The notes below the pieces were generated by a model. That model ran no database searches. It worked only from the letters and a program-made list of their open reading frames with translations, and was not told where the DNA came from. The translations under genes and the position numbers were made by a program. Positions 1-64,000 of a stretch of 64,000 nucleotides of DNA are shown in pieces; position 1 is the stretch's first letter, and the number at the start of each line of letters is the position of its first letter. This stretch comes from a virus. The DNA is taken from IMG/VR virus record IMGVR_UViG_3300030406_003150, positions 1-64,000 of that record; one strand, written 5' to 3'.

Positions 1-75
1 CACGGATACGTTTACCCAACCAGGCTGAGCAACCGCACAAAGCGGAAACAATAAAAACAACAATACTCTTAACAT
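1..75 (-). CDS. 5' end of a secreted protein (partial, runs off window): MLRVLLFLLFPLCAVAQPGWVNVSV
   Basis: ATG at 75 right after the holin stop; hydrophobic signal peptide ending AVA|Q, matching the Bacteroidota Q-rule. Confidence 0.65.
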   Translation of the reverse strand, partial: MLRVLLFLLFPLCAVAQPGWVNVSV

Positions 76-76
76 C

Positions 77-505
77 TTACTTCTTTGCTTTTTCGATGGT
101 CCTTCCAGCGAAGTATGCACCGAATGCTGTTAGCATTAATATCTCCAACAAAGATACGTAACTGTCTTTTACGTTAAATGGCAGCTGATCCAGCGAGTCG
201 AGCACCATCGTGACCATGAACATAGCCATCAGGCAGATAAGAGTAACGGGTCTGATAAGCTTAGCAAGCTTGACATCGCTGCCCATATCCGCCTTCCATC
301 TTTCAGTTACATTCTTTTGAAACTCTATCTCTGCATCGACCATAGCCGTCCCCTCTGCGGTGTCCACGTCAGGATCTTTGTCGATAAGGTTTTTCACAAG
401 GCCAAGAGCCCCCTGATCTGGCAGGAGGTCTCCGACTGTGTTTAGTACGTTAGGGGCTTTGCTCTTGAGCCACTTCCCCAACTTGGTGTCTTTAATTTTT
501 TCCAC
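77..505 (-). CDS. Holin-like membrane protein, copy A (3TM/GTA-holin-like)
   Basis: ERWKADM..IRP motif, two C-terminal TM helices, AYFAGRTIEK end; about 87% identical to 53536-53970. Confidence 0.75.
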   Translation of the reverse strand: MEKIKDTKLGKWLKSKAPNVLNTVGDLLPDQGALGLVKNLIDKDPDVDTAEGTAMVDAEIEFQKNVTERWKADMGSDVKLAKLIRPVTLICLMAMFMVTMVLDSLDQLPFNVKDSYVSLLEILMLTAFGAYFAGRTIEKAKK

Positions 506-3500
506 GTATTTCCTCGTATTTCTTGTTAAACATCATTACCAACTTTCTCTCTTGGTCCATAAGTTTTTGGACTCTTGAAACTCTTTCCCCGTAGTTGCTA
601 ATCTTCTTGGCCGCTCTCTTCTGAGCTCTAATAACCTTTAGTGACTTGTTTATCTTCTTTAGATATTCGTTGAGGGTATTAACTCCTTGATACCTATCTC
701 CAGCATTTGGAATTCTATTTTCCTTGTACTCTTTGGCAAGCTGTTTTATTTCAACTTCACTGTCCTTAAACTTCTGCATGTCGTAATACTTGGAGGGCTC
801 TCCGTAAAGAATTCGCATGAAAGGAATATCGTTAAAGTCTAAATCGATTGGATTTTCTGATCTGTCAGCCACAATTTTGCGGCCCGTCTCTATCGAGCGA
901 GTCACAAACCTACCAGTCCCTCCGAGGAAGTACTCGAAGATGTACCAAGCGCCATCAGGATTTATATCGACTACACCTGGAACATCCTCTGAACCGCCTG
1001 TAGCTTCATTCATCCAGCTAAAGAACTGCTTAATCTCCTCTGGAGATCGGAACGACATCGAAGAGTTTGGTTTTGGAGTTCCAAAAGGATACTGCTCTGC
1101 CTTTACTGGTCCGCCAAAGTATGTTTCGTTGAAAGCAAACGCCTCAAAGAACGGCTTGAAAGCTGTGGGGATTGACGTCTTAGCAATCTGAGTACCAAGA
1201 TTATCTGATTGTCCAAAGCTAATGGGCGAAAACGCATTCACCATGGACATAGCCATAAACATTAAACCTTCCGTTGCCTCTTTGTCTCCAGAGGCCACCT
1301 CAACAGAAGTGCTACCTATGTTTGCGAAGATGTTATATCCATACGGCATGGGTATCTTCCAGTAGTTCTCACCGTCAGGGCGCATGATGATGAGGTTCCT
1401 TTCTTTAACGTAATCAGGAATCTTGTTGTAAAACAATTCTCCATCTTCATCCTCATCAGAGGAAGCTCTGTTGAGAAGAGTAAGCATACCACTACTTATA
1501 ATCATAGCTAAAGCTGCCTTTTGAGCTGTAGTAGCTCTTTGGCGCCAATTTCTCATTGAGCCATCAGGCGCGATAGGTGGCTTCAATCCAACTAAAGATC
1601 TGGCTATTCTAGCAGAACCCTGGACAGAAGCGTTAAAGAACAAGTACGTAGCATTTACTGATGCTCCCCACTCACCTTGCTTGTTAAAGTTTACGGTAAT
1701 GTTCTTAGCAAACTGAGCAGCCTTCTCTCTGCTTACCCCGCCTTCACGAGCAGCGATATAAGCTGACAAGCGAATGCTGTTTTCAAATGCATCGTTCATA
1801 CCCTCTACAAACTCAAGGGCTCCCTTAACGCTACCGATTACTTTCTGAGCATTGGTCTGACCGCTATCATCAATCTGTAAATCACCAGCGATATCCTCAA
1901 GACTCTTCTGATAAGCCCATCCAGTCTTTCCTCCGTCGGCCTTGAACTCCTCGTAGTACTTACTGATCATTGGGTCCGCATCCTTGCCTACCTCGTCACG
2001 AATCAAAGCCTTAAGAGTTGGCCCCACCATCTTGAAGATTCTGCGCATAGCTCCAGTCCCATTCAGGAATCCACCTTCCATCTCCGCCTCAGCGGAAGCA
2101 TTGAATATAGCGGACTGAATATCACGAGAGAAGTTACTCAAGATAAACTCAGGGTTTCTAGAGGTAAATGCTGCCCTCAACCACGAGTTTACAGACCCCA
2201 TGAGCTTAACGAAATAGTTGCGCTGAGGCAAGTTCATAGATCGGAGCGCTTGAGCGTAGCTAGCGTCCTTAAAACGAATAGCTTTTTGAACTCCGTTTAC
2301 CCTTACGGAAACAATATTCGGATCATCACTCTTGTATCCGTCGGCTTCTTTGTCGAGCACCTGCCATACATTGGGGTTTGGATTGGCTTCGGCCAATCGA
2401 TAGAGGCTGTTGATAGCCTCGTTTGTACGCCCCTTAATTTTTACAGCAGCATTCTGAGAGATTGCCTGCGCTACTATGTTTGAAGACTCAGTAAATCTAC
2501 CCTTCGCTTTCTTTGTAGTTGAGCCAGATACACTAAACCCAGTACCGCCGTTTGGATATGGGGAGTAAGCCATGTCAGCCTCATCAACAGACTTACCCTG
2601 AAGCGGAACATAGTTTTCAAACATCTGCTCAAACGCATCAATCGTTTCCTGGGACTCAAGTCCGAGCTCAACCATTGAGTCTCTTGTGTCTTGCAAGATG
2701 CCCCTAACGATTGAAGCAGATTCCTCCAGCTGTCGCTTTCTGGCATCTGGAATGGCGTTAAGCATACCCTGAGCATCAAGGTCGCTAATACCGCTACCCA
2801 TCTGATTTTTTCCGTCTGTACGCTCACGAATAACAGCGTTTCGCTCTTGCGCATGAAGCGCGTACATGTATTGGTCAAGATCATCAATGGTGAGGCCGTT
2901 TTTCTTTAGGCTGTCTGTAATCCTTTGCGTCGATCTGTCAAGACCTTCGAGGTCATTCGCTGCCTTACCATACAGAAGTTCCTCGGCCATGCGGAAATCT
3001 TGCTCCCTCCTTACTTGCCCTCCTTGAGAGGCAGCTACGTCTTCCTGAAGCTTGAACACCCTTCTGTATTTGTCCTGTAGCCTAGTCAGCCAAACGTCAG
3101 TAAAGTCTTCTGCCGCTGACTGCTCTCGCATTTGCCATGTGGCTCCACCTAAATCACCGAAGTTATTTCTGTTGTTTGCCTTGGAGAACATAGCCATACG
3201 CATGTCGATGGGAGGCGTGTCCACCTCATACCAACTATTACCGATCTCGTCTCTGACGAGTGTAGACTCAAGACCGATAGATCTCAATGTCTTTGGCAAG
3301 CTTCTGTATCTCTTTCTGAGTGGAGCCTGTTTCTGCACTTCCTCGTCCAGAATCGCCTCACCCATTTCTCCATCGAACATACGATCAACGCCGAACTCCT
3401 CGCTCATGTACTCGTTGAGCTCCACATCACTTGCGTCCCACCATTGAATATCAGCGGCTGTCTTTTCGGTGGGGAATCTAACTACCCTATCGCCGTTTTC

Positions 3501-6500
3501 CTGAGCTCTTTTTATAATATGTCTAATGGTCTGCTTTTCCCAAGAATCCTTGGCGGAAGGTATACCCTCTTTTTTCTCTTCTTTCTCTTTGTTTCTGTAC
3601 TTTTCTACAGCTTCAACAGCCCCGTCGTAAGCCTTCATCCGCTCCTCTGGAGTCATGTCTATAAGCTCTTCACCTAAAGCGATATCAGAAACGGTATCAG
3701 CCATATAGTCAATGCTGATAACCAAGTCTTTGGAGAAGTTTCCAAGATTGTTTTTCTCCCCTGGTTGTACGTATGGATACTTATTGAAGTGATCGTTTAT
3801 GATCTTATCAATCTGCTTTTCAGTAGAGTCAATCGGAGCCTTTAGGTTAGACAGCGCGTACTGTCTAAGCAAAATTCTAAATGCCCTTACATTAAAGTTT
3901 GGGTCGTTAGCTAATGCGTTGCTCAGCAGACTCCCCATGTTGGGAGCATCATCAAGCCTGCCTTCTGGGACTATCTCGACCTGTTTGAGAACGTCATCCC
4001 ACCAATCTGGATTTATGGCATTGTCTCTCCCCCCAGCGGCAACCAATAACAAGGTTCTATATTGGTCGTAATTTTCTAAGATGTACTTCAGGAAAGGAAG
4101 ATTCTGAACGGTAACATCGATCTCATCAGAGCCGTAGTTCTCAATGACTGCCTCCTCAGTCATGCTGCCGTCATAGGCTCGATCCAACCCCTTTTGATAC
4201 GTGTCTGACTGAATCTCAGATACATACAACACTCCTGGTTGATTTGGGTCAGAAAATATTCTCACATGAGCGTGAACAGGAAAATCAAAGTGTTCTTCGA
4301 ATATTCCTGGAGTGCCATATATGTTGTCGTCTCCAACAAAGGGGATGGTAGTAGCCTCAAGTCTTCTGTATTTCCTTCCGTAGATTCTATCTAACCCATA
4401 ATCTGCGTGAGACCTTTGCTCTTCTAGGGGTTGCAACATCTTGTTCTCAAGGTGCTGTTCAAACTCTTCCTTAGATATAAACTGTGCACCTGGGTATTTA
4501 GATATAAGATCCTGAAGAACAGCTTGCTCAGCTTTAGACGATTTACCCATAACCTGAAGCACCTGGTTGACAGAAACCCCCTTCCTACCTGCTTTTTCTG
4601 TAAGGGTAATAGACCTCCTCGTGGCAGCTTTTGAGAACTTAACGTTGTTTTTTACATGAGCTCTTACAGTAGAAGAAACGTTAGCCTCAATTGCATATCC
4701 AGCCTCCTTCAACCTTTTTTCTAGTCTCTCAAGCTTTTTTCTAATCTGTGGCTTGGCGCTGGGGCTAGCATTTTTAAGCTTTTCTAGCTGATCCTTTATC
4801 TCATCGACTAAGGCTTTGTTTCCATCGTCATCAAAAATAACCTCTGACAGGCCAGTCTTATCTTTGGCTCCATCAAAATCAAGAGACACCTTTTCATCTA
4901 GATATACGACTTCATCGAGCCCGCCTATATAGTACTTGAAATCAGATCCTTCAACATCCTCTCTAACTGCTTTTCTTTCAGGACCAACGAAAAGCTTATT
5001 AAGGTCTATAACAACAGCCGCCAATGCTGTTCCAGCTTTTGTGCTGCTGTTAAACAGCTCAGTAGAATAAACCTCTTGATAATACTTATCGATCGCTGGC
5101 TGAAGCTGAGTCCCCTTCGATGGCCTTATGAATGGGTATTTTGAAAAAATAGCTGGTCTCTTACCAGTGCCCTTAGTGGAAAGAAACATTCTCAGGCTGC
5201 CGCCAGTCCCAGATACAAAATCATCCTTCTCATGAAAGGCCCCCTCTCGGTCAGCAGCCCAATACATAAATGCCTTGACGCTTTCTAAGCTGTTGTAATC
5301 AATCGGCTTTCCATACTCCTCAACTAAGTTAGTTCTATCGCTTCTTTTTCCTGTCCACTCAGAATCTATAGATCGCTTCAGGTCATCTAAAACAGCCTGT
5401 GTAAACTCGCTATTGTTTTCAACCTCAACGCCCTTAAAAATAATATCTACGATGCCCTTAAACACTGAGCTTCTTCCTGGAAGACTCCTCAAGCTATTCT
5501 GATGCAAATAGACAGTAACCTTTCCCCCATCGGCCTCAAGCTGTTTTTTTGTTTGCATCACGGCTTCAAACTCTTCCTTGAAGACCTCGCCGCTTGTTAG
5601 CCTCTTGTACCTGCTCTCTGCCTCATATGTGTTTCTTCTTTTCTTCTTTTGTGTGGCAATACCAATCCTTAATTTTCTTGCTTCATCCTCAATGTCATCT
5701 TGTATTAACTGCTTTAACTCTCCCTCTGTAGAGGTGAGTATAAAGTCTAAATACTTGAGTCTACCCAGGTCCACTTCTCTGTGTCTTTCTGATGCGTGAG
5801 AAATAGAAAGACCCCTTTCAACCATGGATAGAACCTCCTCTACTCCTCCGCTTACCTCAAACTCAATAAAGTCATTATCACCATACGTAAGTCTAACCGT
5901 CCCTTTCCCTGCAACGTCGTACTTCAAGCTCATTGAAGTAGACGGAAGCTGAGATGGCTTAGCTATACGGACACCATTGAACCTACCATCTTCGGAAATA
6001 GAAGATATCTTGTCTGCACCAACTGAGCTAGTAGAGAATTTAACGTTTGGGCCGATCGATTCACCTGGCTCTCCGTCTTCGTTCACCCGATCCAGACCGC
6101 TCATAGAGTAAATCTCTGAGTGTTCAAAAGGATCAATAACGCCCTGGTCGCCCTTGAGTTCGTTTAGCTCTTCAGGTGAAATACCAGAATCGATAAGCGC
6201 CTGTAGATTCGCCTTTTGAATTACAAGGTCTTCAAACTCTTGCGCTGGATCTCTTGACGTAGACCCCATCGTAAGACGATCATCAATAGGTGGGATAAAG
6301 TTTGGCAAAGACGTGTACATATCCATGCCAGAATCTCTCCACAACTGTGCAGTTTCGTTTCTTAGCTCATACAGCTGCTGTTTAATCTCCTTCTCAACTT
6401 CCCTTGCTGCCTGAGCTCTCTCGGCTCTAAGCTGACCAAATGATTTAATTCTGTCTATTTTTACTTTGTTGCCCTGCTTATCTCTCTTGGGCTTGGGTGG

Positions 6501-9500
6501 CTTTACGTCATAACGCTTGCCGTCCTTAATGAAGTGAACGTTTGTAATGACTCCAGGGAACTCCTGGTTGCCAGTCATCTTATTGTACCAGTTCCTGTAG
6601 TGGAAATAATCCTTTACTGTAATTTTCTGAGGGACAGCAGGCGGCTTGTCAGCCCACTCTACGTACTCAACTCCGTACTGCCTGTCAAAATCGTAGTACA
6701 AGGTAGTGTCCACCAGGTAGTTGAAGTCTCCCTTGGATCGCCTAGACATCTTAACCGATGGAGACCTTGACCCGTCAGGGGAGTAGTCCACAACATCTCC
6801 GTCCAGCGCTCTAGACATAACTCTTGCAAAGCCTCTTAGGTCAGTTTCAGTATTAATGATGTTTCGTCCTGCGAACCTATTGATAAGGTCAGCAATTCTC
6901 TGCCAGATATTTCTGTAAGAGTTAGGAGTATTTAAGTAGCTTCTTACAAACCCAGCAAGCAGCTCCTCCTCAAACGTAGCCTTATCTCTTTTCTCTTGTG
7001 GTGTTCTTGCTGGAACCTTATCAAGTATTGTTTTGATATCCTGACCAGTAAGAGTTCGAGATTGAATCCTTGAAAGCAAAGCGACATCACCTTCAAAGGC
7101 CGCCTTAATTCCTTCTACTCCTGAAGGGAAATAATCGATAACCCTATCACTCAGAATCCTCTTCAGATCTAAGCTCATATCCACAAACTTGACAAGCTGT
7201 GAAATAAACTTACCCCTAACTGTATCGTTAGAGAGGATAGACTCCATCCCGTAATGATACGCTACCTCTTCTGTGACAAGATTTATTACGCTATCGATGT
7301 CTCCAGTAAATCCTTGATCAGTTCTAAGCTGTTCCCTTACCTGTGGGTTAGTTACATCGAGCATATGAATCTGCCCGTTGTGATACCAACCAAATGTAGC
7401 GGTACCAATCTTCATAGCTCTACCCCCATTAACCCCCCGAACAGCCTTATTAAGCGATCCTAACGAGTTGTGGATATAGATTCTGGCGTTTGGAAGCTTG
7501 TCCTTAAACTTAGCGAATGCTTTATTGAGAACGTTGTTCAATAAGTTTCTGAATTCCGTGGGCACCTGGCTCATGGATTCGTCAGTAAGATTCTTAGGGT
7601 CGAGCTCAATAGAGTCGTCTTGCTCCTCTACATCTAGTGTAAATACTGGTCGAGGTTTCTTGTTGGCTTTTCTTTCCGCAGCGTTATACTTAGCCACCTT
7701 CCTTTCGAGTTCTCCCTGCTCCTTCTTTAATCGCTTCAGCTCAGCTCTTTCGTCTACGCTCATAGCAGACGGGCCGCCGACGGACCCGTCAGCACCTACA
7801 GCGTTCTGATATTTAGTTGCAAGCTGACTGATCCTTCTGTTGACAGTCTTTAGCCTGTCACGAGACTGAGATAAAAGCTGCCCAATCATAGTGGCTGACA
7901 TACGATCAAGAGGGATAGAGCCGTCTTCGGCATCCTCTGTCTCGTCATACTCTGAAAGACGATCAGCCTCAGATGTAGACGCACCTTTCTTTGCAGATGC
8001 ATTTGCTTCTTGCTCCTCTCTAGAAACGTTTTCTGAGTTAGCTTCTGTTTCGTTGCCATCTGCCGCCTCAGCAGTCGCTTCTGGGGAAACAGGCTGATCC
8101 TTTGCTCTAGATGCTATTTCATCTAGCTTAGATTGAAGCGCATCAATCTCTGACTTAGCAGCTTTTGATTCTTGTTTATTGCTGAGTTCAACTACAGTTT
8201 CAATGTAATCTTGGGCGTCCTGTGTTGAAAGCCTAACAAGTATGCCCTGGTTGTCTCGGACAGCAGCTGCTCTTTGTCTCAGCGGCTCTGTCTTCTTGTT
8301 AAACAGATTCGACAGGTTGTCGTCTCTCTTTACCTCAAGCTTCATGGACATTAACTCCTGCGGGGTAGATTCCTCTACCAACCTGTAAGCCATCTTGCTT
8401 GAAATCCTTGCGCCTCCTTGCCTGTAGCTTGGAGCAGTCAAGAGCCCCTTGGTAATTGTAACTGGAGCAGTGCCGAGCCCGCCAACAGCTTCCATGATTA
8501 CGTCTGAAGCCGTGTAGTCTTGACCCGCAGCCAAACTACCAGCAATCTCACCAAGACCCCCACCTACAGCCTCACCAGTTAAACCAACACCAACACCCAC
8601 AGCAGCAGCTGGTAAAGCGCCCACCCTTGAGGCTGTTCTTGAAAACGCTCTAGAAGCTCCCCCAGCGGCAAGCCCCTGGGTAATAAATTCTACCGAAGCA
8701 ATAGTAACACCTCTAGTTGCAGCCCTTCTGGCCACATTGAACATGGCGTCTTGGTCGTTAAGGATAGTGCCTAAGTTTTCCTCATTGTATTCAAGTCCAC
8801 GCTCGCTAAGCTCATCCATGACGAACTCAGCCACGGCAGCTTGCGCCTCAATCTTACCGCCTATAACCGAGCTTCCAAGCCTAAAGCCAGCGTATAGGCC
8901 CCCAAGCGCTCCACCTATGTTTCCGATTATTGGGATAGGGCTTCCAGCAAAAGCCCCTGCTAATCCTCCCGCAATGGTAGTGCCCGCAACAGTAGTTAAG
9001 TTCTGTGGGGTAAAGTAAGCGCCCTGACTCTGTGCGAATATCTCGCCTATAACACCCCTGCTAATCTCTCCCTCTTCGTGATACGTGTCTAGAAGCGCCT
9101 TAAATCCAGCGAAGTAATCTTGATACCAAGCAGCTTCCTCTTCTCCTCCATACTCTTTGATTCTTTCAGCATACCTCTCATTGAATCTCTCTAGCTCTGG
9201 CGTCATAGACTGACCTTGAGCCGCAGCGTTAAGATCCATAAACTCCCTCACTTCTTGAGCGTCAACCTCTTCGCCAACGAAGCCTTGACCGACGATGCCG
9301 CTCATCTCCTCAAACTTCTTCTGGGCCTCTTTACCCTGAAGCCCTATATCCCAAAGAGACCCCCAAAAACCTTGGTCTTCCTTAAATACAGCATTGGCCT
9401 GCTCGACATAAGGGACTGATTGATAGAACGATGGATTGAGGTCTCTCACGCGGGTCATTGCCGACGTGTAGTCCTCGCCAGATACACCTTTAGCCCTTAA

Positions 9501-9572
9501 GTAATTATCAGCGTCTATCTCATTGAGTTGAGAAGCTTGGTTTATAAAAAAGTTTAAGTCCTTTTCTTCCAT
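492..9572 (-). CDS. Giant internal virion/DNA-ejection polyvalent protein, 3026 aa, with LPD38-like C-terminus
   Basis: Gly/Ala-rich N-terminal segment, coiled coils, EIQSD module, C-terminal NPEFILSNFSRD / FFNASVQG / WKIPMPYGY motifs; position after tail genes. Confidence 0.7.
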   Translation of the reverse strand: MEEKDLNFFINQASQLNEIDADNYLRAKGVSGEDYTSAMTRVRDLNPSFYQSVPYVEQANAVFKEDQGFWGSLWDIGLQGKEAQKKFEEMSGIVGQGFVGEEVDAQEVREFMDLNAAAQGQSMTPELERFNERYAERIKEYGGEEEAAWYQDYFAGFKALLDTYHEEGEISRGVIGEIFAQSQGAYFTPQNLTTVAGTTIAGGLAGAFAGSPIPIIGNIGGALGGLYAGFRLGSSVIGGKIEAQAAVAEFVMDELSERGLEYNEENLGTILNDQDAMFNVARRAATRGVTIASVEFITQGLAAGGASRAFSRTASRVGALPAAAVGVGVGLTGEAVGGGLGEIAGSLAAGQDYTASDVIMEAVGGLGTAPVTITKGLLTAPSYRQGGARISSKMAYRLVEESTPQELMSMKLEVKRDDNLSNLFNKKTEPLRQRAAAVRDNQGILVRLSTQDAQDYIETVVELSNKQESKAAKSEIDALQSKLDEIASRAKDQPVSPEATAEAADGNETEANSENVSREEQEANASAKKGASTSEADRLSEYDETEDAEDGSIPLDRMSATMIGQLLSQSRDRLKTVNRRISQLATKYQNAVGADGSVGGPSAMSVDERAELKRLKKEQGELERKVAKYNAAERKANKKPRPVFTLDVEEQDDSIELDPKNLTDESMSQVPTEFRNLLNNVLNKAFAKFKDKLPNARIYIHNSLGSLNKAVRGVNGGRAMKIGTATFGWYHNGQIHMLDVTNPQVREQLRTDQGFTGDIDSVINLVTEEVAYHYGMESILSNDTVRGKFISQLVKFVDMSLDLKRILSDRVIDYFPSGVEGIKAAFEGDVALLSRIQSRTLTGQDIKTILDKVPARTPQEKRDKATFEEELLAGFVRSYLNTPNSYRNIWQRIADLINRFAGRNIINTETDLRGFARVMSRALDGDVVDYSPDGSRSPSVKMSRRSKGDFNYLVDTTLYYDFDRQYGVEYVEWADKPPAVPQKITVKDYFHYRNWYNKMTGNQEFPGVITNVHFIKDGKRYDVKPPKPKRDKQGNKVKIDRIKSFGQLRAERAQAAREVEKEIKQQLYELRNETAQLWRDSGMDMYTSLPNFIPPIDDRLTMGSTSRDPAQEFEDLVIQKANLQALIDSGISPEELNELKGDQGVIDPFEHSEIYSMSGLDRVNEDGEPGESIGPNVKFSTSSVGADKISSISEDGRFNGVRIAKPSQLPSTSMSLKYDVAGKGTVRLTYGDNDFIEFEVSGGVEEVLSMVERGLSISHASERHREVDLGRLKYLDFILTSTEGELKQLIQDDIEDEARKLRIGIATQKKKRRNTYEAESRYKRLTSGEVFKEEFEAVMQTKKQLEADGGKVTVYLHQNSLRSLPGRSSVFKGIVDIIFKGVEVENNSEFTQAVLDDLKRSIDSEWTGKRSDRTNLVEEYGKPIDYNSLESVKAFMYWAADREGAFHEKDDFVSGTGGSLRMFLSTKGTGKRPAIFSKYPFIRPSKGTQLQPAIDKYYQEVYSTELFNSSTKAGTALAAVVIDLNKLFVGPERKAVREDVEGSDFKYYIGGLDEVVYLDEKVSLDFDGAKDKTGLSEVIFDDDGNKALVDEIKDQLEKLKNASPSAKPQIRKKLERLEKRLKEAGYAIEANVSSTVRAHVKNNVKFSKAATRRSITLTEKAGRKGVSVNQVLQVMGKSSKAEQAVLQDLISKYPGAQFISKEEFEQHLENKMLQPLEEQRSHADYGLDRIYGRKYRRLEATTIPFVGDDNIYGTPGIFEEHFDFPVHAHVRIFSDPNQPGVLYVSEIQSDTYQKGLDRAYDGSMTEEAVIENYGSDEIDVTVQNLPFLKYILENYDQYRTLLLVAAGGRDNAINPDWWDDVLKQVEIVPEGRLDDAPNMGSLLSNALANDPNFNVRAFRILLRQYALSNLKAPIDSTEKQIDKIINDHFNKYPYVQPGEKNNLGNFSKDLVISIDYMADTVSDIALGEELIDMTPEERMKAYDGAVEAVEKYRNKEKEEKKEGIPSAKDSWEKQTIRHIIKRAQENGDRVVRFPTEKTAADIQWWDASDVELNEYMSEEFGVDRMFDGEMGEAILDEEVQKQAPLRKRYRSLPKTLRSIGLESTLVRDEIGNSWYEVDTPPIDMRMAMFSKANNRNNFGDLGGATWQMREQSAAEDFTDVWLTRLQDKYRRVFKLQEDVAASQGGQVRREQDFRMAEELLYGKAANDLEGLDRSTQRITDSLKKNGLTIDDLDQYMYALHAQERNAVIRERTDGKNQMGSGISDLDAQGMLNAIPDARKRQLEESASIVRGILQDTRDSMVELGLESQETIDAFEQMFENYVPLQGKSVDEADMAYSPYPNGGTGFSVSGSTTKKAKGRFTESSNIVAQAISQNAAVKIKGRTNEAINSLYRLAEANPNPNVWQVLDKEADGYKSDDPNIVSVRVNGVQKAIRFKDASYAQALRSMNLPQRNYFVKLMGSVNSWLRAAFTSRNPEFILSNFSRDIQSAIFNASAEAEMEGGFLNGTGAMRRIFKMVGPTLKALIRDEVGKDADPMISKYYEEFKADGGKTGWAYQKSLEDIAGDLQIDDSGQTNAQKVIGSVKGALEFVEGMNDAFENSIRLSAYIAAREGGVSREKAAQFAKNITVNFNKQGEWGASVNATYLFFNASVQGSARIARSLVGLKPPIAPDGSMRNWRQRATTAQKAALAMIISSGMLTLLNRASSDEDEDGELFYNKIPDYVKERNLIIMRPDGENYWKIPMPYGYNIFANIGSTSVEVASGDKEATEGLMFMAMSMVNAFSPISFGQSDNLGTQIAKTSIPTAFKPFFEAFAFNETYFGGPVKAEQYPFGTPKPNSSMSFRSPEEIKQFFSWMNEATGGSEDVPGVVDINPDGAWYIFEYFLGGTGRFVTRSIETGRKIVADRSENPIDLDFNDIPFMRILYGEPSKYYDMQKFKDSEVEIKQLAKEYKENRIPNAGDRYQGVNTLNEYLKKINKSLKVIRAQKRAAKKISNYGERVSRVQKLMDQERKLVMMFNKKYEEIRGKN

Positions 9573-9584
9573 ATGTCTTCTAGA

Positions 9585-12005
9585 TTAGTTTAGGGCTAAG
9601 TCTGAAGACAAAGGTAATAAACCAGCGTTTGACAGTATGTTGTAGTTTTGGCCTGACTCGACCTTTACGATAGCTTGCATAAGCAGTTTCAGCGGCACCT
9701 GATTGGCTGGAGTCGATGGAGAGATCTCTGGATACCCCATGGATTTAGCGAAGTCAGCTATTGATCTAGCATAAGCTGATGGATCGTTTTCTATGAAAGG
9801 TGCATAAACAGATATGATGTCATACATTGTTACTTCGTCTGGAGTTTTCGCACCAGACGGAAGAGTACCAGCAGCTATCTTCTTGCCAACCTCACCCCTT
9901 CCTTCTCTTTTAATCTTGAGATCTTTTTCAAGGGCGTCTAATCCTTCCTGCGGGGTATCGAATACTCGGAAAGGAGAGTTGTCTTTAGGGTTTATGTATA
10001 CGGGTCCATCATAACCTTCAAAAGGTCTCAAATTGCCAGGATTGTTAGTGAGGATAGCTACACCACCACCTGCATCATAAGCAGCTCTTTGCTCTTCAGT
10101 AAGCCTAGCCCTCAACTCATCTCTAGTGGGCTCATTAGATGGTCTAGAAACCTCATCCTGTGCCTGCATATCTGCCATGCCAGGAGACATACCCTCTGGG
10201 TTCAACAAGTACCTAATTGTGTCTTCTGCGGCTTGCCTTATAATATCTCTCTGACGACTTTCAGCCGTCTGATAATCCCCAGGAGTTAAGAAATCCACGA
10301 CGCTCGCAACACCACTTCTAATCCCTCTGCCCAAAGCTCCTAGGGCTCCCTGACTTGGATTTACCTCTGGTTCCCTGTAGCCTAAATCTCTCAACCTCTG
10401 TTCAAAGTAAGGGCTGTTACGAACCTCTTCAGGAAGGTCATCTATATTCAATGAGCTGGCATCTGAAAGATACCCAAATCCTTGGTCTTGTGAGCGATTT
10501 TCAGGAAGAAATGCAGCTAGCTCTTCTCTTCGCTGAGCCTCTTGTTGCTCTACCCGCTCAGTCTCTCTTCTCTCTTCTTGATCCCTTTGATCAGCCTCTT
10601 GTTGCGGCCTTGCTTTAGCAGCTTCAAATCTTTGCTTTATCCTGTTTCTTCTGGATGAGATTGCTGAAGCCTCTGATTGATTAATCATCTGAGAGTATAG
10701 ATCAGAGCCTACATAATTCAATAAGGAAGCGTGCAAGCCAGGATCGCTAGAGGCACTAATTTTTCTAACCGATCTTGTTACCTCTTCTGGGTAATCAAAA
10801 CCTGGAATTTCTTCCTCTCCCTCTGGGATAACAGGAGATAATGTCTCTATCTCGATATAGAAATTACCGAGTTGATCTACATTCAAAGCTGTTATTTGCT
10901 CTTCTTCTAGGAGTTCAGTAGTGAAATCGTCGGTGATAGGTTCGGTTAAGTTCAGCAAAGCATTAAAACCAGTGTTCTCCACATTGTTTTCTAAACCCTG
11001 CCCCTCAAGGGCTAACAGCAGGTTGCCCGCCTCGTCACCAACAGCAGCAGAAATATCCTCAGCGGTAGTTAGTTCTGTCTGACCCTCTATAAAATCAGGG
11101 CTTCCTTGGCCCGTAACGCCACCGCTAAATATTTCTTCGGCCCTACTTACAACTACCTCCCCAAATCTGTCTTGCCAGGCCTTTCCTGCGTCTGCCACGT
11201 AAGCATCAATAGCTCTTTGAACAAGCTCTGGTTGTCGCATAAGCTCATCTAAATCCATTTGAGCCCTAGATTCGTCTTCAGCTTTTATAGCCGCCAAATA
11301 CAAGTTAGCGATTCTGCGTTGCATTTTTGGGTCAGACATTATCTGTCTTCTGGTCCAATTCATCGCTGCATCAGCGCTAATGTGGTCATCCTTAAAGGCC
11401 TCTGACTTAGAGTCGTAGTACTCGTAGCCACTGAGTATGGACAGATTGTCTACTAACTGAGGCATAAATGGATTGTCCACCCTGCCCCTGTCGCTGAGCA
11501 TGGGGATACCCTGCTCGTTGTACTGAAGTTGTCTAGACTGATCTAGAGATCTATATGCATCTTCGTAAGACTGCCTGGTTCTGCTGTCAATAAAATCCCC
11601 GTATGGATTTTCTCCAGATTGCTCTCTTAAAATGCGACCCTGAAAAGTACCTGCCTGAGCCCCACCAGAAGCAGTACCAAAGTTTTGTGTTTTGTATGCC
11701 TCTGAGCTATCGATAAAAGAAGAAAGCTGGTTTGCCATTTGAGCAAACTGTATCATACCCTCCGAGCTTCTAGTAAAGTCATCTATATTATCAGTAAGCC
11801 ATTGGGCATACTGTTGAGCCTCAGAGTAGTCGCCACCAAACATGGTGGACTGATCAGCTACTTCTACGAGCTGAGCCAGCTTGAAGGCGTTAGCCTCTCT
11901 TTCTTTTTTTTTAGTTTGTACTAAAGCCTGCTCTTCTCTAAAACCTTTAAAGAAATCTGGGACAGTAGTATCGCCTATGTTATAACTAAAAGGATTATCG
12001 CTCAT
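9585..12005 (-). CDS. Internal virion/ejection protein with C-terminal lysozyme-like domain
   Basis: C-terminal NNPGNL...F.TP.EG...YAP..END...AIVKVESG signature of phage virion lysozyme-like domains. Confidence 0.6.
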   Translation of the reverse strand: MSDNPFSYNIGDTTVPDFFKGFREEQALVQTKKKEREANAFKLAQLVEVADQSTMFGGDYSEAQQYAQWLTDNIDDFTRSSEGMIQFAQMANQLSSFIDSSEAYKTQNFGTASGGAQAGTFQGRILREQSGENPYGDFIDSRTRQSYEDAYRSLDQSRQLQYNEQGIPMLSDRGRVDNPFMPQLVDNLSILSGYEYYDSKSEAFKDDHISADAAMNWTRRQIMSDPKMQRRIANLYLAAIKAEDESRAQMDLDELMRQPELVQRAIDAYVADAGKAWQDRFGEVVVSRAEEIFSGGVTGQGSPDFIEGQTELTTAEDISAAVGDEAGNLLLALEGQGLENNVENTGFNALLNLTEPITDDFTTELLEEEQITALNVDQLGNFYIEIETLSPVIPEGEEEIPGFDYPEEVTRSVRKISASSDPGLHASLLNYVGSDLYSQMINQSEASAISSRRNRIKQRFEAAKARPQQEADQRDQEERRETERVEQQEAQRREELAAFLPENRSQDQGFGYLSDASSLNIDDLPEEVRNSPYFEQRLRDLGYREPEVNPSQGALGALGRGIRSGVASVVDFLTPGDYQTAESRQRDIIRQAAEDTIRYLLNPEGMSPGMADMQAQDEVSRPSNEPTRDELRARLTEEQRAAYDAGGGVAILTNNPGNLRPFEGYDGPVYINPKDNSPFRVFDTPQEGLDALEKDLKIKREGRGEVGKKIAAGTLPSGAKTPDEVTMYDIISVYAPFIENDPSAYARSIADFAKSMGYPEISPSTPANQVPLKLLMQAIVKVESGQNYNILSNAGLLPLSSDLALN

Positions 12006-13005
12006 TTCTCTCCCTCATTGCGAACTCACGCATAAGCTTGCGGAAGTACGGTGATTCTTTTGCGGTCTTCTTCTGCTGCTCTGGGTTGAGCACAGCTTCA
12101 CCTCCAGTCATCTCTCCAATCTTTGCTCCGTCTTGCATAATATCGATAGGGTTGGACTTGTGAGAGAACTCACCTGGAGTCATCATACCTCCTCTTTTAA
12201 GCCCATACATCCCACCTCCAGACCCAGAGCCAAAGGTTGGTGTAGGTAGACCAGTAACCTGAGTCCCCATATTTAACATATCGTCAGACATTACAGGGTT
12301 TGGGTTGATTTGATTAGGGTCAATTTGAATGCCTGGCTCTGCCCTAAAGTCTGCCCCAGTTAGCTGCGGTGCACCAGCAGTTTTGAACGCCTCAGCAATA
12401 TCGCCTGCACTACCTAAAAGACCACCAGCAAGGTCTGCGATACCTGCAATCCTCTGAGCCTTCAAAGCCCTGTTTCTTGCGTCTGCGCCTCTTAGTGCCT
12501 GGAACTCAGCAGCTGTAAGCTGTTGCTGGAGAGCAACGTTCTTGTCCTGCACCGCTTGCTCTTGAGCACCAAAAGCAGCCAAAGCGTCTTGCAATCTTTT
12601 CTGACTGCTAGCCTCAATTCCCATCCTGGTTTGGGCTGCCTGTCTATTTACAGCGCCAAGACCGCCGAGCAAAGCTTTTGCTCCGCCAGATTTTAAAGCG
12701 CCTATATTAGAAGCCTCTTGTTCCGCAGCGATCTGTCTTTGTAAATCAGCAGCTGGATCTTGCCTGGCTAAATTTAGATATTCTTTAAAGGCACTCCCCA
12801 CAGAAAACTGAGGCAAGTCTTTTCCTAACTTATCGAATTGGCTCTTAACCCTGCTCTTGTCTACTTGCGCGGCTTTGTTTGCTGCCCTGCCGCCAATAAA
12901 TTTAGCAAGCTGCGGACCAAGTATGGTTATTAAACTGATAGGGTCTACAGCCAAAGAAAGGCCTGGGTAATCGAAGAAGAATATTTCTTTTATAAAATCA
13001 ATCAT
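11995..13005 (-). CDS. Small internal virion/ejection protein, copy A
   Basis: Ala/Gln/Gly-rich helical protein; C-terminal GEFSH...EMTGGEAVLNPEQ shared with 60083-61042. Confidence 0.6.
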   Translation of the reverse strand: MIDFIKEIFFFDYPGLSLAVDPISLITILGPQLAKFIGGRAANKAAQVDKSRVKSQFDKLGKDLPQFSVGSAFKEYLNLARQDPAADLQRQIAAEQEASNIGALKSGGAKALLGGLGAVNRQAAQTRMGIEASSQKRLQDALAAFGAQEQAVQDKNVALQQQLTAAEFQALRGADARNRALKAQRIAGIADLAGGLLGSAGDIAEAFKTAGAPQLTGADFRAEPGIQIDPNQINPNPVMSDDMLNMGTQVTGLPTPTFGSGSGGGMYGLKRGGMMTPGEFSHKSNPIDIMQDGAKIGEMTGGEAVLNPEQQKKTAKESPYFRKLMREFAMRERNER

Positions 13006-13012
13006 GTTCTTG

Positions 13013-13020
13013 CAAATATA
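13013..13020 (-). promoter_or_regulatory. Bacteroidota -7 promoter box TATATTTG, 7 nt before ATG 13005
   Basis: Matches TAnnTTTG in a short intergenic gap; equivalent site at 61049-61056. Confidence 0.6.
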
Positions 13021-13021
13021 G

Positions 13022-16000
13022 TTATTCTCGGCCTAACGGGTGATGACGTTTAGAATCGCTAACGTGAGTGTTAATGCAGTATAGCTCTTGCACCGACGAA
13101 GAAGAAGAGCTAGAAGGCAGAGTCAACTTGATTGTAGAGAAGTTCCCCCTGATGACATCTTCTGTTGTTTTGGACTGAGTTTCGGTTATCCTTACAAAAC
13201 AGTTTCCAGCTATTCCAACTACAGGAGAGTCTAAGACCACCGTAAACCCATTCGCTCCAGCAGAAAAAGAAGCTACGCTTATAGATTTTTCAGCGCTTGT
13301 AGCGTCTACAAACAGGGTGAGAGATCCATCAAACAAGAACGGAAGTCTGTCTATTCTGGCGTTGGTGACCAAGAACGTTTGGTTATCACCAGACGGATTA
13401 GTAAAGTTCCCCACGTACACGTCCCTCTTGTTGGTACCGTAGTTCCCCGAAGAGCCATTGTGTCTCGGCATTGAGGCATAGTAGTTGCCTTCTTTTTCAG
13501 TCCAAGAAGTTATTGGTCCAGCCGTTTGACCAAGGTTTGTGGTTATGTCAGACGTGCCAGACACCTCCCAGTTGCCATCGCTGCCCTCATATGATATAGC
13601 ATTGAATACTTTAACGTTAGATGGCGACAGCTTAGAAACTACTTTTACTATAGATGGCTGTGCCGACTCGCCATGAAAAGTATTGTACGCAGACGTGTTA
13701 TCGTGTTTGTAGAATATAGTATCATCATCTGAGGTAACCGCTTTATATTTAGCGGTGTACAGCATATTGTTTTGATTACTATACAGGTCAGGAAGAAAGC
13801 TATACCTGCTTTGCCAAACACCTCTAGCGGCATCATAACCGACTGTGCTTTCGCTGCTACCCCTTCTTGTTAGATAGTATACGCTGTCCCTGGGATCATA
13901 CCCGCTCACGTACTTCGTGGCTCCACTAGCAAAAAACGTCTCAAAGAAAGAAGACATGTTTTTTTCTGAGATAGGCACGAGCTGACCACCAGTCAGAGAT
14001 AAAACAGATTGACGTGACTCGTCAACGAAGTATACATTATTGTCTTGTATGATAACAGCTTCTGGGTGCCCGCTACTTCCATAGTCCCCAGATGAATACC
14101 TATGTTGTTCCAGCACGTCTGTAGAGACTGCTACATTTGCACTTCCGCTAGCAAACTCAATTATATTTTTGTTTACTGGAATAAGCGCAAGCTTATTCTC
14201 TTGGAGGGCAACTATATCTTCGTTATAGTTACCTATATAATCAATCGCTCCAAACTTAGCATCTAAAGATGAAAAATTCGAAAGCGAAGGATTAAACGAA
14301 GAGAAAGATAGGTTTGAAACATCCTCTACATAAGCATCACTATACGTCAAACCATTTAGCCTGACTATTTCCTTAGACTTTTTAAATGGAACATGAGCTC
14401 TTCCCTGGCTCCAGATCCTTGAGTTAAACCTATCAGAAAGGGTGTTGCTTTCTATAAACAGAGTTTGATATCCGTAAGAGTCATAGAAATCTCTAGCCTC
14501 CCAAGCAGAAAACGTGCTTGAGGTTGCAGTTTCAAGATCAGTTTCTATATCGTTGTCAAGAACTTGAACTCCTCCTCCTGGGCTAGAGCCAGCATGCAGG
14601 GCAGTCTTACAGGCTACTGGCCTCAGCCAAGAATCGCCATTCGTCACAGTAATAGAAGCCCCATGCTGATTGACGCTACCTGATTTTCTAGCCCCGCATC
14701 TGTCGCCATGGCCTATCTCGTAGTACACCTTTTCAGAAGTAGTTTTCTTAGGGGTGTATATCTCAACAAGGGTTTCTTTGCCCCAGTGATTAATAGCGTT
14801 AGTTCCAATAGTAGTGTTCGATCCAGTAGTCAAATCAAAACCGCTTACATCTCCCCAGTCAAACCCAGTATATCTTACGGCAGTGCCACTACTGTTTGTT
14901 TCTCCACCGTTAATTCTTGAAGCCTCAAGGACCAAAAAGCTGCCAGTGTATTTATCGTCAGCAGCGCTACCACTTTCCCTCACTATTTGAATTGGAGTGG
15001 TAGTATCGGTTGGGGATGTGCCTTTGGAAAGAGTAACCACATCGACAACTTCAAACTCAATCTGAGAATTATCATTAGCCTCTGGGTACAAAGTTGACGA
15101 ATTGTCGTCTGCTCTACGGCTGATAAGTCTTAGCCTGTCGCCTTTAGTAAATGAATAATTTCTAGATACGTTTTTCTCTTCCCTGTAGCTTTCCAAAGTG
15201 GTTAAAGAAACATACAGCCTTTTGTTCTGTACGTCTGTACGGTGTTTTGGAGTACTAGCGCCATCATCTAACTCCAAAGTAGCCACATAAGCTGGTCCAG
15301 TAGTATACTGAACGTAATCGTCTATACTGTCTGGGCCTGCATAAACGATCTGATATCTTTCTGCCCAGCTAGGGGGGTTGTGGTTAAAGGTTATCTTTAC
15401 TGATGCTGGTCCAAAGTCCGACAAACTAGAATTACTTCTTTCATTTACTGTCTTTACATAGCAAGACCCTAGCTCATTAACAAAACCAGATCTATTAAAC
15501 TCATCATAGTAAACTATGCCAAAGCTGTGCGTGCTGCCTGATTTAAAAGTAGGTTTAGCTTGGATTGCGTTTGCAGAAGCAGATTGTGCGCTCACAAAAG
15601 TTGAACCTACGGTATAACCGAGAGTCCCCGTGTCGCTTTCAGCGCCAAGAATATCAGCCTCTTGCTCGTGGCTCATATTAAAAGACAAGGTATAAGAAGA
15701 AAACCCACTGCTTATAGCGTCTACACTAAATACAGCGCTAGATTTTTCTACCTGAATAAGCTTGGGGTTGATTCTAAATCCTGATACCCCAGTGGCTGGT
15801 GTAAGAGTTGTAGTATTGCCGAAATCAAAAGTAGCATTTACATTTCCGTCTAGATCCAAACCAGTCCAAGAAGAAAAATTTGGGCTGAGCGAGCTGTCAA
15901 CACCGCTGTCCACAGTAAACTGCTCGTCGGTTATTGTATACAGATAATCAATGGTTTTGCCATTCATAAGTTCTTCAAGAGCAGCCCCTATATCTTCTAT

Positions 16001-17581
16001 GTCTTGGTCTTGGGGAACTATATAGGTAATTGAAATGCCGTCTTGATCCGAAGAACTTTGATGAACGAGAGACACGCTATCGCTAGACTTCAACACTATC
16101 CCAGGGTCTACAATATTAAGAGATGGACTAGTATTATGATTAGCTATCATAGTTCCCTCTACTCTAAAGACGCCTCCACCTGTAGTTCCAGCGTCAACCA
16201 CTATGTTTTTGCCAGGACCTCCCCAGTTGAAACTAAGTTTTATGATCGTGCCAGCGGGGACAATCGTGTCCTTGTCTGCCTGTGTTGATCCGCTTTCTAA
16301 ACCGTCAAATGCAGTCCCTCCAAGAAGATTTATATCTATAGAAGGCGTGGTGGATGTTGACTGAGTTATAACACTTGTGGCCTGACCAGAGGCTATAAAC
16401 TGCTCATCCTTGTCGGTAAGTGGAGAATACTGAACTGTAAGGGTTACGTCAGTAACCACATTGTCGAAACCCTCTTTGTAATTAGAGTACACGACTCTAT
16501 TTCCAGCTATAGCCTGTCCCTTTGCGGTCAGAGGAACGTTGTCATATAATTTGTTTACCGTCTGAGTAGGGACAGTTTCCCCTAGAGTGTTGTTGTAAAA
16601 TCTGTAGGTTTCTGTGGTCGGACTGTAAACCGTAACTGAATTACCAGCTATGTGCCTAGTTACAGTTGTTGTTGGGTCAAACTGATCAACGACAAAGAAT
16701 GATCCAGTATTTCCTATCCTAGCCAACAGCCTAACTTCTTTCAGGTCTGGAAGAGTAGGATCTAGTTGGATGTTTACTAAACATACGTTATCAATAAATG
16801 GGTTGGTTGCAAAACCACTTGTCTCCATGGTGTTCAAAAACAAAACCTTGGAAACAGCTATTTCAGAGTATGGAGAGATCGCAGATTCTTCGCCGTCTTG
16901 AAAGATGTTTTGAGTAGCAAACTGAAAAGTGTCCTCGTTAAAGTTGTTCTGGAGAACGTTTGTATCTGATTCAAAAGAAACAAGAGGGAACTTATTATTT
17001 GCTGCTTTGATAGCAGATATGTGCTCTACAAAATTAGAACCTGTAAACTGATCATAATCGCCAGCTATAGCTCTATCTACGTTAATCTTTCTAGGACCAT
17101 TCTGGTTGTCTGTTACGCTGCTAGATCCACCTCCGTCAGTAAAATAAAGAATGGTGTTTATACTACCGTCTAGGTTTATATTGACAACATCTGCCTTTAT
17201 AAAACCGTTGGGATCAAAGTTTAAATTGCTGCTTTCAAGTATGGTCCTATAGGAGTTAGCCGCTAGGGTTCCGTTAGTAGTAGACTTTGTATTATACTGA
17301 TATATCGTATCGCCAGTTCCAGAAGAGCTAACAGCAAAGTAGTATATAAAACCTCTTTGAGGGTCGGACACCTGACCAATAACCACCTTACTGTTAAAAA
17401 TCTGTGAGTCAGAAACAGCAGTAGCGGCTGTCGTTCCCTTGACATTTTTGATTACACCCTCGGTACCATCTCCATCCTCAGATATGGAGACGTTGAGGGC
17501 GTCCGTCATGGCGCCCTCTTTCAACAAACGCTCATCCTCATCACTGACAAGGAAGCGTGGTATGATCTTATCAATAGGCAT
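13022..17581 (-). CDS. Tail stabilisation/nozzle protein (P22 gp10 / T7 gp12-like), copy A
   Basis: N-terminal DEDERLL..G...DALN, GIVYYDEFNRSG, SSFNPSLSNF, GYDP, WQSRYSF; follows ring-protein genes. Confidence 0.75.
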   Translation of the reverse strand: MPIDKIIPRFLVSDEDERLLKEGAMTDALNVSISEDGDGTEGVIKNVKGTTAATAVSDSQIFNSKVVIGQVSDPQRGFIYYFAVSSSGTGDTIYQYNTKSTTNGTLAANSYRTILESSNLNFDPNGFIKADVVNINLDGSINTILYFTDGGGSSSVTDNQNGPRKINVDRAIAGDYDQFTGSNFVEHISAIKAANNKFPLVSFESDTNVLQNNFNEDTFQFATQNIFQDGEESAISPYSEIAVSKVLFLNTMETSGFATNPFIDNVCLVNIQLDPTLPDLKEVRLLARIGNTGSFFVVDQFDPTTTVTRHIAGNSVTVYSPTTETYRFYNNTLGETVPTQTVNKLYDNVPLTAKGQAIAGNRVVYSNYKEGFDNVVTDVTLTVQYSPLTDKDEQFIASGQATSVITQSTSTTPSIDINLLGGTAFDGLESGSTQADKDTIVPAGTIIKLSFNWGGPGKNIVVDAGTTGGGVFRVEGTMIANHNTSPSLNIVDPGIVLKSSDSVSLVHQSSSDQDGISITYIVPQDQDIEDIGAALEELMNGKTIDYLYTITDEQFTVDSGVDSSLSPNFSSWTGLDLDGNVNATFDFGNTTTLTPATGVSGFRINPKLIQVEKSSAVFSVDAISSGFSSYTLSFNMSHEQEADILGAESDTGTLGYTVGSTFVSAQSASANAIQAKPTFKSGSTHSFGIVYYDEFNRSGFVNELGSCYVKTVNERSNSSLSDFGPASVKITFNHNPPSWAERYQIVYAGPDSIDDYVQYTTGPAYVATLELDDGASTPKHRTDVQNKRLYVSLTTLESYREEKNVSRNYSFTKGDRLRLISRRADDNSSTLYPEANDNSQIEFEVVDVVTLSKGTSPTDTTTPIQIVRESGSAADDKYTGSFLVLEASRINGGETNSSGTAVRYTGFDWGDVSGFDLTTGSNTTIGTNAINHWGKETLVEIYTPKKTTSEKVYYEIGHGDRCGARKSGSVNQHGASITVTNGDSWLRPVACKTALHAGSSPGGGVQVLDNDIETDLETATSSTFSAWEARDFYDSYGYQTLFIESNTLSDRFNSRIWSQGRAHVPFKKSKEIVRLNGLTYSDAYVEDVSNLSFSSFNPSLSNFSSLDAKFGAIDYIGNYNEDIVALQENKLALIPVNKNIIEFASGSANVAVSTDVLEQHRYSSGDYGSSGHPEAVIIQDNNVYFVDESRQSVLSLTGGQLVPISEKNMSSFFETFFASGATKYVSGYDPRDSVYYLTRRGSSESTVGYDAARGVWQSRYSFLPDLYSNQNNMLYTAKYKAVTSDDDTIFYKHDNTSAYNTFHGESAQPSIVKVVSKLSPSNVKVFNAISYEGSDGNWEVSGTSDITTNLGQTAGPITSWTEKEGNYYASMPRHNGSSGNYGTNKRDVYVGNFTNPSGDNQTFLVTNARIDRLPFLFDGSLTLFVDATSAEKSISVASFSAGANGFTVVLDSPVVGIAGNCFVRITETQSKTTEDVIRGNFSTIKLTLPSSSSSSSVQELYCINTHVSDSKRHHPLGRE

Positions 17582-18423
17582 TAGAACTTAGGTGCTTGCT
17601 TGTAGTTCTTCCTAATCGTCCTCAAGGCGTCCTCCTTAGTGAACGACTTAATTCTGGAGTTGGCTTTTCTCCTCTCGTTATAGTATTCCTGTCTAGCTCT
17701 CTGCTTCTCTCCCATAGGCACAGAGGCTTTACGCTCAATAATCTTGTAGTACATATACGCCATAAGAGCCTCTTCTGCGTATACATTGACAGAAGGGTTT
17801 TTAGACCTGGCCTCATCAGCTACATACTCTATAACTACCTCGGACACGTTAGAAGCTGTGTCTATCTCAATTCTGTTTTGGTCCAGATTCACCCTGAACT
17901 GACCGTTTCTGTGTCCCCCTCCGATCCCGTACAGAGCATTAGCCGCTCCATAAACATAGTTTCTAAAGATGAAAGAGTTAAATCCTTGGGAGAGACTATC
18001 AGAATTCGATGACGATCCAGACGTAGCGGACTTAGAATCAATTCGATCGTTCACGCCGTCGCCGTCTGAGTCAGCCGCTGAAGCTGCATTGTCTACAGCC
18101 GTTCCAGTAGCATCAGCGTAAGACTGAGAGTAGTTTATATTTTTGTTTTCGCCCAATACATAGATGATGCCATCGGTACCCACAGAGCCTATCTTGCTCC
18201 AGTCTACATAATCATCAGGCAACTCGACGGTATTGTTGGTAGAGTCAACCTTCAGCTTAAGTGACTTTATTTTTTTAGATACATCAAAACCAAGCTCACG
18301 AATACCTCTAAGCGCGTGAGTTCTAATCTGTGTGTCAGAAGCATTGCCAGCGTAGTCATCATCAGCAATAGTGATGATGAAGTCGTTGATGATTTGATTT
18401 AGTGGTACTGTATTTCTAGCCAT
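17581..18423 (-). CDS. Tail ring/adaptor (tubular) protein
   Basis: LPDDYVDWSKIG and IEYVAD motifs; synteny between capsid and stabilisation genes. Confidence 0.65.
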   Translation of the reverse strand: MARNTVPLNQIINDFIITIADDDYAGNASDTQIRTHALRGIRELGFDVSKKIKSLKLKVDSTNNTVELPDDYVDWSKIGSVGTDGIIYVLGENKNINYSQSYADATGTAVDNAASAADSDGDGVNDRIDSKSATSGSSSNSDSLSQGFNSFIFRNYVYGAANALYGIGGGHRNGQFRVNLDQNRIEIDTASNVSEVVIEYVADEARSKNPSVNVYAEEALMAYMYYKIIERKASVPMGEKQRARQEYYNERRKANSRIKSFTKEDALRTIRKNYKQAPKF

Positions 18424-19157
18424 TAGAATGTCTCTGCTTGTTTCCTACTAGTCACCTCTGAGTTAGCGTAGGCAACCACGTCTGCGTCTCTTAAGTTGAT
18501 TCCAATCATCTTTGCTATCTCATAGATAAGATCAGCTGTGTAATGCTCTGGCAGTTCAAAATCTATCAACGTGCCAGAAGGGGCAAACTTGGGTTGACTA
18601 GAATTCCTTTCTCCGTCAGATGTATTTCTTCCTTGAGGGATTTTATAGTAACGAACTTCAATCTTAGTTACAGAAGTAGGGAATACATGAATGTCGTCTG
18701 ACACAAGCGCTATAGGAAAATCATCTGTAGGTGCGCTAAGGGTGCTGATTAGGATGCGCTCAATTTTTTCTTCGTCGTAACAAATCTCGATTGGCTTCTT
18801 AGTAGACTGGTCCAACAAGATACTTCCAGCCGTAGATATGCTTATGATTCTAGACAGGTCAGTAGGCTTGTCAAATACCCCACTGCTTTTAGATACCGTT
18901 TGCTTCTTTGAAAAAGAAGATAAATCCTCTTGTATTCTTTTGATTCTTGACTTATCCCTGTTGGGGTTAAAGCCAGCGCGAGACAGCCTCTTGGCATCCT
19001 TTAGTTCGTCAAAGAGACCGTTGTATATATTAAGTTGAGCTATCTGAGCGAACTTATTAAACTCAAGATCAGATACAAAGCCCTGCTGATCTTTGTTGGC
19101 TAAATCCAACAAGGTATCGTGTACGATTTGTATACTAGCTCCGTTTGCTTGTGCCAT
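18423..19157 (-). CDS. Tail ring/adaptor (tubular) protein
   Basis: LANKDQQGFVS..EFN.FAQ.AQ N-terminus, Y.K.P, DFELPE; synteny. Confidence 0.65.
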   Translation of the reverse strand: MAQANGASIQIVHDTLLDLANKDQQGFVSDLEFNKFAQIAQLNIYNGLFDELKDAKRLSRAGFNPNRDKSRIKRIQEDLSSFSKKQTVSKSSGVFDKPTDLSRIISISTAGSILLDQSTKKPIEICYDEEKIERILISTLSAPTDDFPIALVSDDIHVFPTSVTKIEVRYYKIPQGRNTSDGERNSSQPKFAPSGTLIDFELPEHYTADLIYEIAKMIGINLRDADVVAYANSEVTSRKQAETF

Positions 19158-19161
19158 GCAA

Positions 19162-19169
19162 CAAATATA
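19162..19169 (-). promoter_or_regulatory. -7 box TATATTTG, 4 nt before ATG 19157
   Basis: TAnnTTTG; identical context GTATATTTGTTGCATGG also precedes 37622. Confidence 0.65.
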
Positions 19170-19171
19170 CG

Positions 19172-19200
19172 AAAAAGAAAAAGCCCCCTTGCGGGGGCTC
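19172..19200 (-). terminator. Intrinsic terminator
   Basis: AGCCCCC-GCAA-GGGGGCT hairpin followed by TTTTCTTTTT on the minus strand. Confidence 0.85.
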
Positions 19201-19222
19201 TTCTAGCACTGAGGCGCAGATA

Positions 19223-20032
19223 TTAGGATAGCTGTCTTTCGATTTCAGCGACGACAGGAGCCGCCGCATCTGTCAAGCAGTATCTAACAAAAACATCAAC
19301 TGGGTCTTGACCAGCAGGCACCGATACGATGAGGCTGTTGGTATCAAACCACTTAACGGCATTGTCATCTGCCTTAATTAACTGATAGTTGATAGCCTGA
19401 CGAACCATAGACTTCATAGATACCACTGGGTTGTCGAATGATTCAATAAACTGTTGAGGGGACTTCTTTGCTTTGATTAGCAAGTCGTGCTTTATTTCTG
19501 CTGCTGGTCTGTCTATATCCATACCGTAAGCTAAAGCTACAGAGCATAGCTGGTCTATGTCTTTGCTTCTAAGCAAGCTAATCGCGTCGTTAATCAAGAA
19601 CTCAGAATCAACATCGATCTCTGCTTTCTTCACTTTGTCAACAAGCTCAAACAGGGAACCTCCGTTCGCCTTATTATCTGGGTGTATGCGTAAATACTCT
19701 TTCAGGTTGGGTTGAGACTTATTTACAAACAGCCTCCCCATGTTGAATATGATGGGGGTTTTTACAGATCTGTCTGATTGCTCGTCCCTCCATATAGAGT
19801 TTTCATTTTCGCAGTAACGAATCTCTCTGACCTTACCGACCTCTTCGTCATAAATCGTAATGCCACTTTGCATCAGCATCATAACGGCTCCAGCGTTGTA
19901 CGCTACGAACTCTTGTATTCCGCTATACTTTTGATTCTCATTGCGCTTAACAGGCTTTCTCTTAGCCTGTTGCTTGGCTGCTGGTGCAGCTTTTTTTGGT
20001 CGCCCTGGAGGGCGCTTGGTTGTTTGATTCAT
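19223..20032 (-). CDS. Phage protein downstream of capsid gene, function unknown
   Basis: 269-aa ORF with basic N-terminus and A-rich leader. Confidence 0.6.
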   Translation of the reverse strand: MNQTTKRPPGRPKKAAPAAKQQAKRKPVKRNENQKYSGIQEFVAYNAGAVMMLMQSGITIYDEEVGKVREIRYCENENSIWRDEQSDRSVKTPIIFNMGRLFVNKSQPNLKEYLRIHPDNKANGGSLFELVDKVKKAEIDVDSEFLINDAISLLRSKDIDQLCSVALAYGMDIDRPAAEIKHDLLIKAKKSPQQFIESFDNPVVSMKSMVRQAINYQLIKADDNAVKWFDTNSLIVSVPAGQDPVDVFVRYCLTDAAAPVVAEIERQLS

Positions 20033-20067
20033 AATGATATTGAATTAAATGTTTTTACAAGAGTAGT

Positions 20068-20096
20068 AAAAGAGAGGAGAGCTATTCTCTCCTCTC
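20068..20096 (-). terminator. Intrinsic terminator
   Basis: 10-bp GAGAGGAGAG/CTCTCCTCTC stem followed by TTTT. Confidence 0.7.
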
Positions 20097-20111
20097 AGTT
20101 ACCGATTTAGA

Positions 20112-20501
20112 TTAAGCAAAAACTGGAGAGTTGGCGTTAGCACCAATAATATCCAAGTCAGTTGCTGATTGAAGTCCATCCTTTGTAAGCATTACAGAAG
20201 CAGCTTCGTTTGCAGCATTCAAAGTAAGAGTGTTTGAGCCTCTTCTGAAAATCACTGCGGCAGCGGCAGCATCTTCTGAGTTGCTGTTGAGGCTGGTAAT
20301 GTCAACAAAGAAAATCAATCCCGCTGGGCCGATCAAGTCTACCGTGTATGTAGGTGCCGAATCTGCCCCTTGAGCATTGATCAAAACTGTTCTTGAGTCA
20401 ACCTCAAAGTTTACAGTTTTTGCAGTTTCAGTTGCTACAATCTCAAGAGTCAAGGTAGCGCTTGCTGTTTCAGAAAGCAGGGGAAAAAGTTTATCCGCCA
20501 T
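20112..20501 (-). CDS. Probable minor capsid/decoration protein (start MADKLF)
   Basis: Beta-rich Ala/Thr protein directly after the major capsid gene; start moved to ATG 20501. Confidence 0.45.
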   Translation of the reverse strand: MADKLFPLLSETASATLTLEIVATETAKTVNFEVDSRTVLINAQGADSAPTYTVDLIGPAGLIFFVDITSLNSNSEDAAAAAVIFRRGSNTLTLNAANEAASVMLTKDGLQSATDLDIIGANANSPVFA

Positions 20502-20522
20502 AATAATAAGTATTATGAACAT

Positions 20523-20550
20523 CAAGAGAAAGCCCCGAAGGGCCTTCTCT
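20523..20550 (-). terminator. UUCG hairpin/terminator after major capsid gene
   Basis: AGAGAAGGCCC-TTCG-GGGCTTTCTCT. Confidence 0.7.
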
Positions 20551-20565
20551 GTCAGTTCAGGTTAA

Positions 20566-21987
20566 TTACTTCAATACAACGTGCTGGTTAGCAGCGCGAG
20601 TAACGAGGTTACACTCAGAACGGTAGTTGAACTTAACAGTGTCCTTACCGTTTGTAACGTGACCAAGAACTCCACCGCCTTCTACCCAGTGCTCCATCTC
20701 TCTGCTGTAGTTTCCAGCAGACTTGAAGTTCATCTCCAAAGAAGGAGACTTAATACCAGTAGAAGCGTCAGCTACTTGCGTCATAGGAATCATAGCACCC
20801 TTATGGATTTCGTTGAGTCCACCCAAAGTAGGATCGTTCAACAACTTCCAATCGTGCTTGTGGAAAGTGTATCCACCGCGAGTGAACGACTTAAATCCGA
20901 GCTTTACAGCCAAGTCAGCGTCATTGTTGAATGCGCCGAACTGTCCAGCCAAACCAGCAGTCACCTGAGTAGCGATACCAGAAGCAAGCAAGTTATCGAT
21001 ATCCAAAGAAGTCTTTCTGTTCAGGTACATAGCGTACTCAGCAGGAGCTCCTTCTTTATCGAGCTGAATCAAGATATCGTCGATATCCTTCATGCTAGAG
21101 AATGTTCCGTGAGTTCCACCAGAGAGAGTAGAGATGATACCTCTTCTTTCTACAGCTTGGAAGTAACCCTCAGAACCTGGAATAGTTCCGCTTGCGTCTC
21201 CAGTAGCAGCTGTTTCAACACCGCCGAGAGCGATATCAGCTGCCGATGCTTCAGCTGGAGGACGTGTGCCAACAGCGTCAAGCTGAGAGTACAACAACAT
21301 CATCTCACGCTGATTCATGAAGCGCTTACGAGCATCCATCTCGTTCTTCAAGTACCACATGTACTGTCCGTTTACGTTCAGGTAGCCGATGTTTGTAGCC
21401 TGAGAACCATTCACCTCGTAAGTTTCCTTCGTGATGATGTAAGGATTCTTACGCTTTACCAAACCGTTCTGATAGAACGTAGTTGGCTGGTCAGTACCCT
21501 GAGCGTAGATGTTACCGATGATTGCTGCGGTTCCACTCAATGAGGCGTCAAGCGCCTCGCCGTCAAGACGAACCACGTCAAGAGTATTAGTAGCCGTCTT
21601 AATAACAACTACTCTTTCTCCAGTAGCGAGCAACAACACGTCGTTCACACGGCAAGGCTCGCCAGTTACGGTCAACGTAGCGTTGGCAGCTGGAGAACCC
21701 ACAGCGGCTGACGAGTTAGTGTAAGCAACAGTCTGGTGCAGACGACCCTCTTCGTAGTAATGTACTTCGTCAGCGGTGCCAGCGTTCTTTTTCGCTCCTG
21801 TCATTTCCAGGAAGCCAGTGATGCCCTGATCACCGAAAGTTTCAACATACAGATCTCTTACGTCGGGCTTCGTAGGATCGATTAAATCTCCCAAAGAAGT
21901 ATAGTTCTGTGGGCTGGTTTGAAAGCCTCCGCCTACAAGTCCTTCACTTGATGTGGCGTCGTCTCTATTAGTAATGGAATTAGCCAT
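20566..21987 (-). CDS. Major capsid protein
   Basis: 473 aa; YYEEGRLH, YEVNGS, GYLWYLK-like segment, LGFKSFTRGGYTFHK; follows scaffold-like gene; strong codon bias. Confidence 0.85.
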   Translation of the reverse strand: MANSITNRDDATSSEGLVGGGFQTSPQNYTSLGDLIDPTKPDVRDLYVETFGDQGITGFLEMTGAKKNAGTADEVHYYEEGRLHQTVAYTNSSAAVGSPAANATLTVTGEPCRVNDVLLLATGERVVVIKTATNTLDVVRLDGEALDASLSGTAAIIGNIYAQGTDQPTTFYQNGLVKRKNPYIITKETYEVNGSQATNIGYLNVNGQYMWYLKNEMDARKRFMNQREMMLLYSQLDAVGTRPPAEASAADIALGGVETAATGDASGTIPGSEGYFQAVERRGIISTLSGGTHGTFSSMKDIDDILIQLDKEGAPAEYAMYLNRKTSLDIDNLLASGIATQVTAGLAGQFGAFNNDADLAVKLGFKSFTRGGYTFHKHDWKLLNDPTLGGLNEIHKGAMIPMTQVADASTGIKSPSLEMNFKSAGNYSREMEHWVEGGGVLGHVTNGKDTVKFNYRSECNLVTRAANQHVVLK

Positions 21988-22009
21988 AATATTTTCTTTT
22001 TATAAAAAC

Positions 22010-23095
22010 TTATACAAATCCGAACCCTCCTTTATTCATCCCCATAGCCTCTCTTAATTGTTCGGTTAGGGGGTCGGGTCCGCTAGGTGCGCTTCCTTGA
22101 CTTGGAGAAGTTGGGGTTGCGTTAGCCGCGTTCTGCACTACCGATCTCTGAGCGTCTGCCATGCCCTGTCTGTAAACAGACTGGATAATCTTATCGGCAT
22201 TGTCGATCAAAGCTCTGTGCATGTTGAGCGTATCGTAATCCCAGCTTCCGTCTTCTCTCACGTATGGATCGAAGAACTCGTCAAGGCGAGCATTTTTCTC
22301 AGCGAGTTGACCCTTGTATGCTTCGTCCATACCGAAGGTAAAGCTGTTACCATTTCCGAGATCGAACTCAATCCCTTCCATAGAGTCTAGCTCCTCCGCC
22401 ATAGCAGAAATCCAAGGCTCATCAATAAATGACTCCGACTCTACAGATTGTCGCTCTGGGGCTTGATATTGCAATCGCATTTCTTCAATACCCTTACGCG
22501 CATTCTCTGCGTCGATTTTCATTTGCAGTTGCGAAAGCTTCACCTCGTCTTCTGAGTTAAGATCTGGATCGAGCTTGTACTTGCTAGAGACCAACAATCC
22601 GATTTCTTCTTGAGAAAGGTTGGGGTAGTCAGATGCCATTTGCACCTGAATAGCAGTCATGTCATCCATTTCGGATGGGTTCATAGACTGATAAACAAAC
22701 CAATCTCTTGGATCACGACCAGTGTTATCAACAAAGTCTGCGATCGCAGCGATTCTTTCGTCGAGCTCTCTTTGCTCCTGCTGTTGCACCGTCAAGTCAT
22801 CGAGGGAATTGATGTCTCTTCCAAGCCTTTCGCTAAGGAAGTTAAAGACTGCTCCTTCGACTTCTTCTGGTGAATATTGTGGTTCTCCCACAGTCTCGTT
22901 TGACTGAGGTTCCGAACTAATTTCTTGTTGAACCTCTGGGGTAGCTTCTACCGTAGGCTGTTGATCTACGGCTGGGGCTTGAGGTTGTTGTACTGAAGCT
23001 ATCTCTTCTTCGCTTACAAAGCTGAAGGACGGCTCTGGTGTGGAGACGGGAGCCTCTTGCTCTACCGCCTCTACGGGTTGTGTATTTTCTTCCAT
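22010..23095 (-). CDS. Probable capsid scaffolding protein
   Basis: Very acidic, Pro/Glu/Gln-rich N-terminus, directly upstream of the capsid gene. Confidence 0.6.
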   Translation of the reverse strand: MEENTQPVEAVEQEAPVSTPEPSFSFVSEEEIASVQQPQAPAVDQQPTVEATPEVQQEISSEPQSNETVGEPQYSPEEVEGAVFNFLSERLGRDINSLDDLTVQQQEQRELDERIAAIADFVDNTGRDPRDWFVYQSMNPSEMDDMTAIQVQMASDYPNLSQEEIGLLVSSKYKLDPDLNSEDEVKLSQLQMKIDAENARKGIEEMRLQYQAPERQSVESESFIDEPWISAMAEELDSMEGIEFDLGNGNSFTFGMDEAYKGQLAEKNARLDEFFDPYVREDGSWDYDTLNMHRALIDNADKIIQSVYRQGMADAQRSVVQNAANATPTSPSQGSAPSGPDPLTEQLREAMGMNKGGFGFV

Positions 23096-23113
23096 TAAAT
23101 TAAAATTCGTTTA

Positions 23114-23377
23114 TTACAGGTATGCAATAACGCCGCAGCCTGAAGTATTGGGAACCACAATACTGGTGTATTCACCTTCGATGGTTTGCCCTTCCTTTAG
23201 GATAAGATCGTAGCCATTGCTGTCTTGAGTTCCGTTAACAAAAAAGTTAGGGGAAGTAACGCCATAAGTTCCAGCACCTGTAACCGTAAACTTAAAAAAG
23301 CTTTTGCCTGTAGGGGCGTTTAGAGTAGTATTTTGAGCGCCTACGTGAACCTCACTCACACTGTTTGGATATGCCAT
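23114..23377 (-). CDS. Small beta-rich virion protein (start MAYPNSV)
   Basis: ATG 23377 lies downstream of a TATATTTG box at 23392-23399. Confidence 0.55.
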   Translation of the reverse strand: MAYPNSVSEVHVGAQNTTLNAPTGKSFFKFTVTGAGTYGVTSPNFFVNGTQDSNGYDLILKEGQTIEGEYTSIVVPNTSGCGVIAYL

Positions 23378-23402
23378 TGCTATTCTTTTTGCAAATATAT
23401 AA

Positions 23403-23615
23403 TTATTTCTTCTTGCCTTTTCCAGCGCGGATCTTAGCGGCTTCCTTTCTACCAAACTCGCTCTTCACCCTAGCCATAGCCCAGGCATGCTGAGAAACCT
23501 TTGGTCTGTTTCCAGAAGACATGTACGCAGCTAGACCTCGACGATACACCTCTTTCTGTGCAGCGTCAAGACCAGCCATGCCTCCGCCTTTTTTCTTCTT
23601 CTTCTTGGCCTTCAT
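23403..23615 (-). CDS. Small Lys-rich protein
   Basis: EVYRRGLAAY...WAMARV motif; coupled to neighbours. Confidence 0.65.
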   Translation of the reverse strand: MKAKKKKKKGGGMAGLDAAQKEVYRRGLAAYMSSGNRPKVSQHAWAMARVKSEFGRKEAAKIRAGKGKKK

Positions 23616-23839
23616 TACATTCCTAGCATTTTCTTGGCCTTAGCTCTTTGTGCTGGGTCTTTCAACAAAGCCTCCATCAAGCTACCGCCGTCCTTGAACA
23701 CCTTTCCGCCGTACATGTACTTAGGCATCTTACCGCCCTTACCCATCATCATAGGCTTCTTAATCATGCCGCCACCTGGCATCTTCTTCACTGGCTTCAT
23801 CATGCCGCCAGCCATCATTTTCTTTTTACCGTGGTCCAT
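23615..23839 (-). CDS. Small Met/Lys/Gly-rich repeat protein
   Basis: Five [MYF]xxGG repeats. Confidence 0.65.
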   Translation of the reverse strand: MDHGKKKMMAGGMMKPVKKMPGGGMIKKPMMMGKGGKMPKYMYGGKVFKDGGSLMEALLKDPAQRAKAKKMLGM

Positions 23840-23857
23840 AGTTTTATCTTTTAAAAG

Positions 23858-24406
23858 TTATATCTTATCTCGTTGAGCCATAAGCCTTTTGAGCCTAGCC
23901 GCTACAGCTGGAGGAAATCCTTTCTTCTTTCTTTTAGCTTTTGTCCCTCTATGCTTTTTATATATAGCGCTGATCTCAGCCATAAGCTTCTTTCTCTTCC
24001 CTACGTCAGCACTACCACGAGTATACTTCGGGTTGAACTTCATCCCCTTCTTCGCTTTGGGTACTTCACCTCTTTCCTTTTTTGAAATAGCGATAGCTGC
24101 TTGCTGCTTAAGGTTTCCACCGCTCTTGAAAGTAGCTGGTTCTGATAATTTTGGCCTAACTATATACCCTCTTTCATCCTGAGACAATATAATCTCTGGG
24201 TAATCCCTGCCCTCAACTAAATTACGAACAACTGATGTCTCCCCTGGTTTAACACCCATGGACTTGATAGCTTCAGCTACAAGCGCCTCTCGAAGAATGC
24301 TTTTAGCAAGATGCCTCTGCGGTGATCTTTCTTCCATAACAGGAAGATTCATATCGAAATTAATCTGTCGCTTTATGGGTTTTATTTTCTTCTTTCGTGC
24401 CATCAC
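23858..24406 (-). CDS. Basic hypothetical protein
   Basis: 182-aa Lys/Arg-rich ORF containing FKSGG. Confidence 0.6.
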   Translation of the reverse strand: MMARKKKIKPIKRQINFDMNLPVMEERSPQRHLAKSILREALVAEAIKSMGVKPGETSVVRNLVEGRDYPEIILSQDERGYIVRPKLSEPATFKSGGNLKQQAAIAISKKERGEVPKAKKGMKFNPKYTRGSADVGKRKKLMAEISAIYKKHRGTKAKRKKKGFPPAVAARLKRLMAQRDKI

Positions 24407-24603
24407 TTCTTCTTTGGGTGGTCAGCCATTTTGAACGTAGCCTTCTTCACGGCACCAGGGTGTGGTACGTAGTCGCCTTTCATAAGATAGTATCTACCTC
24501 CCTCTTCCATCCAGTGAAAGCCCTTCGGTGGATCAATAGACATCTTTCGGCTTGTTACGGTAAACTTCCCGCCCTTCTTGTACTTAGCTACTTTCATCAC
24601 CAC
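24403..24603 (-). CDS. Small basic protein
   Basis: YKKGG, PPKGFHWM; overlapping start/stop coupling. Confidence 0.6.
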   Translation of the reverse strand: MVMKVAKYKKGGKFTVTSRKMSIDPPKGFHWMEEGGRYYLMKGDYVPHPGAVKKATFKMADHPKKK

Positions 24604-24890
24604 TTAGATTTGTTAGCCCAGTACGCTGCACTCATCTTGCCCTTTGCGATGTTGCGTCTGTGTCTAGCCTTGAAGCTGGCTCTCTTTTTCTTCATCTTGT
24701 CGCTCTCTCCAGCCTTTGGCTTGCCCGCTGTCTTGGCACCTTGCTGACCGTAACGTATAAGCTTTACTTTGTTTCCTTCTTTCGCTAACACTATGTGAGA
24801 CTTCTTAGGGTGCTTCGGAGTTCTCTTGGGTTTGTTCACCCCAGATAACCCGTGCTTCTTAAGGAGGTTCTTGACTCTAGTATTAGACAT
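24597..24890 (-). CDS. Small basic protein (SFKARH...SAAYWA type)
   Basis: Motif typical of marine phage basic proteins; TACCTTTG box 4 nt upstream. Confidence 0.7.
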   Translation of the reverse strand: MSNTRVKNLLKKHGLSGVNKPKRTPKHPKKSHIVLAKEGNKVKLIRYGQQGAKTAGKPKAGESDKMKKKRASFKARHRRNIAKGKMSAAYWANKSKW

Positions 24891-24894
24891 CTGG

Positions 24895-24902
24895 CAAAGG
24901 TA
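24895..24902 (-). promoter_or_regulatory. -7 box TACCTTTG, 4 nt before ATG 24890
   Basis: TAnnTTTG in intergenic gap. Confidence 0.6.
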
Positions 24903-24916
24903 ATAAAAATAAAAAG

Positions 24917-25174
24917 TTATGGCTTGACGCCATATTCGCCAGCGGGAAGCGTGTAAGTAATTTCTCCTCCATTTACCATATCCAAGTAGGTGTATGTTTT
25001 TGGAGAAGACAATTCCATACTTTCATAAGTAGCTCGCCAGGTTGTTTCGTTAATTTTAATGCACTCGTCTAACGAAGATTCGTTGAACCCAAAAGAAAAG
25101 TTTGGACAATTATCGTCACTCCAGCTTTCCTCTAAATCAGACTCAGAGGTAATATTTACTGTGTATGTAGCCAT
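24917..25174 (-). CDS. Small acidic protein, possible tail-fibre partner
   Basis: 85-aa ORF coupled to the RCC1-like gene. Confidence 0.55.
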   Translation of the reverse strand: MATYTVNITSESDLEESWSDDNCPNFSFGFNESSLDECIKINETTWRATYESMELSSPKTYTYLDMVNGGEITYTLPAGEYGVKP

Positions 25175-25176
25175 TT

Positions 25177-26534
25177 TTATTGATATTGAGCGATTAACAC
25201 TTCGGCGCTGTTTGAATCTGGTCTTATAATGGCAGCTTCTCCGTTTATCTGAGAGTCTATAAGTAAAGTTGGGCTTGTTATATATGCCCCGCTGGTACTA
25301 TTAGGTGATATATTTCCCTCTCTTGTATACCCAACGTAATAGAGCTTGCCAGATCTTTTTATGATAAGATACTTGACTATGTATTGACCTCGTGCATAGT
25401 AGATGTCTTCAGCATCAGTCCAGGTACTCGTTCTCACAGCGTCTCCAGCCTTATGATCATCCTGGGTTCCGTCTCCACTCATGTAATATTGCCCATCACC
25501 CTGGTGGTAAAAATGACCACTAGAGTTAATCAGGTGTGAAGAGTAGTAGTTAGCGTAAAACTTAGTCCAATCGGTCTGAAGGGTACCGCCAACAGAACCA
25601 GTTTGAACCATGATGGTTTGATCAGAGGTTAAGTTTTGACCTAAAGGTTCGTTGCTGTCACATCTTCCGCAAGCAAAGGCCCTACCGCTTTGAATCGCAG
25701 TTGTGTGGTGATAGCTTGCGTCAACAAAAGAAAAATTATTGTTTGTAGCGCTAACGAGATTCGTAGCATCTACAGCAGTCCACGTAGTTGTGTTTCCTGA
25801 CTGGGTGTTTTGTCCAGTCATTCCGTCGTTGTTTCGCCCAGCAGTGTAAAGCACGTTGCTTGACCCCTTAATAGCAGCAGTATGATTTTGACTGACAGAT
25901 ACGCTAACCCAGTCGCTATCTGTTCCTATTTGAGTCCAATTACCGTAAGACGAAGAGGTTGAACCATTTCCAAACTTTCCGTAACTGTTGTTGCCAATAC
26001 CATAAAGCTTTCCAGAGTTTATAGCTAGTGCAGTAGAAGAACAGGCGGATACGTCTGTCCATCCCGTATCAGAGTCGCCAACCCCTGTAAGCTGAGTAAA
26101 GGTCCTCCGCGAGACACTCCCTGAGCCGCCCCAATAGCTGTTGGATGTAGCCATAATCCACATCTTTCCGTCTGTATCTATAATAAAAATTGCATACCCT
26201 CCAGCCGTCATTTTTGATACGGTTGGGGTAAATGGAGTAGCAGCTCTAGCGTGGATACCATTGACGTCTGAAGAGTAGTTTCTAACTATATCTGTCCCCA
26301 GGGTAAACCCAGTAACATCGTCGCCGCCGCTGTGCTTTCCGCTGGAGGCTGATTCGCTGTAGGGTTGCCTGTATGCCCCTCCCATCTGTATCAATCCAGA
26401 CGTTGGCACTGTGGTGGTGTACGTTCCCGTCCCAGCCACAGGGTCAAAAGCTCCACCAGAGGCTGGAATATCCTGTCCGTTTATAGATGCAATGTTAGCC
26501 ATGTCTATACCGTTTTTCTGATCTATGTCTGGCA

Positions 26535-26535
<1 letters not shown>
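25177..26535 (-). CDS. RCC1/BLIP-II-like beta-propeller, putative receptor-binding protein
   Basis: Repeated G.N..G..G...W..V/I units (GNNSYGKFG, GRNNDGMTG, GTDSDWVSVS). Confidence 0.7.
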
Positions 26536-28746
<2,211 letters not shown>

Positions 28747-28747
28747 A

Positions 28748-31195
28748 TCAACCTAATAGTGTGTTTGTAATATCTGCTGGTATATCAGAACCCTCTGCTA
28801 TTTCACCTCTCTTGCCTTGACGTTGAGATATAAGCTTGCTCTGCTTCTCCGCTTGCTTATCTATCCTTTCGTCCTTTCTGTTCTCCTTGAGAACTTCAAT
28901 CTTTTCTTTAAACTCTTGATCGTCAGTCTTGAATCCAAGAGTCGCCTGAGCTTTAATTATCTCAATCTCTTTTCTAAACTGATGGCGTACCTGTTCGAGC
29001 TGCGACTCTAACTGAGTTTTAAGCTGCATCTTTTGAGCATCTATCTCTGCCTCCATCTGCATCTCTTGCATCCTAGCTTGAGAAGCAGCCTGAGCAGAAG
29101 CCTGAGCTTGCTGAGCCTGGAACTGAGAATTTTGCGCAGCGATCTGTTGTTGAGAAGCGATTCTCTTTTTCCTTCGGATCACAAGCAAACGCTCAGCTTG
29201 ATTCACATCCTTTATGTTGCGAATAGCTATAGCATCCTCAATATCTATTTCCTTTTGCTGCAAAGAAATCTGTATGTTTTGTTCCAAGTATGCCTTGTCT
29301 TTGTCCTCCATTTCTTTGACTACCTGCACACCAAAGTTGTACATCGGCAAGTTGCTAAACGAAGAAAGGACAGACATATTTTCTTTTCCAATAGCGTTCT
29401 CATAAACCCTATACAAGACAGACTCAGAAGGAAGTATCTGTATGCACTTCACTATGTCTTCGCACACATACTTAAACAACACCATAGAAGCATTAGTGAT
29501 GTCGTATATAGCATTGTTCCCAGCTGCTATAGCTTGCTGCTGAACACCCACGAGTGTATCACCCTTAGGGGTAGAAGCATCCATCATCTCGTTGATTCCC
29601 GTAGTGTCACGGATCATTCGGAGATAGTGGTTGTATAAACCAATCAATTCGTTGATATTTCGAATGCTGTTACCTATCTCTCTGACTGGAGGATTTTGGA
29701 AACCACCTTCTGGGTTCTTGCTTCTGTAGTAGAAGACACCTGTCTGCTCGTATATGTCGTGGAGATCCAAAGGCTGAAGTTCGCCGCCCTTTCCAAGCTG
29801 TACGTTTTCTAGACCTTCGATGTCAATGATCAGTCCGTCAGGCTTGGCCTTTGCGATAGCTTGCTGCAACTTCAAGTGAGTCAACTGCAACATATCGGCA
29901 AAACCCGTGCAACTATCCACCAAAGACTTTGGCATCATGTTGCGGATGTTTGTCGCAACTACAGAATAAGACAGTCTGCACTTAGATATATCATGAATAT
30001 TCTTAGGGATATTCTTGCTCATCCCATAGTTGAAAATCATATCAGAACCGCCCAAGATATAGCTACCACCGTAAACGGTAGCAATTTCCATTTTGTGCGG
30101 TTTTCTTTGAAACACACTCCCCTGTTTAGGCTCATAATTAAAACCCTTCATAAAGAAGTTTACGTTTCCGAACCTGTTCTCCTTCTCTTCGAAATGAATA
30201 CAATCAACAGAGATAAATTCAAAATCTAATATGTTAACCATATACTCATCGTACCCATACTCCTGGCGCATAAGTCGATTGTTGTAAGAGGTCTTGTTTA
30301 ACGCACTAGAATCATTACCGTACTTCCCGCTTACAGTCTTAGCTATCTTTTCAAAGTCGTGCTCTTCTAGTTCATGACCAGCTAACCTTTTTAGCTCTTG
30401 TATGGATACCGTCTTAATGTGACCAGCATAAATTAAATCTTGGAAGGTGGGGTCCTCTGTGTAGCTATGAATAAACTTAGTCGGATCAACGTAATTAGTT
30501 TTGATTCCTTCGTTGGGGTCGTTGGTCCTCTGCACAACAGCCATGCCCAAAGAAACTAAGTCGTTAACACATCGTCTAAAAATATTATCGGTGAAGTTAT
30601 TCCAGGAAAGAGTCATATTGGTTCCAATCTGAGCTGCCACTTCAGCATCAGTCTTGGTGTTTGTACCCAAGAATATTTCTGACTCTTCTAAAGAATCTGG
30701 TAATTCGTCAGGGTCGATGTCGAGAACCAACCCGCTTTTTTCTTTTAGAGCCTTAAGCTTTTCCTTGGCTTGAATCTGTACCTCTACTCTTCTTTTCTTT
30801 TTGTCTTTTTCAGAAGAAGAAAGTGGGTCTACAGCCTCAAGATTGGGGTACGGATTTCTAGAAAGGATTTTGTTTACAACGACACGAACAAACTTTGGAA
30901 GGATAGGAACTGGCGTATAATCCAGATTCATCAAGCTGCCATCACCATCGTTCGGATTCAAAGACCGAAGAAGCTTCTTGTATATGTTGGTGTCTTGATT
31001 ACCGTTAGCGTAATCCCTACTTCTTTCAAAAATAACATTTCTTTTCCCATAAAGAGATGTGGAGCTAGTCATCTTACCCCACTGAGACTCCATCGCTTTT
31101 GCGTATGCAATCCCGTAAGCCTTACTGTTTTTCGTTTCAGTGCTTGCTAACGGATCGGGAAACGAGCCTTTTTTGTTGTCGTTTTTATAATTCAT
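28748..31195 (-). CDS. Portal protein
   Basis: 815 aa right after the terminase; PVPILPKFV, IRDTTGINE, C-terminal Gln-rich coiled coil. Confidence 0.85.
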   Translation of the reverse strand: MNYKNDNKKGSFPDPLASTETKNSKAYGIAYAKAMESQWGKMTSSTSLYGKRNVIFERSRDYANGNQDTNIYKKLLRSLNPNDGDGSLMNLDYTPVPILPKFVRVVVNKILSRNPYPNLEAVDPLSSSEKDKKKRRVEVQIQAKEKLKALKEKSGLVLDIDPDELPDSLEESEIFLGTNTKTDAEVAAQIGTNMTLSWNNFTDNIFRRCVNDLVSLGMAVVQRTNDPNEGIKTNYVDPTKFIHSYTEDPTFQDLIYAGHIKTVSIQELKRLAGHELEEHDFEKIAKTVSGKYGNDSSALNKTSYNNRLMRQEYGYDEYMVNILDFEFISVDCIHFEEKENRFGNVNFFMKGFNYEPKQGSVFQRKPHKMEIATVYGGSYILGGSDMIFNYGMSKNIPKNIHDISKCRLSYSVVATNIRNMMPKSLVDSCTGFADMLQLTHLKLQQAIAKAKPDGLIIDIEGLENVQLGKGGELQPLDLHDIYEQTGVFYYRSKNPEGGFQNPPVREIGNSIRNINELIGLYNHYLRMIRDTTGINEMMDASTPKGDTLVGVQQQAIAAGNNAIYDITNASMVLFKYVCEDIVKCIQILPSESVLYRVYENAIGKENMSVLSSFSNLPMYNFGVQVVKEMEDKDKAYLEQNIQISLQQKEIDIEDAIAIRNIKDVNQAERLLVIRRKKRIASQQQIAAQNSQFQAQQAQASAQAASQARMQEMQMEAEIDAQKMQLKTQLESQLEQVRHQFRKEIEIIKAQATLGFKTDDQEFKEKIEVLKENRKDERIDKQAEKQSKLISQRQGKRGEIAEGSDIPADITNTLLG

Positions 31196-31239
31196 ATTTT
31201 TTAAAGCACAGTAAGCTTGTTTGCAAATATAGCAAATCG

Positions 31240-33369
31240 TTAATTGACCTTATATTTTCTAAAAAACACACGATCATTGAAATTAGATTCCTTCTTTTGT
31301 TTTTGTTTCTGACAGCCTAACAATGCAAGACCAGAACTAATAGTCAAGTCATATTTAGTTCTCTTATCTATCTTAAATCCTATCCAGTCCTCTAACGTTG
31401 TATTAAAATACATCTTTCCCACTTCGCCAGTTTCGTAGTTTACTCCAACGTGTTCATGGATATACTTCTCTATAGATTGAGCATGAGCCTGTATTACGTC
31501 CTGAGAGTTAGATGGAATCCCTTTTGTTTTCACATTTGTGTGTGAAGAAGTACTAAGCAGATGCTTAGGTCTGTCCATCAAGTAACCGTCGTAACCCCTT
31601 GACTCAAAGTATCTTACAATACCATACTTGTTGTTCTCTACAAGCAAAGGGTATCCGTAGTAGAAAGCACACATCAAGACGTCCTCATAAAATATACTGG
31701 CTAGATCTGGGCGTGAAGCATATTCTACAACAAACATGTTTGAGGGGCGATTCATAGAAAACTTGTTGTACATGTGGAGCGCACCTTTAGAGCCTCTGTT
31801 GTCTACAGTAGCATCTAGGTCGTAAGAGTCAACCCCACCACAACCATATTCAGGGAAAGGCGCAACTCTTTTCCCTCTGTCCAGTTTGGATATATTTCTT
31901 TCATTTGGATCTGGCATCCAGCATACCTTGAACCTGCCGTTAGGGGTGGGAGAGAACACCACCTCTTTATCTTTTTCTTTCCAAGTAAAGTTTCCTGTAA
32001 CTACAGGATTTGGGAATAGCTCGTCGTTGTGTTCTATCTGCTGATAAATCTTACCTATGTTGAAAAGGCTACCCTCAATGCTGTCCCTGAAGGCTTCGTC
32101 TTCGGTAAAAGGAAACTGCCTAGTTATCTCGTTAAGTTCAGAAGGGTCATCCTTAAAAGACTTCCTCTCATTTTTTAAATAAGACTTACTACCCAAATCA
32201 ATGACCTCACCATCGATACCTATTACGTCACCATGTATGTGTACGGTTTGGGAAGGATCTTCAACTACAGCATTTCCATACTGATCAAAGAAACCTTCTA
32301 ACGCTTCGTATGCAGGAATAAATATTCTGTAAAGACCCGACCTAGTTCTTCCGTTGGCGTTTCTCTGATTAGGATCTGAATCATTCCATAAACCTTTATA
32401 CTCTTTACCGCCTTTGTTCATAGGGTTGACAGTAGAGCCAACAATTGCCTTTCCGACAATCCTCTTACCTACAATCAAGCAAGTCCTTTCTATCCTCCAA
32501 GCTTCACGAATGTCTGTAGGCTTCTCCCACTTGCCTGCCTCGTCCAAGTAAAGCATATGCAGCTTCTCACCATCATATGCGTTGTTCGTGGTGTTCTTCC
32601 AGTTGATGACTGTATTAAGGGCATCACCACGGTAAGACGTCTTGTTGTTTTTCGTAATTCTTTTTGATGGCTCACGGAAAGCCAGCTCCATACGGGGGTT
32701 GGTGGTACCGTCCTGGATAGGCTTGAAGAAGAAGGGGTAGCCTCTAAAAATAGAGACTACTTTTTTCATGAAGATGTTTTCCTGAGCATCTTTACCAGTC
32801 TTTGACTGAATGCCCAACAACTTCTCTTTAACTTGACTAGCTTCGTCCACAAGGACAGCAGAGCATATATTAGTGTAGCCAGAACGACGACACTTAGTAT
32901 AAAGCTGACCGAAACAACGGGGATCAGCTTCGCAAGCAGCCATGTGGAGAAAGATTTCTCTTTGGAAAGCGAGGTATGATGGGTATCCGATATCAATTTT
33001 AGACCATTGTAGAAACATATAGTGTCTCCCTGTAATATACGTAGGGACCCCATTGTTGTAAAACCAAACGCCGTTCCTCCTGCGTTGAAACTCTTTCTCG
33101 ATGTATACACGAAACTTTGACCGAAACTCGGCAGGCTTCTCGAACCACTCATCCATACTTCGAATCCTTTGCAGTTCTTCGGGCATAGGCAAGCGCCTCC
33201 ACAGCTGCAACTCCTTTGGCTCTTCATGGAAGAGTATTTCAGATCGCTTTGGTTTTTTTGGTAGCACAATAAGTAGCCCACTCGATTCGAAGTGATTTCC
33301 CTCTGTGCCGTTAGGGTCGATCTTAATCCCTTTAGTTTCATAACCATCTATATCTATAAGTACAGACAT
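31240..33369 (-). CDS. terL: Terminase large subunit (start moved to ATG 33369)
   Basis: ATPase motifs KCRRSGYT and LYLDEAGKW; nuclease motifs GVDSYD and YDLTISSG. Confidence 0.9.
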   Translation of the reverse strand: MSVLIDIDGYETKGIKIDPNGTEGNHFESSGLLIVLPKKPKRSEILFHEEPKELQLWRRLPMPEELQRIRSMDEWFEKPAEFRSKFRVYIEKEFQRRRNGVWFYNNGVPTYITGRHYMFLQWSKIDIGYPSYLAFQREIFLHMAACEADPRCFGQLYTKCRRSGYTNICSAVLVDEASQVKEKLLGIQSKTGKDAQENIFMKKVVSIFRGYPFFFKPIQDGTTNPRMELAFREPSKRITKNNKTSYRGDALNTVINWKNTTNNAYDGEKLHMLYLDEAGKWEKPTDIREAWRIERTCLIVGKRIVGKAIVGSTVNPMNKGGKEYKGLWNDSDPNQRNANGRTRSGLYRIFIPAYEALEGFFDQYGNAVVEDPSQTVHIHGDVIGIDGEVIDLGSKSYLKNERKSFKDDPSELNEITRQFPFTEDEAFRDSIEGSLFNIGKIYQQIEHNDELFPNPVVTGNFTWKEKDKEVVFSPTPNGRFKVCWMPDPNERNISKLDRGKRVAPFPEYGCGGVDSYDLDATVDNRGSKGALHMYNKFSMNRPSNMFVVEYASRPDLASIFYEDVLMCAFYYGYPLLVENNKYGIVRYFESRGYDGYLMDRPKHLLSTSSHTNVKTKGIPSNSQDVIQAHAQSIEKYIHEHVGVNYETGEVGKMYFNTTLEDWIGFKIDKRTKYDLTISSGLALLGCQKQKQKKESNFNDRVFFRKYKVN

Positions 33370-33382
33370 TGAATTTAATTTG

Positions 33383-33456
33383 TACACCCGACAGGATTCG
33401 AACCTGTGACCGTCTGCTTAGAAGGCAGATGCTCTATCCAACTGAGCTACGAGTGC
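33383..33456 (-). tRNA. tRNA-Arg(UCU)
   Basis: Full cloverleaf GCACTCG...TCTGC-CTTCTAA-GCAGA...GGTTCGAATCC...CGGGTGT-A; CCA not encoded. Confidence 0.93.
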
Positions 33457-33791
33457 ATTCGCTCATGTGTTTTTTTACGATGGCAATTTGCACACCTTAT
33501 CTCACACTTTCTTATTTCGTCTTTTATTGTTTTTATGCTGTAATAGTTAGAAACCATATCAGCTATTGCCCTTCTCTTTTCTCCTTTTACGTGATCAAAC
33601 TCAAGGACCACTGGGTCTGACTCCCCGCAATCCACACAGCTGAACATTCTTTTTACTCGGTCTACAAAAGCTTTGTTCTTTTTTCTTTGCCTTCTGTTTC
33701 TAGCCGAGCTTCTAGAGATTATTTTCTCTTTGTTTTCTCGGTAGTGTTTAGCTGCCGCCTTAGCCTGATCTTTTTTGCTTTTGTATGGCAC
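33447..33791 (-). CDS. HNH endonuclease
   Basis: CVDC...LEFDH...CANCH zinc/HNH signature. Confidence 0.85.
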   Translation of the reverse strand: MPYKSKKDQAKAAAKHYRENKEKIISRSSARNRRQRKKNKAFVDRVKRMFSCVDCGESDPVVLEFDHVKGEKRRAIADMVSNYYSIKTIKDEIRKCEIRCANCHRKKTHERMHS

Positions 33792-33795
33792 CGTG

Positions 33796-33867
33796 TGCTC
33801 TCTATTGGATTCGAACCAATGACCTACGAATTATGAGTTCGCTGCTCTACCGCTGAGCTAAGAGAGC
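33796..33867 (-). tRNA. tRNA with CAU anticodon (Ile2 or elongator Met)
   Basis: GCTCTCT...GCGAA-CTCATAA-TTCGT...GGTTCGAATCC...AGAGAGC-A; lacks initiator features. Confidence 0.9.
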
Positions 33868-34010
33868 TTGAAGTTGACGATAGAGTGACCAGAAGTAACG
33901 TTTTGACTGCTAAAATCATAATCACCCCAATATATTAAGCCAGTGGGTTTACTTGGAGAATTTTTCTGCGAATCCTCCTGAGTAGTCTTTGTCTTGTTCG
34001 ATTTCTCCAT
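33858..34010 (-). CDS. Possible 50-aa protein MEKSNKTK...GLIYWGDYDF
   Basis: Hand-translated ORF filling the gap before the tRNA; overlaps the upstream gene end. Confidence 0.35.
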   Translation of the reverse strand: MEKSNKTKTTQEDSQKNSPSKPTGLIYWGDYDFSSQNVTSGHSIVNFKLS

Positions 34011-34242
34011 TTGCTTGTAGCTCTTTAACCATTTGTTCTAATCTCTGGCGCTCTACCAGAAGTTCTTTACAATCCACAGCAGTCTGCTTTATTGACTGCA
34101 ATTCTGCTTTTCGAGCAGAGCCACCAGCCTCTGGATCAACAGGCTTTTTGATTTCCTCAATCATATTGTTGATCGCAACCTCCATACTAGACATAAGTCG
34201 TCTAGCCGCACTGACAGTAGTAAACTTAGTCGAACGGCTCAT
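33949..34242 (-). CDS. Helical protein, candidate terminase small subunit (start MSRSTK)
   Basis: 97-aa coiled coil near terL, ending GGFAEKFSK; assignment is positional. Confidence 0.45.
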   Translation of the reverse strand: MSRSTKFTTVSAARRLMSSMEVAINNMIEEIKKPVDPEAGGSARKAELQSIKQTAVDCKELLVERQRLEQMVKELQANGEIEQDKDYSGGFAEKFSK

Positions 34243-34537
34243 CTCCAATCCAGTATGTTCCGTACTGAGAGCAGTACACAAATACAGGCGTACGCTCACC
34301 CACATATGACCCACCTATATTGAACTCGAAATGCTCAATAGCATCTTCACGAGTCATATCATCATCCCTACAAAGGATGTCAATGATTTGGTCAATATCG
34401 TAAACGGCTTTTGGTTCTGACCCATGTGTCATTCCTATCAACGCTTCATCGAAACCATCGGCGATAAGACACTCGTTTTGCTCCAGAGCAGACATAAGCT
34501 CGTCTGCCTTTCTTTTTTCAGAGGCAATCATAGTCAT
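34226..34537 (-). CDS. Hypothetical acidic protein
   Basis: ADGFDEALIG...EHFEFNI.G.YVG..TP motif. Confidence 0.6.
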   Translation of the reverse strand: MTMIASEKRKADELMSALEQNECLIADGFDEALIGMTHGSEPKAVYDIDQIIDILCRDDDMTREDAIEHFEFNIGGSYVGERTPVFVYCSQYGTYWIGDEPFD

Positions 34538-34547
34538 ATTAATTAAA

Positions 34548-35132
34548 TTATCTTTCAACATACATCAAGTCTTCAAGGCGGGTTCTGTAATATTCCTTCC
34601 CATCTATCTTGATGCGATAGTCTCGGTTCTCTTTGAACCCCACTACGTCGCCGACCTCTAGCCCTAGCGCTTCAATCCCAGAAGACGTAAATGCGACTTT
34701 ACCTCTTGTTGTTGGTTTCTCTGTAAGTTTAACAACTTCGATAATTTCCGATTCTTGAACTTCCTCTTCTTCGATGGGTTCAAGAAGGCTCCAACCCGCA
34801 AGAGGTTGGATAGCACCAGTACTGCCACTTTTAAAGCCAATAGCTTGATTATTGATAGCGTGGTCTTGATCGTACCTGACAAGGTAGTGATTATCACTGC
34901 CAGTAAGTGGTTGACCTTCGTTGATAACCACGAGATGGTGGAAGTACAGCGTGTCGCCAGGCTCGACACCAGTTTCGTACTTGAACGGGACAGCCACGAC
35001 AGGGCCTTCTGTAACTCTGTTTTCAAACTCATTGAATCTATTGTCTATGTACAACTCTAAACCACCAGACGTAGTGATGGTGTCGTTTATCGTCCTGTCT
35101 AATTCGACGACAAACAAATTAAATGTTTTCAT
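34548..35132 (-). CDS. GroES/Cpn10-like co-chaperonin with two tandem GroES-like domains
   Basis: T.SGGL..G.VVAV..V.PGD.L in the first half; PL....LLEP...G.V...LEVGDVV..IDGKEY....EDL in the second. Confidence 0.7.
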   Translation of the reverse strand: MKTFNLFVVELDRTINDTITTSGGLELYIDNRFNEFENRVTEGPVVAVPFKYETGVEPGDTLYFHHLVVINEGQPLTGSDNHYLVRYDQDHAINNQAIGFKSGSTGAIQPLAGWSLLEPIEEEEVQESEIIEVVKLTEKPTTRGKVAFTSSGIEALGLEVGDVVGFKENRDYRIKIDGKEYYRTRLEDLMYVER

Positions 35133-35142
35133 TAATTAAAAT

Positions 35143-35481
35143 TTAGTAACCCCCACCGCCACTTCCTCCGCTAGGGGTAGTTGTAGGAGTAGTTTGCATT
35201 GGAATATTCTGTGTTCTTACTGGAGGCGTGTACCTTACAGGCGGGATTACGATTGGCAATCTCCTTTCAATGACTGGCGTTGGAATCTCTGCCTGTCTAT
35301 TCGCTACACTTTGTCTAGACTTTGAACTTACAGGTTCAAGAATAGCGTGAAACCTATCTACATGAACAGCACCCACCATAGCACCCTTCTTGGGGTGGAC
35401 ATGGTAGTAACCTCTGTATCTTCTGCCATTAGGCAGCTTGAACTCCGATCCGTCTGTATAAAGGTTTTCTGTTGCCATCAA
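35143..35481 (-). CDS. Hypothetical protein
   Basis: LYTDG.EF...Y.GYYH.H...GAM.G..H motif and Pro/Thr-rich tail. Confidence 0.55.
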   Translation of the reverse strand: MMATENLYTDGSEFKLPNGRRYRGYYHVHPKKGAMVGAVHVDRFHAILEPVSSKSRQSVANRQAEIPTPVIERRLPIVIPPVRYTPPVRTQNIPMQTTPTTTPSGGSGGGGY

Positions 35482-35714
35482 AAATTAAGATCAAATTCTA
35501 AAACACATGACATCTCATCTATGCTCTTCCATAGCATGGTGCCTTCATCGTTCTCAATGTAGATCAAATAACGTTGCTTACCAAACTTGTGAAGATGTCT
35601 GTCGTCTTCTACGATAGCAGACACTTCTCCAGATCCAGCTCGCATACCTACATAATAAGCCATTCCGTTCTTGGGGTCTTTGCCGACCACAATCTTTCTA
35701 ATAAGTCCTTCCAT
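35478..35714 (-). CDS. Hypothetical protein
   Basis: 78-aa coupled ORF. Confidence 0.6.
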   Translation of the reverse strand: MEGLIRKIVVGKDPKNGMAYYVGMRAGSGEVSAIVEDDRHLHKFGKQRYLIYIENDEGTMLWKSIDEMSCVLEFDLNF

Positions 35715-36010
35715 TAGTTTAATGATATTCCCAATCCACCCAACAGGTCATCAAGAGGGTCGTCGTCTTTGTAGGCATTATCCATTATGGTCTTCACAGT
35801 TTCTAGCTCTTGCCTGTCTTGGATATTGAAGCTGTACATAGTCTTCATCTCAGCTTCCGTATCCCCCACTTCTATAGCGTCGTAATCTATTACTCCGATT
35901 ACAATAGAAGCAACGGTCCTATCCTTCATATCAAACTCCTCGATAGTCTCTTCCATCTTTTTTACAAGGCTGTACAATTCAGCAAAGAAGAGGGTCTCGT
36001 TGGGGCTCAT
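35714..36010 (-). CDS. Hypothetical acidic protein
   Basis: 98-aa ORF with TATATTTG box at 36030-36037. Confidence 0.6.
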   Translation of the reverse strand: MSPNETLFFAELYSLVKKMEETIEEFDMKDRTVASIVIGVIDYDAIEVGDTEAEMKTMYSFNIQDRQELETVKTIMDNAYKDDDPLDDLLGGLGISLN

Positions 36011-36050
36011 GTTGTAAATTCGTTTGACTCAAATATACGACAGAATAGAG

Positions 36051-36470
36051 ATGCCAAAATCGACAGTTAAGAAGAAGCGGATGTTTAGAGATGTGTCTAA
36101 ACTACCTAGTAAATACGTAAAGCAAAACCACCTTAAAAATCTAAGGACAGCTATGAACGAGTTCTTAGAAGACAACCCTAGCCTGACTAGAGGATATATT
36201 TATTTTATGCTGTACGCTTACGACCTAGAGTTTTTCACTATCTCTTGGGCAGCGGAGAACTACCAGATGAGTAAAGGCAATCTAGCTGACAGGATCATAT
36301 ACCCGCTGATGAGCCTTGGGTATATCTATAAGGTGTTTGATAAACTTAGCCCTTCTCAGACTCTAGAGGATCACTTGTTCCGTGATGAAACAAAGTATAA
36401 CTACAGAGTTCGTTATGGGCTGTCGCAGAAAGGTAGGCTAGCGGTACAGCGTTTCTACAATTCTCTTTAG
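36051..36470 (+). CDS. Putative winged-helix transcription regulator
   Basis: Only plus-strand gene in the late arm; MarR-like pattern (PLMSLGYI...RYGLSQKGR). Confidence 0.5.
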   Translation: MPKSTVKKKRMFRDVSKLPSKYVKQNHLKNLRTAMNEFLEDNPSLTRGYIYFMLYAYDLEFFTISWAAENYQMSKGNLADRIIYPLMSLGYIYKVFDKLSPSQTLEDHLFRDETKYNYRVRYGLSQKGRLAVQRFYNSL

Positions 36471-36601
36471 CGGCCTTGACCACGATAAGCTTTCTTGTAG
36501 CTTTTGCTTTGCTTGTTGCTAGACGTCTTCGTCTTAGCGTGTACCCCTGGCCGCTTTTTTTTGCTGTCGCCAGGAGCGTAGTTAAATACTTGCTTAGGCA
36601 T
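36467..36601 (-). CDS. 44-aa basic protein ending YRGQGR (not in ORF track)
   Basis: MPKQVFNYAPGDSKKKRPGVHAKTKTSSNKQSKSYKKAYRGQGR, overlapping the endolysin stop. Confidence 0.65.
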   Translation of the reverse strand: MPKQVFNYAPGDSKKKRPGVHAKTKTSSNKQSKSYKKAYRGQGR

Positions 36602-37064
36602 TTTCTACTGTGTAGTAAACTCTATTCTTTTCGTCTCTGCGGGCTCGCTTAATCTGTTTGCGATTCTGTCCCACAGACTTATATGAGATATGCACCCAGT
36701 TGGGTTCTTCATCATCCCCGAACTCCCAGATCATTTGGTCCCACACGAGGTTGTCTTTCACGAAGTTGAAGATATCTGCATTCGTGATGCGTCCGTATAC
36801 GTCGGCATCCAGGTCGAGCGCCTCGCCCACCATGTGCTGAGAGTACTTACTCCCGCCGATGGCTTTGTTTAGCTGCTTCCCTCTGTATCCAGAGCTCACG
36901 GCGATAGGCACACCGAAGTGATCGCGGATAGGTTGGAATACATTCTCTGCTACGGCCTTGAGGTTTTCGATCTCCCAGTCTTCTGGGGTGTTGTCAATAC
37001 CGAGGCGGCTGGCCGTGTTTGACTTTACGACCTCCTTCAGTGATAGGTTTTTGCTTAACTGCAT
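36594..37064 (-). CDS. Endolysin, peptidase M15A family
   Basis: SSGYR...N.AIGG...SQHMVGEALDL...WVHIS zinc-peptidase motif. Confidence 0.88.
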   Translation of the reverse strand: MQLSKNLSLKEVVKSNTASRLGIDNTPEDWEIENLKAVAENVFQPIRDHFGVPIAVSSGYRGKQLNKAIGGSKYSQHMVGEALDLDADVYGRITNADIFNFVKDNLVWDQMIWEFGDDEEPNWVHISYKSVGQNRKQIKRARRDEKNRVYYTVENA

Positions 37065-37133
37065 TTTTTTTTGCTACCCAGCTAGGGTTGATTCGTTTTA
37101 ATTTAGGGTTGAAGTAGTTTTTGCTACCCAATA

Positions 37134-37622
37134 TCAGCTAGCTATAAATACTTCTAGTTGAGCTGTGGCGTTTTCATCATTAATAGCGATGATGCTCTCA
37201 AGATCTACCAAACTACCTATCGCAGTAGCAGTAGCAGCGTCATCATCTACTGCTGCGACCCCTACAGCCTTACCCAACATAAAGCTTTTACCAGCTTCTA
37301 ACAATATCGTCGCCTGAGTACTCGCGGCAGCACCGCCGTTTGCTGCAAGCTGTAGAGAAAGAGTCACAGAGTTCGTACTCTCTAAGTTCGTTACTCTTAC
37401 ATACTTGACGTCATCGTCATCTAAAGCGCCATCCGCCGTAGTAACGTCAGTTCTAAAGTTGGCTATCGTAGTTTGAGTGGCAGATCCTCCCCCGTCAGCA
37501 GGTAAAGTGACAAGTCTTTTGAAAGACTGTGTAACACTAGCAATATTTAGCGTGTTTGTTGCACCCTGCTGAGTGCCATTGAGCGAAAGCTCTTCTCTAA
37601 TTGTTACAGTGAGTACTCCCAT
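37134..37622 (-). CDS. Probable structural protein
   Basis: Thr/Ala-rich beta protein, VKYVRVTNL; TATATTTG box 4 nt upstream (37627-37634). Confidence 0.55.
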   Translation of the reverse strand: MGVLTVTIREELSLNGTQQGATNTLNIASVTQSFKRLVTLPADGGGSATQTTIANFRTDVTTADGALDDDDVKYVRVTNLESTNSVTLSLQLAANGGAAASTQATILLEAGKSFMLGKAVGVAAVDDDAATATAIGSLVDLESIIAINDENATAQLEVFIAS

Positions 37623-37634
37623 GCAACAAATATA

Positions 37635-37763
37635 CTATTTTTTATTCTTAAAGAATTCAATCTGTCGCAAGCGCTTCAGTGCAGCCTTCTTAGTCAAGAA
37701 TTTACCTAGCAACTTCCCCTTCTTACTGCGGATCTCGTAGGTATTCTTCCTTTTTACTATCAT
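37635..37763 (-). CDS. 42-aa basic protein
   Basis: KGKLLG.F.TKKAA.KRLRQIEFFK motif. Confidence 0.55.
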   Translation of the reverse strand: MIVKRKNTYEIRSKKGKLLGKFLTKKAALKRLRQIEFFKNKK

Positions 37764-37894
37764 GACAGTCCTTGTGCCTTTACAGCTCGTATGGTTTGAT
37801 TGACGTGGGATTATTTTAAAGTGCATACGCACTCATAAATTTACCAATGTAGCATTTAAAACAACTTATTGTGTCACTTCACTAACAATGTAGG

Positions 37895-37925
37895 CAAAGT
37901 TACAGCTTTTTTTTTAAAAAGTCAA
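37895..37925 (-). promoter_or_regulatory. Leftward promoter TTGAC...TAACTTTG
   Basis: TTG 20 nt before TAnnTTTG, same geometry as the early promoters. Confidence 0.6.
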
Positions 37926-38073
37926 GCCATAAAGTAGATTCTAAGTAAAGAGTCTTATGTGTTTGTAATACAGCATCTTACTAGATTTAAAAAGTGGACA
38001 CATATATACCCCTTCTCTCGCCAACACGCCTCCCGTCTTCTTTTTTTTGGTAGAAATACAGATCTGGGGGATT

Positions 38074-38393
38074 ATATATGTATGTACACACACGCGCACG
38101 CACACCAAAACCGCCTGCGTAACCCCGCCCCCATAATGCGGCTGCAGTTTGCGCGTAGTTTTTTGGCTTTTGTGCTGCCACAAGTAACTAAGAATCAGCA
38201 GGTTACAGCATCCAGTTGAAGCAACGGTTGAATTTATGGACGCTAACTGGCTGAAAGAGAGGCAGAACAATCCCCTCACCTACACACATACTTGCGCACA
38301 TATACACGCACACGTAGGTACACACACACATCACACACGCATAGTGAGCGCACTGTGGGCACATAGCGGGTGGTGTGGGCACACAGCGGGTGA
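38074..38393. repeat. Alternating purine-pyrimidine (CA/TG) tracts plus a 20-bp tandem repeat at 38354-38393
   Basis: tacacacacgcgcacgcacac and similar tracts; TGTGGGCACAYAGCGGGTGR twice. Confidence 0.75.
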
Positions 38394-38508
38394 TGATGCG
38401 CTGTAATGCGCTATGATGCAGGCACACATACAAGCCAGACCCAAAAAAATTTTGCCTCGGAAAGCCCAGTGTTTGCAGGGGTTTCAGCGATGCGACCAAA
38501 AAAAGTGC

Positions 38509-38539
38509 TTGACAAAGGTGTTTCGATTCCCTACCTTTG
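38509..38539 (+). promoter_or_regulatory. Early promoter P1, TTGACA-N17-TACCTTTG
   Basis: Bacteroidota -33/-7 consensus; near-copies at 39844 and 41768. Confidence 0.85.
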
Positions 38540-38579
38540 TCGCCGTCGGCAACGTCGCTGACCTCAAAATCTCTTACCT

Positions 38580-39197
38580 ATGGCAAACGCCACATACACT
38601 CCCACACACTGCCCACAGACAGGGCGCAAGTTCACCAAGGCTGAGCGCAAGGCCGCTAACAAGGCGAAGTACGCTGCTGAGCGTGCTGCTCAGGCTGCAT
38701 CGAAGCCCAAGTCCAAGCGCAAGGCCAAGGCGCAAAAGGCCTCACCCAAGCCCACGAAGGTGAGCGTACCCACTCGCAAAGCGAAGCTGATGCGTATGAC
38801 CAAGGCTCAGTTGGTTGACCTCATCATCGGCGCTGAACCACCAGCACCCAAGCGCAAGCCCAAGGCGAAGCGCAAGGCTGTAGCGAAAGGTCGCAAGGCC
38901 TCACCCAGCGAGCGTGTAGCAGACAAACAGGAGCGCGGGGCACACGGTGCGAAGGGTGTCGGCCCAATCGAGCCGCAGCCTGAGGGTCACACGTCAGACG
39001 TGAAGCAAGCACGTAAGGCGACGGAGGCGATGGGGGAGCGCAACCGCCGCAAGCATGCGAAGAAGCTGGCTATGCGCTGGGCATTTGCACCGAACTACGG
39101 TGGCATGTTCCTTGAAGGTCAGCAAGCGGAGTTGCAGCGCCTGCTCGGTGACGTGGATGTGTCCACCTACGAGGACGTAATGGCCGCTGTACTCTAA
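38580..39197 (+). CDS. Lys/Ala-rich histone-H1-like early protein
   Basis: Repeated KPKAKRKA-type segments; first gene after P1. Confidence 0.65.
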   Translation: MANATYTPTHCPQTGRKFTKAERKAANKAKYAAERAAQAASKPKSKRKAKAQKASPKPTKVSVPTRKAKLMRMTKAQLVDLIIGAEPPAPKRKPKAKRKAVAKGRKASPSERVADKQERGAHGAKGVGPIEPQPEGHTSDVKQARKATEAMGERNRRKHAKKLAMRWAFAPNYGGMFLEGQQAELQRLLGDVDVSTYEDVMAAVL

Positions 39198-39209
39198 GCC
39201 TGTCGAATC

Positions 39210-39809
39210 ATGGTAAGTTTCAGCACACTACCGCTCGCTACAGTCACACGCCACACCAAGGCGTGGGCTGGGCGGGCATCCGATCACGAGCGCGAGGAAG
39301 GCTTGCGCTGGTACAAGGAAGCGATGGAATTCGCTGAATACCTGTCGATTACGTTCAACATCTCAAAGGTCGTAGCTGCGGGCGTGATAAGCGCCCTGAG
39401 CCCGAACAACAAGTGGGAGCGCAACAAAATCGATGCATTCAACCTGATTCAGGCATACGTAGACGGTCGCACGATGGATGATGTGAGCGTGTGTACGTAC
39501 ACGAACAACAAGCGCCGCGCGTGGGGCATCCTGAGCGGTGACGTGGAGATGCTACGCAAGGCACGCAAGACCCACGCATTTGCGCTGAATGTGGGTGCGA
39601 TGGATGAATCTGTCGTTACCATTGACAAGTGGATGCTCCGTGCGTTTGTGACTACGTCGCTCAAGCCCAAGGACGTGCCTACTACGTGTACTCCCGTGCA
39701 GTACGACCGTCTGAGCGCTCACTTCTGCAAGGTGGCGCGTGCTATGGGGTACAAGCCCTACGAGTTGCAGGCTATCATATGGGTCACCATTCGTAATCGA
39801 TGGCTCTGA
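39210..39809 (+). CDS. Phage protein, possibly HhH-glycosylase-like fold
   Basis: WY...ALSPNNKWERN...VTID.W...ELQAIIW pattern. Confidence 0.5.
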   Translation: MVSFSTLPLATVTRHTKAWAGRASDHEREEGLRWYKEAMEFAEYLSITFNISKVVAAGVISALSPNNKWERNKIDAFNLIQAYVDGRTMDDVSVCTYTNNKRRAWGILSGDVEMLRKARKTHAFALNVGAMDESVVTIDKWMLRAFVTTSLKPKDVPTTCTPVQYDRLSAHFCKVARAMGYKPYELQAIIWVTIRNRWL

Positions 39810-39843
39810 AACCCCAGTAAATGCTGGCAAATCGAAAATAAAT

Positions 39844-39874
39844 TTGACAACGCTGTTTGGATTCCTTATCTTTG
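39844..39874 (+). promoter_or_regulatory. Early promoter P2, TTGACA-N17-TATCTTTG
   Basis: Consensus match; similar to P1 and P3. Confidence 0.85.
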
Positions 39875-39903
39875 CAGTCCACGAAATCAAAATTCTCTTG
39901 CAT

Positions 39904-40143
39904 ATGGAAAACGCACCACGCTACTGCTCAATCACCAACGAACCTATGTGGGAAGGTTGGTACTTCGAAGGGATTGGGTTCTTCTACGTCAAGTACGAGA
40001 AGGATGCGCTCCGCATCTGCCAAGAACACGACTACGCCACGCTGGATGAGGCGTTCGATGACGAGTTCATGTACTGGACTGACTGGCACGACATCCCCAA
40101 GGACGAGTGGGACTTACCCACGAACCTACCCAAGGTACACTGA
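39904..40143 (+). CDS. 79-aa acidic/aromatic early protein (start MENAPRY)
   Basis: ATG after AATCAAAAT leader; stop codon lies in the hammerhead core. Confidence 0.7.
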   Translation: MENAPRYCSITNEPMWEGWYFEGIGFFYVKYEKDALRICQEHDYATLDEAFDDEFMYWTDWHDIPKDEWDLPTNLPKVH

Positions 40144-40183
40144 TGAGTCCTGAATGGACGAAACGCTGCGAAGCGTCTGTATC
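40134..40183 (+). ncRNA. Type I hammerhead ribozyme HH1, predicted cleavage after GUC (C40177)
   Basis: GGUACA-CUGAUGA-GUCC(UGAAU)GGAC-GAAA-CGCU(GCGA)AGCG-UC-UGUAUC: complete core with three stems. Confidence 0.93.
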
Positions 40184-40201
40184 AATCAAAATCTCTCACA
40201 C

Positions 40202-40453
40202 ATGAGCAAATACGAAAACGGCTACCTGCCTAAGATTGCCTACCACATGTTCAAGGGCAATCAAGACCGAGTTGATTACTTCGTTCATCGACAACTGACC
40301 ACGTACGGGCCAATCGAAGACCGCCAGCGCTGGTGGGTAATCGAGGAAGTCCACCGACTCCGAGAACAACAAGCGAAGCCTAAGACCTTCGAAGATGCAT
40401 TGGCACTCTGCCACAACAAAGACGAGGTGCTGGCTCAACTCAAAAACCTCTAA
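40202..40453 (+). CDS. 83-aa early protein bracketed by two hammerheads (start MSKYENG)
   Basis: ATG after AATCAAAATCTCTCACAC leader. Confidence 0.7.
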   Translation: MSKYENGYLPKIAYHMFKGNQDRVDYFVHRQLTTYGPIEDRQRWWVIEEVHRLREQQAKPKTFEDALALCHNKDEVLAQLKNL

Positions 40454-40503
40454 GGCACACTGACGAGGCTTGAATAGCCGAAACGCCGCGAGGCGTATGT
40501 GTC
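40454..40503 (+). ncRNA. Type I hammerhead ribozyme HH2, predicted cleavage after GUA (A40497)
   Basis: GGCACA-CUGACGA-GGCU(UGAAU)AGCC-GAAA-CGCC(GCGA)GGCG-UA-UGUGUC; four compensatory pair changes relative to HH1. Confidence 0.93.
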
Positions 40504-40522
40504 AAATCAAAATCATTACACT

Positions 40523-40822
40523 ATGCACACAAGCATTCCCCGTCTACGTGCCCTGCACATCGAGTTCTTCGGCCCTACCAACACGAAGGGCGCACGAGTC
40601 CGCATCAAGGACGAACGCAACAACGTCACCAAGTGGCTGGCATATGACTACGCTGTCGGAGATATCGTAGAGCAGTCGTATACGTACCTTGAGCAGCAGG
40701 GCGTAATCAAAGAGGGCACGGATATGTGGGGTGACAAGGACGTCTACCCGATGCTGATTCTGCACGACACACGCCGAGGCTACACGCTGGGCGTACCTAA
40801 CTTCGAAACCCCAATCAAATGA
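40523..40822 (+). CDS. 99-aa early protein (start MHTSIPR)
   Basis: GPTNTKGARVRI motif; leader motif upstream. Confidence 0.7.
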   Translation: MHTSIPRLRALHIEFFGPTNTKGARVRIKDERNNVTKWLAYDYAVGDIVEQSYTYLEQQGVIKEGTDMWGDKDVYPMLILHDTRRGYTLGVPNFETPIK

Positions 40823-40890
40823 GTACAGCAATCCTTTGTGCCTACGCTGTGGGCACGGTAATCGTTACAATTCAATCCCTGAAAAAATGA
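40819..40890 (+). CDS. 23-aa hydrophobic peptide MSTAILCAYAVGTVIVTIQSLKK
   Basis: ATGA overlaps with both neighbouring genes. Confidence 0.5.
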   Translation: MSTAILCAYAVGTVIVTIQSLKK

Positions 40891-41069
40891 TACGAAGCAC
40901 TTTCGACAAGTGGATACACAAAGGCGAGGTCATAGGCAGCGTGCGTTGTGTGAACTACGCTAAGATGGCTTTGGCTGTCTGGGCGCAAGGAAGGGACGCA
41001 GATGCCTTCGTATATCTGGACAAAGCAAAGCGAGAGTTTTACATCACGGCAGATGAACTGCCATTCTAA
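40887..41069 (+). CDS. 60-aa early protein
   Basis: ATGA-coupled start. Confidence 0.55.
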   Translation: MIRSTFDKWIHKGEVIGSVRCVNYAKMALAVWAQGRDADAFVYLDKAKREFYITADELPF

Positions 41070-41080
41070 ATCAAATCACA

Positions 41081-41371
41081 ATGAAAACACAACAACACAT
41101 TGACGCGCTGTACGAACGGCGCAAGACAGCAGGCGGATTCGAGCAGGCGTTGATCGACGCATACTTGCGAGCCGATGGCGGCAATACAAGAATTCTCGAA
41201 GAGGCTTTCAAGGGTACTCGGTTTGACCTGACTCCGAAACCCAAGTTCAACAGCGGCGTGGAGACGCTACGCAATGCTGCGTACTGGTCAGGGCATCGTG
41301 ACGAGTACCTGAACGACGACAAAACAGCCTACCAACTCATCGACGAATACCTGAATGAAAAAGAACAATGA
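41081..41371 (+). CDS. 96-aa early protein
   Basis: GGF..ALIDAY.RAD..N..IL..AF motif; leader motif. Confidence 0.65.
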   Translation: MKTQQHIDALYERRKTAGGFEQALIDAYLRADGGNTRILEEAFKGTRFDLTPKPKFNSGVETLRNAAYWSGHRDEYLNDDKTAYQLIDEYLNEKEQ

Positions 41372-41490
41372 GAGCAATGACGGACTTATGGAGAGAAGGG
41401 TACGACTACCCAAGCGATGACGATGATGCATATGAGTATGACATCATGGAGGAAGCAGACCGAGCATACGAATACGAAAACGATATATGA
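41368..41490 (+). CDS. 40-aa very acidic peptide
   Basis: MRAMTDLWREGYDYPSDDDDAYEYDIMEEADRAYEYENDI; ATGA coupling. Confidence 0.55.
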   Translation: MRAMTDLWREGYDYPSDDDDAYEYDIMEEADRAYEYENDI

Positions 41491-41491
41491 A

Positions 41492-41758
41492 ATGGAAACA
41501 AAATTCTTGAACGAACGATTACCCATCCGCATAGGCACCAAGGTCGTGTATCGCGGTGGCTTTGGCTTCGAAGGCCGCAAGGTGGCGCGAGTCACACACA
41601 TAGAGCAGACGTTCCACCCGAACGAGAAGTACGGACACGAGGTGGACGAGGTGACATACTCGCAAGACCATTACGTACTCAATCTGGATGACGGCCACTG
41701 GTGTTACTCCCACCAAGTCGATGGGGTCGTTGTAAATGACTGTGAATCAACCGATTAG
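41492..41758 (+). CDS. 88-aa early protein (start METKFL)
   Basis: ATG follows the previous stop by one base. Confidence 0.6.
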   Translation: METKFLNERLPIRIGTKVVYRGGFGFEGRKVARVTHIEQTFHPNEKYGHEVDEVTYSQDHYVLNLDDGHWCYSHQVDGVVVNDCESTD

Positions 41759-41767
41759 AAAAAAAAC

Positions 41768-41798
41768 TTGACAACGGCGTTTGAATGTCGTATCTTTG
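41768..41798 (+). promoter_or_regulatory. Early promoter P3, TTGACA-N17-TATCTTTG
   Basis: Consensus match with upstream A-tract. Confidence 0.85.
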
Positions 41799-41818
41799 CA
41801 TCGTCAATCGATTACTGG

Positions 41819-41882
41819 TTGAGCTGTCCACTCAAGGTGGTGTATGTACTCCGACACATACGGGGCGAAAGCCTCGGACAGC
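41819..41882 (+). ncRNA. Structured leader RNA (multi-branch), family unknown
   Basis: GCTGTCC/GGACAGC closing stem with GTATGT/ACATAC and GGGGC-GAAA-GCCTC arms. Confidence 0.55.
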
Positions 41883-41914
41883 CTTCCACAATCACAAATC
41901 AAAATCTCTAACAC

Positions 41915-42112
41915 ATGGAAAAGCAAGAATACTTTTACTACTTCGAGAATGGCGGATGGAACTCAGAGTTCGCCACGTCTATCGAGGAGGCTCGGCAGAT
42001 GGCTGAGGCACGATGGGCACACTTGGACAGCCTGACCCCTGCACCTAAGACGTTCAAGCCCGTAAAGGGGAACGAGGAGCACTACAAGTCGCTGCTCAAT
42101 ATGTTCTACTAA
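41915..42112 (+). CDS. 65-aa early protein
   Basis: Leader AATCAAAATCTCTAACAC-ATG. Confidence 0.7.
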   Translation: MEKQEYFYYFENGGWNSEFATSIEEARQMAEARWAHLDSLTPAPKTFKPVKGNEEHYKSLLNMFY

Positions 42113-42120
42113 TCACACAT

Positions 42121-42252
42121 AGCATTGACATATCCCGCATGAGGATGCGGTAAGGATGTGCCAAACCAACAAACGTTCCTTCTACCCGTTACCACGGGCT
42201 TATGGCAACGAGCGTGAGGGATGGCGGTGGTTCGATCCCACCCTATGCTACA
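42121..42252 (+). ncRNA. tRNA-like RNA: acceptor stem and canonical T-arm with non-canonical internal arms
   Basis: AGCATTG/CTATGCT stem (6 of 7 pairs), GGTGG-TTCGATC-CCACC T-arm, 3' A-CA like the two true tRNAs. Confidence 0.6.
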
Positions 42253-42258
42253 ACGGTA

Positions 42259-42299
42259 CTCACCATTAAATCTGGTAGGTGAGCTAAGTCGATACCAGG
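42259..42299 (+). ncRNA. Predicted H-type pseudoknot
   Basis: Stem 1 CTCACC/GGTGAG and stem 2 CTGGTA/TACCAG, interleaved. Confidence 0.5.
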
Positions 42300-42451
42300 A
42301 CCACTGAGCGACACGTTAAATCACCAGGAAGACCATTACCTGTGGTGTGAGCTATGGAATCATGAGGCTTGCACCTACGAGAGAGAAACTCTGCGTGGCG
42401 TGGATAGAAGGGATAAACAAAGCCGACCACATTAACTCAAAACTCTAACAC

Positions 42452-42598
42452 ATGAAAGACGAAATCATTGCCCGACTCGAATACTTCGAAGAAACCATTG
42501 CAGGTGAAATCGAAACTTGGCTAGACCCCGTGACGGGTGACTACTACCACGTACCTATAGAAATCGTGCGTGACTTTGACAACATCGAAAAACTCTAA
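42452..42598 (+). CDS. 48-aa acidic protein MKDEIIARLEY...
   Basis: Hand-translated; flanked by identical 20-nt leader repeats. Confidence 0.65.
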   Translation: MKDEIIARLEYFEETIAGEIETWLDPVTGDYYHVPIEIVRDFDNIEKL

Positions 42599-42601
42599 CA
42601 C

Positions 42602-42817
42602 ATGAAAGTACTCCAACCAACGTCAATAACTACAACAGGCACCCCAGTGAAGTGCCAAAGCATCTCAATCGACAGCAAAGAAATAGCAATCCTGTTCTTC
42701 GGAACACGAGAAGTGGACATCATCGCCGTCCCTGAAGCCCACATCCCTATTGGGGACGTGGACGAGTACCTCGAAGAACTCGGATACAACTTATCAGAAA
42801 TCCTTTACATGACATGA
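42602..42817 (+). CDS. 71-aa acidic early protein
   Basis: Leader repeat upstream. Confidence 0.6.
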   Translation: MKVLQPTSITTTGTPVKCQSISIDSKEIAILFFGTREVDIIAVPEAHIPIGDVDEYLEELGYNLSEILYMT

Positions 42818-42966
42818 CATACGAACAATTTGAACTGCTCCGTAAGTGGGCAGAGCGTGTGGCTAACACAGCCAACGACACTGACACGAACATACGCTCC
42901 ATCGATCTCGTGCATGACATTGCAGGAATTTTGGCTAATGACGAACACTTTTTGCCACGACTGTGA
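42814..42966 (+). CDS. 50-aa protein MTYEQFELL...
   Basis: ATGA/GTGA coupling on both sides. Confidence 0.55.
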   Translation: MTYEQFELLRKWAERVANTANDTDTNIRSIDLVHDIAGILANDEHFLPRL

Positions 42967-43196
42967 TAACTGGAGACCTCAACCTACAAGAGATGAGCAG
43001 ACTGACACAAAGCAAGGGCGTGTGCCCGAACTGCAAGGCTGACAGCCACATCAGCTACAGCAAGCTGAAAGACCAGTACGACCCCGACCTTGTATACTTC
43101 GACGTCAAGTGCCACAACTGCGGTACTACGTGGGACGAGCATTACAGCCTCGTGTTCTTCGAACAAGACAACATTCAAATACCATCACAACAATGA
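42963..43196 (+). CDS. Zinc-ribbon protein
   Basis: CPNC...CHNC. Confidence 0.6.
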   Translation: MITGDLNLQEMSRLTQSKGVCPNCKADSHISYSKLKDQYDPDLVYFDVKCHNCGTTWDEHYSLVFFEQDNIQIPSQQ

Positions 43197-43600
43197 AATA
43201 CTGGAACGAACAAGGACGATACCAACAGGAGTACAACGCATACTGGAAGGCACTTGTACCCGACACAGGCGAAGCATCTACCACCGAAGGCGAGGCACTC
43301 CGAGCCATCAGCCGAATCTACTACGATATCTACAACAACGGTGGCTGCAACATCCTCGAAAGCCAAGAAGTGTATGACGATGACGGCAACTACGAGTGCG
43401 ATGAGCATTCAATCTCCTCGTTCTACGACAGCTTCTTTGATACTGTTGCCCGATTCACGGGGGACCACGACAACGTGCGTTTACTCAAGATGAAGGTGGA
43501 GGACTTGGGTGTGGACTACTGGCACAAAGACCTCGGAACTATGCTTGATAGCCTGATTGACAAAACCATAGAAAAGATTGGAACAGAAAAAGCAGCATGA
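43193..43600 (+). CDS. 135-aa acidic protein (start MKYWNEQG)
   Basis: LVP..GEA.T..GE.LRA..RIYYD.YNNG motif. Confidence 0.65.
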   Translation: MKYWNEQGRYQQEYNAYWKALVPDTGEASTTEGEALRAISRIYYDIYNNGGCNILESQEVYDDDGNYECDEHSISSFYDSFFDTVARFTGDHDNVRLLKMKVEDLGVDYWHKDLGTMLDSLIDKTIEKIGTEKAA

Positions 43601-43764
43601 CACATGAACAACTCCAAGAAATCTTCGGCCTCGAATGGATTGACTACCTCGACTATTTGTGTGAAGAGTAGTGCAAACGAAGATCCCGCGAAGGATTTCA
43701 ACGAGTGGATGCAGCACGTCTACTCACAAGTCAAAATCAATTACGAACGTAAACTCAAAATCTC

Positions 43765-44160
43765 ATGTACAAAATCAGATTCCACCTCGCCAAAGGCGAA
43801 AACTTCATGAAGTGGCAAATCAAAGCGCCAGGCTTAGTTCGATACGTAGACCCCGCTGAATTTCAGATAGCTATGTTCAATGCCAAGCTCAAGGTTCAAA
43901 CAGGCACGTCAAAAAAGATTCACGAAGGTGCATGCAAAACTGTGTGTGCTTGGGTTCAATGTGAAGAGTTCCAGATTACAAGGAACGACAAAATCAAACC
44001 CAACGTAAATGACTTCTACGTCAGGTTCAACCCACGCCGTAATCCTGAATGGGTAGACATGCACGACAACATCATGAGCAACGAGGAGTACAGCTTGCTG
44101 GTAAGCCAAGATCGTAGCCTGTTTGTAGTGACCGAGAACCACCAATGCGACGAAGAATGA
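43765..44160 (+). CDS. 131-aa hypothetical protein
   Basis: Leader CAAAATCTC-ATG; K.VCAWV.C and FNP motifs. Confidence 0.6.
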   Translation: MYKIRFHLAKGENFMKWQIKAPGLVRYVDPAEFQIAMFNAKLKVQTGTSKKIHEGACKTVCAWVQCEEFQITRNDKIKPNVNDFYVRFNPRRNPEWVDMHDNIMSNEEYSLLVSQDRSLFVVTENHQCDEE

Positions 44161-45194
44161 CATACGAAGAAATCATAGAGCAAGAGCCGCAACCGATAGT
44201 GTACTCCATTGACTTCCCAAACGGGATGTTCTATGTGGGTCGGACGGTGGATGTATCGAGGCGGGCAAAACGTCACTTCCATGAGTCGATGCGGTCCGCA
44301 CACAGCAACACAGCTATGGAGCGATGCTTCAAGAAGTATAAGTTTCAAGAAACATGGGGGGTGATAAAGACATTTGCTACTGCGAAGGAAGCTGTAGATT
44401 TCGAGGCGATGTACATCGAAGAGTTCTGGGATGACCCTTTGTTCCTGAATCAGAAGCGCGGTGACAAGTTTACCGCGTTGGAAAACGAGCGACAACACAG
44501 CAAGCTGGCGTACTACATGAACGCATACACAAAGATGATGTGGCGATCAGAGAAGAAGGGTGAATTGCGCCATCAGATGGGGCAAAAGGGATACCAGCCG
44601 CTACCTTCTGGTATTGGAGGTAAGTGCCACAGGGTATTGGCTTATGGTTCTACCCCAGAGGAGTGTGAAGCAGATGCAGAACGAATATTACGGAGGGATT
44701 TTGTTCAGATATGCAACAAGATTGACCCCCCTTGGAAAGAAAAAGCTAATCAAAAGCTAAACGCCAAGCGAAAAGAGGAACGCAGAATAGCAAAGCTAAA
44801 GAAGTCATATGTGGTTAAGGACCTGAAGACAGGACGTGTTTCGATTGCTAAATGGTGGTGTAGCAAGAAAGGACTTACTCCTGGTCAGAAAAGAGTGTTA
44901 AATGAAGGTGTAAGACCATGGTCTCTGCACAACGTGAGAAGGTATGGAGAGCCTTGGGCGGAATTCGTTCCTGAGAAAACTCAATCGTGGGCAAATCACA
45001 ACAAACCCAAGCCCATCGTAGGGGTACACAAGAGTGGAAAGATAGGCGAGTGGGCTAGCGTGGGTGCATTCGCAAGAGAGGAACTAAATGCTAAAACAAG
45101 ATCAAGAAAAAAATGCTTACGGGCACAAGCAATAATATCAATCGAAAGAAATGGCACATGCCATGGGTGGGAACTAAAATACAAGAAACAATGA
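44157..45194 (+). CDS. GIY-YIG endonuclease (homing-endonuclease-like)
   Basis: IVYSI...FYVGRT...R...H, E and N catalytic pattern; long basic C-terminus. Confidence 0.7.
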   Translation: MTYEEIIEQEPQPIVYSIDFPNGMFYVGRTVDVSRRAKRHFHESMRSAHSNTAMERCFKKYKFQETWGVIKTFATAKEAVDFEAMYIEEFWDDPLFLNQKRGDKFTALENERQHSKLAYYMNAYTKMMWRSEKKGELRHQMGQKGYQPLPSGIGGKCHRVLAYGSTPEECEADAERILRRDFVQICNKIDPPWKEKANQKLNAKRKEERRIAKLKKSYVVKDLKTGRVSIAKWWCSKKGLTPGQKRVLNEGVRPWSLHNVRRYGEPWAEFVPEKTQSWANHNKPKPIVGVHKSGKIGEWASVGAFAREELNAKTRSRKKCLRAQAIISIERNGTCHGWELKYKKQ

Positions 45195-45550
45195 ACAACG
45201 TTAACTACATCTACTCCTACGTTCACAACGGAGCGTGGGTATTCGACGACGAGTCACGAGAGCTCGACAAAGAACCTTTCGTGGAAGGTGCTGACCTTCT
45301 CCTCGACGCCATGAGCGGACGAGACAAATACGAGTACATCGACAGGTGTGCATTCTACTTCGCTGAGACTCCTCTCCCCAACTGGGATGTACAGCTCAAG
45401 ATGCACGGACATGACGGATACGACGGCACGTACTACAAGGTTGACTTCCCTGAGAAGAACGTCAAGAACGAAGGTCCAATCTGGCTGTGTCCAGCACTAC
45501 TGAAGTTCTTTGACAAATCACCACAAAACATTTACGTAAAAATCAAATGA
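45191..45550 (+). CDS. Phage protein with WVFDD...EPFV.GAD motif
   Basis: WVFDD, EPFV and WLCPAL.KFF...P..IY motifs. Confidence 0.65.
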   Translation: MNNVNYIYSYVHNGAWVFDDESRELDKEPFVEGADLLLDAMSGRDKYEYIDRCAFYFAETPLPNWDVQLKMHGHDGYDGTYYKVDFPEKNVKNEGPIWLCPALLKFFDKSPQNIYVKIK

Positions 45551-45867
45551 CGAACGAAGCAGCAATCAAGATGATTCGGGACAAACACCGAACCGAAAAC
45601 AAAGCGGAGAAGCTAGCAGCTATGTACGCTATGGATGACATCATATTCGATGATATCGAAGTGTGGCTCAAGACACCCACGTACAAACACATCGAACAGT
45701 TTGTGAGCATTGGGCTGGAGGTCTTGGAAGATTATATGTGTGAACCACACACAGATGAGGATAAGCAACGTAAGTTTGCAGAAGGAACGCTTGGTATCGC
45801 AGAGTCTATGTACCACTACGCTCAGATACATCACGAGCTACAAGAAGAGTCTATGTCAGAACGCTGA
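45547..45867 (+). CDS. Hypothetical protein
   Basis: 106-aa coupled ORF. Confidence 0.55.
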   Translation: MTNEAAIKMIRDKHRTENKAEKLAAMYAMDDIIFDDIEVWLKTPTYKHIEQFVSIGLEVLEDYMCEPHTDEDKQRKFAEGTLGIAESMYHYAQIHHELQEESMSER

Positions 45868-45951
45868 CATGAGAGGGACGTATGGTGTGCGGGGAGATCC
45901 CGTAACAAGCCTTGTGTAAGAGAGCTTTGAGAAACAAAGTCCCTCTTTTTC

Positions 45952-45982
45952 TTGGATTATCAACATTGGCTTTGTAGGTTTG
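45952..45982 (+). promoter_or_regulatory. Promoter TTG-N20-TAGGTTTG for the replication genes
   Basis: Bacteroidota consensus spacing. Confidence 0.65.
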
Positions 45983-46000
45983 GTGGATAAAATTTAATCC

Positions 46001-46399
46001 ATGAAAAAAAGAATTGACAAGGTGATGAGAGAGTATTCCAAGGTCATTCACGTAGACATCAAGTCAAAGCGACGCCTAGCCTACATAGTGCAGCCAAGGG
46101 CAGCATTGATGGTTGCGATGAGCAGAGAGATGCCCGTCGTTGAGGTAGCCAGAGCATTCGGGATGAACCACGCAACGGTGCTTCACCACAAGAGAAAGCA
46201 TCTGGGAAACTTAGATCATTGGCTGGGCTACAGAGACAAGTACGAGATAGCAAAGGCTATGTGTGATGCATGGCTAAGGCGAGAGCGGATTGTGCAAGCA
46301 ATCGAAACAGTAAACAATAAAATTGAATCGCTACAAGACGTAGCACAAGAATTAAATCAAAGGTTAAACAATGAGCAATTACAAGTTCAAGACCACTAA
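46001..46399 (+). CDS. DnaA C-terminal-like HTH DNA-binding protein
   Basis: R....V.PR...M......EVARAFG.NHATVLH. Confidence 0.7.
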   Translation: MKKRIDKVMREYSKVIHVDIKSKRRLAYIVQPRAALMVAMSREMPVVEVARAFGMNHATVLHHKRKHLGNLDHWLGYRDKYEIAKAMCDAWLRRERIVQAIETVNNKIESLQDVAQELNQRLNNEQLQVQDH

Positions 46400-46886
46400 C
46401 ATTCGTGGTAAGCAGTACGTTGAAGTCAACGAACGCATCAAGTTCTTCCGACAAGAAGAGCAGTACAAAAACTGGAGTTTGATAACAGAGTTCACCGTGC
46501 TGGACAGCGAGCAATGTGTGTGCAAGGCATCGATAGCAGACCCAGAGCATCGCATCATTTCGGTCGGACATGCGCACGAAGTGCAAGGAAGTAGCAACAT
46601 CAACAAGACGAGCTACGTAGAGAACTGCGAGACCTCAGCAATCGGCCGTGCGTTAGCCATGCTGGGGATTGGAATCGACACTTCCATTGCATCGGCTAAC
46701 GAGGTATCAGATGCTATTGCCAAGCAGGAGGCAAGCGATGAGCCAGTAGAAAATATCATGGACAAAGCTGTTGCTTACATCAAGTCGCAGACCGACAAGA
46801 AGAAAGCGTTTGAGTCCATCATGTCCAAGTACAAGGACAGCCTGACCGACAAGCAGGTAGCTGGACTCAAGAAGTTTGTTCGATGA
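46371..46886 (+). CDS. ssDNA-annealing recombinase (Rad52/Sak-like)
   Basis: GKQYVEV.ERI and ENCETSAIGRALA motifs. Confidence 0.7.
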   Translation: MSNYKFKTTNIRGKQYVEVNERIKFFRQEEQYKNWSLITEFTVLDSEQCVCKASIADPEHRIISVGHAHEVQGSSNINKTSYVENCETSAIGRALAMLGIGIDTSIASANEVSDAIAKQEASDEPVENIMDKAVAYIKSQTDKKKAFESIMSKYKDSLTDKQVAGLKKFVR

Positions 46887-47173
46887 GGGTTGACTTAGTT
46901 AGAACTGATCACAAGAAGTACGCACAGTTCAGGGCTTCGGCGCTGAAGCTCAAAGTCAAGAAGGTTTGGGTGGAAACCAAAGACGCAAACCCAGAGTTTG
47001 ACGGGTTGTTTTTCATCAAGCACAAAGACTTCTTGGGCGACATAGACATAGCTGAGTTCTTCATCAACTCCAAAGGCCAAAGCTTTTGGCTTACGCCGAG
47101 TGATCCCACACACTGGGCAGAGATAGAGACCTACGAGTACAAAGACAAAGAGGGAAATTTAATTTACGAATGA
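46883..47173 (+). CDS. Hypothetical protein
   Basis: 96-aa coupled ORF. Confidence 0.55.
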   Translation: MRVDLVRTDHKKYAQFRASALKLKVKKVWVETKDANPEFDGLFFIKHKDFLGDIDIAEFFINSKGQSFWLTPSDPTHWAEIETYEYKDKEGNLIYE

Positions 47174-47955
47174 TGACAATACCTGAACAATTACAAGAGA
47201 GATACAACAAATCGCACCTCTCTTACTCCTCTATCAAGCAAGCGCTGGGGGACATGGCGCAGTTCGACCGATACATGAAGGGCGAGCTGGTGTACAAGTC
47301 CGAAGCCCTAGATTTTGGTACGCTGTACGACATGCTGCTGTTCGAACGAAAGAAAGCGATGGAAACATACTTCGTCATCAACAAAAACAGGATACTTGCC
47401 GAGTGCAGCTCCAAAACTAAATCGTCTAAGTCTCCTCACCTTACAAACGAATACAAGTCTGTAAAGGCGGACCTTGAGCAGCAAGCAGAACTCAAAGGAA
47501 TGACCTTAGTGTCACACGAAGATTGGCAGATGGCTAACGATATGATCGACAGACTAGCGACGTGTGGTCTGCTTGACACCTATCTAGCTGGTGAGTACCA
47601 GGTGGGATTCCTTGAAGAGCTGCATGGTATTCAAGTGAAAGGATTCCTTGACTGCTTGGGTGACGGATTCATCAGCGACAGCAAGTCTTCACGCAGCGCA
47701 GAGAAGTTTCGCTACGCAGTCAGAGACTTCTGCTACGACATCCAAGCATACATATACACAAAGGTGTTTGGAATAAAAGATTTCTACTGGGTTGTTCAGG
47801 AGAAAACTTATCCGTATCTTCCTGCTCTCGTCAAGTGTAGCGATGAGACAATCTTTGTGGGTGAAATGAAATTCAATGATGCAGTAAACAGGATCAGAAC
47901 CTTCTTGAGAGAGGACTATGACCCAACAAAGGATTACTTGCAGTATGAAGTTTAA
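47170..47955 (+). CDS. PD-(D/E)XK exonuclease (RecE/Cas4-like)
   Basis: LSYSS, FGT, KGFLD...DSKS, YDIQAYIY, QEK..PY. Confidence 0.8.
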   Translation: MMTIPEQLQERYNKSHLSYSSIKQALGDMAQFDRYMKGELVYKSEALDFGTLYDMLLFERKKAMETYFVINKNRILAECSSKTKSSKSPHLTNEYKSVKADLEQQAELKGMTLVSHEDWQMANDMIDRLATCGLLDTYLAGEYQVGFLEELHGIQVKGFLDCLGDGFISDSKSSRSAEKFRYAVRDFCYDIQAYIYTKVFGIKDFYWVVQEKTYPYLPALVKCSDETIFVGEMKFNDAVNRIRTFLREDYDPTKDYLQYEV

Positions 47956-48043
47956 GAAAGCGTGGGAAACCGTTGCGGGTGTATTGTACTACATGTCAGC
48001 GGCTTTCTGTGTGGCAATGTTAATAGTAGAAATTTTTAATTAA
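47945..48043 (+). CDS. 32-aa single-TM peptide
   Basis: MKFKKAWETVAGVLYYMSAAFCVAMLIVEIFN fills the gap. Confidence 0.45.
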   Translation: MKFKKAWETVAGVLYYMSAAFCVAMLIVEIFN

Positions 48044-48051
48044 TTTAAAAG

Positions 48052-48357
48052 ATGAGTGATCAAAACAAAAAGTACGAGAGTGTTCTCGTAGGCTGGGCAG
48101 ACGAGCCTAGCTACAATGACAACGGTGAGTTGATGGGGTGGAGCTTCCGCCTCAAGGACAACGAGTTGAAAGACGCTATTGACCAGTACGCTACCAAGCG
48201 TGACGAGAACGGTCAGGGTGGTAACATTCGATTCCGATTGTTCATGTCGAAGTCGGGCAAGCCATGCCTCAGCGTATGGGACCCGAACAGCGAGGCGGCA
48301 CAAGAACGCCGAAACAACCAGGCTAAAAACGGTGGGTCATCTGACTTGCCGTTCTAG
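48052..48357 (+). CDS. Probable single-stranded DNA-binding protein
   Basis: C-terminal DLPF tail; next to recombinase and exonuclease. Confidence 0.65.
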   Translation: MSDQNKKYESVLVGWADEPSYNDNGELMGWSFRLKDNELKDAIDQYATKRDENGQGGNIRFRLFMSKSGKPCLSVWDPNSEAAQERRNNQAKNGGSSDLPF

Positions 48358-48382
48358 TATATCATGTCATACGGTTAAGGGG

Positions 48383-48414
48383 AGGGGTTGAGATTATTCT
48401 CACCCCTTTTCTTT
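48383..48414 (+). terminator. Intrinsic terminator
   Basis: AGGGGTTGAGA-TTAT-TCTCACCCCT followed by TTTCTTT. Confidence 0.7.
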
Positions 48415-48430
48415 CCCTTACTCTTACACA

Positions 48431-48709
48431 ATGGGAAAGCCTATCTATTACATCGAAGCAGAAGCTACGATTATCAAAAACAGAAGGCCAGTATCTAAGA
48501 TGGTGTGGATAGTAAGCACATACGACAACCCATCGGACATCATGAAGCATGACATGAGAACCATGAGCAGGCTACGGGATCAGCTGATTACAAAGAAGGC
48601 CAAGAACAAAACAGTTTTAATTGAGAGTATCAAGTCAATCAAACAAGTAGGAACGACCTCCAATGCAAGTAACTATCTACAAAAATCTCTACAAGAAAAG
48701 CGCAAGTGA
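48431..48709 (+). CDS. Hypothetical protein
   Basis: 92-aa ORF. Confidence 0.5.
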   Translation: MGKPIYYIEAEATIIKNRRPVSKMVWIVSTYDNPSDIMKHDMRTMSRLRDQLITKKAKNKTVLIESIKSIKQVGTTSNASNYLQKSLQEKRK

Positions 48710-50480
48710 TGCACACATAGTCCCTGTGATGGCCGCCCTGAAAAGAATCAAAGATGGCTCATCGAAAGACAAGATTGAAAAGATTAGATCAGGAGAGAAG
48801 GAGTTCAAGAGGGCTTTACCTGTAGTTCTTTTCAGCGGTGAGTTTGGCGCCAGAAAAGACAACGAGATACGAAAGCACAGCTCCTTCATAGTCTTAGACT
48901 TTGACCACATAGAAGTAGAAAAGTCGAAACCAGTTATAGGCACAGACCCTTACGTATATGCCTGCTGGGTGTCGCCTTCGGGAGACGGCATCAAAGCGCT
49001 GGCAAGAATTACAAACCCAGAAAGACACAGGGATCACTTCAGGGCGCTTGTAGCATACTTCAAAAAGCAATACGACCTTGAGGTTGATATATCTGGAATC
49101 AACGAGAGCCGAGCTTGTTACGAATCATACGACCCAGACATCATACTAAACGAGGGCAGCAATGTCTTCGGTGCGCTTCAAGTAGATTCTAAGCAAGAGC
49201 AGGTAGCTGTCTCACAATCAGAGAGTTACACCGATTACTTAAAGTTAAATCTAGCAGCAAAGATGATTCGTCAATGCCCTGACGGAGAGAAGCATGCAAC
49301 GTTGCTTAGGGCTGGAAGGTTGTGCGGTGGATTTATATCTGCTGGGCGCATGGAAGAGGACGAGGTGATTCGTGTGCTCACCAGAGAGATACTCAAACGA
49401 GACGTTGATGACGAAGAGCATACGGTAAGGACGTTACGAGAGGCTGTAGAGAAGGGCAAGCAAGATCCCATAACCGTAACCATACAAGACGAGAAGAAAG
49501 CACAGAGGGAGCTTCTAATCAACGATGGTGACATGTCCTTCATATCGTCAGACGACGAAGACTTCCGATGGATTGACGACTTTGCAAACGGAAAGATACC
49601 CGTAGGGCTAGATACTGGTGACGTGGAGCTTGATAGGTTCTTCAGATACAAAAAGGAGTTCGTTATTGTAAACGGGCACAGTAACGTGGGCAAGACTACC
49701 ATGGTGCTGTACTTGATGGTAAACTCTACTATGCGGCACGGATGGAAATGGGTAGTGTACTCCTCTGAGAACCGTACAGCCTCCCTAAAGATGTCACTGA
49801 TACAGTTTGCAATGAACAAGTCTGTATCATCCATGAACCATGCACAAAGGAAGAAAGCATACGAGTGGGTTGGCAAACACTTTGTCATCATCAGCAACAA
49901 GCAGATATACAGCTACACAGACATTATAGTATTCTTAGAGAAGATACTTAAGCAGCAAAGCATTGATGGCGTGTTTGTTGATCCCTACAACAGCCTCAAA
50001 TTGGACATGAGAAACAGCTCTATAGGCGTACACGACTACCACTATGAAGCAGCCTCTGAGTTCCTTACGTTCTCCACCTCTAACAACGTAGCAGTCTGGC
50101 TGAACATGCATGCGGTTACTGAGGCTCAAAGAAGGAAGGGGCCTGACGGTTTGCCTGTAGCGCCATACGCGGAGGACACAGAGGGCGGCGGTAAGTTTGT
50201 GAATCGTTCTGATTGTTTTGTCACAATACACCGCAAGGTTCAGCACCCTGATCCCAACCAGAGAAAGGTCACGGAGTTTCATATCCGCAAGGTGCGAGAC
50301 GTAGAAACTGGTGGCGAACCGAGCCCCTTAGAGGAGCCAGTCCGCTTTGAGATGAACACTTCGAGGACTGGGTTTAGGCTGTACAAGACTCAAATGGATT
50401 TGTTCCAACCCCTTGATTTACAGCAATCTAAGCAGTCTTACTTTACGTGGGGCGAGAACAGTTCGTTTTTAAAAGAATAA
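48663..50480 (+). CDS. Primase-helicase (BT4734/VirE-N-like primase domain plus DnaB/RecA-fold helicase)
   Basis: LDFDH, SPSGDG.K, Walker A GHSNVGKT, VFVDPYN, H..T. Confidence 0.8.
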   Translation: MQVTIYKNLYKKSASDAHIVPVMAALKRIKDGSSKDKIEKIRSGEKEFKRALPVVLFSGEFGARKDNEIRKHSSFIVLDFDHIEVEKSKPVIGTDPYVYACWVSPSGDGIKALARITNPERHRDHFRALVAYFKKQYDLEVDISGINESRACYESYDPDIILNEGSNVFGALQVDSKQEQVAVSQSESYTDYLKLNLAAKMIRQCPDGEKHATLLRAGRLCGGFISAGRMEEDEVIRVLTREILKRDVDDEEHTVRTLREAVEKGKQDPITVTIQDEKKAQRELLINDGDMSFISSDDEDFRWIDDFANGKIPVGLDTGDVELDRFFRYKKEFVIVNGHSNVGKTTMVLYLMVNSTMRHGWKWVVYSSENRTASLKMSLIQFAMNKSVSSMNHAQRKKAYEWVGKHFVIISNKQIYSYTDIIVFLEKILKQQSIDGVFVDPYNSLKLDMRNSSIGVHDYHYEAASEFLTFSTSNNVAVWLNMHAVTEAQRRKGPDGLPVAPYAEDTEGGGKFVNRSDCFVTIHRKVQHPDPNQRKVTEFHIRKVRDVETGGEPSPLEEPVRFEMNTSRTGFRLYKTQMDLFQPLDLQQSKQSYFTWGENSSFLKE

Positions 50481-50497
50481 GCTGTAACTTCCACGAT

Positions 50498-51016
50498 GTG
50501 AAGCGAAAGGCGAAGGGCACTCCAAGACGAAAGACCGCTAAGAAAAAAAACTTAGGTAAGTATAAGAGCGGGTTGGAAAAAACATGCGCTGACCTTTTAG
50601 CTGAATCGGGGCTAAGTTTTGCCTATGAGAAGCATGAGTACATCCTGATGGACAAGTTTAGATACCCAGGAACGTATCTAAAAATGACATCAAAGCGTAA
50701 GGATCTATCGGACAGAACCAATAAGGTCGTCCTACCAATAAAATATACTCCAGACTTTGTGGGACCAGACAAAGGTTGGATAATTGAAACCAAAGGGTAT
50801 ACACCTTCGCATCACGACTTCCCGATGCGGTGGAAGCTATTCCTAAACCACTTGATAGACTCAGGAGAACCAGTCCCTGCACTGTTCATCTGCAAAAACA
50901 AACGGCAGATTGAAGAGGCAATAGAGAAGATTAAAGAACTAGGGTATGGTAAAAAAAGAGCTAACAAAAGAACAACTAGGCGAAAGCTACAGAATAGCGA
51001 CAGTCAGGCTGCATGA
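50498..51016 (+). CDS. T7 endonuclease I-like Holliday junction resolvase
   Basis: YKSGLE...YTPDF...IIETKG. Confidence 0.8.
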   Translation: MKRKAKGTPRRKTAKKKNLGKYKSGLEKTCADLLAESGLSFAYEKHEYILMDKFRYPGTYLKMTSKRKDLSDRTNKVVLPIKYTPDFVGPDKGWIIETKGYTPSHHDFPMRWKLFLNHLIDSGEPVPALFICKNKRQIEEAIEKIKELGYGKKRANKRTTRRKLQNSDSQAA

Positions 51017-51230
51017 AATTGTAGATAGGCTGTACGAAGACCTCTTCGATCAGGAGGGTAACCCGCGCTGCGACAGTGGGAACATAGCGAACATGATTGC
51101 TTCGCAAAGAATATCAATTAATCAAGAGTTGGAGCTGATCAAAGATGCTTCATACGAACACCTCGAATCAAATACAAATGAACAATCAAAACAGGAGGGT
51201 ATATTCTTCTACGACGGGCAGGGTAGCTGA
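50946..51230 (+). CDS. Hypothetical protein
   Basis: 94-aa ORF. Confidence 0.5.
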   Translation: MVKKELTKEQLGESYRIATVRLHEIVDRLYEDLFDQEGNPRCDSGNIANMIASQRISINQELELIKDASYEHLESNTNEQSKQEGIFFYDGQGS

Positions 51231-51675
51231 GACCCGATTCCAAAGAGCGGCAGAGAAGCTAGGCTTGAAAGTAATGAAGAGCGAAAACGATCAAGACATT
51301 CACCTGCATGTAGATTATTGGCTGAGCTACGATGGCGGCAACAATCACGGCGTAGATGTAAAGGGCAACAACTTGCCCGACGAGATATGGTGTGAGTTCA
51401 GGAACGTAAACGGAGACCCTGGATGGATGTACGGGTATGCCAGTATCGTTGCCTTTGACATGCCTGAAGAAGGTGGGTTCTGTGTGGTGGACACAAAGGA
51501 CCTACGAAAGTATTGTGAAGACCACGTAGAGGATGTGGTTGTGACTCACAAGTCAAATGCTTACAAGAAAAAGTACCAACGCAAAAACAGAGAGGATATC
51601 ATCACGAGGATTTACCTGTCTGATTTGAAGACAATTAGTTCTTACAGGGTGTGGGAGTACAACAAAGACTACTAG
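51178..51675 (+). CDS. PD-(D/E)XK nuclease-like protein
   Basis: G..AE..F, HVDY, VDVKG, W.E..N..G..GW.YG. Confidence 0.65.
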   Translation: MNNQNRRVYSSTTGRVAETRFQRAAEKLGLKVMKSENDQDIHLHVDYWLSYDGGNNHGVDVKGNNLPDEIWCEFRNVNGDPGWMYGYASIVAFDMPEEGGFCVVDTKDLRKYCEDHVEDVVVTHKSNAYKKKYQRKNREDIITRIYLSDLKTISSYRVWEYNKDY

Positions 51676-51965
51676 GCCCTGTTGTGCATCCTGCGTATAG
51701 CCTCTTTACCTGCCCTAGCTATGCGGGCTTGCTCGGTTTTACCCGCTACTTTAGCTCGTTGCTCTAACACAGTAAGTATCTGAATTTTTCTAGCGAATGG
51801 CTTGTTAATCTTCTTGACCTTGGCTACGGTAGCTCTAGCGTCAGCGGGAGTAGCAAACTTGATTGAAACGGTATCTCTTGGATTCTCGTCCGTGTACAGC
51901 CTTCTGTCCGATCCCTTGGGCTTCTTGCCTGTACCTACTTTGGGGTCACGCTTCTTTGTCCTCAT
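51672..51965 (-). CDS. Small basic phage protein
   Basis: GTGKKPKGS.RRLYTDENP.DT motif. Confidence 0.65.
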   Translation of the reverse strand: MRTKKRDPKVGTGKKPKGSDRRLYTDENPRDTVSIKFATPADARATVAKVKKINKPFARKIQILTVLEQRAKVAGKTEQARIARAGKEAIRRMHNRA

Positions 51966-53539
51966 CTTTTCTTAGCTCTCATTCCTTTCTTACGCTTCTT
52001 CTTCACCTTGAGCTTGCCTCCGTATCTAAGTTTTTCTACTATTGGGTAAGGGAATAGAAGCCTAGTTCCCTTTGGGGTTGGACCCCCGTAAGGCTGTTTT
52101 GGTATAGGTTCTATTTTAGCTGCTGGTAGTCCAACCTCCTTTAATTTAGGGTCAATGTACTTGTTCTTTATTTCAAGGAGGTACTTATCTGCCTCTTCTA
52201 CAGACATACCGTAAGCTTTGGATGTTCCTGATCCCGTCAGAAGTTCGTCAGTCATAATCCTTCTTAGTTCTTTTTCAGGTATCCCAAAATAATTTCTAAA
52301 TCTACCCATATCATTCAGGGTCCTGAAGCTTATGGCTTCTTCCTGAGAGACTTTATCTATAATCTTCACACCGCGATTCTTAATAGTTTTCTTAACTTCA
52401 TCGCTTGCCGAGATGTATTTGTTTCCTTTCTTAATTTGAGTAAGGAACATAGGGTAAGAGTCCGAGCTGAGACTACCTGATTCTGGTATCCCTATCAAAT
52501 CACCTTTCTGTATGTTAGACATCAGAGTGTTCATGACTTTAGCCTGCTCTCTCTTATCGGTAAAATTAGCATTTGGCCGCTTTTTGAGCTCAGTCATGTC
52601 CATGTTCATGCTGTGGGCATATCGGTCCCCATATTCTTTAGCTAAGTTGGGGAGCTTTTCAGACACAGATGCAGAATTTATTTCCGCATAATTACCCATC
52701 CTGTCTGTATAGGAAACCATAACCTCGTTTGGACTGTATCGCTCAAAATCTGCCTGAAAGTCACCTATACTTTCTGGTATATTTCCCAGCCCTCTTGTCT
52801 CTTCTATTGAGGGAGCAAGCTTCAAACTGGATGACGGGGCTCCTTGAGTGGATATATCTTTTATTTCTTCAAGTACAAGCCTTTCGGTGTTGCTTAAATT
52901 AAGACCAGAGAACTCATCAAACGATAAGTCGATGAGTTCTTGAGCGTCTTTAGCTATAGCTGCCCGTTCTTCTTTACTGAATTTTTCAGCTACGAAAGCA
53001 ATATCTTCAGGGGACTCCAACTCCCGACCAATACCCTTGAATATCCTGTCGAGAGCAGGGTTATTTACGCTCTGAGCGTATGACCTCATCATGCTAAGGT
53101 TGCCAGGCAAGAACGCCATGGCTCCCGCAGCGAGAGACAGGCCAGCTCCACCAGCCACCTTACCTAAGTCGCCCTCCTTCACCCCTCTGCCAGCCATCTG
53201 CAAACCAGAAAATATATCTTCCACGTCTCCGACGGGGCTAACAAACTTCATGGGAGTCACGGATTCGACCCTTCCAGATTCCATCGGATACCCTCGGCCC
53301 ATCATACTCTCAAACTCCTCGCGCTCCTTGGCTCTCTGCATATCTCTGAGCATACCAGCAAAGTCCATAGATTCTCCTGCGGAAAGCTGTTGTTGCAACG
53401 CCTCTGGTCGGCGGGTCATAGTAGACTCACTGACTGCGGGCTGAGACTGAAACCTAGGCAAGGGCTGAGACTGAGCAGCCAATCTTTCAAGAAGAGATCG
53501 AACCTCGCCACCTTGCTGATATCTTCTTACTGCTCTCAT
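51962..53539 (-). CDS. Probable internal virion protein
   Basis: YQQGG at the N-terminus, LRYGG plus Lys tail at the C-terminus, hydrophobic Gly/Ala segment. Confidence 0.5.
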   Translation of the reverse strand: MRAVRRYQQGGEVRSLLERLAAQSQPLPRFQSQPAVSESTMTRRPEALQQQLSAGESMDFAGMLRDMQRAKEREEFESMMGRGYPMESGRVESVTPMKFVSPVGDVEDIFSGLQMAGRGVKEGDLGKVAGGAGLSLAAGAMAFLPGNLSMMRSYAQSVNNPALDRIFKGIGRELESPEDIAFVAEKFSKEERAAIAKDAQELIDLSFDEFSGLNLSNTERLVLEEIKDISTQGAPSSSLKLAPSIEETRGLGNIPESIGDFQADFERYSPNEVMVSYTDRMGNYAEINSASVSEKLPNLAKEYGDRYAHSMNMDMTELKKRPNANFTDKREQAKVMNTLMSNIQKGDLIGIPESGSLSSDSYPMFLTQIKKGNKYISASDEVKKTIKNRGVKIIDKVSQEEAISFRTLNDMGRFRNYFGIPEKELRRIMTDELLTGSGTSKAYGMSVEEADKYLLEIKNKYIDPKLKEVGLPAAKIEPIPKQPYGGPTPKGTRLLFPYPIVEKLRYGGKLKVKKKRKKGMRAKKR

Positions 53540-53970
53540 TTCTTAGCTTTCTCGATAGTTCTACCTGCAAAGTACGCACCAAATGCTGTAAGCATAAGCA
53601 CCTGCAATAAGTCTATGTAGCTGTCCTTCACATTGAACGGCCAGTTGTCTAAGCTGTCGAGGATCATCGTAACCATAAACATGCTCATCAAAGCGATCAA
53701 AGTGATAGGGCGAATCAGCTTAGCTAGCTTCACGTCGCTGCCCATGTCAGCCTTCCATCGCTCAGTTACGTTCTTCTGGAACTCAATCTCTGCATCAACC
53801 ATAGCAATACCTTCGTCAGTGTTTACATCTGGGTCTTTGTCAATCAAGTTCTTTACTATTCCAAGCGCCCCCTGATCAGGAAGCAACTCACCTACTGTGT
53901 CAAGCACGTTCGGGGCTTTGCTCTTGAGCCAAGCACCCAGCTTAGTATTCTTAATCTTTTTGTCTGCCAT
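53536..53970 (-). CDS. Holin-like membrane protein, copy B
   Basis: About 87% identical to 77-505. Confidence 0.75.
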   Translation of the reverse strand: MADKKIKNTKLGAWLKSKAPNVLDTVGELLPDQGALGIVKNLIDKDPDVNTDEGIAMVDAEIEFQKNVTERWKADMGSDVKLAKLIRPITLIALMSMFMVTMILDSLDNWPFNVKDSYIDLLQVLMLTAFGAYFAGRTIEKAKK

Positions 53971-53974
53971 CTTA

Positions 53975-56900
53975 TTATTGTTCTTGAGCCTGTACGAGCG
54001 CGTTAAACGCCTCTACGTTGGCCGTGTACATGTCTATCATCTCTTGGACTCTTTCATCGCCGTATATGGCTTTGTTTGCCTCCAGGGACTCTATCTTGTT
54101 ATTGTATCTCTGCTTGGAAACGATACTCATAGGGATTGCACCACCCCTAAGTATTTGGTCTACATCTCTTTTAGACATACCGCCATCGGAGAAAGAGGAG
54201 CCAATCTTATCTTCTGCCATGCCAAGCGTTCTACCTGTTTCTGCGTACCCCAAGACCGTATTGTTGAACTTGTCCTGAGCTTGCTTGTAAGCAGAGAAGG
54301 CTTTCTGTATTTCGTTCTCAGACATGATCCTGTTTGTAGACAGGGACTTAAGCTGTTGCGATTGCAACTCGCTCATGATGCCTTTCTCCTCTCTAATCTT
54401 ATTTTTAACAGCCTGATAGTAGTTCACTGTTGACTGTCGGAAACCAAGGAATCCAAGCAGAGCGTCTTCTGGTTTGTACTCTCGATACGTGCTCACCTTC
54501 TCTCCGAATATTTCTGGGCTAATCTCCAATGCCCTCGCCATTTCTTGAGCGTTATTGTAAACGCCTGGACCAGCTTTCTTGGCGAGGTAGTTAACCATAG
54601 CCTTAGGGTCATTGAACACGCCATTAACGATTGGTATGGAGCTGACCTTCTCTCCCTCGCTGTAGATAGCGTTACCGAAAGAGTTTTCGTTTTTAAACAG
54701 TTCGAGCAAAGCCTTACTGGTAAGGTCAAATCCTACATAAGGACCGAGCGCCTCTTCCAGCGCATCAACCGCTCTCTTCCCGACGGTTTCGTCCTGAGGA
54801 TTCTCCAGCAGGATTCTAATTGGCTTAATAACAACCTCCGACGGGAACAAAGCTGTACCATCGATAAACGTGGCGCTATTCTCATCCTTACCCATGTAGA
54901 GGAGTTCGGAATCTTCCTGATAGAAAGGAACTAATGACCTAATTCTTTCGTCATCCTCATCTGTAAGTCCAAGCAAATGTTTAGATGCAGTGGATAGCGC
55001 TCCAATACCAACAGTAGCCATAGTCATTCCAGCTAGCCTACTCATAGCCATCCTAGTTCTTCCAGCCTGCAAATCCTCTACAGCATATAACAAATTGTTT
55101 TTTGTGGTTCGAACCACTTCGTAGGGGAAAGAAACAAACGATCCAACAAACGGATTTCTTCTGATCTTCCTGATGGTTGGCGGAATGTAAGAATATGTAG
55201 GGTATCCACCTCGAATGCGCTCAGCAGCTTTATTAATAGCATCCAATTCGCTCATCCCGCTGTCCATGAGCTTGGCCTTCTCTTCATAAAAACCAGTCGT
55301 TTTATAGAAGTCATCACCAAAAGCATAAGCTTTCTTGGCAAAATCAAAAGCTTTTTTACCTGTAGCAACCCTTCTAGGATCTCCATAACTTGATGAAAAA
55401 TCGTTTAGTGTAGCCATAAGCTCGCCAGACCTGGTTGCGTCACCTATAACCCCTAGCTTTATAAGTTCCTCTCTCTCTTTTTGCAACTGCTTTTTGTTTC
55501 TAACGGGTCCCCACGCCATCGCTGCTGACTTGCCAATCCTATCTGGACTCATGGCAAAAATGTGACCAGAATTTAAACCAAGAAGGATACCACTATACAA
55601 GTTTCTAAACGTAGTGGTTGGAGAAAGAACAGTCTTGCTGAGCTTACCATAGCTGGCAAGTCTTACAAGACTGTTGTATAAGTTATTGTTTACAGTTTCC
55701 AAAGGTCCAAGAGCATCCATAGCTTCTTTGAACTCTATGGGAACATACAAGTCTTTTAAGTAAGACCAATCATTAGAGTTTGGTGCCAGCTTAGTGTATC
55801 CTGGTTTAGGAGTTGCCGTTGCTATGCCCATGCCAAGCACGGCATCAGACAAATTTTGTTGATAGTCAATGCTAGCCAAAAAACCAGACAGCTGTTCGGT
55901 TGTGTTTGCGTAATTAAACAGCGGATCTTTAGCCTCTCCAAGCAGCTCTCTAAACGCCTCTGGTATATCCTTTCTTTTTCTTAAAAATCTGGCTGCTGCT
56001 GCACCCGCCCTGCCAACAGCCATCTCTGAACCTTCACCCCGAACCAGATCATCAATGTATTTTACAACTTCTGCTTGAGCCTGTTCAAAGCTTAGGCCCT
56101 CAGCTGTCTGCAAGTACTCCACGGCACCATCAAACTTCTTTCTGGCGACATCATTCATCTCCCCGTAAGGCATCATGAATCCCTTCAAATACTTGGGATC
56201 GGTAAACGCCTCGAAGCTTCTCTTTATATATTGTCCGTTATTAAACTGAATGGTTTCAATGAGTTCTTCAGTCGCCTTTTTTTGTTTTTCAGTTTTTACT
56301 CCTTCTTTGAGTTTTTGCTGTAAGACATTTACGATGTGCTTAGATAGGGTGTCTATTCTTTCTCTTGAATAATCAAGCACTTGCAAATCCTTTTGATCAA
56401 GGAAGCTCAAGTCTACTTCCTTGTCACCCGTCAGGTACTGATTGATCCTATCGTATCTGCTATTTGTTAGGTTTTCATTTGCGCCTTTTGACGCTTTCTT
56501 TCTGAGGTCATTAATTGCATTAGCCTCTACGTTAATTTTGTCGTTGTAAGCAGCAATATCTCTGTTTAGCTGTCTATATATTTCTGCAACCTCATTGTTT
56601 GCTCCAGCGTTAGATTTGAAAGTTCTATTCCAGAGTCTTCTTGCAGATCTATTAAGAGAAAACTTATCGTATGTCTTTCCGTTCAGAGAAATAGTGCCTC
56701 TCTTTCTGTGGAACAGCTTTTTGAGCCTAGACATCTGCGACTTAGGCTGCGCTTCTTGAAGCAAAGCCTCTTCGTCGAACCTCCACGTAGGGTATTCCTG
56801 CTTAGGCTGTTCTGGGGCTTCTGTTGGTTCTGCTGGTGTTTCTACGGCTTCTGGTTGAACTGGCTGCTCAGTGGGCTTACTAACACCCAGTCGATCAGCA

Positions 56901-58642
56901 TACTCTATTGCTTCCTTTATAGTTCGGAATCCCTGACCCCAGTTGTTCTGATCTGAAGTTTCAGATGGGTCCGTTGTATCGTATGCAGCATACTGTCCGC
57001 TATCAGTTTTCCTAAGTAAAAAGTCACCATCTGGATGTCTTATAACGTAAGTTCCATCAGATATCTTTTCTCTTTTCACCTTCTTTACAGCCTCTGGTTG
57101 AACTGGCTCTGGCTGAACCTCGATAGGTTCTGGCTGCTTGGGCTCAATCGGCTCCACCTTAGCCGCCTCTACAGCGCGGTTAATTATTTCGTCAATCTCT
57201 GAGTCAATCTCGCTGAGTCTGTTCTTCCCCGACTTCAGCTTCGAGTTTACATATTTCTCGCGCTCCGTCTCCAAATCTACCAGCCTAGATCTATCCTCGC
57301 CCTTCACTCGTGGGTCAATCTCTGCGTCGATCTCTGCTTTGCGCTTCTTGGATGCAATCAAAGCGCTCACCTCAGCATCGTTCTTGACTTCTATCTTGTC
57401 AAGCAACCCAGCCTTAATCTGTTCATTCGTAGCGGTATTCACTACGTCAAGCACCTCGTTTCTGTTAGCAGCGCCCTTGTTTATGGAGTACTTAGGCGGG
57501 TTCAGAAGCACTGTGCCTACAGAGATAGGTGCTGTAGCCAGCCCAGCTACGCCTTCAAATCCAATCTCAGCTACGTCAAGCTCCTGACCAACAGCCACCC
57601 TTGCAGCGGTCTCTCCAGCAGCTCCAGACACAGACTCTCCAGCAAGGCCCACGCCAGTAGTCTTCAGCTTGCTGCCCGTCTTGGCAAGCACCTTGCCGCC
57701 CACCGATCGTACCACCCTGCCTCCGATGGCATCAAACACGCCAACAGTAGCACCCTTAGTCAGAGCCTTATTTCGCATTCTAGCGTAGGCTTCTGGGTCC
57801 TGCATCACAGCGAGCACGTTATCTACGTTGAACTCTCTCTCGCCTAGCTCCTCGTTCAGGAATTCTGAAAAAGAAGCAGCCGTCTCCAGCGTCCCACTCA
57901 TCACACCGAGGGCAGTAGGCATAGTGGCAGCAATACCTGCGGCAGTGCCTACGCCTGGGGCTACAGAGCCAGCAACAGCTCCGCCACCCATAATGGCAGC
58001 ACCTTCTGCTAAAGATACTTTGTTCGCCATGCCAGCCATGGACTGCAAGAATATCTCAGGGAGTACGCTAGGGTTATTTGCCAGCCCCTTGAAGAACCCG
58101 AATGGTCCGCTACCGTTCTCTTCGTAAATCTTGTTGAACGAGCGCATCTCGTCGCTCATACCTACGCTCTCTTGCTGGCGCTGCCAGTCCTTTACAGTAT
58201 CTACGTAAGTCTGTACAGTCTCTCTGTCTACGTCTGTGCCACCGTACATAAGCTTGAGGGTCTCGTCTATCTTGGCACCTTCGCCCTGACCAGTGTAAAT
58301 GGCTCTGGCTGTGTCGTCAATGAAGTCCCCCACTACTGGGATGGAGTTTAGAAACTCACCAAACGATCCTCCAATAAAGTTTTTCTCTGCTTCTGGGTTA
58401 GGATTTGTGACTTGTGTGAAGTCCAAATCTGTAGAGGCCACCTCGGAATCTGGCATAAACGCCATAAAAGGGTTTTGAGAGAGCGATTCCGAAGAGTCTT
58501 TTTTTTTTACGATCATGTCCTGGTAGACAGGATACTTCTCCAGCATCCTGTTAGCCAAGTCAAGGTTATCTAAGGCCTCGTACTGAGGGTACTTAGACTT
58601 AATCATTTGAGCGAACTCCTCTAATGTGTACTTATCCTCCAT
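53975..58642 (-). CDS. Large internal virion/ejection protein, copy B (1555 aa)
   Basis: N-terminal region aligns by eye to the 3026-aa protein (EIFLQS, EFLNEEL, AVGQE, GLATAP...PKY); Pro/Glu linker repeats. Confidence 0.7.
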   Translation of the reverse strand: MEDKYTLEEFAQMIKSKYPQYEALDNLDLANRMLEKYPVYQDMIVKKKDSSESLSQNPFMAFMPDSEVASTDLDFTQVTNPNPEAEKNFIGGSFGEFLNSIPVVGDFIDDTARAIYTGQGEGAKIDETLKLMYGGTDVDRETVQTYVDTVKDWQRQQESVGMSDEMRSFNKIYEENGSGPFGFFKGLANNPSVLPEIFLQSMAGMANKVSLAEGAAIMGGGAVAGSVAPGVGTAAGIAATMPTALGVMSGTLETAASFSEFLNEELGEREFNVDNVLAVMQDPEAYARMRNKALTKGATVGVFDAIGGRVVRSVGGKVLAKTGSKLKTTGVGLAGESVSGAAGETAARVAVGQELDVAEIGFEGVAGLATAPISVGTVLLNPPKYSINKGAANRNEVLDVVNTATNEQIKAGLLDKIEVKNDAEVSALIASKKRKAEIDAEIDPRVKGEDRSRLVDLETEREKYVNSKLKSGKNRLSEIDSEIDEIINRAVEAAKVEPIEPKQPEPIEVQPEPVQPEAVKKVKREKISDGTYVIRHPDGDFLLRKTDSGQYAAYDTTDPSETSDQNNWGQGFRTIKEAIEYADRLGVSKPTEQPVQPEAVETPAEPTEAPEQPKQEYPTWRFDEEALLQEAQPKSQMSRLKKLFHRKRGTISLNGKTYDKFSLNRSARRLWNRTFKSNAGANNEVAEIYRQLNRDIAAYNDKINVEANAINDLRKKASKGANENLTNSRYDRINQYLTGDKEVDLSFLDQKDLQVLDYSRERIDTLSKHIVNVLQQKLKEGVKTEKQKKATEELIETIQFNNGQYIKRSFEAFTDPKYLKGFMMPYGEMNDVARKKFDGAVEYLQTAEGLSFEQAQAEVVKYIDDLVRGEGSEMAVGRAGAAAARFLRKRKDIPEAFRELLGEAKDPLFNYANTTEQLSGFLASIDYQQNLSDAVLGMGIATATPKPGYTKLAPNSNDWSYLKDLYVPIEFKEAMDALGPLETVNNNLYNSLVRLASYGKLSKTVLSPTTTFRNLYSGILLGLNSGHIFAMSPDRIGKSAAMAWGPVRNKKQLQKEREELIKLGVIGDATRSGELMATLNDFSSSYGDPRRVATGKKAFDFAKKAYAFGDDFYKTTGFYEEKAKLMDSGMSELDAINKAAERIRGGYPTYSYIPPTIRKIRRNPFVGSFVSFPYEVVRTTKNNLLYAVEDLQAGRTRMAMSRLAGMTMATVGIGALSTASKHLLGLTDEDDERIRSLVPFYQEDSELLYMGKDENSATFIDGTALFPSEVVIKPIRILLENPQDETVGKRAVDALEEALGPYVGFDLTSKALLELFKNENSFGNAIYSEGEKVSSIPIVNGVFNDPKAMVNYLAKKAGPGVYNNAQEMARALEISPEIFGEKVSTYREYKPEDALLGFLGFRQSTVNYYQAVKNKIREEKGIMSELQSQQLKSLSTNRIMSENEIQKAFSAYKQAQDKFNNTVLGYAETGRTLGMAEDKIGSSFSDGGMSKRDVDQILRGGAIPMSIVSKQRYNNKIESLEANKAIYGDERVQEMIDMYTANVEAFNALVQAQEQ

Positions 58643-58643
58643 A

Positions 58644-60083
58644 CTATTGTTGTTGCCTCAGAATTCCCAGTGGATCGTCGTTTACTGACGCTTGAGTTCC
58701 CGCAGCGGGTTGTTGTTCATCCTGACCCTGGAAGTAGCTGACGTTTCTTATAGCTCTATCTGGGTCCAACAGCATTTCAAGGGTAAGCTCACCCTCATAC
58801 GCCTCGTTCATAGCTTGTCTAAGCTGCTCAAGGATGTCTTGCTCCTGCTCATTAGGCTGTGCATAGTTCACTCTGTATTCACCCTTTAGGCCACCTTTAA
58901 TAACAAGCATGTCCATCTCTGGGAAGACCTGAATGGTCCTAACTTTCTCGTTTACAATTGGAGTCTTCTTCAGCCTAATTTTACTGGCGTCATCATAAGG
59001 GGACTCTTTGTACAATGGGTCGTACTCAGGGTTCGGTAAGTCAAGACCTTTACCCTTCTCAAGCTCAGTCATTACGTAGTTTTGCCCTACAGCATCTTGA
59101 TCTGGACCCAATGTATCGGCAAATCGTCCATACTGTTGGAGCTCCTCCTGAGTGATCTCAGCCCTGGTTCTGTTCTCGATTACATCTACAGAAAGCTGCT
59201 TAGACGAACCGCCCGTAGCGTCGGGTTTGTCCATCCCCAACAAATCTAGAGCAGCTTCAACATATCTGTTTTTGAAATCAATAACACCTGCCTCAAGATC
59301 AGAGTAAAAGTTATTTGCGCTAGCAGAATAAACCTTACTGGTGTCATATTTATCAAGCATATCGTCCTTTATATCCGCTCTAATTTTTTCAGGGGGCTCA
59401 CCAGCGGCTACCAAATCATTAGCAGTAGCACGATAAAGAGCAGCAAACTGTTCAGGTGTTACATTATCCTGAGGGCCAAAGTCCCGCGTATAGTAGCCCT
59501 GTCTATTAATGCCTGGAGCGTTTAATATATTTCCAATCTCACCGAGTGACTCTCCGCTAGCACCTACATACTGAGCAGTAATGCTTCCATCAGGATTTAC
59601 AGTGTATTCACCAATACCGCCAGCGTCATATTCGGCATCGTGCTCTAAAAGTTGTGCTGCGTCACCTGTAAACTTTGAAGTTTCAGTATCTAGTGATCCT
59701 ATCTGATATACGCCCTTCTCATATTCTTTTCTTTGTGGAGCAACCTCTTCAGCGTGGTTCTTGAAAAAATCATAAGAAATTGACACATTATCGAATATGG
59801 TGCTTGCCATGGGGTCACCGTTTCGGAACGCATTGGCCGCCAATAGTCTTTGCTCTTCAAAAATATCTCTATGTTTTTCAGCCCACCCACTAGTATCGTA
59901 GCCTCGGAGTTCTTTTAGATTCTCATCTCGCTGCCTTCTTCTAGCGGTTTCTCTAGCTAGATTGTTTCTAGCAGCAGCAGCCATCAAAGGGCCTAGGTTT
60001 TGTGTGCCCTGAGTTATTGCCTCACTAAATGTTTTGCTAGGCTGTAAAGGGGCTACGTAAGCTGGAACTGGACCGTTTGCCAT
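58644..60083 (-). CDS. Internal virion/ejection protein, positional paralogue of 9585-12005
   Basis: Same slot in gene order; acidic and helical; no lysozyme-like tail. Confidence 0.5.
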   Translation of the reverse strand: MANGPVPAYVAPLQPSKTFSEAITQGTQNLGPLMAAAARNNLARETARRRQRDENLKELRGYDTSGWAEKHRDIFEEQRLLAANAFRNGDPMASTIFDNVSISYDFFKNHAEEVAPQRKEYEKGVYQIGSLDTETSKFTGDAAQLLEHDAEYDAGGIGEYTVNPDGSITAQYVGASGESLGEIGNILNAPGINRQGYYTRDFGPQDNVTPEQFAALYRATANDLVAAGEPPEKIRADIKDDMLDKYDTSKVYSASANNFYSDLEAGVIDFKNRYVEAALDLLGMDKPDATGGSSKQLSVDVIENRTRAEITQEELQQYGRFADTLGPDQDAVGQNYVMTELEKGKGLDLPNPEYDPLYKESPYDDASKIRLKKTPIVNEKVRTIQVFPEMDMLVIKGGLKGEYRVNYAQPNEQEQDILEQLRQAMNEAYEGELTLEMLLDPDRAIRNVSYFQGQDEQQPAAGTQASVNDDPLGILRQQQ

Positions 60084-61042
60084 TACGCTTCATTAAATTG
60101 TGGTTCCTCTAAAAACTTAGCGGCTTTGAATAGTTCAAGCAGCTGCTCGTAAGTAGGCTCCTCTTTATTGATCATAGCATACGCCTCTTGCAAGCCTGAC
60201 GACTGCTCTGGGTTAATGATAAACTCACCCCCCGTAGCTTCGGCTTCTTTTACGCCAGTCTCTTCGTCTACGATAGCCTTCTTGTTGGTGCTGTGATCGA
60301 ACTCTCCCCCTAGCTTTTGCACTGGGGGCTGCTTTGAATCTTGCAATATTGCAATCATCACATCTTCTTTCATCTCTCCTCCGTGACCGTACTTTATCTT
60401 GCCTCCTTTTTCCTTCGTAATGTCTCCAAAAGCCCCAGCCCCAGCAAGTGCGGTTCCAATGCCAAGGATGTTCTGTAAGGCCCCAGGAAAAGCAGAAGCC
60501 TTCTGAGCTTTAAGCTGTTCTATGTTCTGAGCAGCTGTAGCTTCAGATCCCATGGCTCTTTGCAGCTTGAGTTGCTCTAAGTTTCTCTGTAAATCTATGT
60601 TACCAGTCAAAGCGGCTTGTTCTAACCCAGCTAATCTACCCTCTGCTGCTAGCTCTCTAGACAAATCGGCTTGCTGTGCAGCCGTAGTTGCCTGTTGAGT
60701 AGCCTGTGTGAGTCCTGGTACAGCCCCCATCAAAGCTCTAGGGTCAGTAGCTAAAGCCTCTAACGCAGTAGCCTGCTGTGCAGCTATAGGTGACAAGTCT
60801 GTAGGGCGCATACCCGCCTTAGCCAGTTGTTTTTCTGCCTCGGAAACGGTGTACTTTACGTCAGCCAACGAGCCAAAAGCAGACTGAACGTCTTGCCTGG
60901 CTTGGTCTAAAAGAGGCTGCTGAGCTTTTATTCTTTTTTTAGCAGTAAAAAAATCCGCAATACCCCCTGCTAATGGAATTCCGACGCCAGCTATAATCGC
61001 AGCAAGTTGTCCACCCGTTAAGTATTTCTTGGTTTCAGCCAT
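60083..61042 (-). CDS. Small internal virion/ejection protein, copy B
   Basis: GEFDH...EATGGEFIINPEQ shared with 11995-13005. Confidence 0.65.
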   Translation of the reverse strand: MAETKKYLTGGQLAAIIAGVGIPLAGGIADFFTAKKRIKAQQPLLDQARQDVQSAFGSLADVKYTVSEAEKQLAKAGMRPTDLSPIAAQQATALEALATDPRALMGAVPGLTQATQQATTAAQQADLSRELAAEGRLAGLEQAALTGNIDLQRNLEQLKLQRAMGSEATAAQNIEQLKAQKASAFPGALQNILGIGTALAGAGAFGDITKEKGGKIKYGHGGEMKEDVMIAILQDSKQPPVQKLGGEFDHSTNKKAIVDEETGVKEAEATGGEFIINPEQSSGLQEAYAMINKEEPTYEQLLELFKAAKFLEEPQFNEA

Positions 61043-61048
61043 CGTTTA

Positions 61049-61056
61049 CAAATTTA
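61049..61056 (-). promoter_or_regulatory. -7 box TAAATTTG, 6 nt before ATG 61042
   Basis: TAnnTTTG at the position equivalent to 13013-13020. Confidence 0.55.
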
Positions 61057-62055
61057 AGCGTTTTGATTTAAACCCTTATCTAGCTTAGAAAAGGCGTATT
61101 CTGCGTTAATAGAGTGAAGTTCCAAAGGTTTTGAGCTAGCAGATTCTAACCTAAGGTTTAAATATGGACCCCTCATCTCATCACCGTTGATTTCAGCTGG
61201 AGAAACAGCAAAAAGGTTTGAAGCTGTAGTAAGATACTGCTCAAAAGCTTGGAGGTATAATGTAATAAAACTAGAATCACCTAAGAAATTTGACGGGATA
61301 GGCAAACTTAAAGTCATAACTCCATTACCAATAGAAACAATGTTTATATCAAGCCCCAATAATGAATTCTCTAGCACTATAAAAGGAGGAGTAACAGAAG
61401 AAAAAGAAGAAAGTGTTTGCAACTGACCTGACAAATCGGGATCATCAAAAGAAGCCAAGAGAATTATTGAGTTGCCAAAAGGAGCCGAAGGAAAAGAGCT
61501 TACCTCTATGGCATTTAGATTTACATCGACTAACACATTAGGGTTACCTTCTAGAAGTATCTCTTGCAAAACCTCTGAAAACAGTCCTTCTATGGAAGTA
61601 GCGCCAGGTACAGGAACTATGTTAGCACTAGAGTTCAACCTAGATCTTGGGACCTCCAAATACTTAAACCCTTCTTTGTCCTCAAGGATCTTAGATGTCA
61701 ACAAACTTTGCTGATTGTTTGAGTCGTCGTACTCTTGGTTAGTGCTAAATATGTATGACCAATTATTTCTGTTCGTCTCTAAAGAAACAGACTTAAATAT
61801 CTTTACAGAAGAGGGGTCATCATTAAAAGATAGCTCTATACTAGACTTGTTTTTAACTCCATAGAAGTCATTTCTAGCTGAGTTCTTGTCATGCAGCCAC
61901 GCTGTGCCTATGTTGTCTTTAAACGACAGCATTTCGTCACCAGAGGAAGCGTAACAAGTCGGGACAAAAGAGTACCTAGTTGTCCAAGCGCTTTGCCTTT
62001 CTGAGTAAGCAAACGTAGCTTCAAACCCGTTTGATGTTAAAGGTATATCTGCCAT
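61054..62055 (-). CDS. C-terminal part of split tail stabilisation protein, copy B
   Basis: WTTRYSFVP, N.FYG, PSSVKIF..VS.E, KEG..Y...PR, MRG, LELHSIN match the C-terminus of 13022-17581. Confidence 0.75.
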   Translation of the reverse strand: MADIPLTSNGFEATFAYSERQSAWTTRYSFVPTCYASSGDEMLSFKDNIGTAWLHDKNSARNDFYGVKNKSSIELSFNDDPSSVKIFKSVSLETNRNNWSYIFSTNQEYDDSNNQQSLLTSKILEDKEGFKYLEVPRSRLNSSANIVPVPGATSIEGLFSEVLQEILLEGNPNVLVDVNLNAIEVSSFPSAPFGNSIILLASFDDPDLSGQLQTLSSFSSVTPPFIVLENSLLGLDINIVSIGNGVMTLSLPIPSNFLGDSSFITLYLQAFEQYLTTASNLFAVSPAEINGDEMRGPYLNLRLESASSKPLELHSINAEYAFSKLDKGLNQNA

Positions 62056-62060
62056 GGATG

Positions 62061-64000
62061 TTACAGATTAAAAGCTGGGTCATTTAAACTGTACGAAGTG
62101 CCTTGCTCTTGCGTTCCAAATCCCCAAGTGCCTAACATGTTTAATAAATCTGCAGCGCTAATTTGATTGTCTTCGTTAGAATCAGCTTTTGCAGCTAACT
62201 TAACGTAGCTAGCAAGATAGAAATACTGTGCTACAGTCATAGTCCCATCGTCTATCAACCACAATATTGTTTCTAAAGAAGACGGTCCAGCAGGAATTCC
62301 TCCTTGGTCTGGAGTTGGCGTGCTAGCAAAGGCAGGTTCGTCAGGATCGGTTGTTACTCCGAATACTTGAAGCATTTGAATTAAATCAAAAGTATTTACT
62401 GGTCCCTGTTCGTTTAGGTTAAGACTAAAGTTGTCATTGATTTGAGCTCTAAGCAGGTGGTACTCCCCTACTGTAAGCTCATTCTGAACAAACAAATAGT
62501 TTATGGCTCCATCAACACTTTTAAAGTAGTTTACCGTAGTCGGCTTTGGTTTACTTGGAGGTGGTGGGGTAGCTTTAGGTAGCGGAGGAGTGGATGTTGC
62601 TGGTATCAAACCAGAGAACATACCAGTGCCTTCAATGTACTCCTCTCCAAAATTTTCAGCGAACAGTAAAAAATCACCAACCGTATCAATCAGTTGGTTT
62701 CCATTTAAATCAAACCTAGCCATCTTTACGTTGGTTTGATTGTCCACTGCGCTCTCCATGAAGTTTCTTAAATCTAATAGCGTAGGCTCACCTGCGGTGC
62801 CTTGTAAGTCTTGTAGGTATTGGAATGCTAATTCTTTGCTCATGTCTTGATCTGTTAAGTCAGTTCCATAAAAATCATTGTATGCTTGTGTAAACGGAGA
62901 AAGCGCTTCACCGTCAGAGTCATCTTCCGATCCGTCATCACCATTACCTTCATCTTCTGATTCTTTAAACAAAACGGTTAGTGGTAAATCTAGAATTGGT
63001 GTGTCTGGGTCGTTGCTGTATATCTCTAAGAAGCTATTTATTGGTCCATCTTCCTCTGGAATTATGATAGAAATCAATATTGTTTCTGATCCACTAGGCT
63101 GTATCACCATTGGATTGTCGGCGCTAACATTAGCGTTAGCAGAGACCAACTCAAAGTTTATGGCCTCACCATCGTTTATATCAAAGTCGGTTATAATCAG
63201 ATTGGCTGATCCAGTATTAGATACTATTACCTGTTTTGGAGTAACAGTGTCTGTAAGGGTTAGCACTCCGAAATCTAAAACATCCGAAGGGTTTATTACT
63301 ATGTTTGGCTCAAGCTCTTCTACGGGAGTTACATCATCTTCTTGCGTCTCTTGGACAACCTCTTGGACAAAGCTTGTGCTCCTTACGGGGATGTTTACAA
63401 TGGACAACAAATACTCTTCTTTTAGAGTATCATAGCCTCCTACTACGCGGACATTATCACCTACTTCTATGGCTTTTTGTAAAGAAGCTCTAATCAAAGA
63501 AGACATACCCTTCTCAGATATTTCTTCAACACCAGACTGCCTAGTAAATCTGTAAACTTTAGACAGAGATTTATTACAGAAGTAAACTTGCTGACCTGAA
63601 TCATAAACAGAAGAAGGATCATCATCACATCCTGAAACACCAGGGTATGCTATAACTTCTCCAAGCACATTTAGTGAAGCTATAATCTGTTGATTGCCTG
63701 AAGCATCCGACAGCACATTTTTGTTTACAGGAACGATACTGACTTTTTCTTTCTGAATGACTACTATGTAATCGTTGTGGTTGGCTATGTACTCTATATC
63801 TCCGTAACGATCTGATAAGTCTTTGAAGTTTGCTAGAGAAGAGTTAAAAGAAGAATACCTGATTCTAAATGATTCAGGGTTACTAGGGTCTGAGTAAGTT
63901 ATAGTAGCCTCCCTTTTAGTCTCTGCTGCATCTTCGAATATGACGTTTGGTCTACCTCTAGAAAAAGAATCTGATTTAAATAAATCTGTAGCGGACTGCG
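62061..64000 (-). CDS. Tail stabilisation protein, copy B (5'-partial), with appended Ig-like and dockerin/EF-hand-like repeats
   Basis: Frame stays open to the window edge (ITYSD...YSSFNSSLANF...VPVNKN, ISEKGMSS, GGYD) and is homologous to copy A; followed by SNTG.A.L.I...I.SNDPD and D.N....I...D repeats. Confidence 0.75.
   Translation of the reverse strand, partial: QSATDLFKSDSFSRGRPNVIFEDAAETKREATITYSDPSNPESFRIRYSSFNSSLANFKDLSDRYGDIEYIANHNDYIVVIQKEKVSIVPVNKNVLSDASGNQQIIASLNVLGEVIAYPGVSGCDDDPSSVYDSGQQVYFCNKSLSKVYRFTRQSGVEEISEKGMSSLIRASLQKAIEVGDNVRVVGGYDTLKEEYLLSIVNIPVRSTSFVQEVVQETQEDDVTPVEELEPNIVINPSDVLDFGVLTLTDTVTPKQVIVSNTGSANLIITDFDINDGEAINFELVSANANVSADNPMVIQPSGSETILISIIIPEEDGPINSFLEIYSNDPDTPILDLPLTVLFKESEDEGNGDDGSEDDSDGEALSPFTQAYNDFYGTDLTDQDMSKELAFQYLQDLQGTAGEPTLLDLRNFMESAVDNQTNVKMARFDLNGNQLIDTVGDFLLFAENFGEEYIEGTGMFSGLIPATSTPPLPKATPPPPSKPKPTTVNYFKSVDGAINYLFVQNELTVGEYHLLRAQINDNFSLNLNEQGPVNTFDLIQMLQVFGVTTDPDEPAFASTPTPDQGGIPAGPSSLETILWLIDDGTMTVAQYFYLASYVKLAAKADSNEDNQISAADLLNMLGTWGFGTQEQGTSYSLNDPAFNL

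Follow-up and report, generated by a model that had tools for sequence, protein, structure and literature searches.

Two hammerhead motifs at early gene junctions

The locus described here raises the question of what two small hammerhead motifs, placed at successive gene junctions in the early operon of a phage, might do for the genes that they separate. A sequence-only reading of the region had taken the motifs to be ribozymes that cut the transcript of an upstream promoter, P2, at gene junctions and leave uniform short leaders, and this interpretation is supported by the comparisons presented below. The source is a single contig of 78,121 bases with 44.8% G+C, the first 64 kb of which form the window analysed here. 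Several signs mark it as a phage genome: Pfam assigns an LPD38 domain to a 3,026-aa open reading frame (ORF) and the C-terminal domain of a crAss-type muzzle to a 1,519-aa protein, and the top cultured relatives of its primase/helicase are from phages that infect marine Flavobacteriia, with Maribacter phage Panino first (33% identity), followed by Cellulophaga phi38:1 and related phages. An N4-like phage was our first guess from the 3,026-aa ORF, and was not supported, in view of the LPD38 domain, the crAss muzzle C-terminal domain and the Flavobacteriia-phage relatives. The phage is uncultured, marine and apparently lytic, and a megablast comparison of positions 38000–43000 with cultured phages gave no match. 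From about 38.0 kb there is a plus-strand block of many small ORFs followed by replication genes, flanked by minus-strand blocks of large ORFs; ARAGORN found no tRNA-like gene in 37500–53000. Both motifs, which we refer to as HH1 and HH2, lie within this block, on the coding strand of a plus-strand operon.

Three small plus-strand genes are involved. Gene A (39904–40143) encodes 79 aa and gene B (40202–40453) encodes 83 aa, neither with a family assignment, and gene C (40523–40822) encodes 99 aa with a weak match to phrog_3199 (function unknown); searches of Pfam and PHROGs with all three gave no usable function. HH1 (40133–40185, plus strand) lies at the junction of genes A and B and HH2 (40453–40505, plus strand) at that of genes B and C. 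Each is made up of a 50-nt type I hammerhead fold, 40134–40183 and 40454–40503 respectively, together with a conserved flanking A at position −1 and AA at +1 and +2, and direct reading bears out the earlier statement that the two 50-nt elements start 320 nt apart. Cleavage is predicted between C40177 and U40178 in HH1, and between A40497 and U40498 in HH2. The stop codons also lie where the sequence-only reading had placed them: the TGA at 40141–40143 that ends ORF 39904–40143 is contained within the CUGA of HH1, and the TAA of gene B (40451–40453) stands directly before HH2, its last A being the conserved −1 A.

The core (CUGAnGA, GAAA and GUH) and stems I–III are intact in both copies, as had been claimed. 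In HH1, an open stem I of 6 bp (GGUACA/UGUAUC) encloses the core strand CUGAUGA at 40140–40146, a 4-bp stem II (GUCC/GGAC) with the loop UGAAU and followed by GAAA, and a 5-bp stem III (ACGCU/AGCGU) with the loop GCGA, with GUC before the cut; the corresponding parts of HH2 are GGCACA/UGUGUC (6 bp, open), CUGACGA at 40460–40466, GGCU/AGCC (4 bp) with loop UGAAU and then GAAA, ACGCC/GGCGU (5 bp) with loop GCGA, and GUA before the cut. Every pair in the three helices around the core is standard in both copies, and each has the C3-U4-G5-A6-N7-G8-A9 core strand of the hammerhead class, the G12-A13-A14 strand, the A15.1-U16.1 pair and a residue other than G at H17 (C40177 in HH1 and A40497 in HH2). 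The topology is that of type I, with stem I open and stems II and III closed by loops. HH1 and HH2 differ from one another at ten positions, eight of which make up four compensatory pair swaps, the other two, N7 and H17, being positions that the consensus leaves free; comparison of the copies therefore confirms the common loops and the four swaps that had been described.

Fold prediction returns the hammerhead junction as the minimum-energy structure of both HH1 and HH2. With upstream RNA only, as would be the case during transcription, the hammerhead fold is 0–1.7 kcal/mol from the optimum in both copies; once 60–100 nt of downstream RNA are present, the HH2 fold lies 3.7–5.4 kcal/mol above it, and because of this better competing fold HH2 must act early or be partly trapped.

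A descriptor consisting of the core and three stems matches exactly twice in the 78,121-base genome, both strands considered, and the two matches are HH1 and HH2; the chance expectation is 0.01 per genome (the mean of 100 dinucleotide shuffles). With a covariance model of the subfamily described below and with filters off, no third copy was found in the window, the next-best match scoring 10 bits, nor did the model detect one in the final 14 kb of the genome. A search with the Rfam hammerhead models, which had been proposed as a check, gave a divided result: Hammerhead_1 (RF00163) finds HH1 at 23.6 bits (E 0.005), short of the 34 bits set as its gathering score, and leaves HH2 unreported, so that standard annotation misses both copies. 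At gathering thresholds Rfam returns only two tRNAs, and no ribozyme. The elements share with RF00163 (clan CL00010) the 6-bp open stem I, an identical core, a 4-bp stem II (GUCC/GGAC in HH1 being the consensus) and the order of strands, but differ from it in having a 5-bp stem III with a GNRA-type loop, where the model consensus is a 2-nt stretch enclosed by 3 pairs, and in their 5-nt loop II of the form U...U. The score is lost mainly at the longer stem III, where HH1 has 8 nt in place of the 2-nt stretch of the model consensus, and we read the sub-threshold score as a limit of the model and not of the element.

Orthologues and the wider type I subfamily

The protein encoded upstream of these genes (DUF7178/phrog_3842) is encoded by 36 viral contigs, which constitute our set of relatives. 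In the closest of these, at about 80% protein identity, the order is phrog_3842, gene A, hammerhead, gene B, hammerhead, gene C, and the first ribozyme lies 326 nt after the last base of the phrog_3842 gene, the same distance as here. Both HH1 and HH2 flank gene B in contigs L119 and L120 also, and orthologous hammerheads are located at the same junctions in L119, L120, L121 and L127. A survey of related genomes for hammerheads at early junctions, as the sequence-only reading had recommended, thus finds both elements kept in the closest relatives, with presence across the set being patchy.

The substitutions within these orthologues are informative. HH1 is 96–98% identical in L119 and L120, with changes in loop II and loop III only; the adjoining gene A is 84% identical in the same two contigs, and its third codon positions 66–69% (the amino-acid identity of gene A is 80–84% in L119, L120 and L127). 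HH2 and its L119 orthologue have ten differences, none of them at a fixed core base: three compensatory pairs have changed (40468/40478, 40470/40476 and 40487/40492), and the rest are N7, two loop II bases and H17. The comparison of HH1 and HH2 with their orthologues is independent of the descriptor used for scanning, and no other evidence here speaks as strongly for selection acting on the ribozyme fold. Hammerheads are absent from L122, from L124 and from every relative whose protein identity is 61% or lower, and there is none in Maribacter phage Panino, the closest cultured relative by primase/helicase; this patchy distribution suggests that the processing is dispensable.

The two elements belong to a much larger group. 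A search of IMG/VR with a pattern comprising the core and loop II only identified at least 118 loci; the full three-stem fold is present in 84 of 118 among the matches listed, many with two to four copies, and the subfamily includes at least 120 distinct copies sharing one architecture. Among the matches listed, stem I is 6 bp long in 111 of 114 unique copies, and 117 of 122 copies have a 4-bp stem II; loop II, counted in the 44 copies for which the search pattern left it free, measures 5 nt in 34 and has a U at both ends in 39; and H17 is a C in 111 copies and an A in 11, with G excluded by construction. In 23 aligned copies from among the matches listed, length-matched and free of gaps, the core strand is invariant except at N7, and 11 of the 15 pairs change on both sides; pairing was a criterion for selecting these copies, and variation was not, and slid-partner controls for the 23 are 25–39% paired.

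The bases flanking stem I are an A at −1 in 111 of 111 copies, at +1 in 107 of 111 and at +2 in 92 of 111 (again among the matches listed). We infer that these A's represent an open loop I touching loop II, and thus a candidate tertiary contact, although one that covariation could not reveal, since invariant bases cannot covary. At the Mg2+ concentrations of cells, natural hammerheads cleave fast only when stem I and loop II are joined by a tertiary contact. We note that stem I of HH1 and HH2 is only 6 bp and open, and that the candidate partners for such a contact in these elements are the A and AA flanks and the U...U loop.

A covariance model built from 23 gap-free copies identifies full copies in 10 of 11 pattern matches in prokaryote assemblies. 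The three copies from cultured isolates are all in Bacteroidota (Flavobacterium granuli, Daejeonella rubra and Paraflavitalea speifideaquila), and the cultured Agrobacterium phage OLIVR1 (Schitoviridae) has one copy in its early region, with no feature annotated over it; the cut there is predicted after C4003 of MT234338.1 and would give gp13 a 26-nt leader. Among the matches listed, 105 of 115 instances are carried on the strand with more ORF cover, and upstream ORFs usually stop either immediately ahead of the element or within it, at position 1, 6, 10 or 20, so that genes often stop at triplets inside the ribozyme. From the cleavage site to the next ATG the median distance is 26 nt, and 73% of the 85 instances with a nearby downstream ORF, among the matches listed, fall at 18–33 nt.

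Proposed promoter-like 5′ ends and alternative roles

The promoter-like element P2 (39844–39874, plus strand) consists of TTGACA, a spacer and then TATCTTTG, which fits TAnnTTTG, the Bacteroidota −7 box. Related copies are located at 38509 (P1) and 41768 (P3), and the three share an extended sequence ending in TAnnTTTG; no terminator-like site was found on the plus strand between P2 and P3. P2 is a putative promoter with a start near 39880 (predicted near 39879–39882), which would give gene A a leader of about 23–25 nt. A structured leader of about 100 nt that follows P3 (41797–41896) was considered as a possible second ribozyme class and rejected, having no credible Rfam match and a fold z-score of −1.7.

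The leaders that cleavage would produce have the lengths claimed for them by the sequence-only reading. Leader 1 (40178–40201, plus strand) runs for 24 nt to ATG 40202; it is A/C-rich with a single G, its first nucleotides are the stem I 3′ strand, and AAUCAAAAU stands 9 nt before the ATG. Leader 2 (40498–40522, plus strand) runs for 25 nt to ATG 40523, again with AAUCAAAAU 9 nt before it. The exact word AATCAAAAT occurs four times in the 64 kb, each time on the plus strand and 9–10 nt before an ATG, the sites being after P2 (gene A), after HH1 (gene B), after HH2 (gene C) and before the gene at 41915. Two relatives show what else may stand in front of such a leader. Contig L121 is without gene A and HH1, and its gene B lies directly behind a promoter-like element, while in L124, which has neither gene B nor a hammerhead, it is gene C that directly follows such an element; both have the same CAAAAUCUCAAUC-type leader with no hammerhead at that site. 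Promoter-like element and hammerhead thus swap before the same leader and gene, which supports the idea that cleavage makes promoter-like 5′ ends, and we regard this exchange as the best comparative support for such a role of the ribozymes.

Hammerhead cleavage is Mg2+-dependent and generates a 2′,3′-cyclic phosphate and a 5′-OH, and translation initiation in Bacteroidota does not use Shine-Dalgarno pairing. In the mechanism that we propose, an early operon transcript would start at the host-type promoter-like element P2, and each hammerhead would fold as it is transcribed and cut after GUC (HH1) or GUA (HH2). Because stem I is the open stem, 44 nt of ribozyme, including the upstream stop codon, would stay at the 3′ end of the upstream mRNA as a compact fold with a 2′,3′-cyclic phosphate, and the downstream mRNA would have a 5′-OH and 6 nt of stem I within an unstructured A/C-rich leader of 24–25 nt, sharing its motif and approximate length with the predicted promoter-made leader of gene A. 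The products would be a gene A mRNA, a gene B mRNA and a remainder led by gene C, each with a promoter-like 5′ end; the downstream start site may in this way be freed from upstream structure and ribosome traffic, and the stabilities of the RNA pieces may be uncoupled. The earlier expectation of monocistronic products is retained, as a prediction, for genes A and B only, because the junctions C|D, D|E and E|F, which are short or overlapping, carry no ribozyme; the RNA 3′ of HH2 would keep gene C, as the first gene of the remaining polycistronic product, together with the genes that follow it.

HH1 and HH2 are real and probably functional. For the fuller reading, in which they are active type I hammerheads in an early operon transcribed from P2 and provide promoter-like 5′ ends, we estimate a probability of about 75%. 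A broader proposal is that in Bacteroidota phages the hammerhead and the promoter are interchangeable makers of 5′ ends, that cleavage about 25 nt upstream of the ATG is needed for efficient translation of internal cistrons, because initiation would favour a short unstructured leader near a 5′ end, and that the ribozyme-leader modules are also joints for the exchange of early cassettes; we offer this tentatively, as something that may well prove wrong. If true, bacteria would have their own version of the ribozyme-dependent initiation of translation that was described in 2026 in RNA viruses of fungi and plants. As a natural case the locus is clean, with two copies only, intact and visibly selected, with leaders that match the promoter-derived leader of a neighbour, and with promoter-like replacement in relatives; given these features, a simple reporter could test the hypothesis that cleavage serves to provide internal cistrons with a promoter-like 5′ end.

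Several of the same observations bear on a role of the modules at the DNA level, in which a ribozyme plus its leader would be mainly a boundary of mobile cassettes, a 50–75-nt repeat for homologous recombination, with cleavage being secondary or a leftover of its spread. Single genes appear to have been gained or lost at the modules in L121, in L124 and in L127, where an unrelated gene comes after gene A and HH1. Public RNA data add further variants: two marine metatranscriptome runs contain 4–6% of the words, and the Logan contigs, from relatives about 93% alike, show strain variants and cannot show RNA ends (one crosses the HH1 cleavage site by only 8 aligned and 15 loose-end letters). One of the metatranscriptome contigs joins 39899 to 40198 inside the repeated leader, corresponding to loss of gene A and HH1, and in another gene A is succeeded by an HH2-like ribozyme with the HH2 leader behind it, corresponding to loss of the 320-nt unit; with L121, L124 and L127, these show that the repeated modules mark cassette boundaries. 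Copies within a contig are also alike in stem I, which is identical in 25 of 39 within-contig pairs (stem II in 10 of 39 and stem III in 3 of 39) as compared with 9% between contigs (7% for stem II and 1% for stem III), all among the matches listed. However, recombination needs repeats only, and does not explain why every catalytic base is retained, why changes in stems II and III are compensated, or why the flanking A is invariant. A recombination role is real at the DNA level and is compatible with the making of promoter-like 5′ ends, but that it should be the main function of the modules seems unlikely.

The placement of the stop codons suggests a different role, in the tuning of expression, in which cleavage would remove the 5′ triphosphate or upstream protection, or would compete with terminating ribosomes, and thereby lower or time the expression of genes B and C. 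The upstream stops fall within HH1 (position 10) and at the edge of HH2 (position 0), and a terminating ribosome would unfold stem I and the core; the competing fold of HH2 with downstream RNA is in keeping with such an effect, and condition-tuned hammerheads in haloviruses are discussed by Perreault et al. 2011 (PMC3088659). We consider this role improbable nonetheless: the element is minimal, with no ligand-binding or switch domain, and the relatives that put a plain promoter-like element before the same leader and gene point to the making of 5′ ends and not to attenuation.

Two same-sense ribozymes 320 nt apart would also give end chemistry suitable for circularisation, and the RNA 40178–40497 might be excised and closed, by the ribozyme or by an RtcB-type ligase, into a circular coding RNA of the type seen in retrozymes and viroid-like elements. 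Eukaryotic tandem ribozyme pairs 186–399 nt apart have been linked to circular RNAs (PMC13725137), and the possibility was raised by Perreault et al. (PMC3088659), who looked for circular or spliced products and found none. At this locus the hybrid stem I that a circle would require (GGCACA with UGUAUC) has a C-A mismatch, which is kept in L119 and L120, and it does not form in the optimal fold of the hybrid; the 320-nt length leaves a remainder of 2 when divided by 3, and the ORF ends in TAA; and the circular fold is 53% paired and not rod-like. The locus thus departs from a retrozyme or viroid-like tandem-ribozyme circle in its hybrid stem I, length, stop codon and fold, and we judge this explanation very improbable. 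That the motifs are chance matches or decayed, inactive relics, as a sub-threshold Rfam score might imply, is effectively refuted by the shuffles (two found against 0.01 expected per genome), by the family covariation, with at least 120 distinct copies sharing one architecture, and by the orthologues, which are conserved above their coding flanks and have permitted substitutions only.

Comparison with known systems

The early polycistronic mRNA of phage T7 is cut at gene junctions by host RNase III, which acts on hairpins and leaves 5′-phosphate and 3′-OH ends. The resemblance to HH1 and HH2 is one of analogy only, as here the RNA itself would do the cutting and would leave a 5′-OH and a 2′,3′-cyclic phosphate.

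The closest precedents are prophage clusters. That hammerheads can flank phage genes was recognised in 2011, but what the phage gains from them is still inferred. Perreault et al. 2011 (PMC3088659) described prophages in which multiple hammerheads flank single genes or short blocks, naming Clostridium scindens, Azorhizobium caulinodans and Agrobacterium tumefaciens as carriers of such clusters, and proposed processing to gene-length mRNAs; native polycistronic RNAs of about 2 kb with clustered prophage hammerheads were found to cleave in vitro, and type II forms are called very common in bacteria. The likeness to the present locus is in the several same-sense hammerheads between small phage genes on the coding strand, which here flank the 83-aa gene B. 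The differences are that the elements here are minimal and type I, and that they occur in an apparently lytic, uncultured 78-kb phage with Flavobacteriia-phage relatives and a Bacteroidota-type promoter box; the fixed leader of about 25 nt and the exchange of promoter and hammerhead are features of this locus that the text consulted does not report. Four strings of the subfamily were not found in the text of the supplements to that paper, although its alignment dataset may lie outside the text searched. Our literature searches returned nothing specific on hammerheads in Flavobacteriia-type phages, on a fixed leader length, or on exchange of promoter and hammerhead.

Two further systems are relevant. 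Type II hammerheads beside phage-like genes cleave in vivo, as determined by cyPhyRNA-seq (PMC8782182), and type I forms with a long helix III were already known in bacterial and phage DNA (PMC13725137). Lopez-Galiano et al. 2026 (PMC13725137) reported that RNA viruses of fungi and plants depend for their translation on type I cleavage in the 5′-UTR, and the 5′-UTR hammerheads of chrysoviruses and fusariviruses described there are similar to those at this locus in being type I, in having a long helix III and in lying just upstream of a viral ORF. Those, however, belong to eukaryotic RNA viruses and to cap-independent translation, whereas HH1 and HH2 belong to a bacterial DNA phage and precede internal cistrons of an operon, and the parallel is one of proposed function between distinct systems.

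The locus is therefore a clean new example of an arrangement that has been described in phage-derived DNA since 2011, and no new mechanism. What it adds to the prophage clusters is the definition of an abundant viral type I subfamily that falls below Rfam thresholds and is missed by standard Rfam annotation, evidence for the equivalence of hammerhead and promoter in front of the same leader, and a cultured phage, OLIVR1, in which the predicted ends could be mapped.

Promoter-like elements and the common leader of the early block

Three promoter-like elements related to one another by sequence, P1 (38509-38539, +), P2 (39844-39874, +) and P3 (41768-41798, +), each stand at the head of one portion of the early plus-strand block. 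They share the pattern TTGACAA..GTTT..GAWT..TAYCTTTG, and all three end at the 3′ side in a TAnnTTTG box, which we take to be a -7 box of the Bacteroidota type. Between P3 and the common leader of the gene at 41915 lies a stretch of about 100 nt (41797-41896, +) that appears to be a structured RNA, with the hairpins GUAUGU/ACAUAC and GGGGC-GAAA-GCCUC and a fold z-score of -1.7; a search of this stretch against Rfam gave no credible match.

The 64 kb contain just four exact copies of the word AATCAAAAT (at 39885, 40184, 40505 and 41897, all +), and each copy is followed by an ATG at a distance of 9-10 nt. The word is a portion of a common leader, AAUCAAAAUCUCUnACAC-AUG, which is also present in the related viral contigs L121, L124 and L127. 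This leader may be a translation-initiation signal of a host that does not use Shine-Dalgarno pairing.

Elsewhere in the window are two tRNA genes (33383-33456 and 33796-33867, both -; Rfam tRNA, 71.8 and 74.5 bits), and the early/replication arm contains a 349-aa ORF (44145-45194, +) matching homing endonuclease families, with a match to phrog_314 and weak hits of the GIY-YIG type.

Hammerheads as gene ends, predicted mRNA starts and cassette boundaries

Among the matches listed for the window and for L009-L118, the IMG/VR contigs matched on hammerhead core and loop II, stem I is identical in 25 of 39 same-contig pairs, compared with 10/39 for stem II and 3/39 for stem III; the commonest stem I, GGUUAA/UUAACC, is found in 33 of the 122 copies listed. 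The processed mRNAs of a single phage would thus all begin with the same 6 nt. Upstream ORFs, again among the matches listed, end preferentially at hammerhead positions 0-1, 6, 10 and 20, corresponding to the UAA of GGUUAA, the UGA of CUGA and the UGA of loop II. The ribozyme is thus a source of stop codons in several frames, and gene termination within it is common.

Strain variants, seen in L121, L124 and L127 and in marine metatranscriptome contigs on window positions 39810-40261, lack exactly gene A together with HH1 (40134-40183, +), or gene B together with one hammerhead. Because their breakpoints fall in the repeated leader or ribozyme, these modules mark points of cassette gain and loss.

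Copies outside the IMG/VR set

Short contigs from metagenome-assembled genomes (MAGs) carry 1-5 copies each of the same hammerhead subfamily: five in a 7.8-kb contig of a Promineifilaceae MAG (L162), four in a 5.3-kb contig of a Streptomycetaceae MAG (L164), and others in Poseidoniales-type archaeal MAGs (L159, L161 and L166). These contigs may come from phages or viruses and have ended up in the bins of cellular genomes. The cultured Agrobacterium phage OLIVR1 (L168; MT234338.1), a member of the Schitoviridae, also has a full type I hammerhead with the architecture of this subfamily (model score 49.9 bits). It lies at 3957-4014 in the early region, with gp12 on one side and gp13 on the other, and the record has no annotated feature over it.

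Follow-up and report, generated by a model that had tools for sequence, protein, structure and literature searches.

The window analysed here is a stretch of 64,000 nt, the first 64 kb of a 78,121-bp IMG/VR virus record (IMGVR_UViG_3300030406_003150) that CheckV rates as complete. The encoded proteins include a portal, a large terminase, tail fibre proteins, a primase/helicase and three giant virion proteins, identifying the source as a tailed dsDNA phage. The phage was present in marine, seawater and estuary metagenome sequencing runs. It is a lytic-type marine phage, probably with a host in the Bacteroidota; this host assignment is based on the form of the promoters and on missing Shine-Dalgarno sites. 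The promoter form and the translation-start habits of the Bacteroidota are well established. A blastn search with positions 39200-41400 against 50,697 phage records gave zero matches. Two tRNA genes (33383-33867, minus strand; 71.8 and 74.5 bits) lie between the late and early arms, and a Plastid-ycf2 match on the reverse strand of one of them is spurious.

Two hammerhead motifs in the early operon

Small early-type genes fill the plus-strand arm of the genome from approximately 38.5 to 51 kb. Three of these genes (A, B, and C), two hammerhead motifs (HH1 and HH2), and the promoter upstream from them are the subject of this analysis (Table 1).

Table 1. Positions in the window of the genes, promoter, hammerheads and derived segments.
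Feature	Position	Strand	Description
Early promoter P2	39843..39874	+	From sequence and promoter scan; TTTG-N20-TAnnTTTG, alternatively TTGACA-N17-TATCTT
Gene A	39904..40143	+	79 aa; no known family
Absent DNA segment	40132..40451	+	320 bp: HH1, leader and gene B; defined by the X4 joint and alignment A4
Hammerhead HH1	40134..40183	+	Type I, open stem I; predicted cut after C40177
RNA between cuts	40178..40497	+	320 nt; derived from hammerhead anatomy, cleavage predicted
Gene B	40202..40453	+	83 aa; no known family; own TAA stop
Hammerhead HH2	40454..40503	+	Type I, wholly intergenic; predicted cut after A40497
Leader and gene C	40498..40822	+	25-nt leader; gene C (99 aa) at 40523-40822

The promoter P2 is predicted to drive the series A-HH1-B-HH2-C, with transcription continuing to about 41758. 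Its motif is repeated at 41768 (P3), a TTGACA-type sequence of the same kin is near 38509, and the TTTG and TAnnTTTG parts are retained in relatives. The promoter/terminator scan found no plus-strand terminator from 39872 to 41768. Without a terminator between P2 and the next promoter, there would be one transcript of approximately 1.9 kb, and that transcript would be cut into three.

Most of the early genes have an A-rich leader that lacks a Shine-Dalgarno site and has the form AAUCAAAAUCUC..AC-AUG. The last codons of gene A make up the 5' strand of stem I of HH1, and the UGA stop codon of gene A is inside the CUGAUGA core. Genes A and B had zero matches in Pfam, PHROGs and the protein atlas, and in the same three collections gene C had only matches that were sub-threshold or unannotated. 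A hammerhead is present at only 2 of the approximately 8 junctions in the operon.

The two motifs have the anatomy of type I hammerhead ribozymes. Both have an open stem I of 6 bp, the core sequence CUGANGA, a 4-bp stem II with a UGAAU loop, GAAA, and a 5-bp stem III that is closed by a tetraloop and has an A-U pair at its core end. HH1 has the stem I strands GGUACA/UGUAUC, the core CUGAUGA...GAAA and the cleavage triplet GUC; HH2 has the stem I strands GGCACA/UGUGUC, the core CUGACGA and the cleavage triplet GUA. The three-way junction is the minimum-energy fold of each. Four compensatory pair changes separate HH1 from HH2 (stem I has one, stem II two and stem III one), and both contain C3 U4 G5 A6 N7 G8 A9, G12 A13 A14 and the pair A15.1-U16.1 of the core. 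The motif was found twice in the window, compared to 0.02 times per dinucleotide-shuffled window.

Rfam is a poor detector of this hammerhead design. At gathering thresholds, an Rfam search returned only the two tRNAs and no hammerhead. The model RF00163 (Hammerhead_1) gave 23.6 bits for HH1, below its gathering score of 34, and HH2 was unreported by Hammerhead_1, E-value thresholds included. The stem II loop and short stem III of the Rfam consensus are unlike this phage design.

We collected homologues with a pattern that fixed only the letters of the core and loop, and found 22 loci in IMG/VR. All three stems were recognized in 21 of the 22 by a script that takes structure into account, and additional nearby copies found with the script brought the total to about 50 hammerheads. 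In a gapless alignment of 23 phage homologues there were compensatory changes at 10 of the 15 base pairs, and 100% of the cells were paired, compared to only 23-40% in a control in which the pairing partners were slid; the script that collected the alignment set demanded partial pairing, and the initial pattern search did not. A custom covariance model, built from this same alignment, scored HH1 at 82.1 bits and HH2 at 82.9 bits, and found no third hammerhead in the 78-kb genome.

The conserved and variable positions are those expected of hammerheads. The columns of the catalytic core are invariant in the 23 homologues, and the cleavage position (position 17) is C or A in the relatives and never G, satisfying the NUH rule. 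The A on the 5' side and the A on the 3' side of the 6-bp stem I are also invariant in the alignment, as are U24 and U28 of loop II, and a tertiary contact between stem I and loop II is suggested. Position N7 of the HH1 core (40144) varied between U and C in all four sequencing runs. The cleavage nucleotide of HH2 (40497) varied between A and C, and the related contig L045 carries GUC. These natural variants appear to sit at positions that the ribozyme tolerates. The initial annotation had proposed two hammerheads at these positions, and the core, the fold, the covariation and the scores of 82-83 bits confirm them. By every criterion that can be applied to sequence both ribozymes are genuine, and they are predicted to be catalytic.

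Other structured elements are found downstream. Immediately after P3 is a structured leader (41800-41895) with a 7-bp closing stem and two hairpins, one of which has a GAAA tetraloop; it had no match to the hammerhead covariance model and none in Rfam. A gene-free region of approximately 340 nt (42113-42451) contains a tRNA-like T-arm (GGUUCGAUCC, at approximately 42225-42245) and further predicted structure. Sequencing depth in the estuary run X4 peaks in this region (at approximately 1000), and several relatives have joints or replacements there (42122 to 42248 and 42253 to 42318).

Presence and absence of gene B among relatives

The gain or loss of gene B as a DNA cassette is supported by close relatives of the phage. 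In a contig from the DNA run X4 (495 nt, depth of 7.2, approximately 97% identical), position 40131 is followed directly by 40452, and exactly 320 bp are missing. Three further contigs (L045, L046 and L048), found by scanning metagenome contigs for a pattern, have the promoter, gene A, one hammerhead and gene C, and also lack exactly 320 bp. Their proteins are 95-96% (gene A), 98-99% (gene C) and 96% (DUF7178) identical to those in the window. The lone hammerhead has the stems and loops of HH2, with the triplet GUC in L045 versus GUA in HH2. Gene A in these deletion forms ends ...K A H UGA, and the stop codon is again inside the ribozyme core. The initial annotation had proposed that the two ribozymes, as direct repeats in DNA, could allow gain or loss of the gene, with relatives that lack the gene and carry a single hammerhead as the sign to look for. 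L045, L046, L048 and the X4 contig are such relatives, and they support the proposal.

The breakpoints are within the sequence AAGG just 5' of both stem I strands and can be placed at 40132-40135 and 40452-40455. We considered whether AAGG could be a target-site duplication like that of a retrozyme and rejected this. The repeat is within the conserved 5' flank and the start of stem I, where the alignment has an invariant A immediately 5' of stem I and a nearly invariant first stem I base, and AAGG is therefore homology between the two repeats and not a duplication caused by insertion.

Other relatives carry the same genes and hammerheads in different arrangements. L026 and L027 have the complete series A-HH1-B-HH2-C. 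L028 has a promoter, gene B, HH2 and gene C, without gene A and HH1, and in L042/L016 the pair B-HH2 is behind another promoter and ahead of a different gene. L025 and L043 have the order orf75, hairpin, B, HH2, orf72; L037 has this arrangement minus B, HH2 and one copy of the leader. In L033, A-HH1 is followed by a different gene, and L032 has gene A without any ribozyme. The more distant relatives thus also show gain or loss of such units, with breakpoints in the repeated leader. Gene B always has HH2 downstream (seven loci, with three different genes after it), and gene A is linked to HH1 in four contigs. By this distribution, each hammerhead is linked to its upstream gene, and the hammerhead-plus-leader module appears to behave as a recombination linker. 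L025 (positions 2925-2970) and L037 both have the hairpin between orf75 and the leader that follows. It is a perfect inverted repeat of approximately 19 bp whose loop is 3 nt, and it may act as a terminator or as a regulatory site of the hairpin type.

The end of gene B differs among the relatives. A search for homologues of gene B found 6 short relatives. The related proteins are 57-74 aa, with similarity confined to about the first 56 residues. In L025-L028 and L042 gene B terminates at a UGA inside the HH2 core. In the window, gene B has a C-terminal extension of 25 aa (75 nt; window 40370-40453) with its own TAA stop, and this extension was found only within the window's own 90%-identity cluster.

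A second cassette shows the same kind of presence and absence without ribozymes. A 48-aa gene (42439-42608) is located between identical 20-nt copies of the leader that have no ribozymes, and a contig from the DNA run X1 has a joint from 42442 to 42596 that skips 42443-42595 (153 bp). The small number of junctions with a hammerhead seems to fit a ribozyme that came with the cassette better than a need for cutting at every junction. Since hammerheads are at only 2 of approximately 8 junctions, general punctuation of the transcript is not needed in this operon.

Predicted roles of the hammerheads

The hammerheads found in other phages are placed similarly with respect to genes. Among the approximately 50 phage hammerheads that were scanned, the cut is usually approximately 18-30 nt before the ATG of an open reading frame of at least 30 aa, and the stop codon of the upstream open reading frame is often in stem I or the CUGA core. 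The distance from one cut to the next is often 190-580 nt, the length of one small gene, and there are arrays of 3 to 7 hammerheads per contig (e.g., L009, L019, L022 and L024).

Considering the observed ribozyme anatomy, covariation, operon context and natural presence or absence of the cassette, we think it probable that active hammerheads cut the early operon into single-gene messages and serve as a portable insulating linker, and that the excised RNA is mainly a linear mRNA. HH1 and HH2 are at the 3' ends of genes A and B, which open the early operon, and self-cleavage would split the P2 transcript into three pieces. The first would be the message for gene A, ending in the folded body of HH1 and a cyclic phosphate. 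The second would be a 320-nt message for gene B alone, with a 5'-OH and an unstructured leader of 24 nt. The third would begin 25 nt ahead of gene C, with gene C as the predicted first cistron of this downstream cleavage product. Each hammerhead would thus have two effects, giving the upstream gene a structured, protected 3' end and giving the downstream gene a standard short leader that is independent of the sequence upstream. Expression that is independent of the neighbours would make the gene-ribozyme-leader unit portable: the hammerhead plus leader would be a repeated intergenic linker, and recombination there would add or remove single genes and leave the neighbours undisturbed. We infer cleavage in vivo and the stabilizing and insulating effects, and also that gain and loss take place by homologous or microhomology recombination.

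It is improbable that the hammerheads are mainly DNA-level linker repeats or passengers, with little effect of cleavage on fitness, that are kept by hitch-hiking with mobile genes and by their overlap with the stop codons of the upstream genes. The hammerheads do travel with the upstream gene (A-HH1 in the four contigs and B-HH2 at the seven loci), most junctions in the operon are without a hammerhead, and ribozyme-free leader repeats also mediate gain and loss, as at the joint from 42442 to 42596. However, the core is invariant and the stems have been kept by compensatory changes across distant phages, a pattern indicating that selection acts on how the RNA folds and not on DNA homology. In addition, the polymorphisms are at tolerated positions, namely N7 (40144) and the cleavage position, which can be C or A.

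We also think it unlikely that the hammerheads are a switch coupled to translation, in which ribosomes ending the upstream gene would unfold the ribozyme and cleavage, which would decide what becomes of the message downstream, would report the level of upstream translation. A stop codon in the core or stem I recurs in many of the surveyed hammerheads, and the overlap is rebuilt in the deletion variant, in which gene A ends inside HH2. However, gene B in the window has its own TAA before HH2, indicating that the overlap is not required, and this compaction may merely reflect the tight packing of phage genes.

A third possibility, proposed in the initial annotation, concerns the RNA released by both cuts. 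The 320-nt RNA starts with UGUAUC; its 24-nt leader lacks a Shine-Dalgarno site and is followed by gene B and the whole body of HH2. This unit (40178-40497, with one 83-aa open reading frame at 40202-40453) is as the initial annotation described it. The expected ends are a 5'-OH and a 2',3'-cyclic phosphate. RtcB is known to join such ends. If the ends were joined, the junction would have the hybrid stem I GGCACA/UGUAUC, and the single mismatch (C-A) that had been described for this stem is correct.

It is very unlikely that the selected product is a circular mRNA, exonuclease-resistant and translatable, with ends joined by a host RtcB or by reversal of the hybrid hammerhead (the HH2 body plus UGUAUC). 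The chemistry of the ends suits RtcB, the enzyme exists in Bacteroides thetaiotaomicron (the control genome of our search), and the freed 5' UGUAUC can pair with the vacated GGCACA except at the C-A mismatch. Nonetheless, of the arrangements seen, just three (the window, L026 and L027) have a hammerhead immediately on each side of gene B. Selection therefore does not keep the double flanking; what is conserved is the ribozyme that follows the gene. A promoter precedes gene B in L028 and L042, and the message there would have a 5' triphosphate, which is unusable by RtcB. The open reading frame has a normal stop codon, so endless translation is not built in. The phage has no ligase of its own: there was no match to RtcB, RNA_ligase or RVT_1 in the 78-kb genome, and an RtcB supplied by the host is possible. 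Finally, Perreault et al. (2011, PMC3088659) sought circular or spliced products from three hammerhead arrays and found none.

The predicted structure of the 320-nt RNA also argues against a circle. The 5' end does not pair with the 3' end in the linear fold, where nucleotides 1-17 are unpaired. The circular fold is weaker than the linear fold (-81.2 versus -86.7 kcal/mol). The fold is neither rod-like nor one in which the ends pair, and extensive self-complementarity that unites the ends, as in retrozyme and viroid-like RNAs, was not found. Energies for the hybrid stem from ViennaRNA are unreliable with a non-canonical pair and were not used.

Junctions expected of a circle were not seen in the available contigs. 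The back-joint from 40497 to 40178 was not seen in contigs of the four sequencing runs, a comparison with low power, and the junction pattern (the HH2 body followed by UGUAUCAAU) had 0 matches in JGI metagenome contigs, which are mostly DNA assemblies and thus a weak test. The sole RNA-library run consisted of contigs only, with 6% of the sampled words and 7 contigs mapped, none of them on gene B. A single RNA-library contig over HH1 runs on into the leader of gene C. We rejected a circle as its source; it came from a relative without the cassette, and it may be DNA that was carried into the RNA library. Incidental circularization at a low level is possible.

Stem I is more uniform within contigs than between them. 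Per-site identity of stem I was 0.76-0.78 within a contig compared to 0.52 between contigs (L003-L050 plus window 40134-40503), in a small sample with no phylogenetic control. No such homogenization within contigs was seen for stem II, the upstream flank or the 12 leader nucleotides that come next. Strands from different ribozymes paired perfectly in 37 of 90 within-contig combinations, and cross-pairing of stem I strands had a mean of 5.06 of 6 within a genome compared to 3.5 between contigs. A uniform stem I may be selected because frequent DNA crossovers inside the type I ribozyme make chimeric stems. Another possibility is that hybrid ribozymes have a part in ligation at the RNA level. The uniformity would permit hybrid ribozymes and in that respect favors a circle, but we consider it highly improbable that it has been selected for the sake of pairing between any ribozyme body and any downstream strand, leading to RNA circularization or splicing between cassettes.

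Comparison with known systems

The layout of the locus resembles that of hammerhead arrays in prophages. Perreault et al. [quoted passage not shown] They proposed that the arrays process mRNAs into single-gene messages, and considered circular or spliced products and detected neither. In both cases hammerheads in the same orientation in a phage transcript flank one small, variable gene. The locus described here differs in that it is in a lytic-type marine phage with a probable Bacteroidota host, in that the hammerheads have a uniform minimal type I design (6-bp stem I, 4-bp stem II and UGAAU) that is below the Rfam threshold, and in that a polymorphism of one versus two hammerheads among near-identical strains is documented.

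The closest precedent at the DNA level is the promoter-early stem-loop (PeSL) cassettes of T4-type phages (Arbiol et al. 2010, PMC2839356; Comeau et al. 2014, PMC4122927). In RB49, ORF192 is between two PeSL modules, and phi1 has a single module instead; recombination between PeSL modules adds or removes the gene, leaves its neighbours intact, and yields DNA mini-circles that were shown by inverse PCR (PMC2839356, PMC4122927). As with PeSL, two modules flank a gene in one phage and a close relative has a single module. The PeSL module is a promoter plus a terminator stem-loop and insulates transcriptionally, whereas the module of this phage is a self-cleaving ribozyme plus a leader and is predicted to insulate post-transcriptionally. 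The promoter/terminator scan found neither a promoter nor a terminator within the hammerhead-leader module.

Retrozymes and viroid-like circular RNAs with hammerheads (Cervera et al. 2016, PMC4918200; de la Pena et al. 2020, PMC7761336) are also similar in that direct-repeat hammerheads bracket an RNA of a few hundred nucleotides with ends that suit a tRNA-ligase or an RtcB-type enzyme. Those RNAs are non-coding, rod-like, eukaryotic, mobilized by reverse transcriptase and shown to be circular. In contrast, the 320-nt phage RNA is coding and has no rod-like fold, there is no reverse transcriptase in the genome, and the RNA is probably mainly linear.

The predicted effect on the downstream gene is similar to that of an engineered insulator. 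In insulators of the RiboJ type, a hammerhead is placed between a promoter and a ribosome-binding site. As with RiboJ, a cut just before the start of translation would leave the same short 5' leader whatever is upstream. Unlike RiboJ, the phage hammerheads are natural, are located between cistrons, and would also make the 3' end of the upstream message.

The layout of hammerheads around single phage genes has been known since 2011 and the gain from this analysis is incremental, with the polymorphism of one versus two hammerheads as a useful addition. Near-identical marine phages that differ by one gene-plus-hammerhead unit provide a natural comparison, and positions 39840-40600 are a defined construct for testing the circularization of phage messages that are flanked by ribozymes. 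The cassette polymorphism supports the view that the ribozyme plus leader is a portable insulator for swapping small early genes; at the RNA level, this module would correspond to the promoter-terminator cassettes that T4-type phages have.
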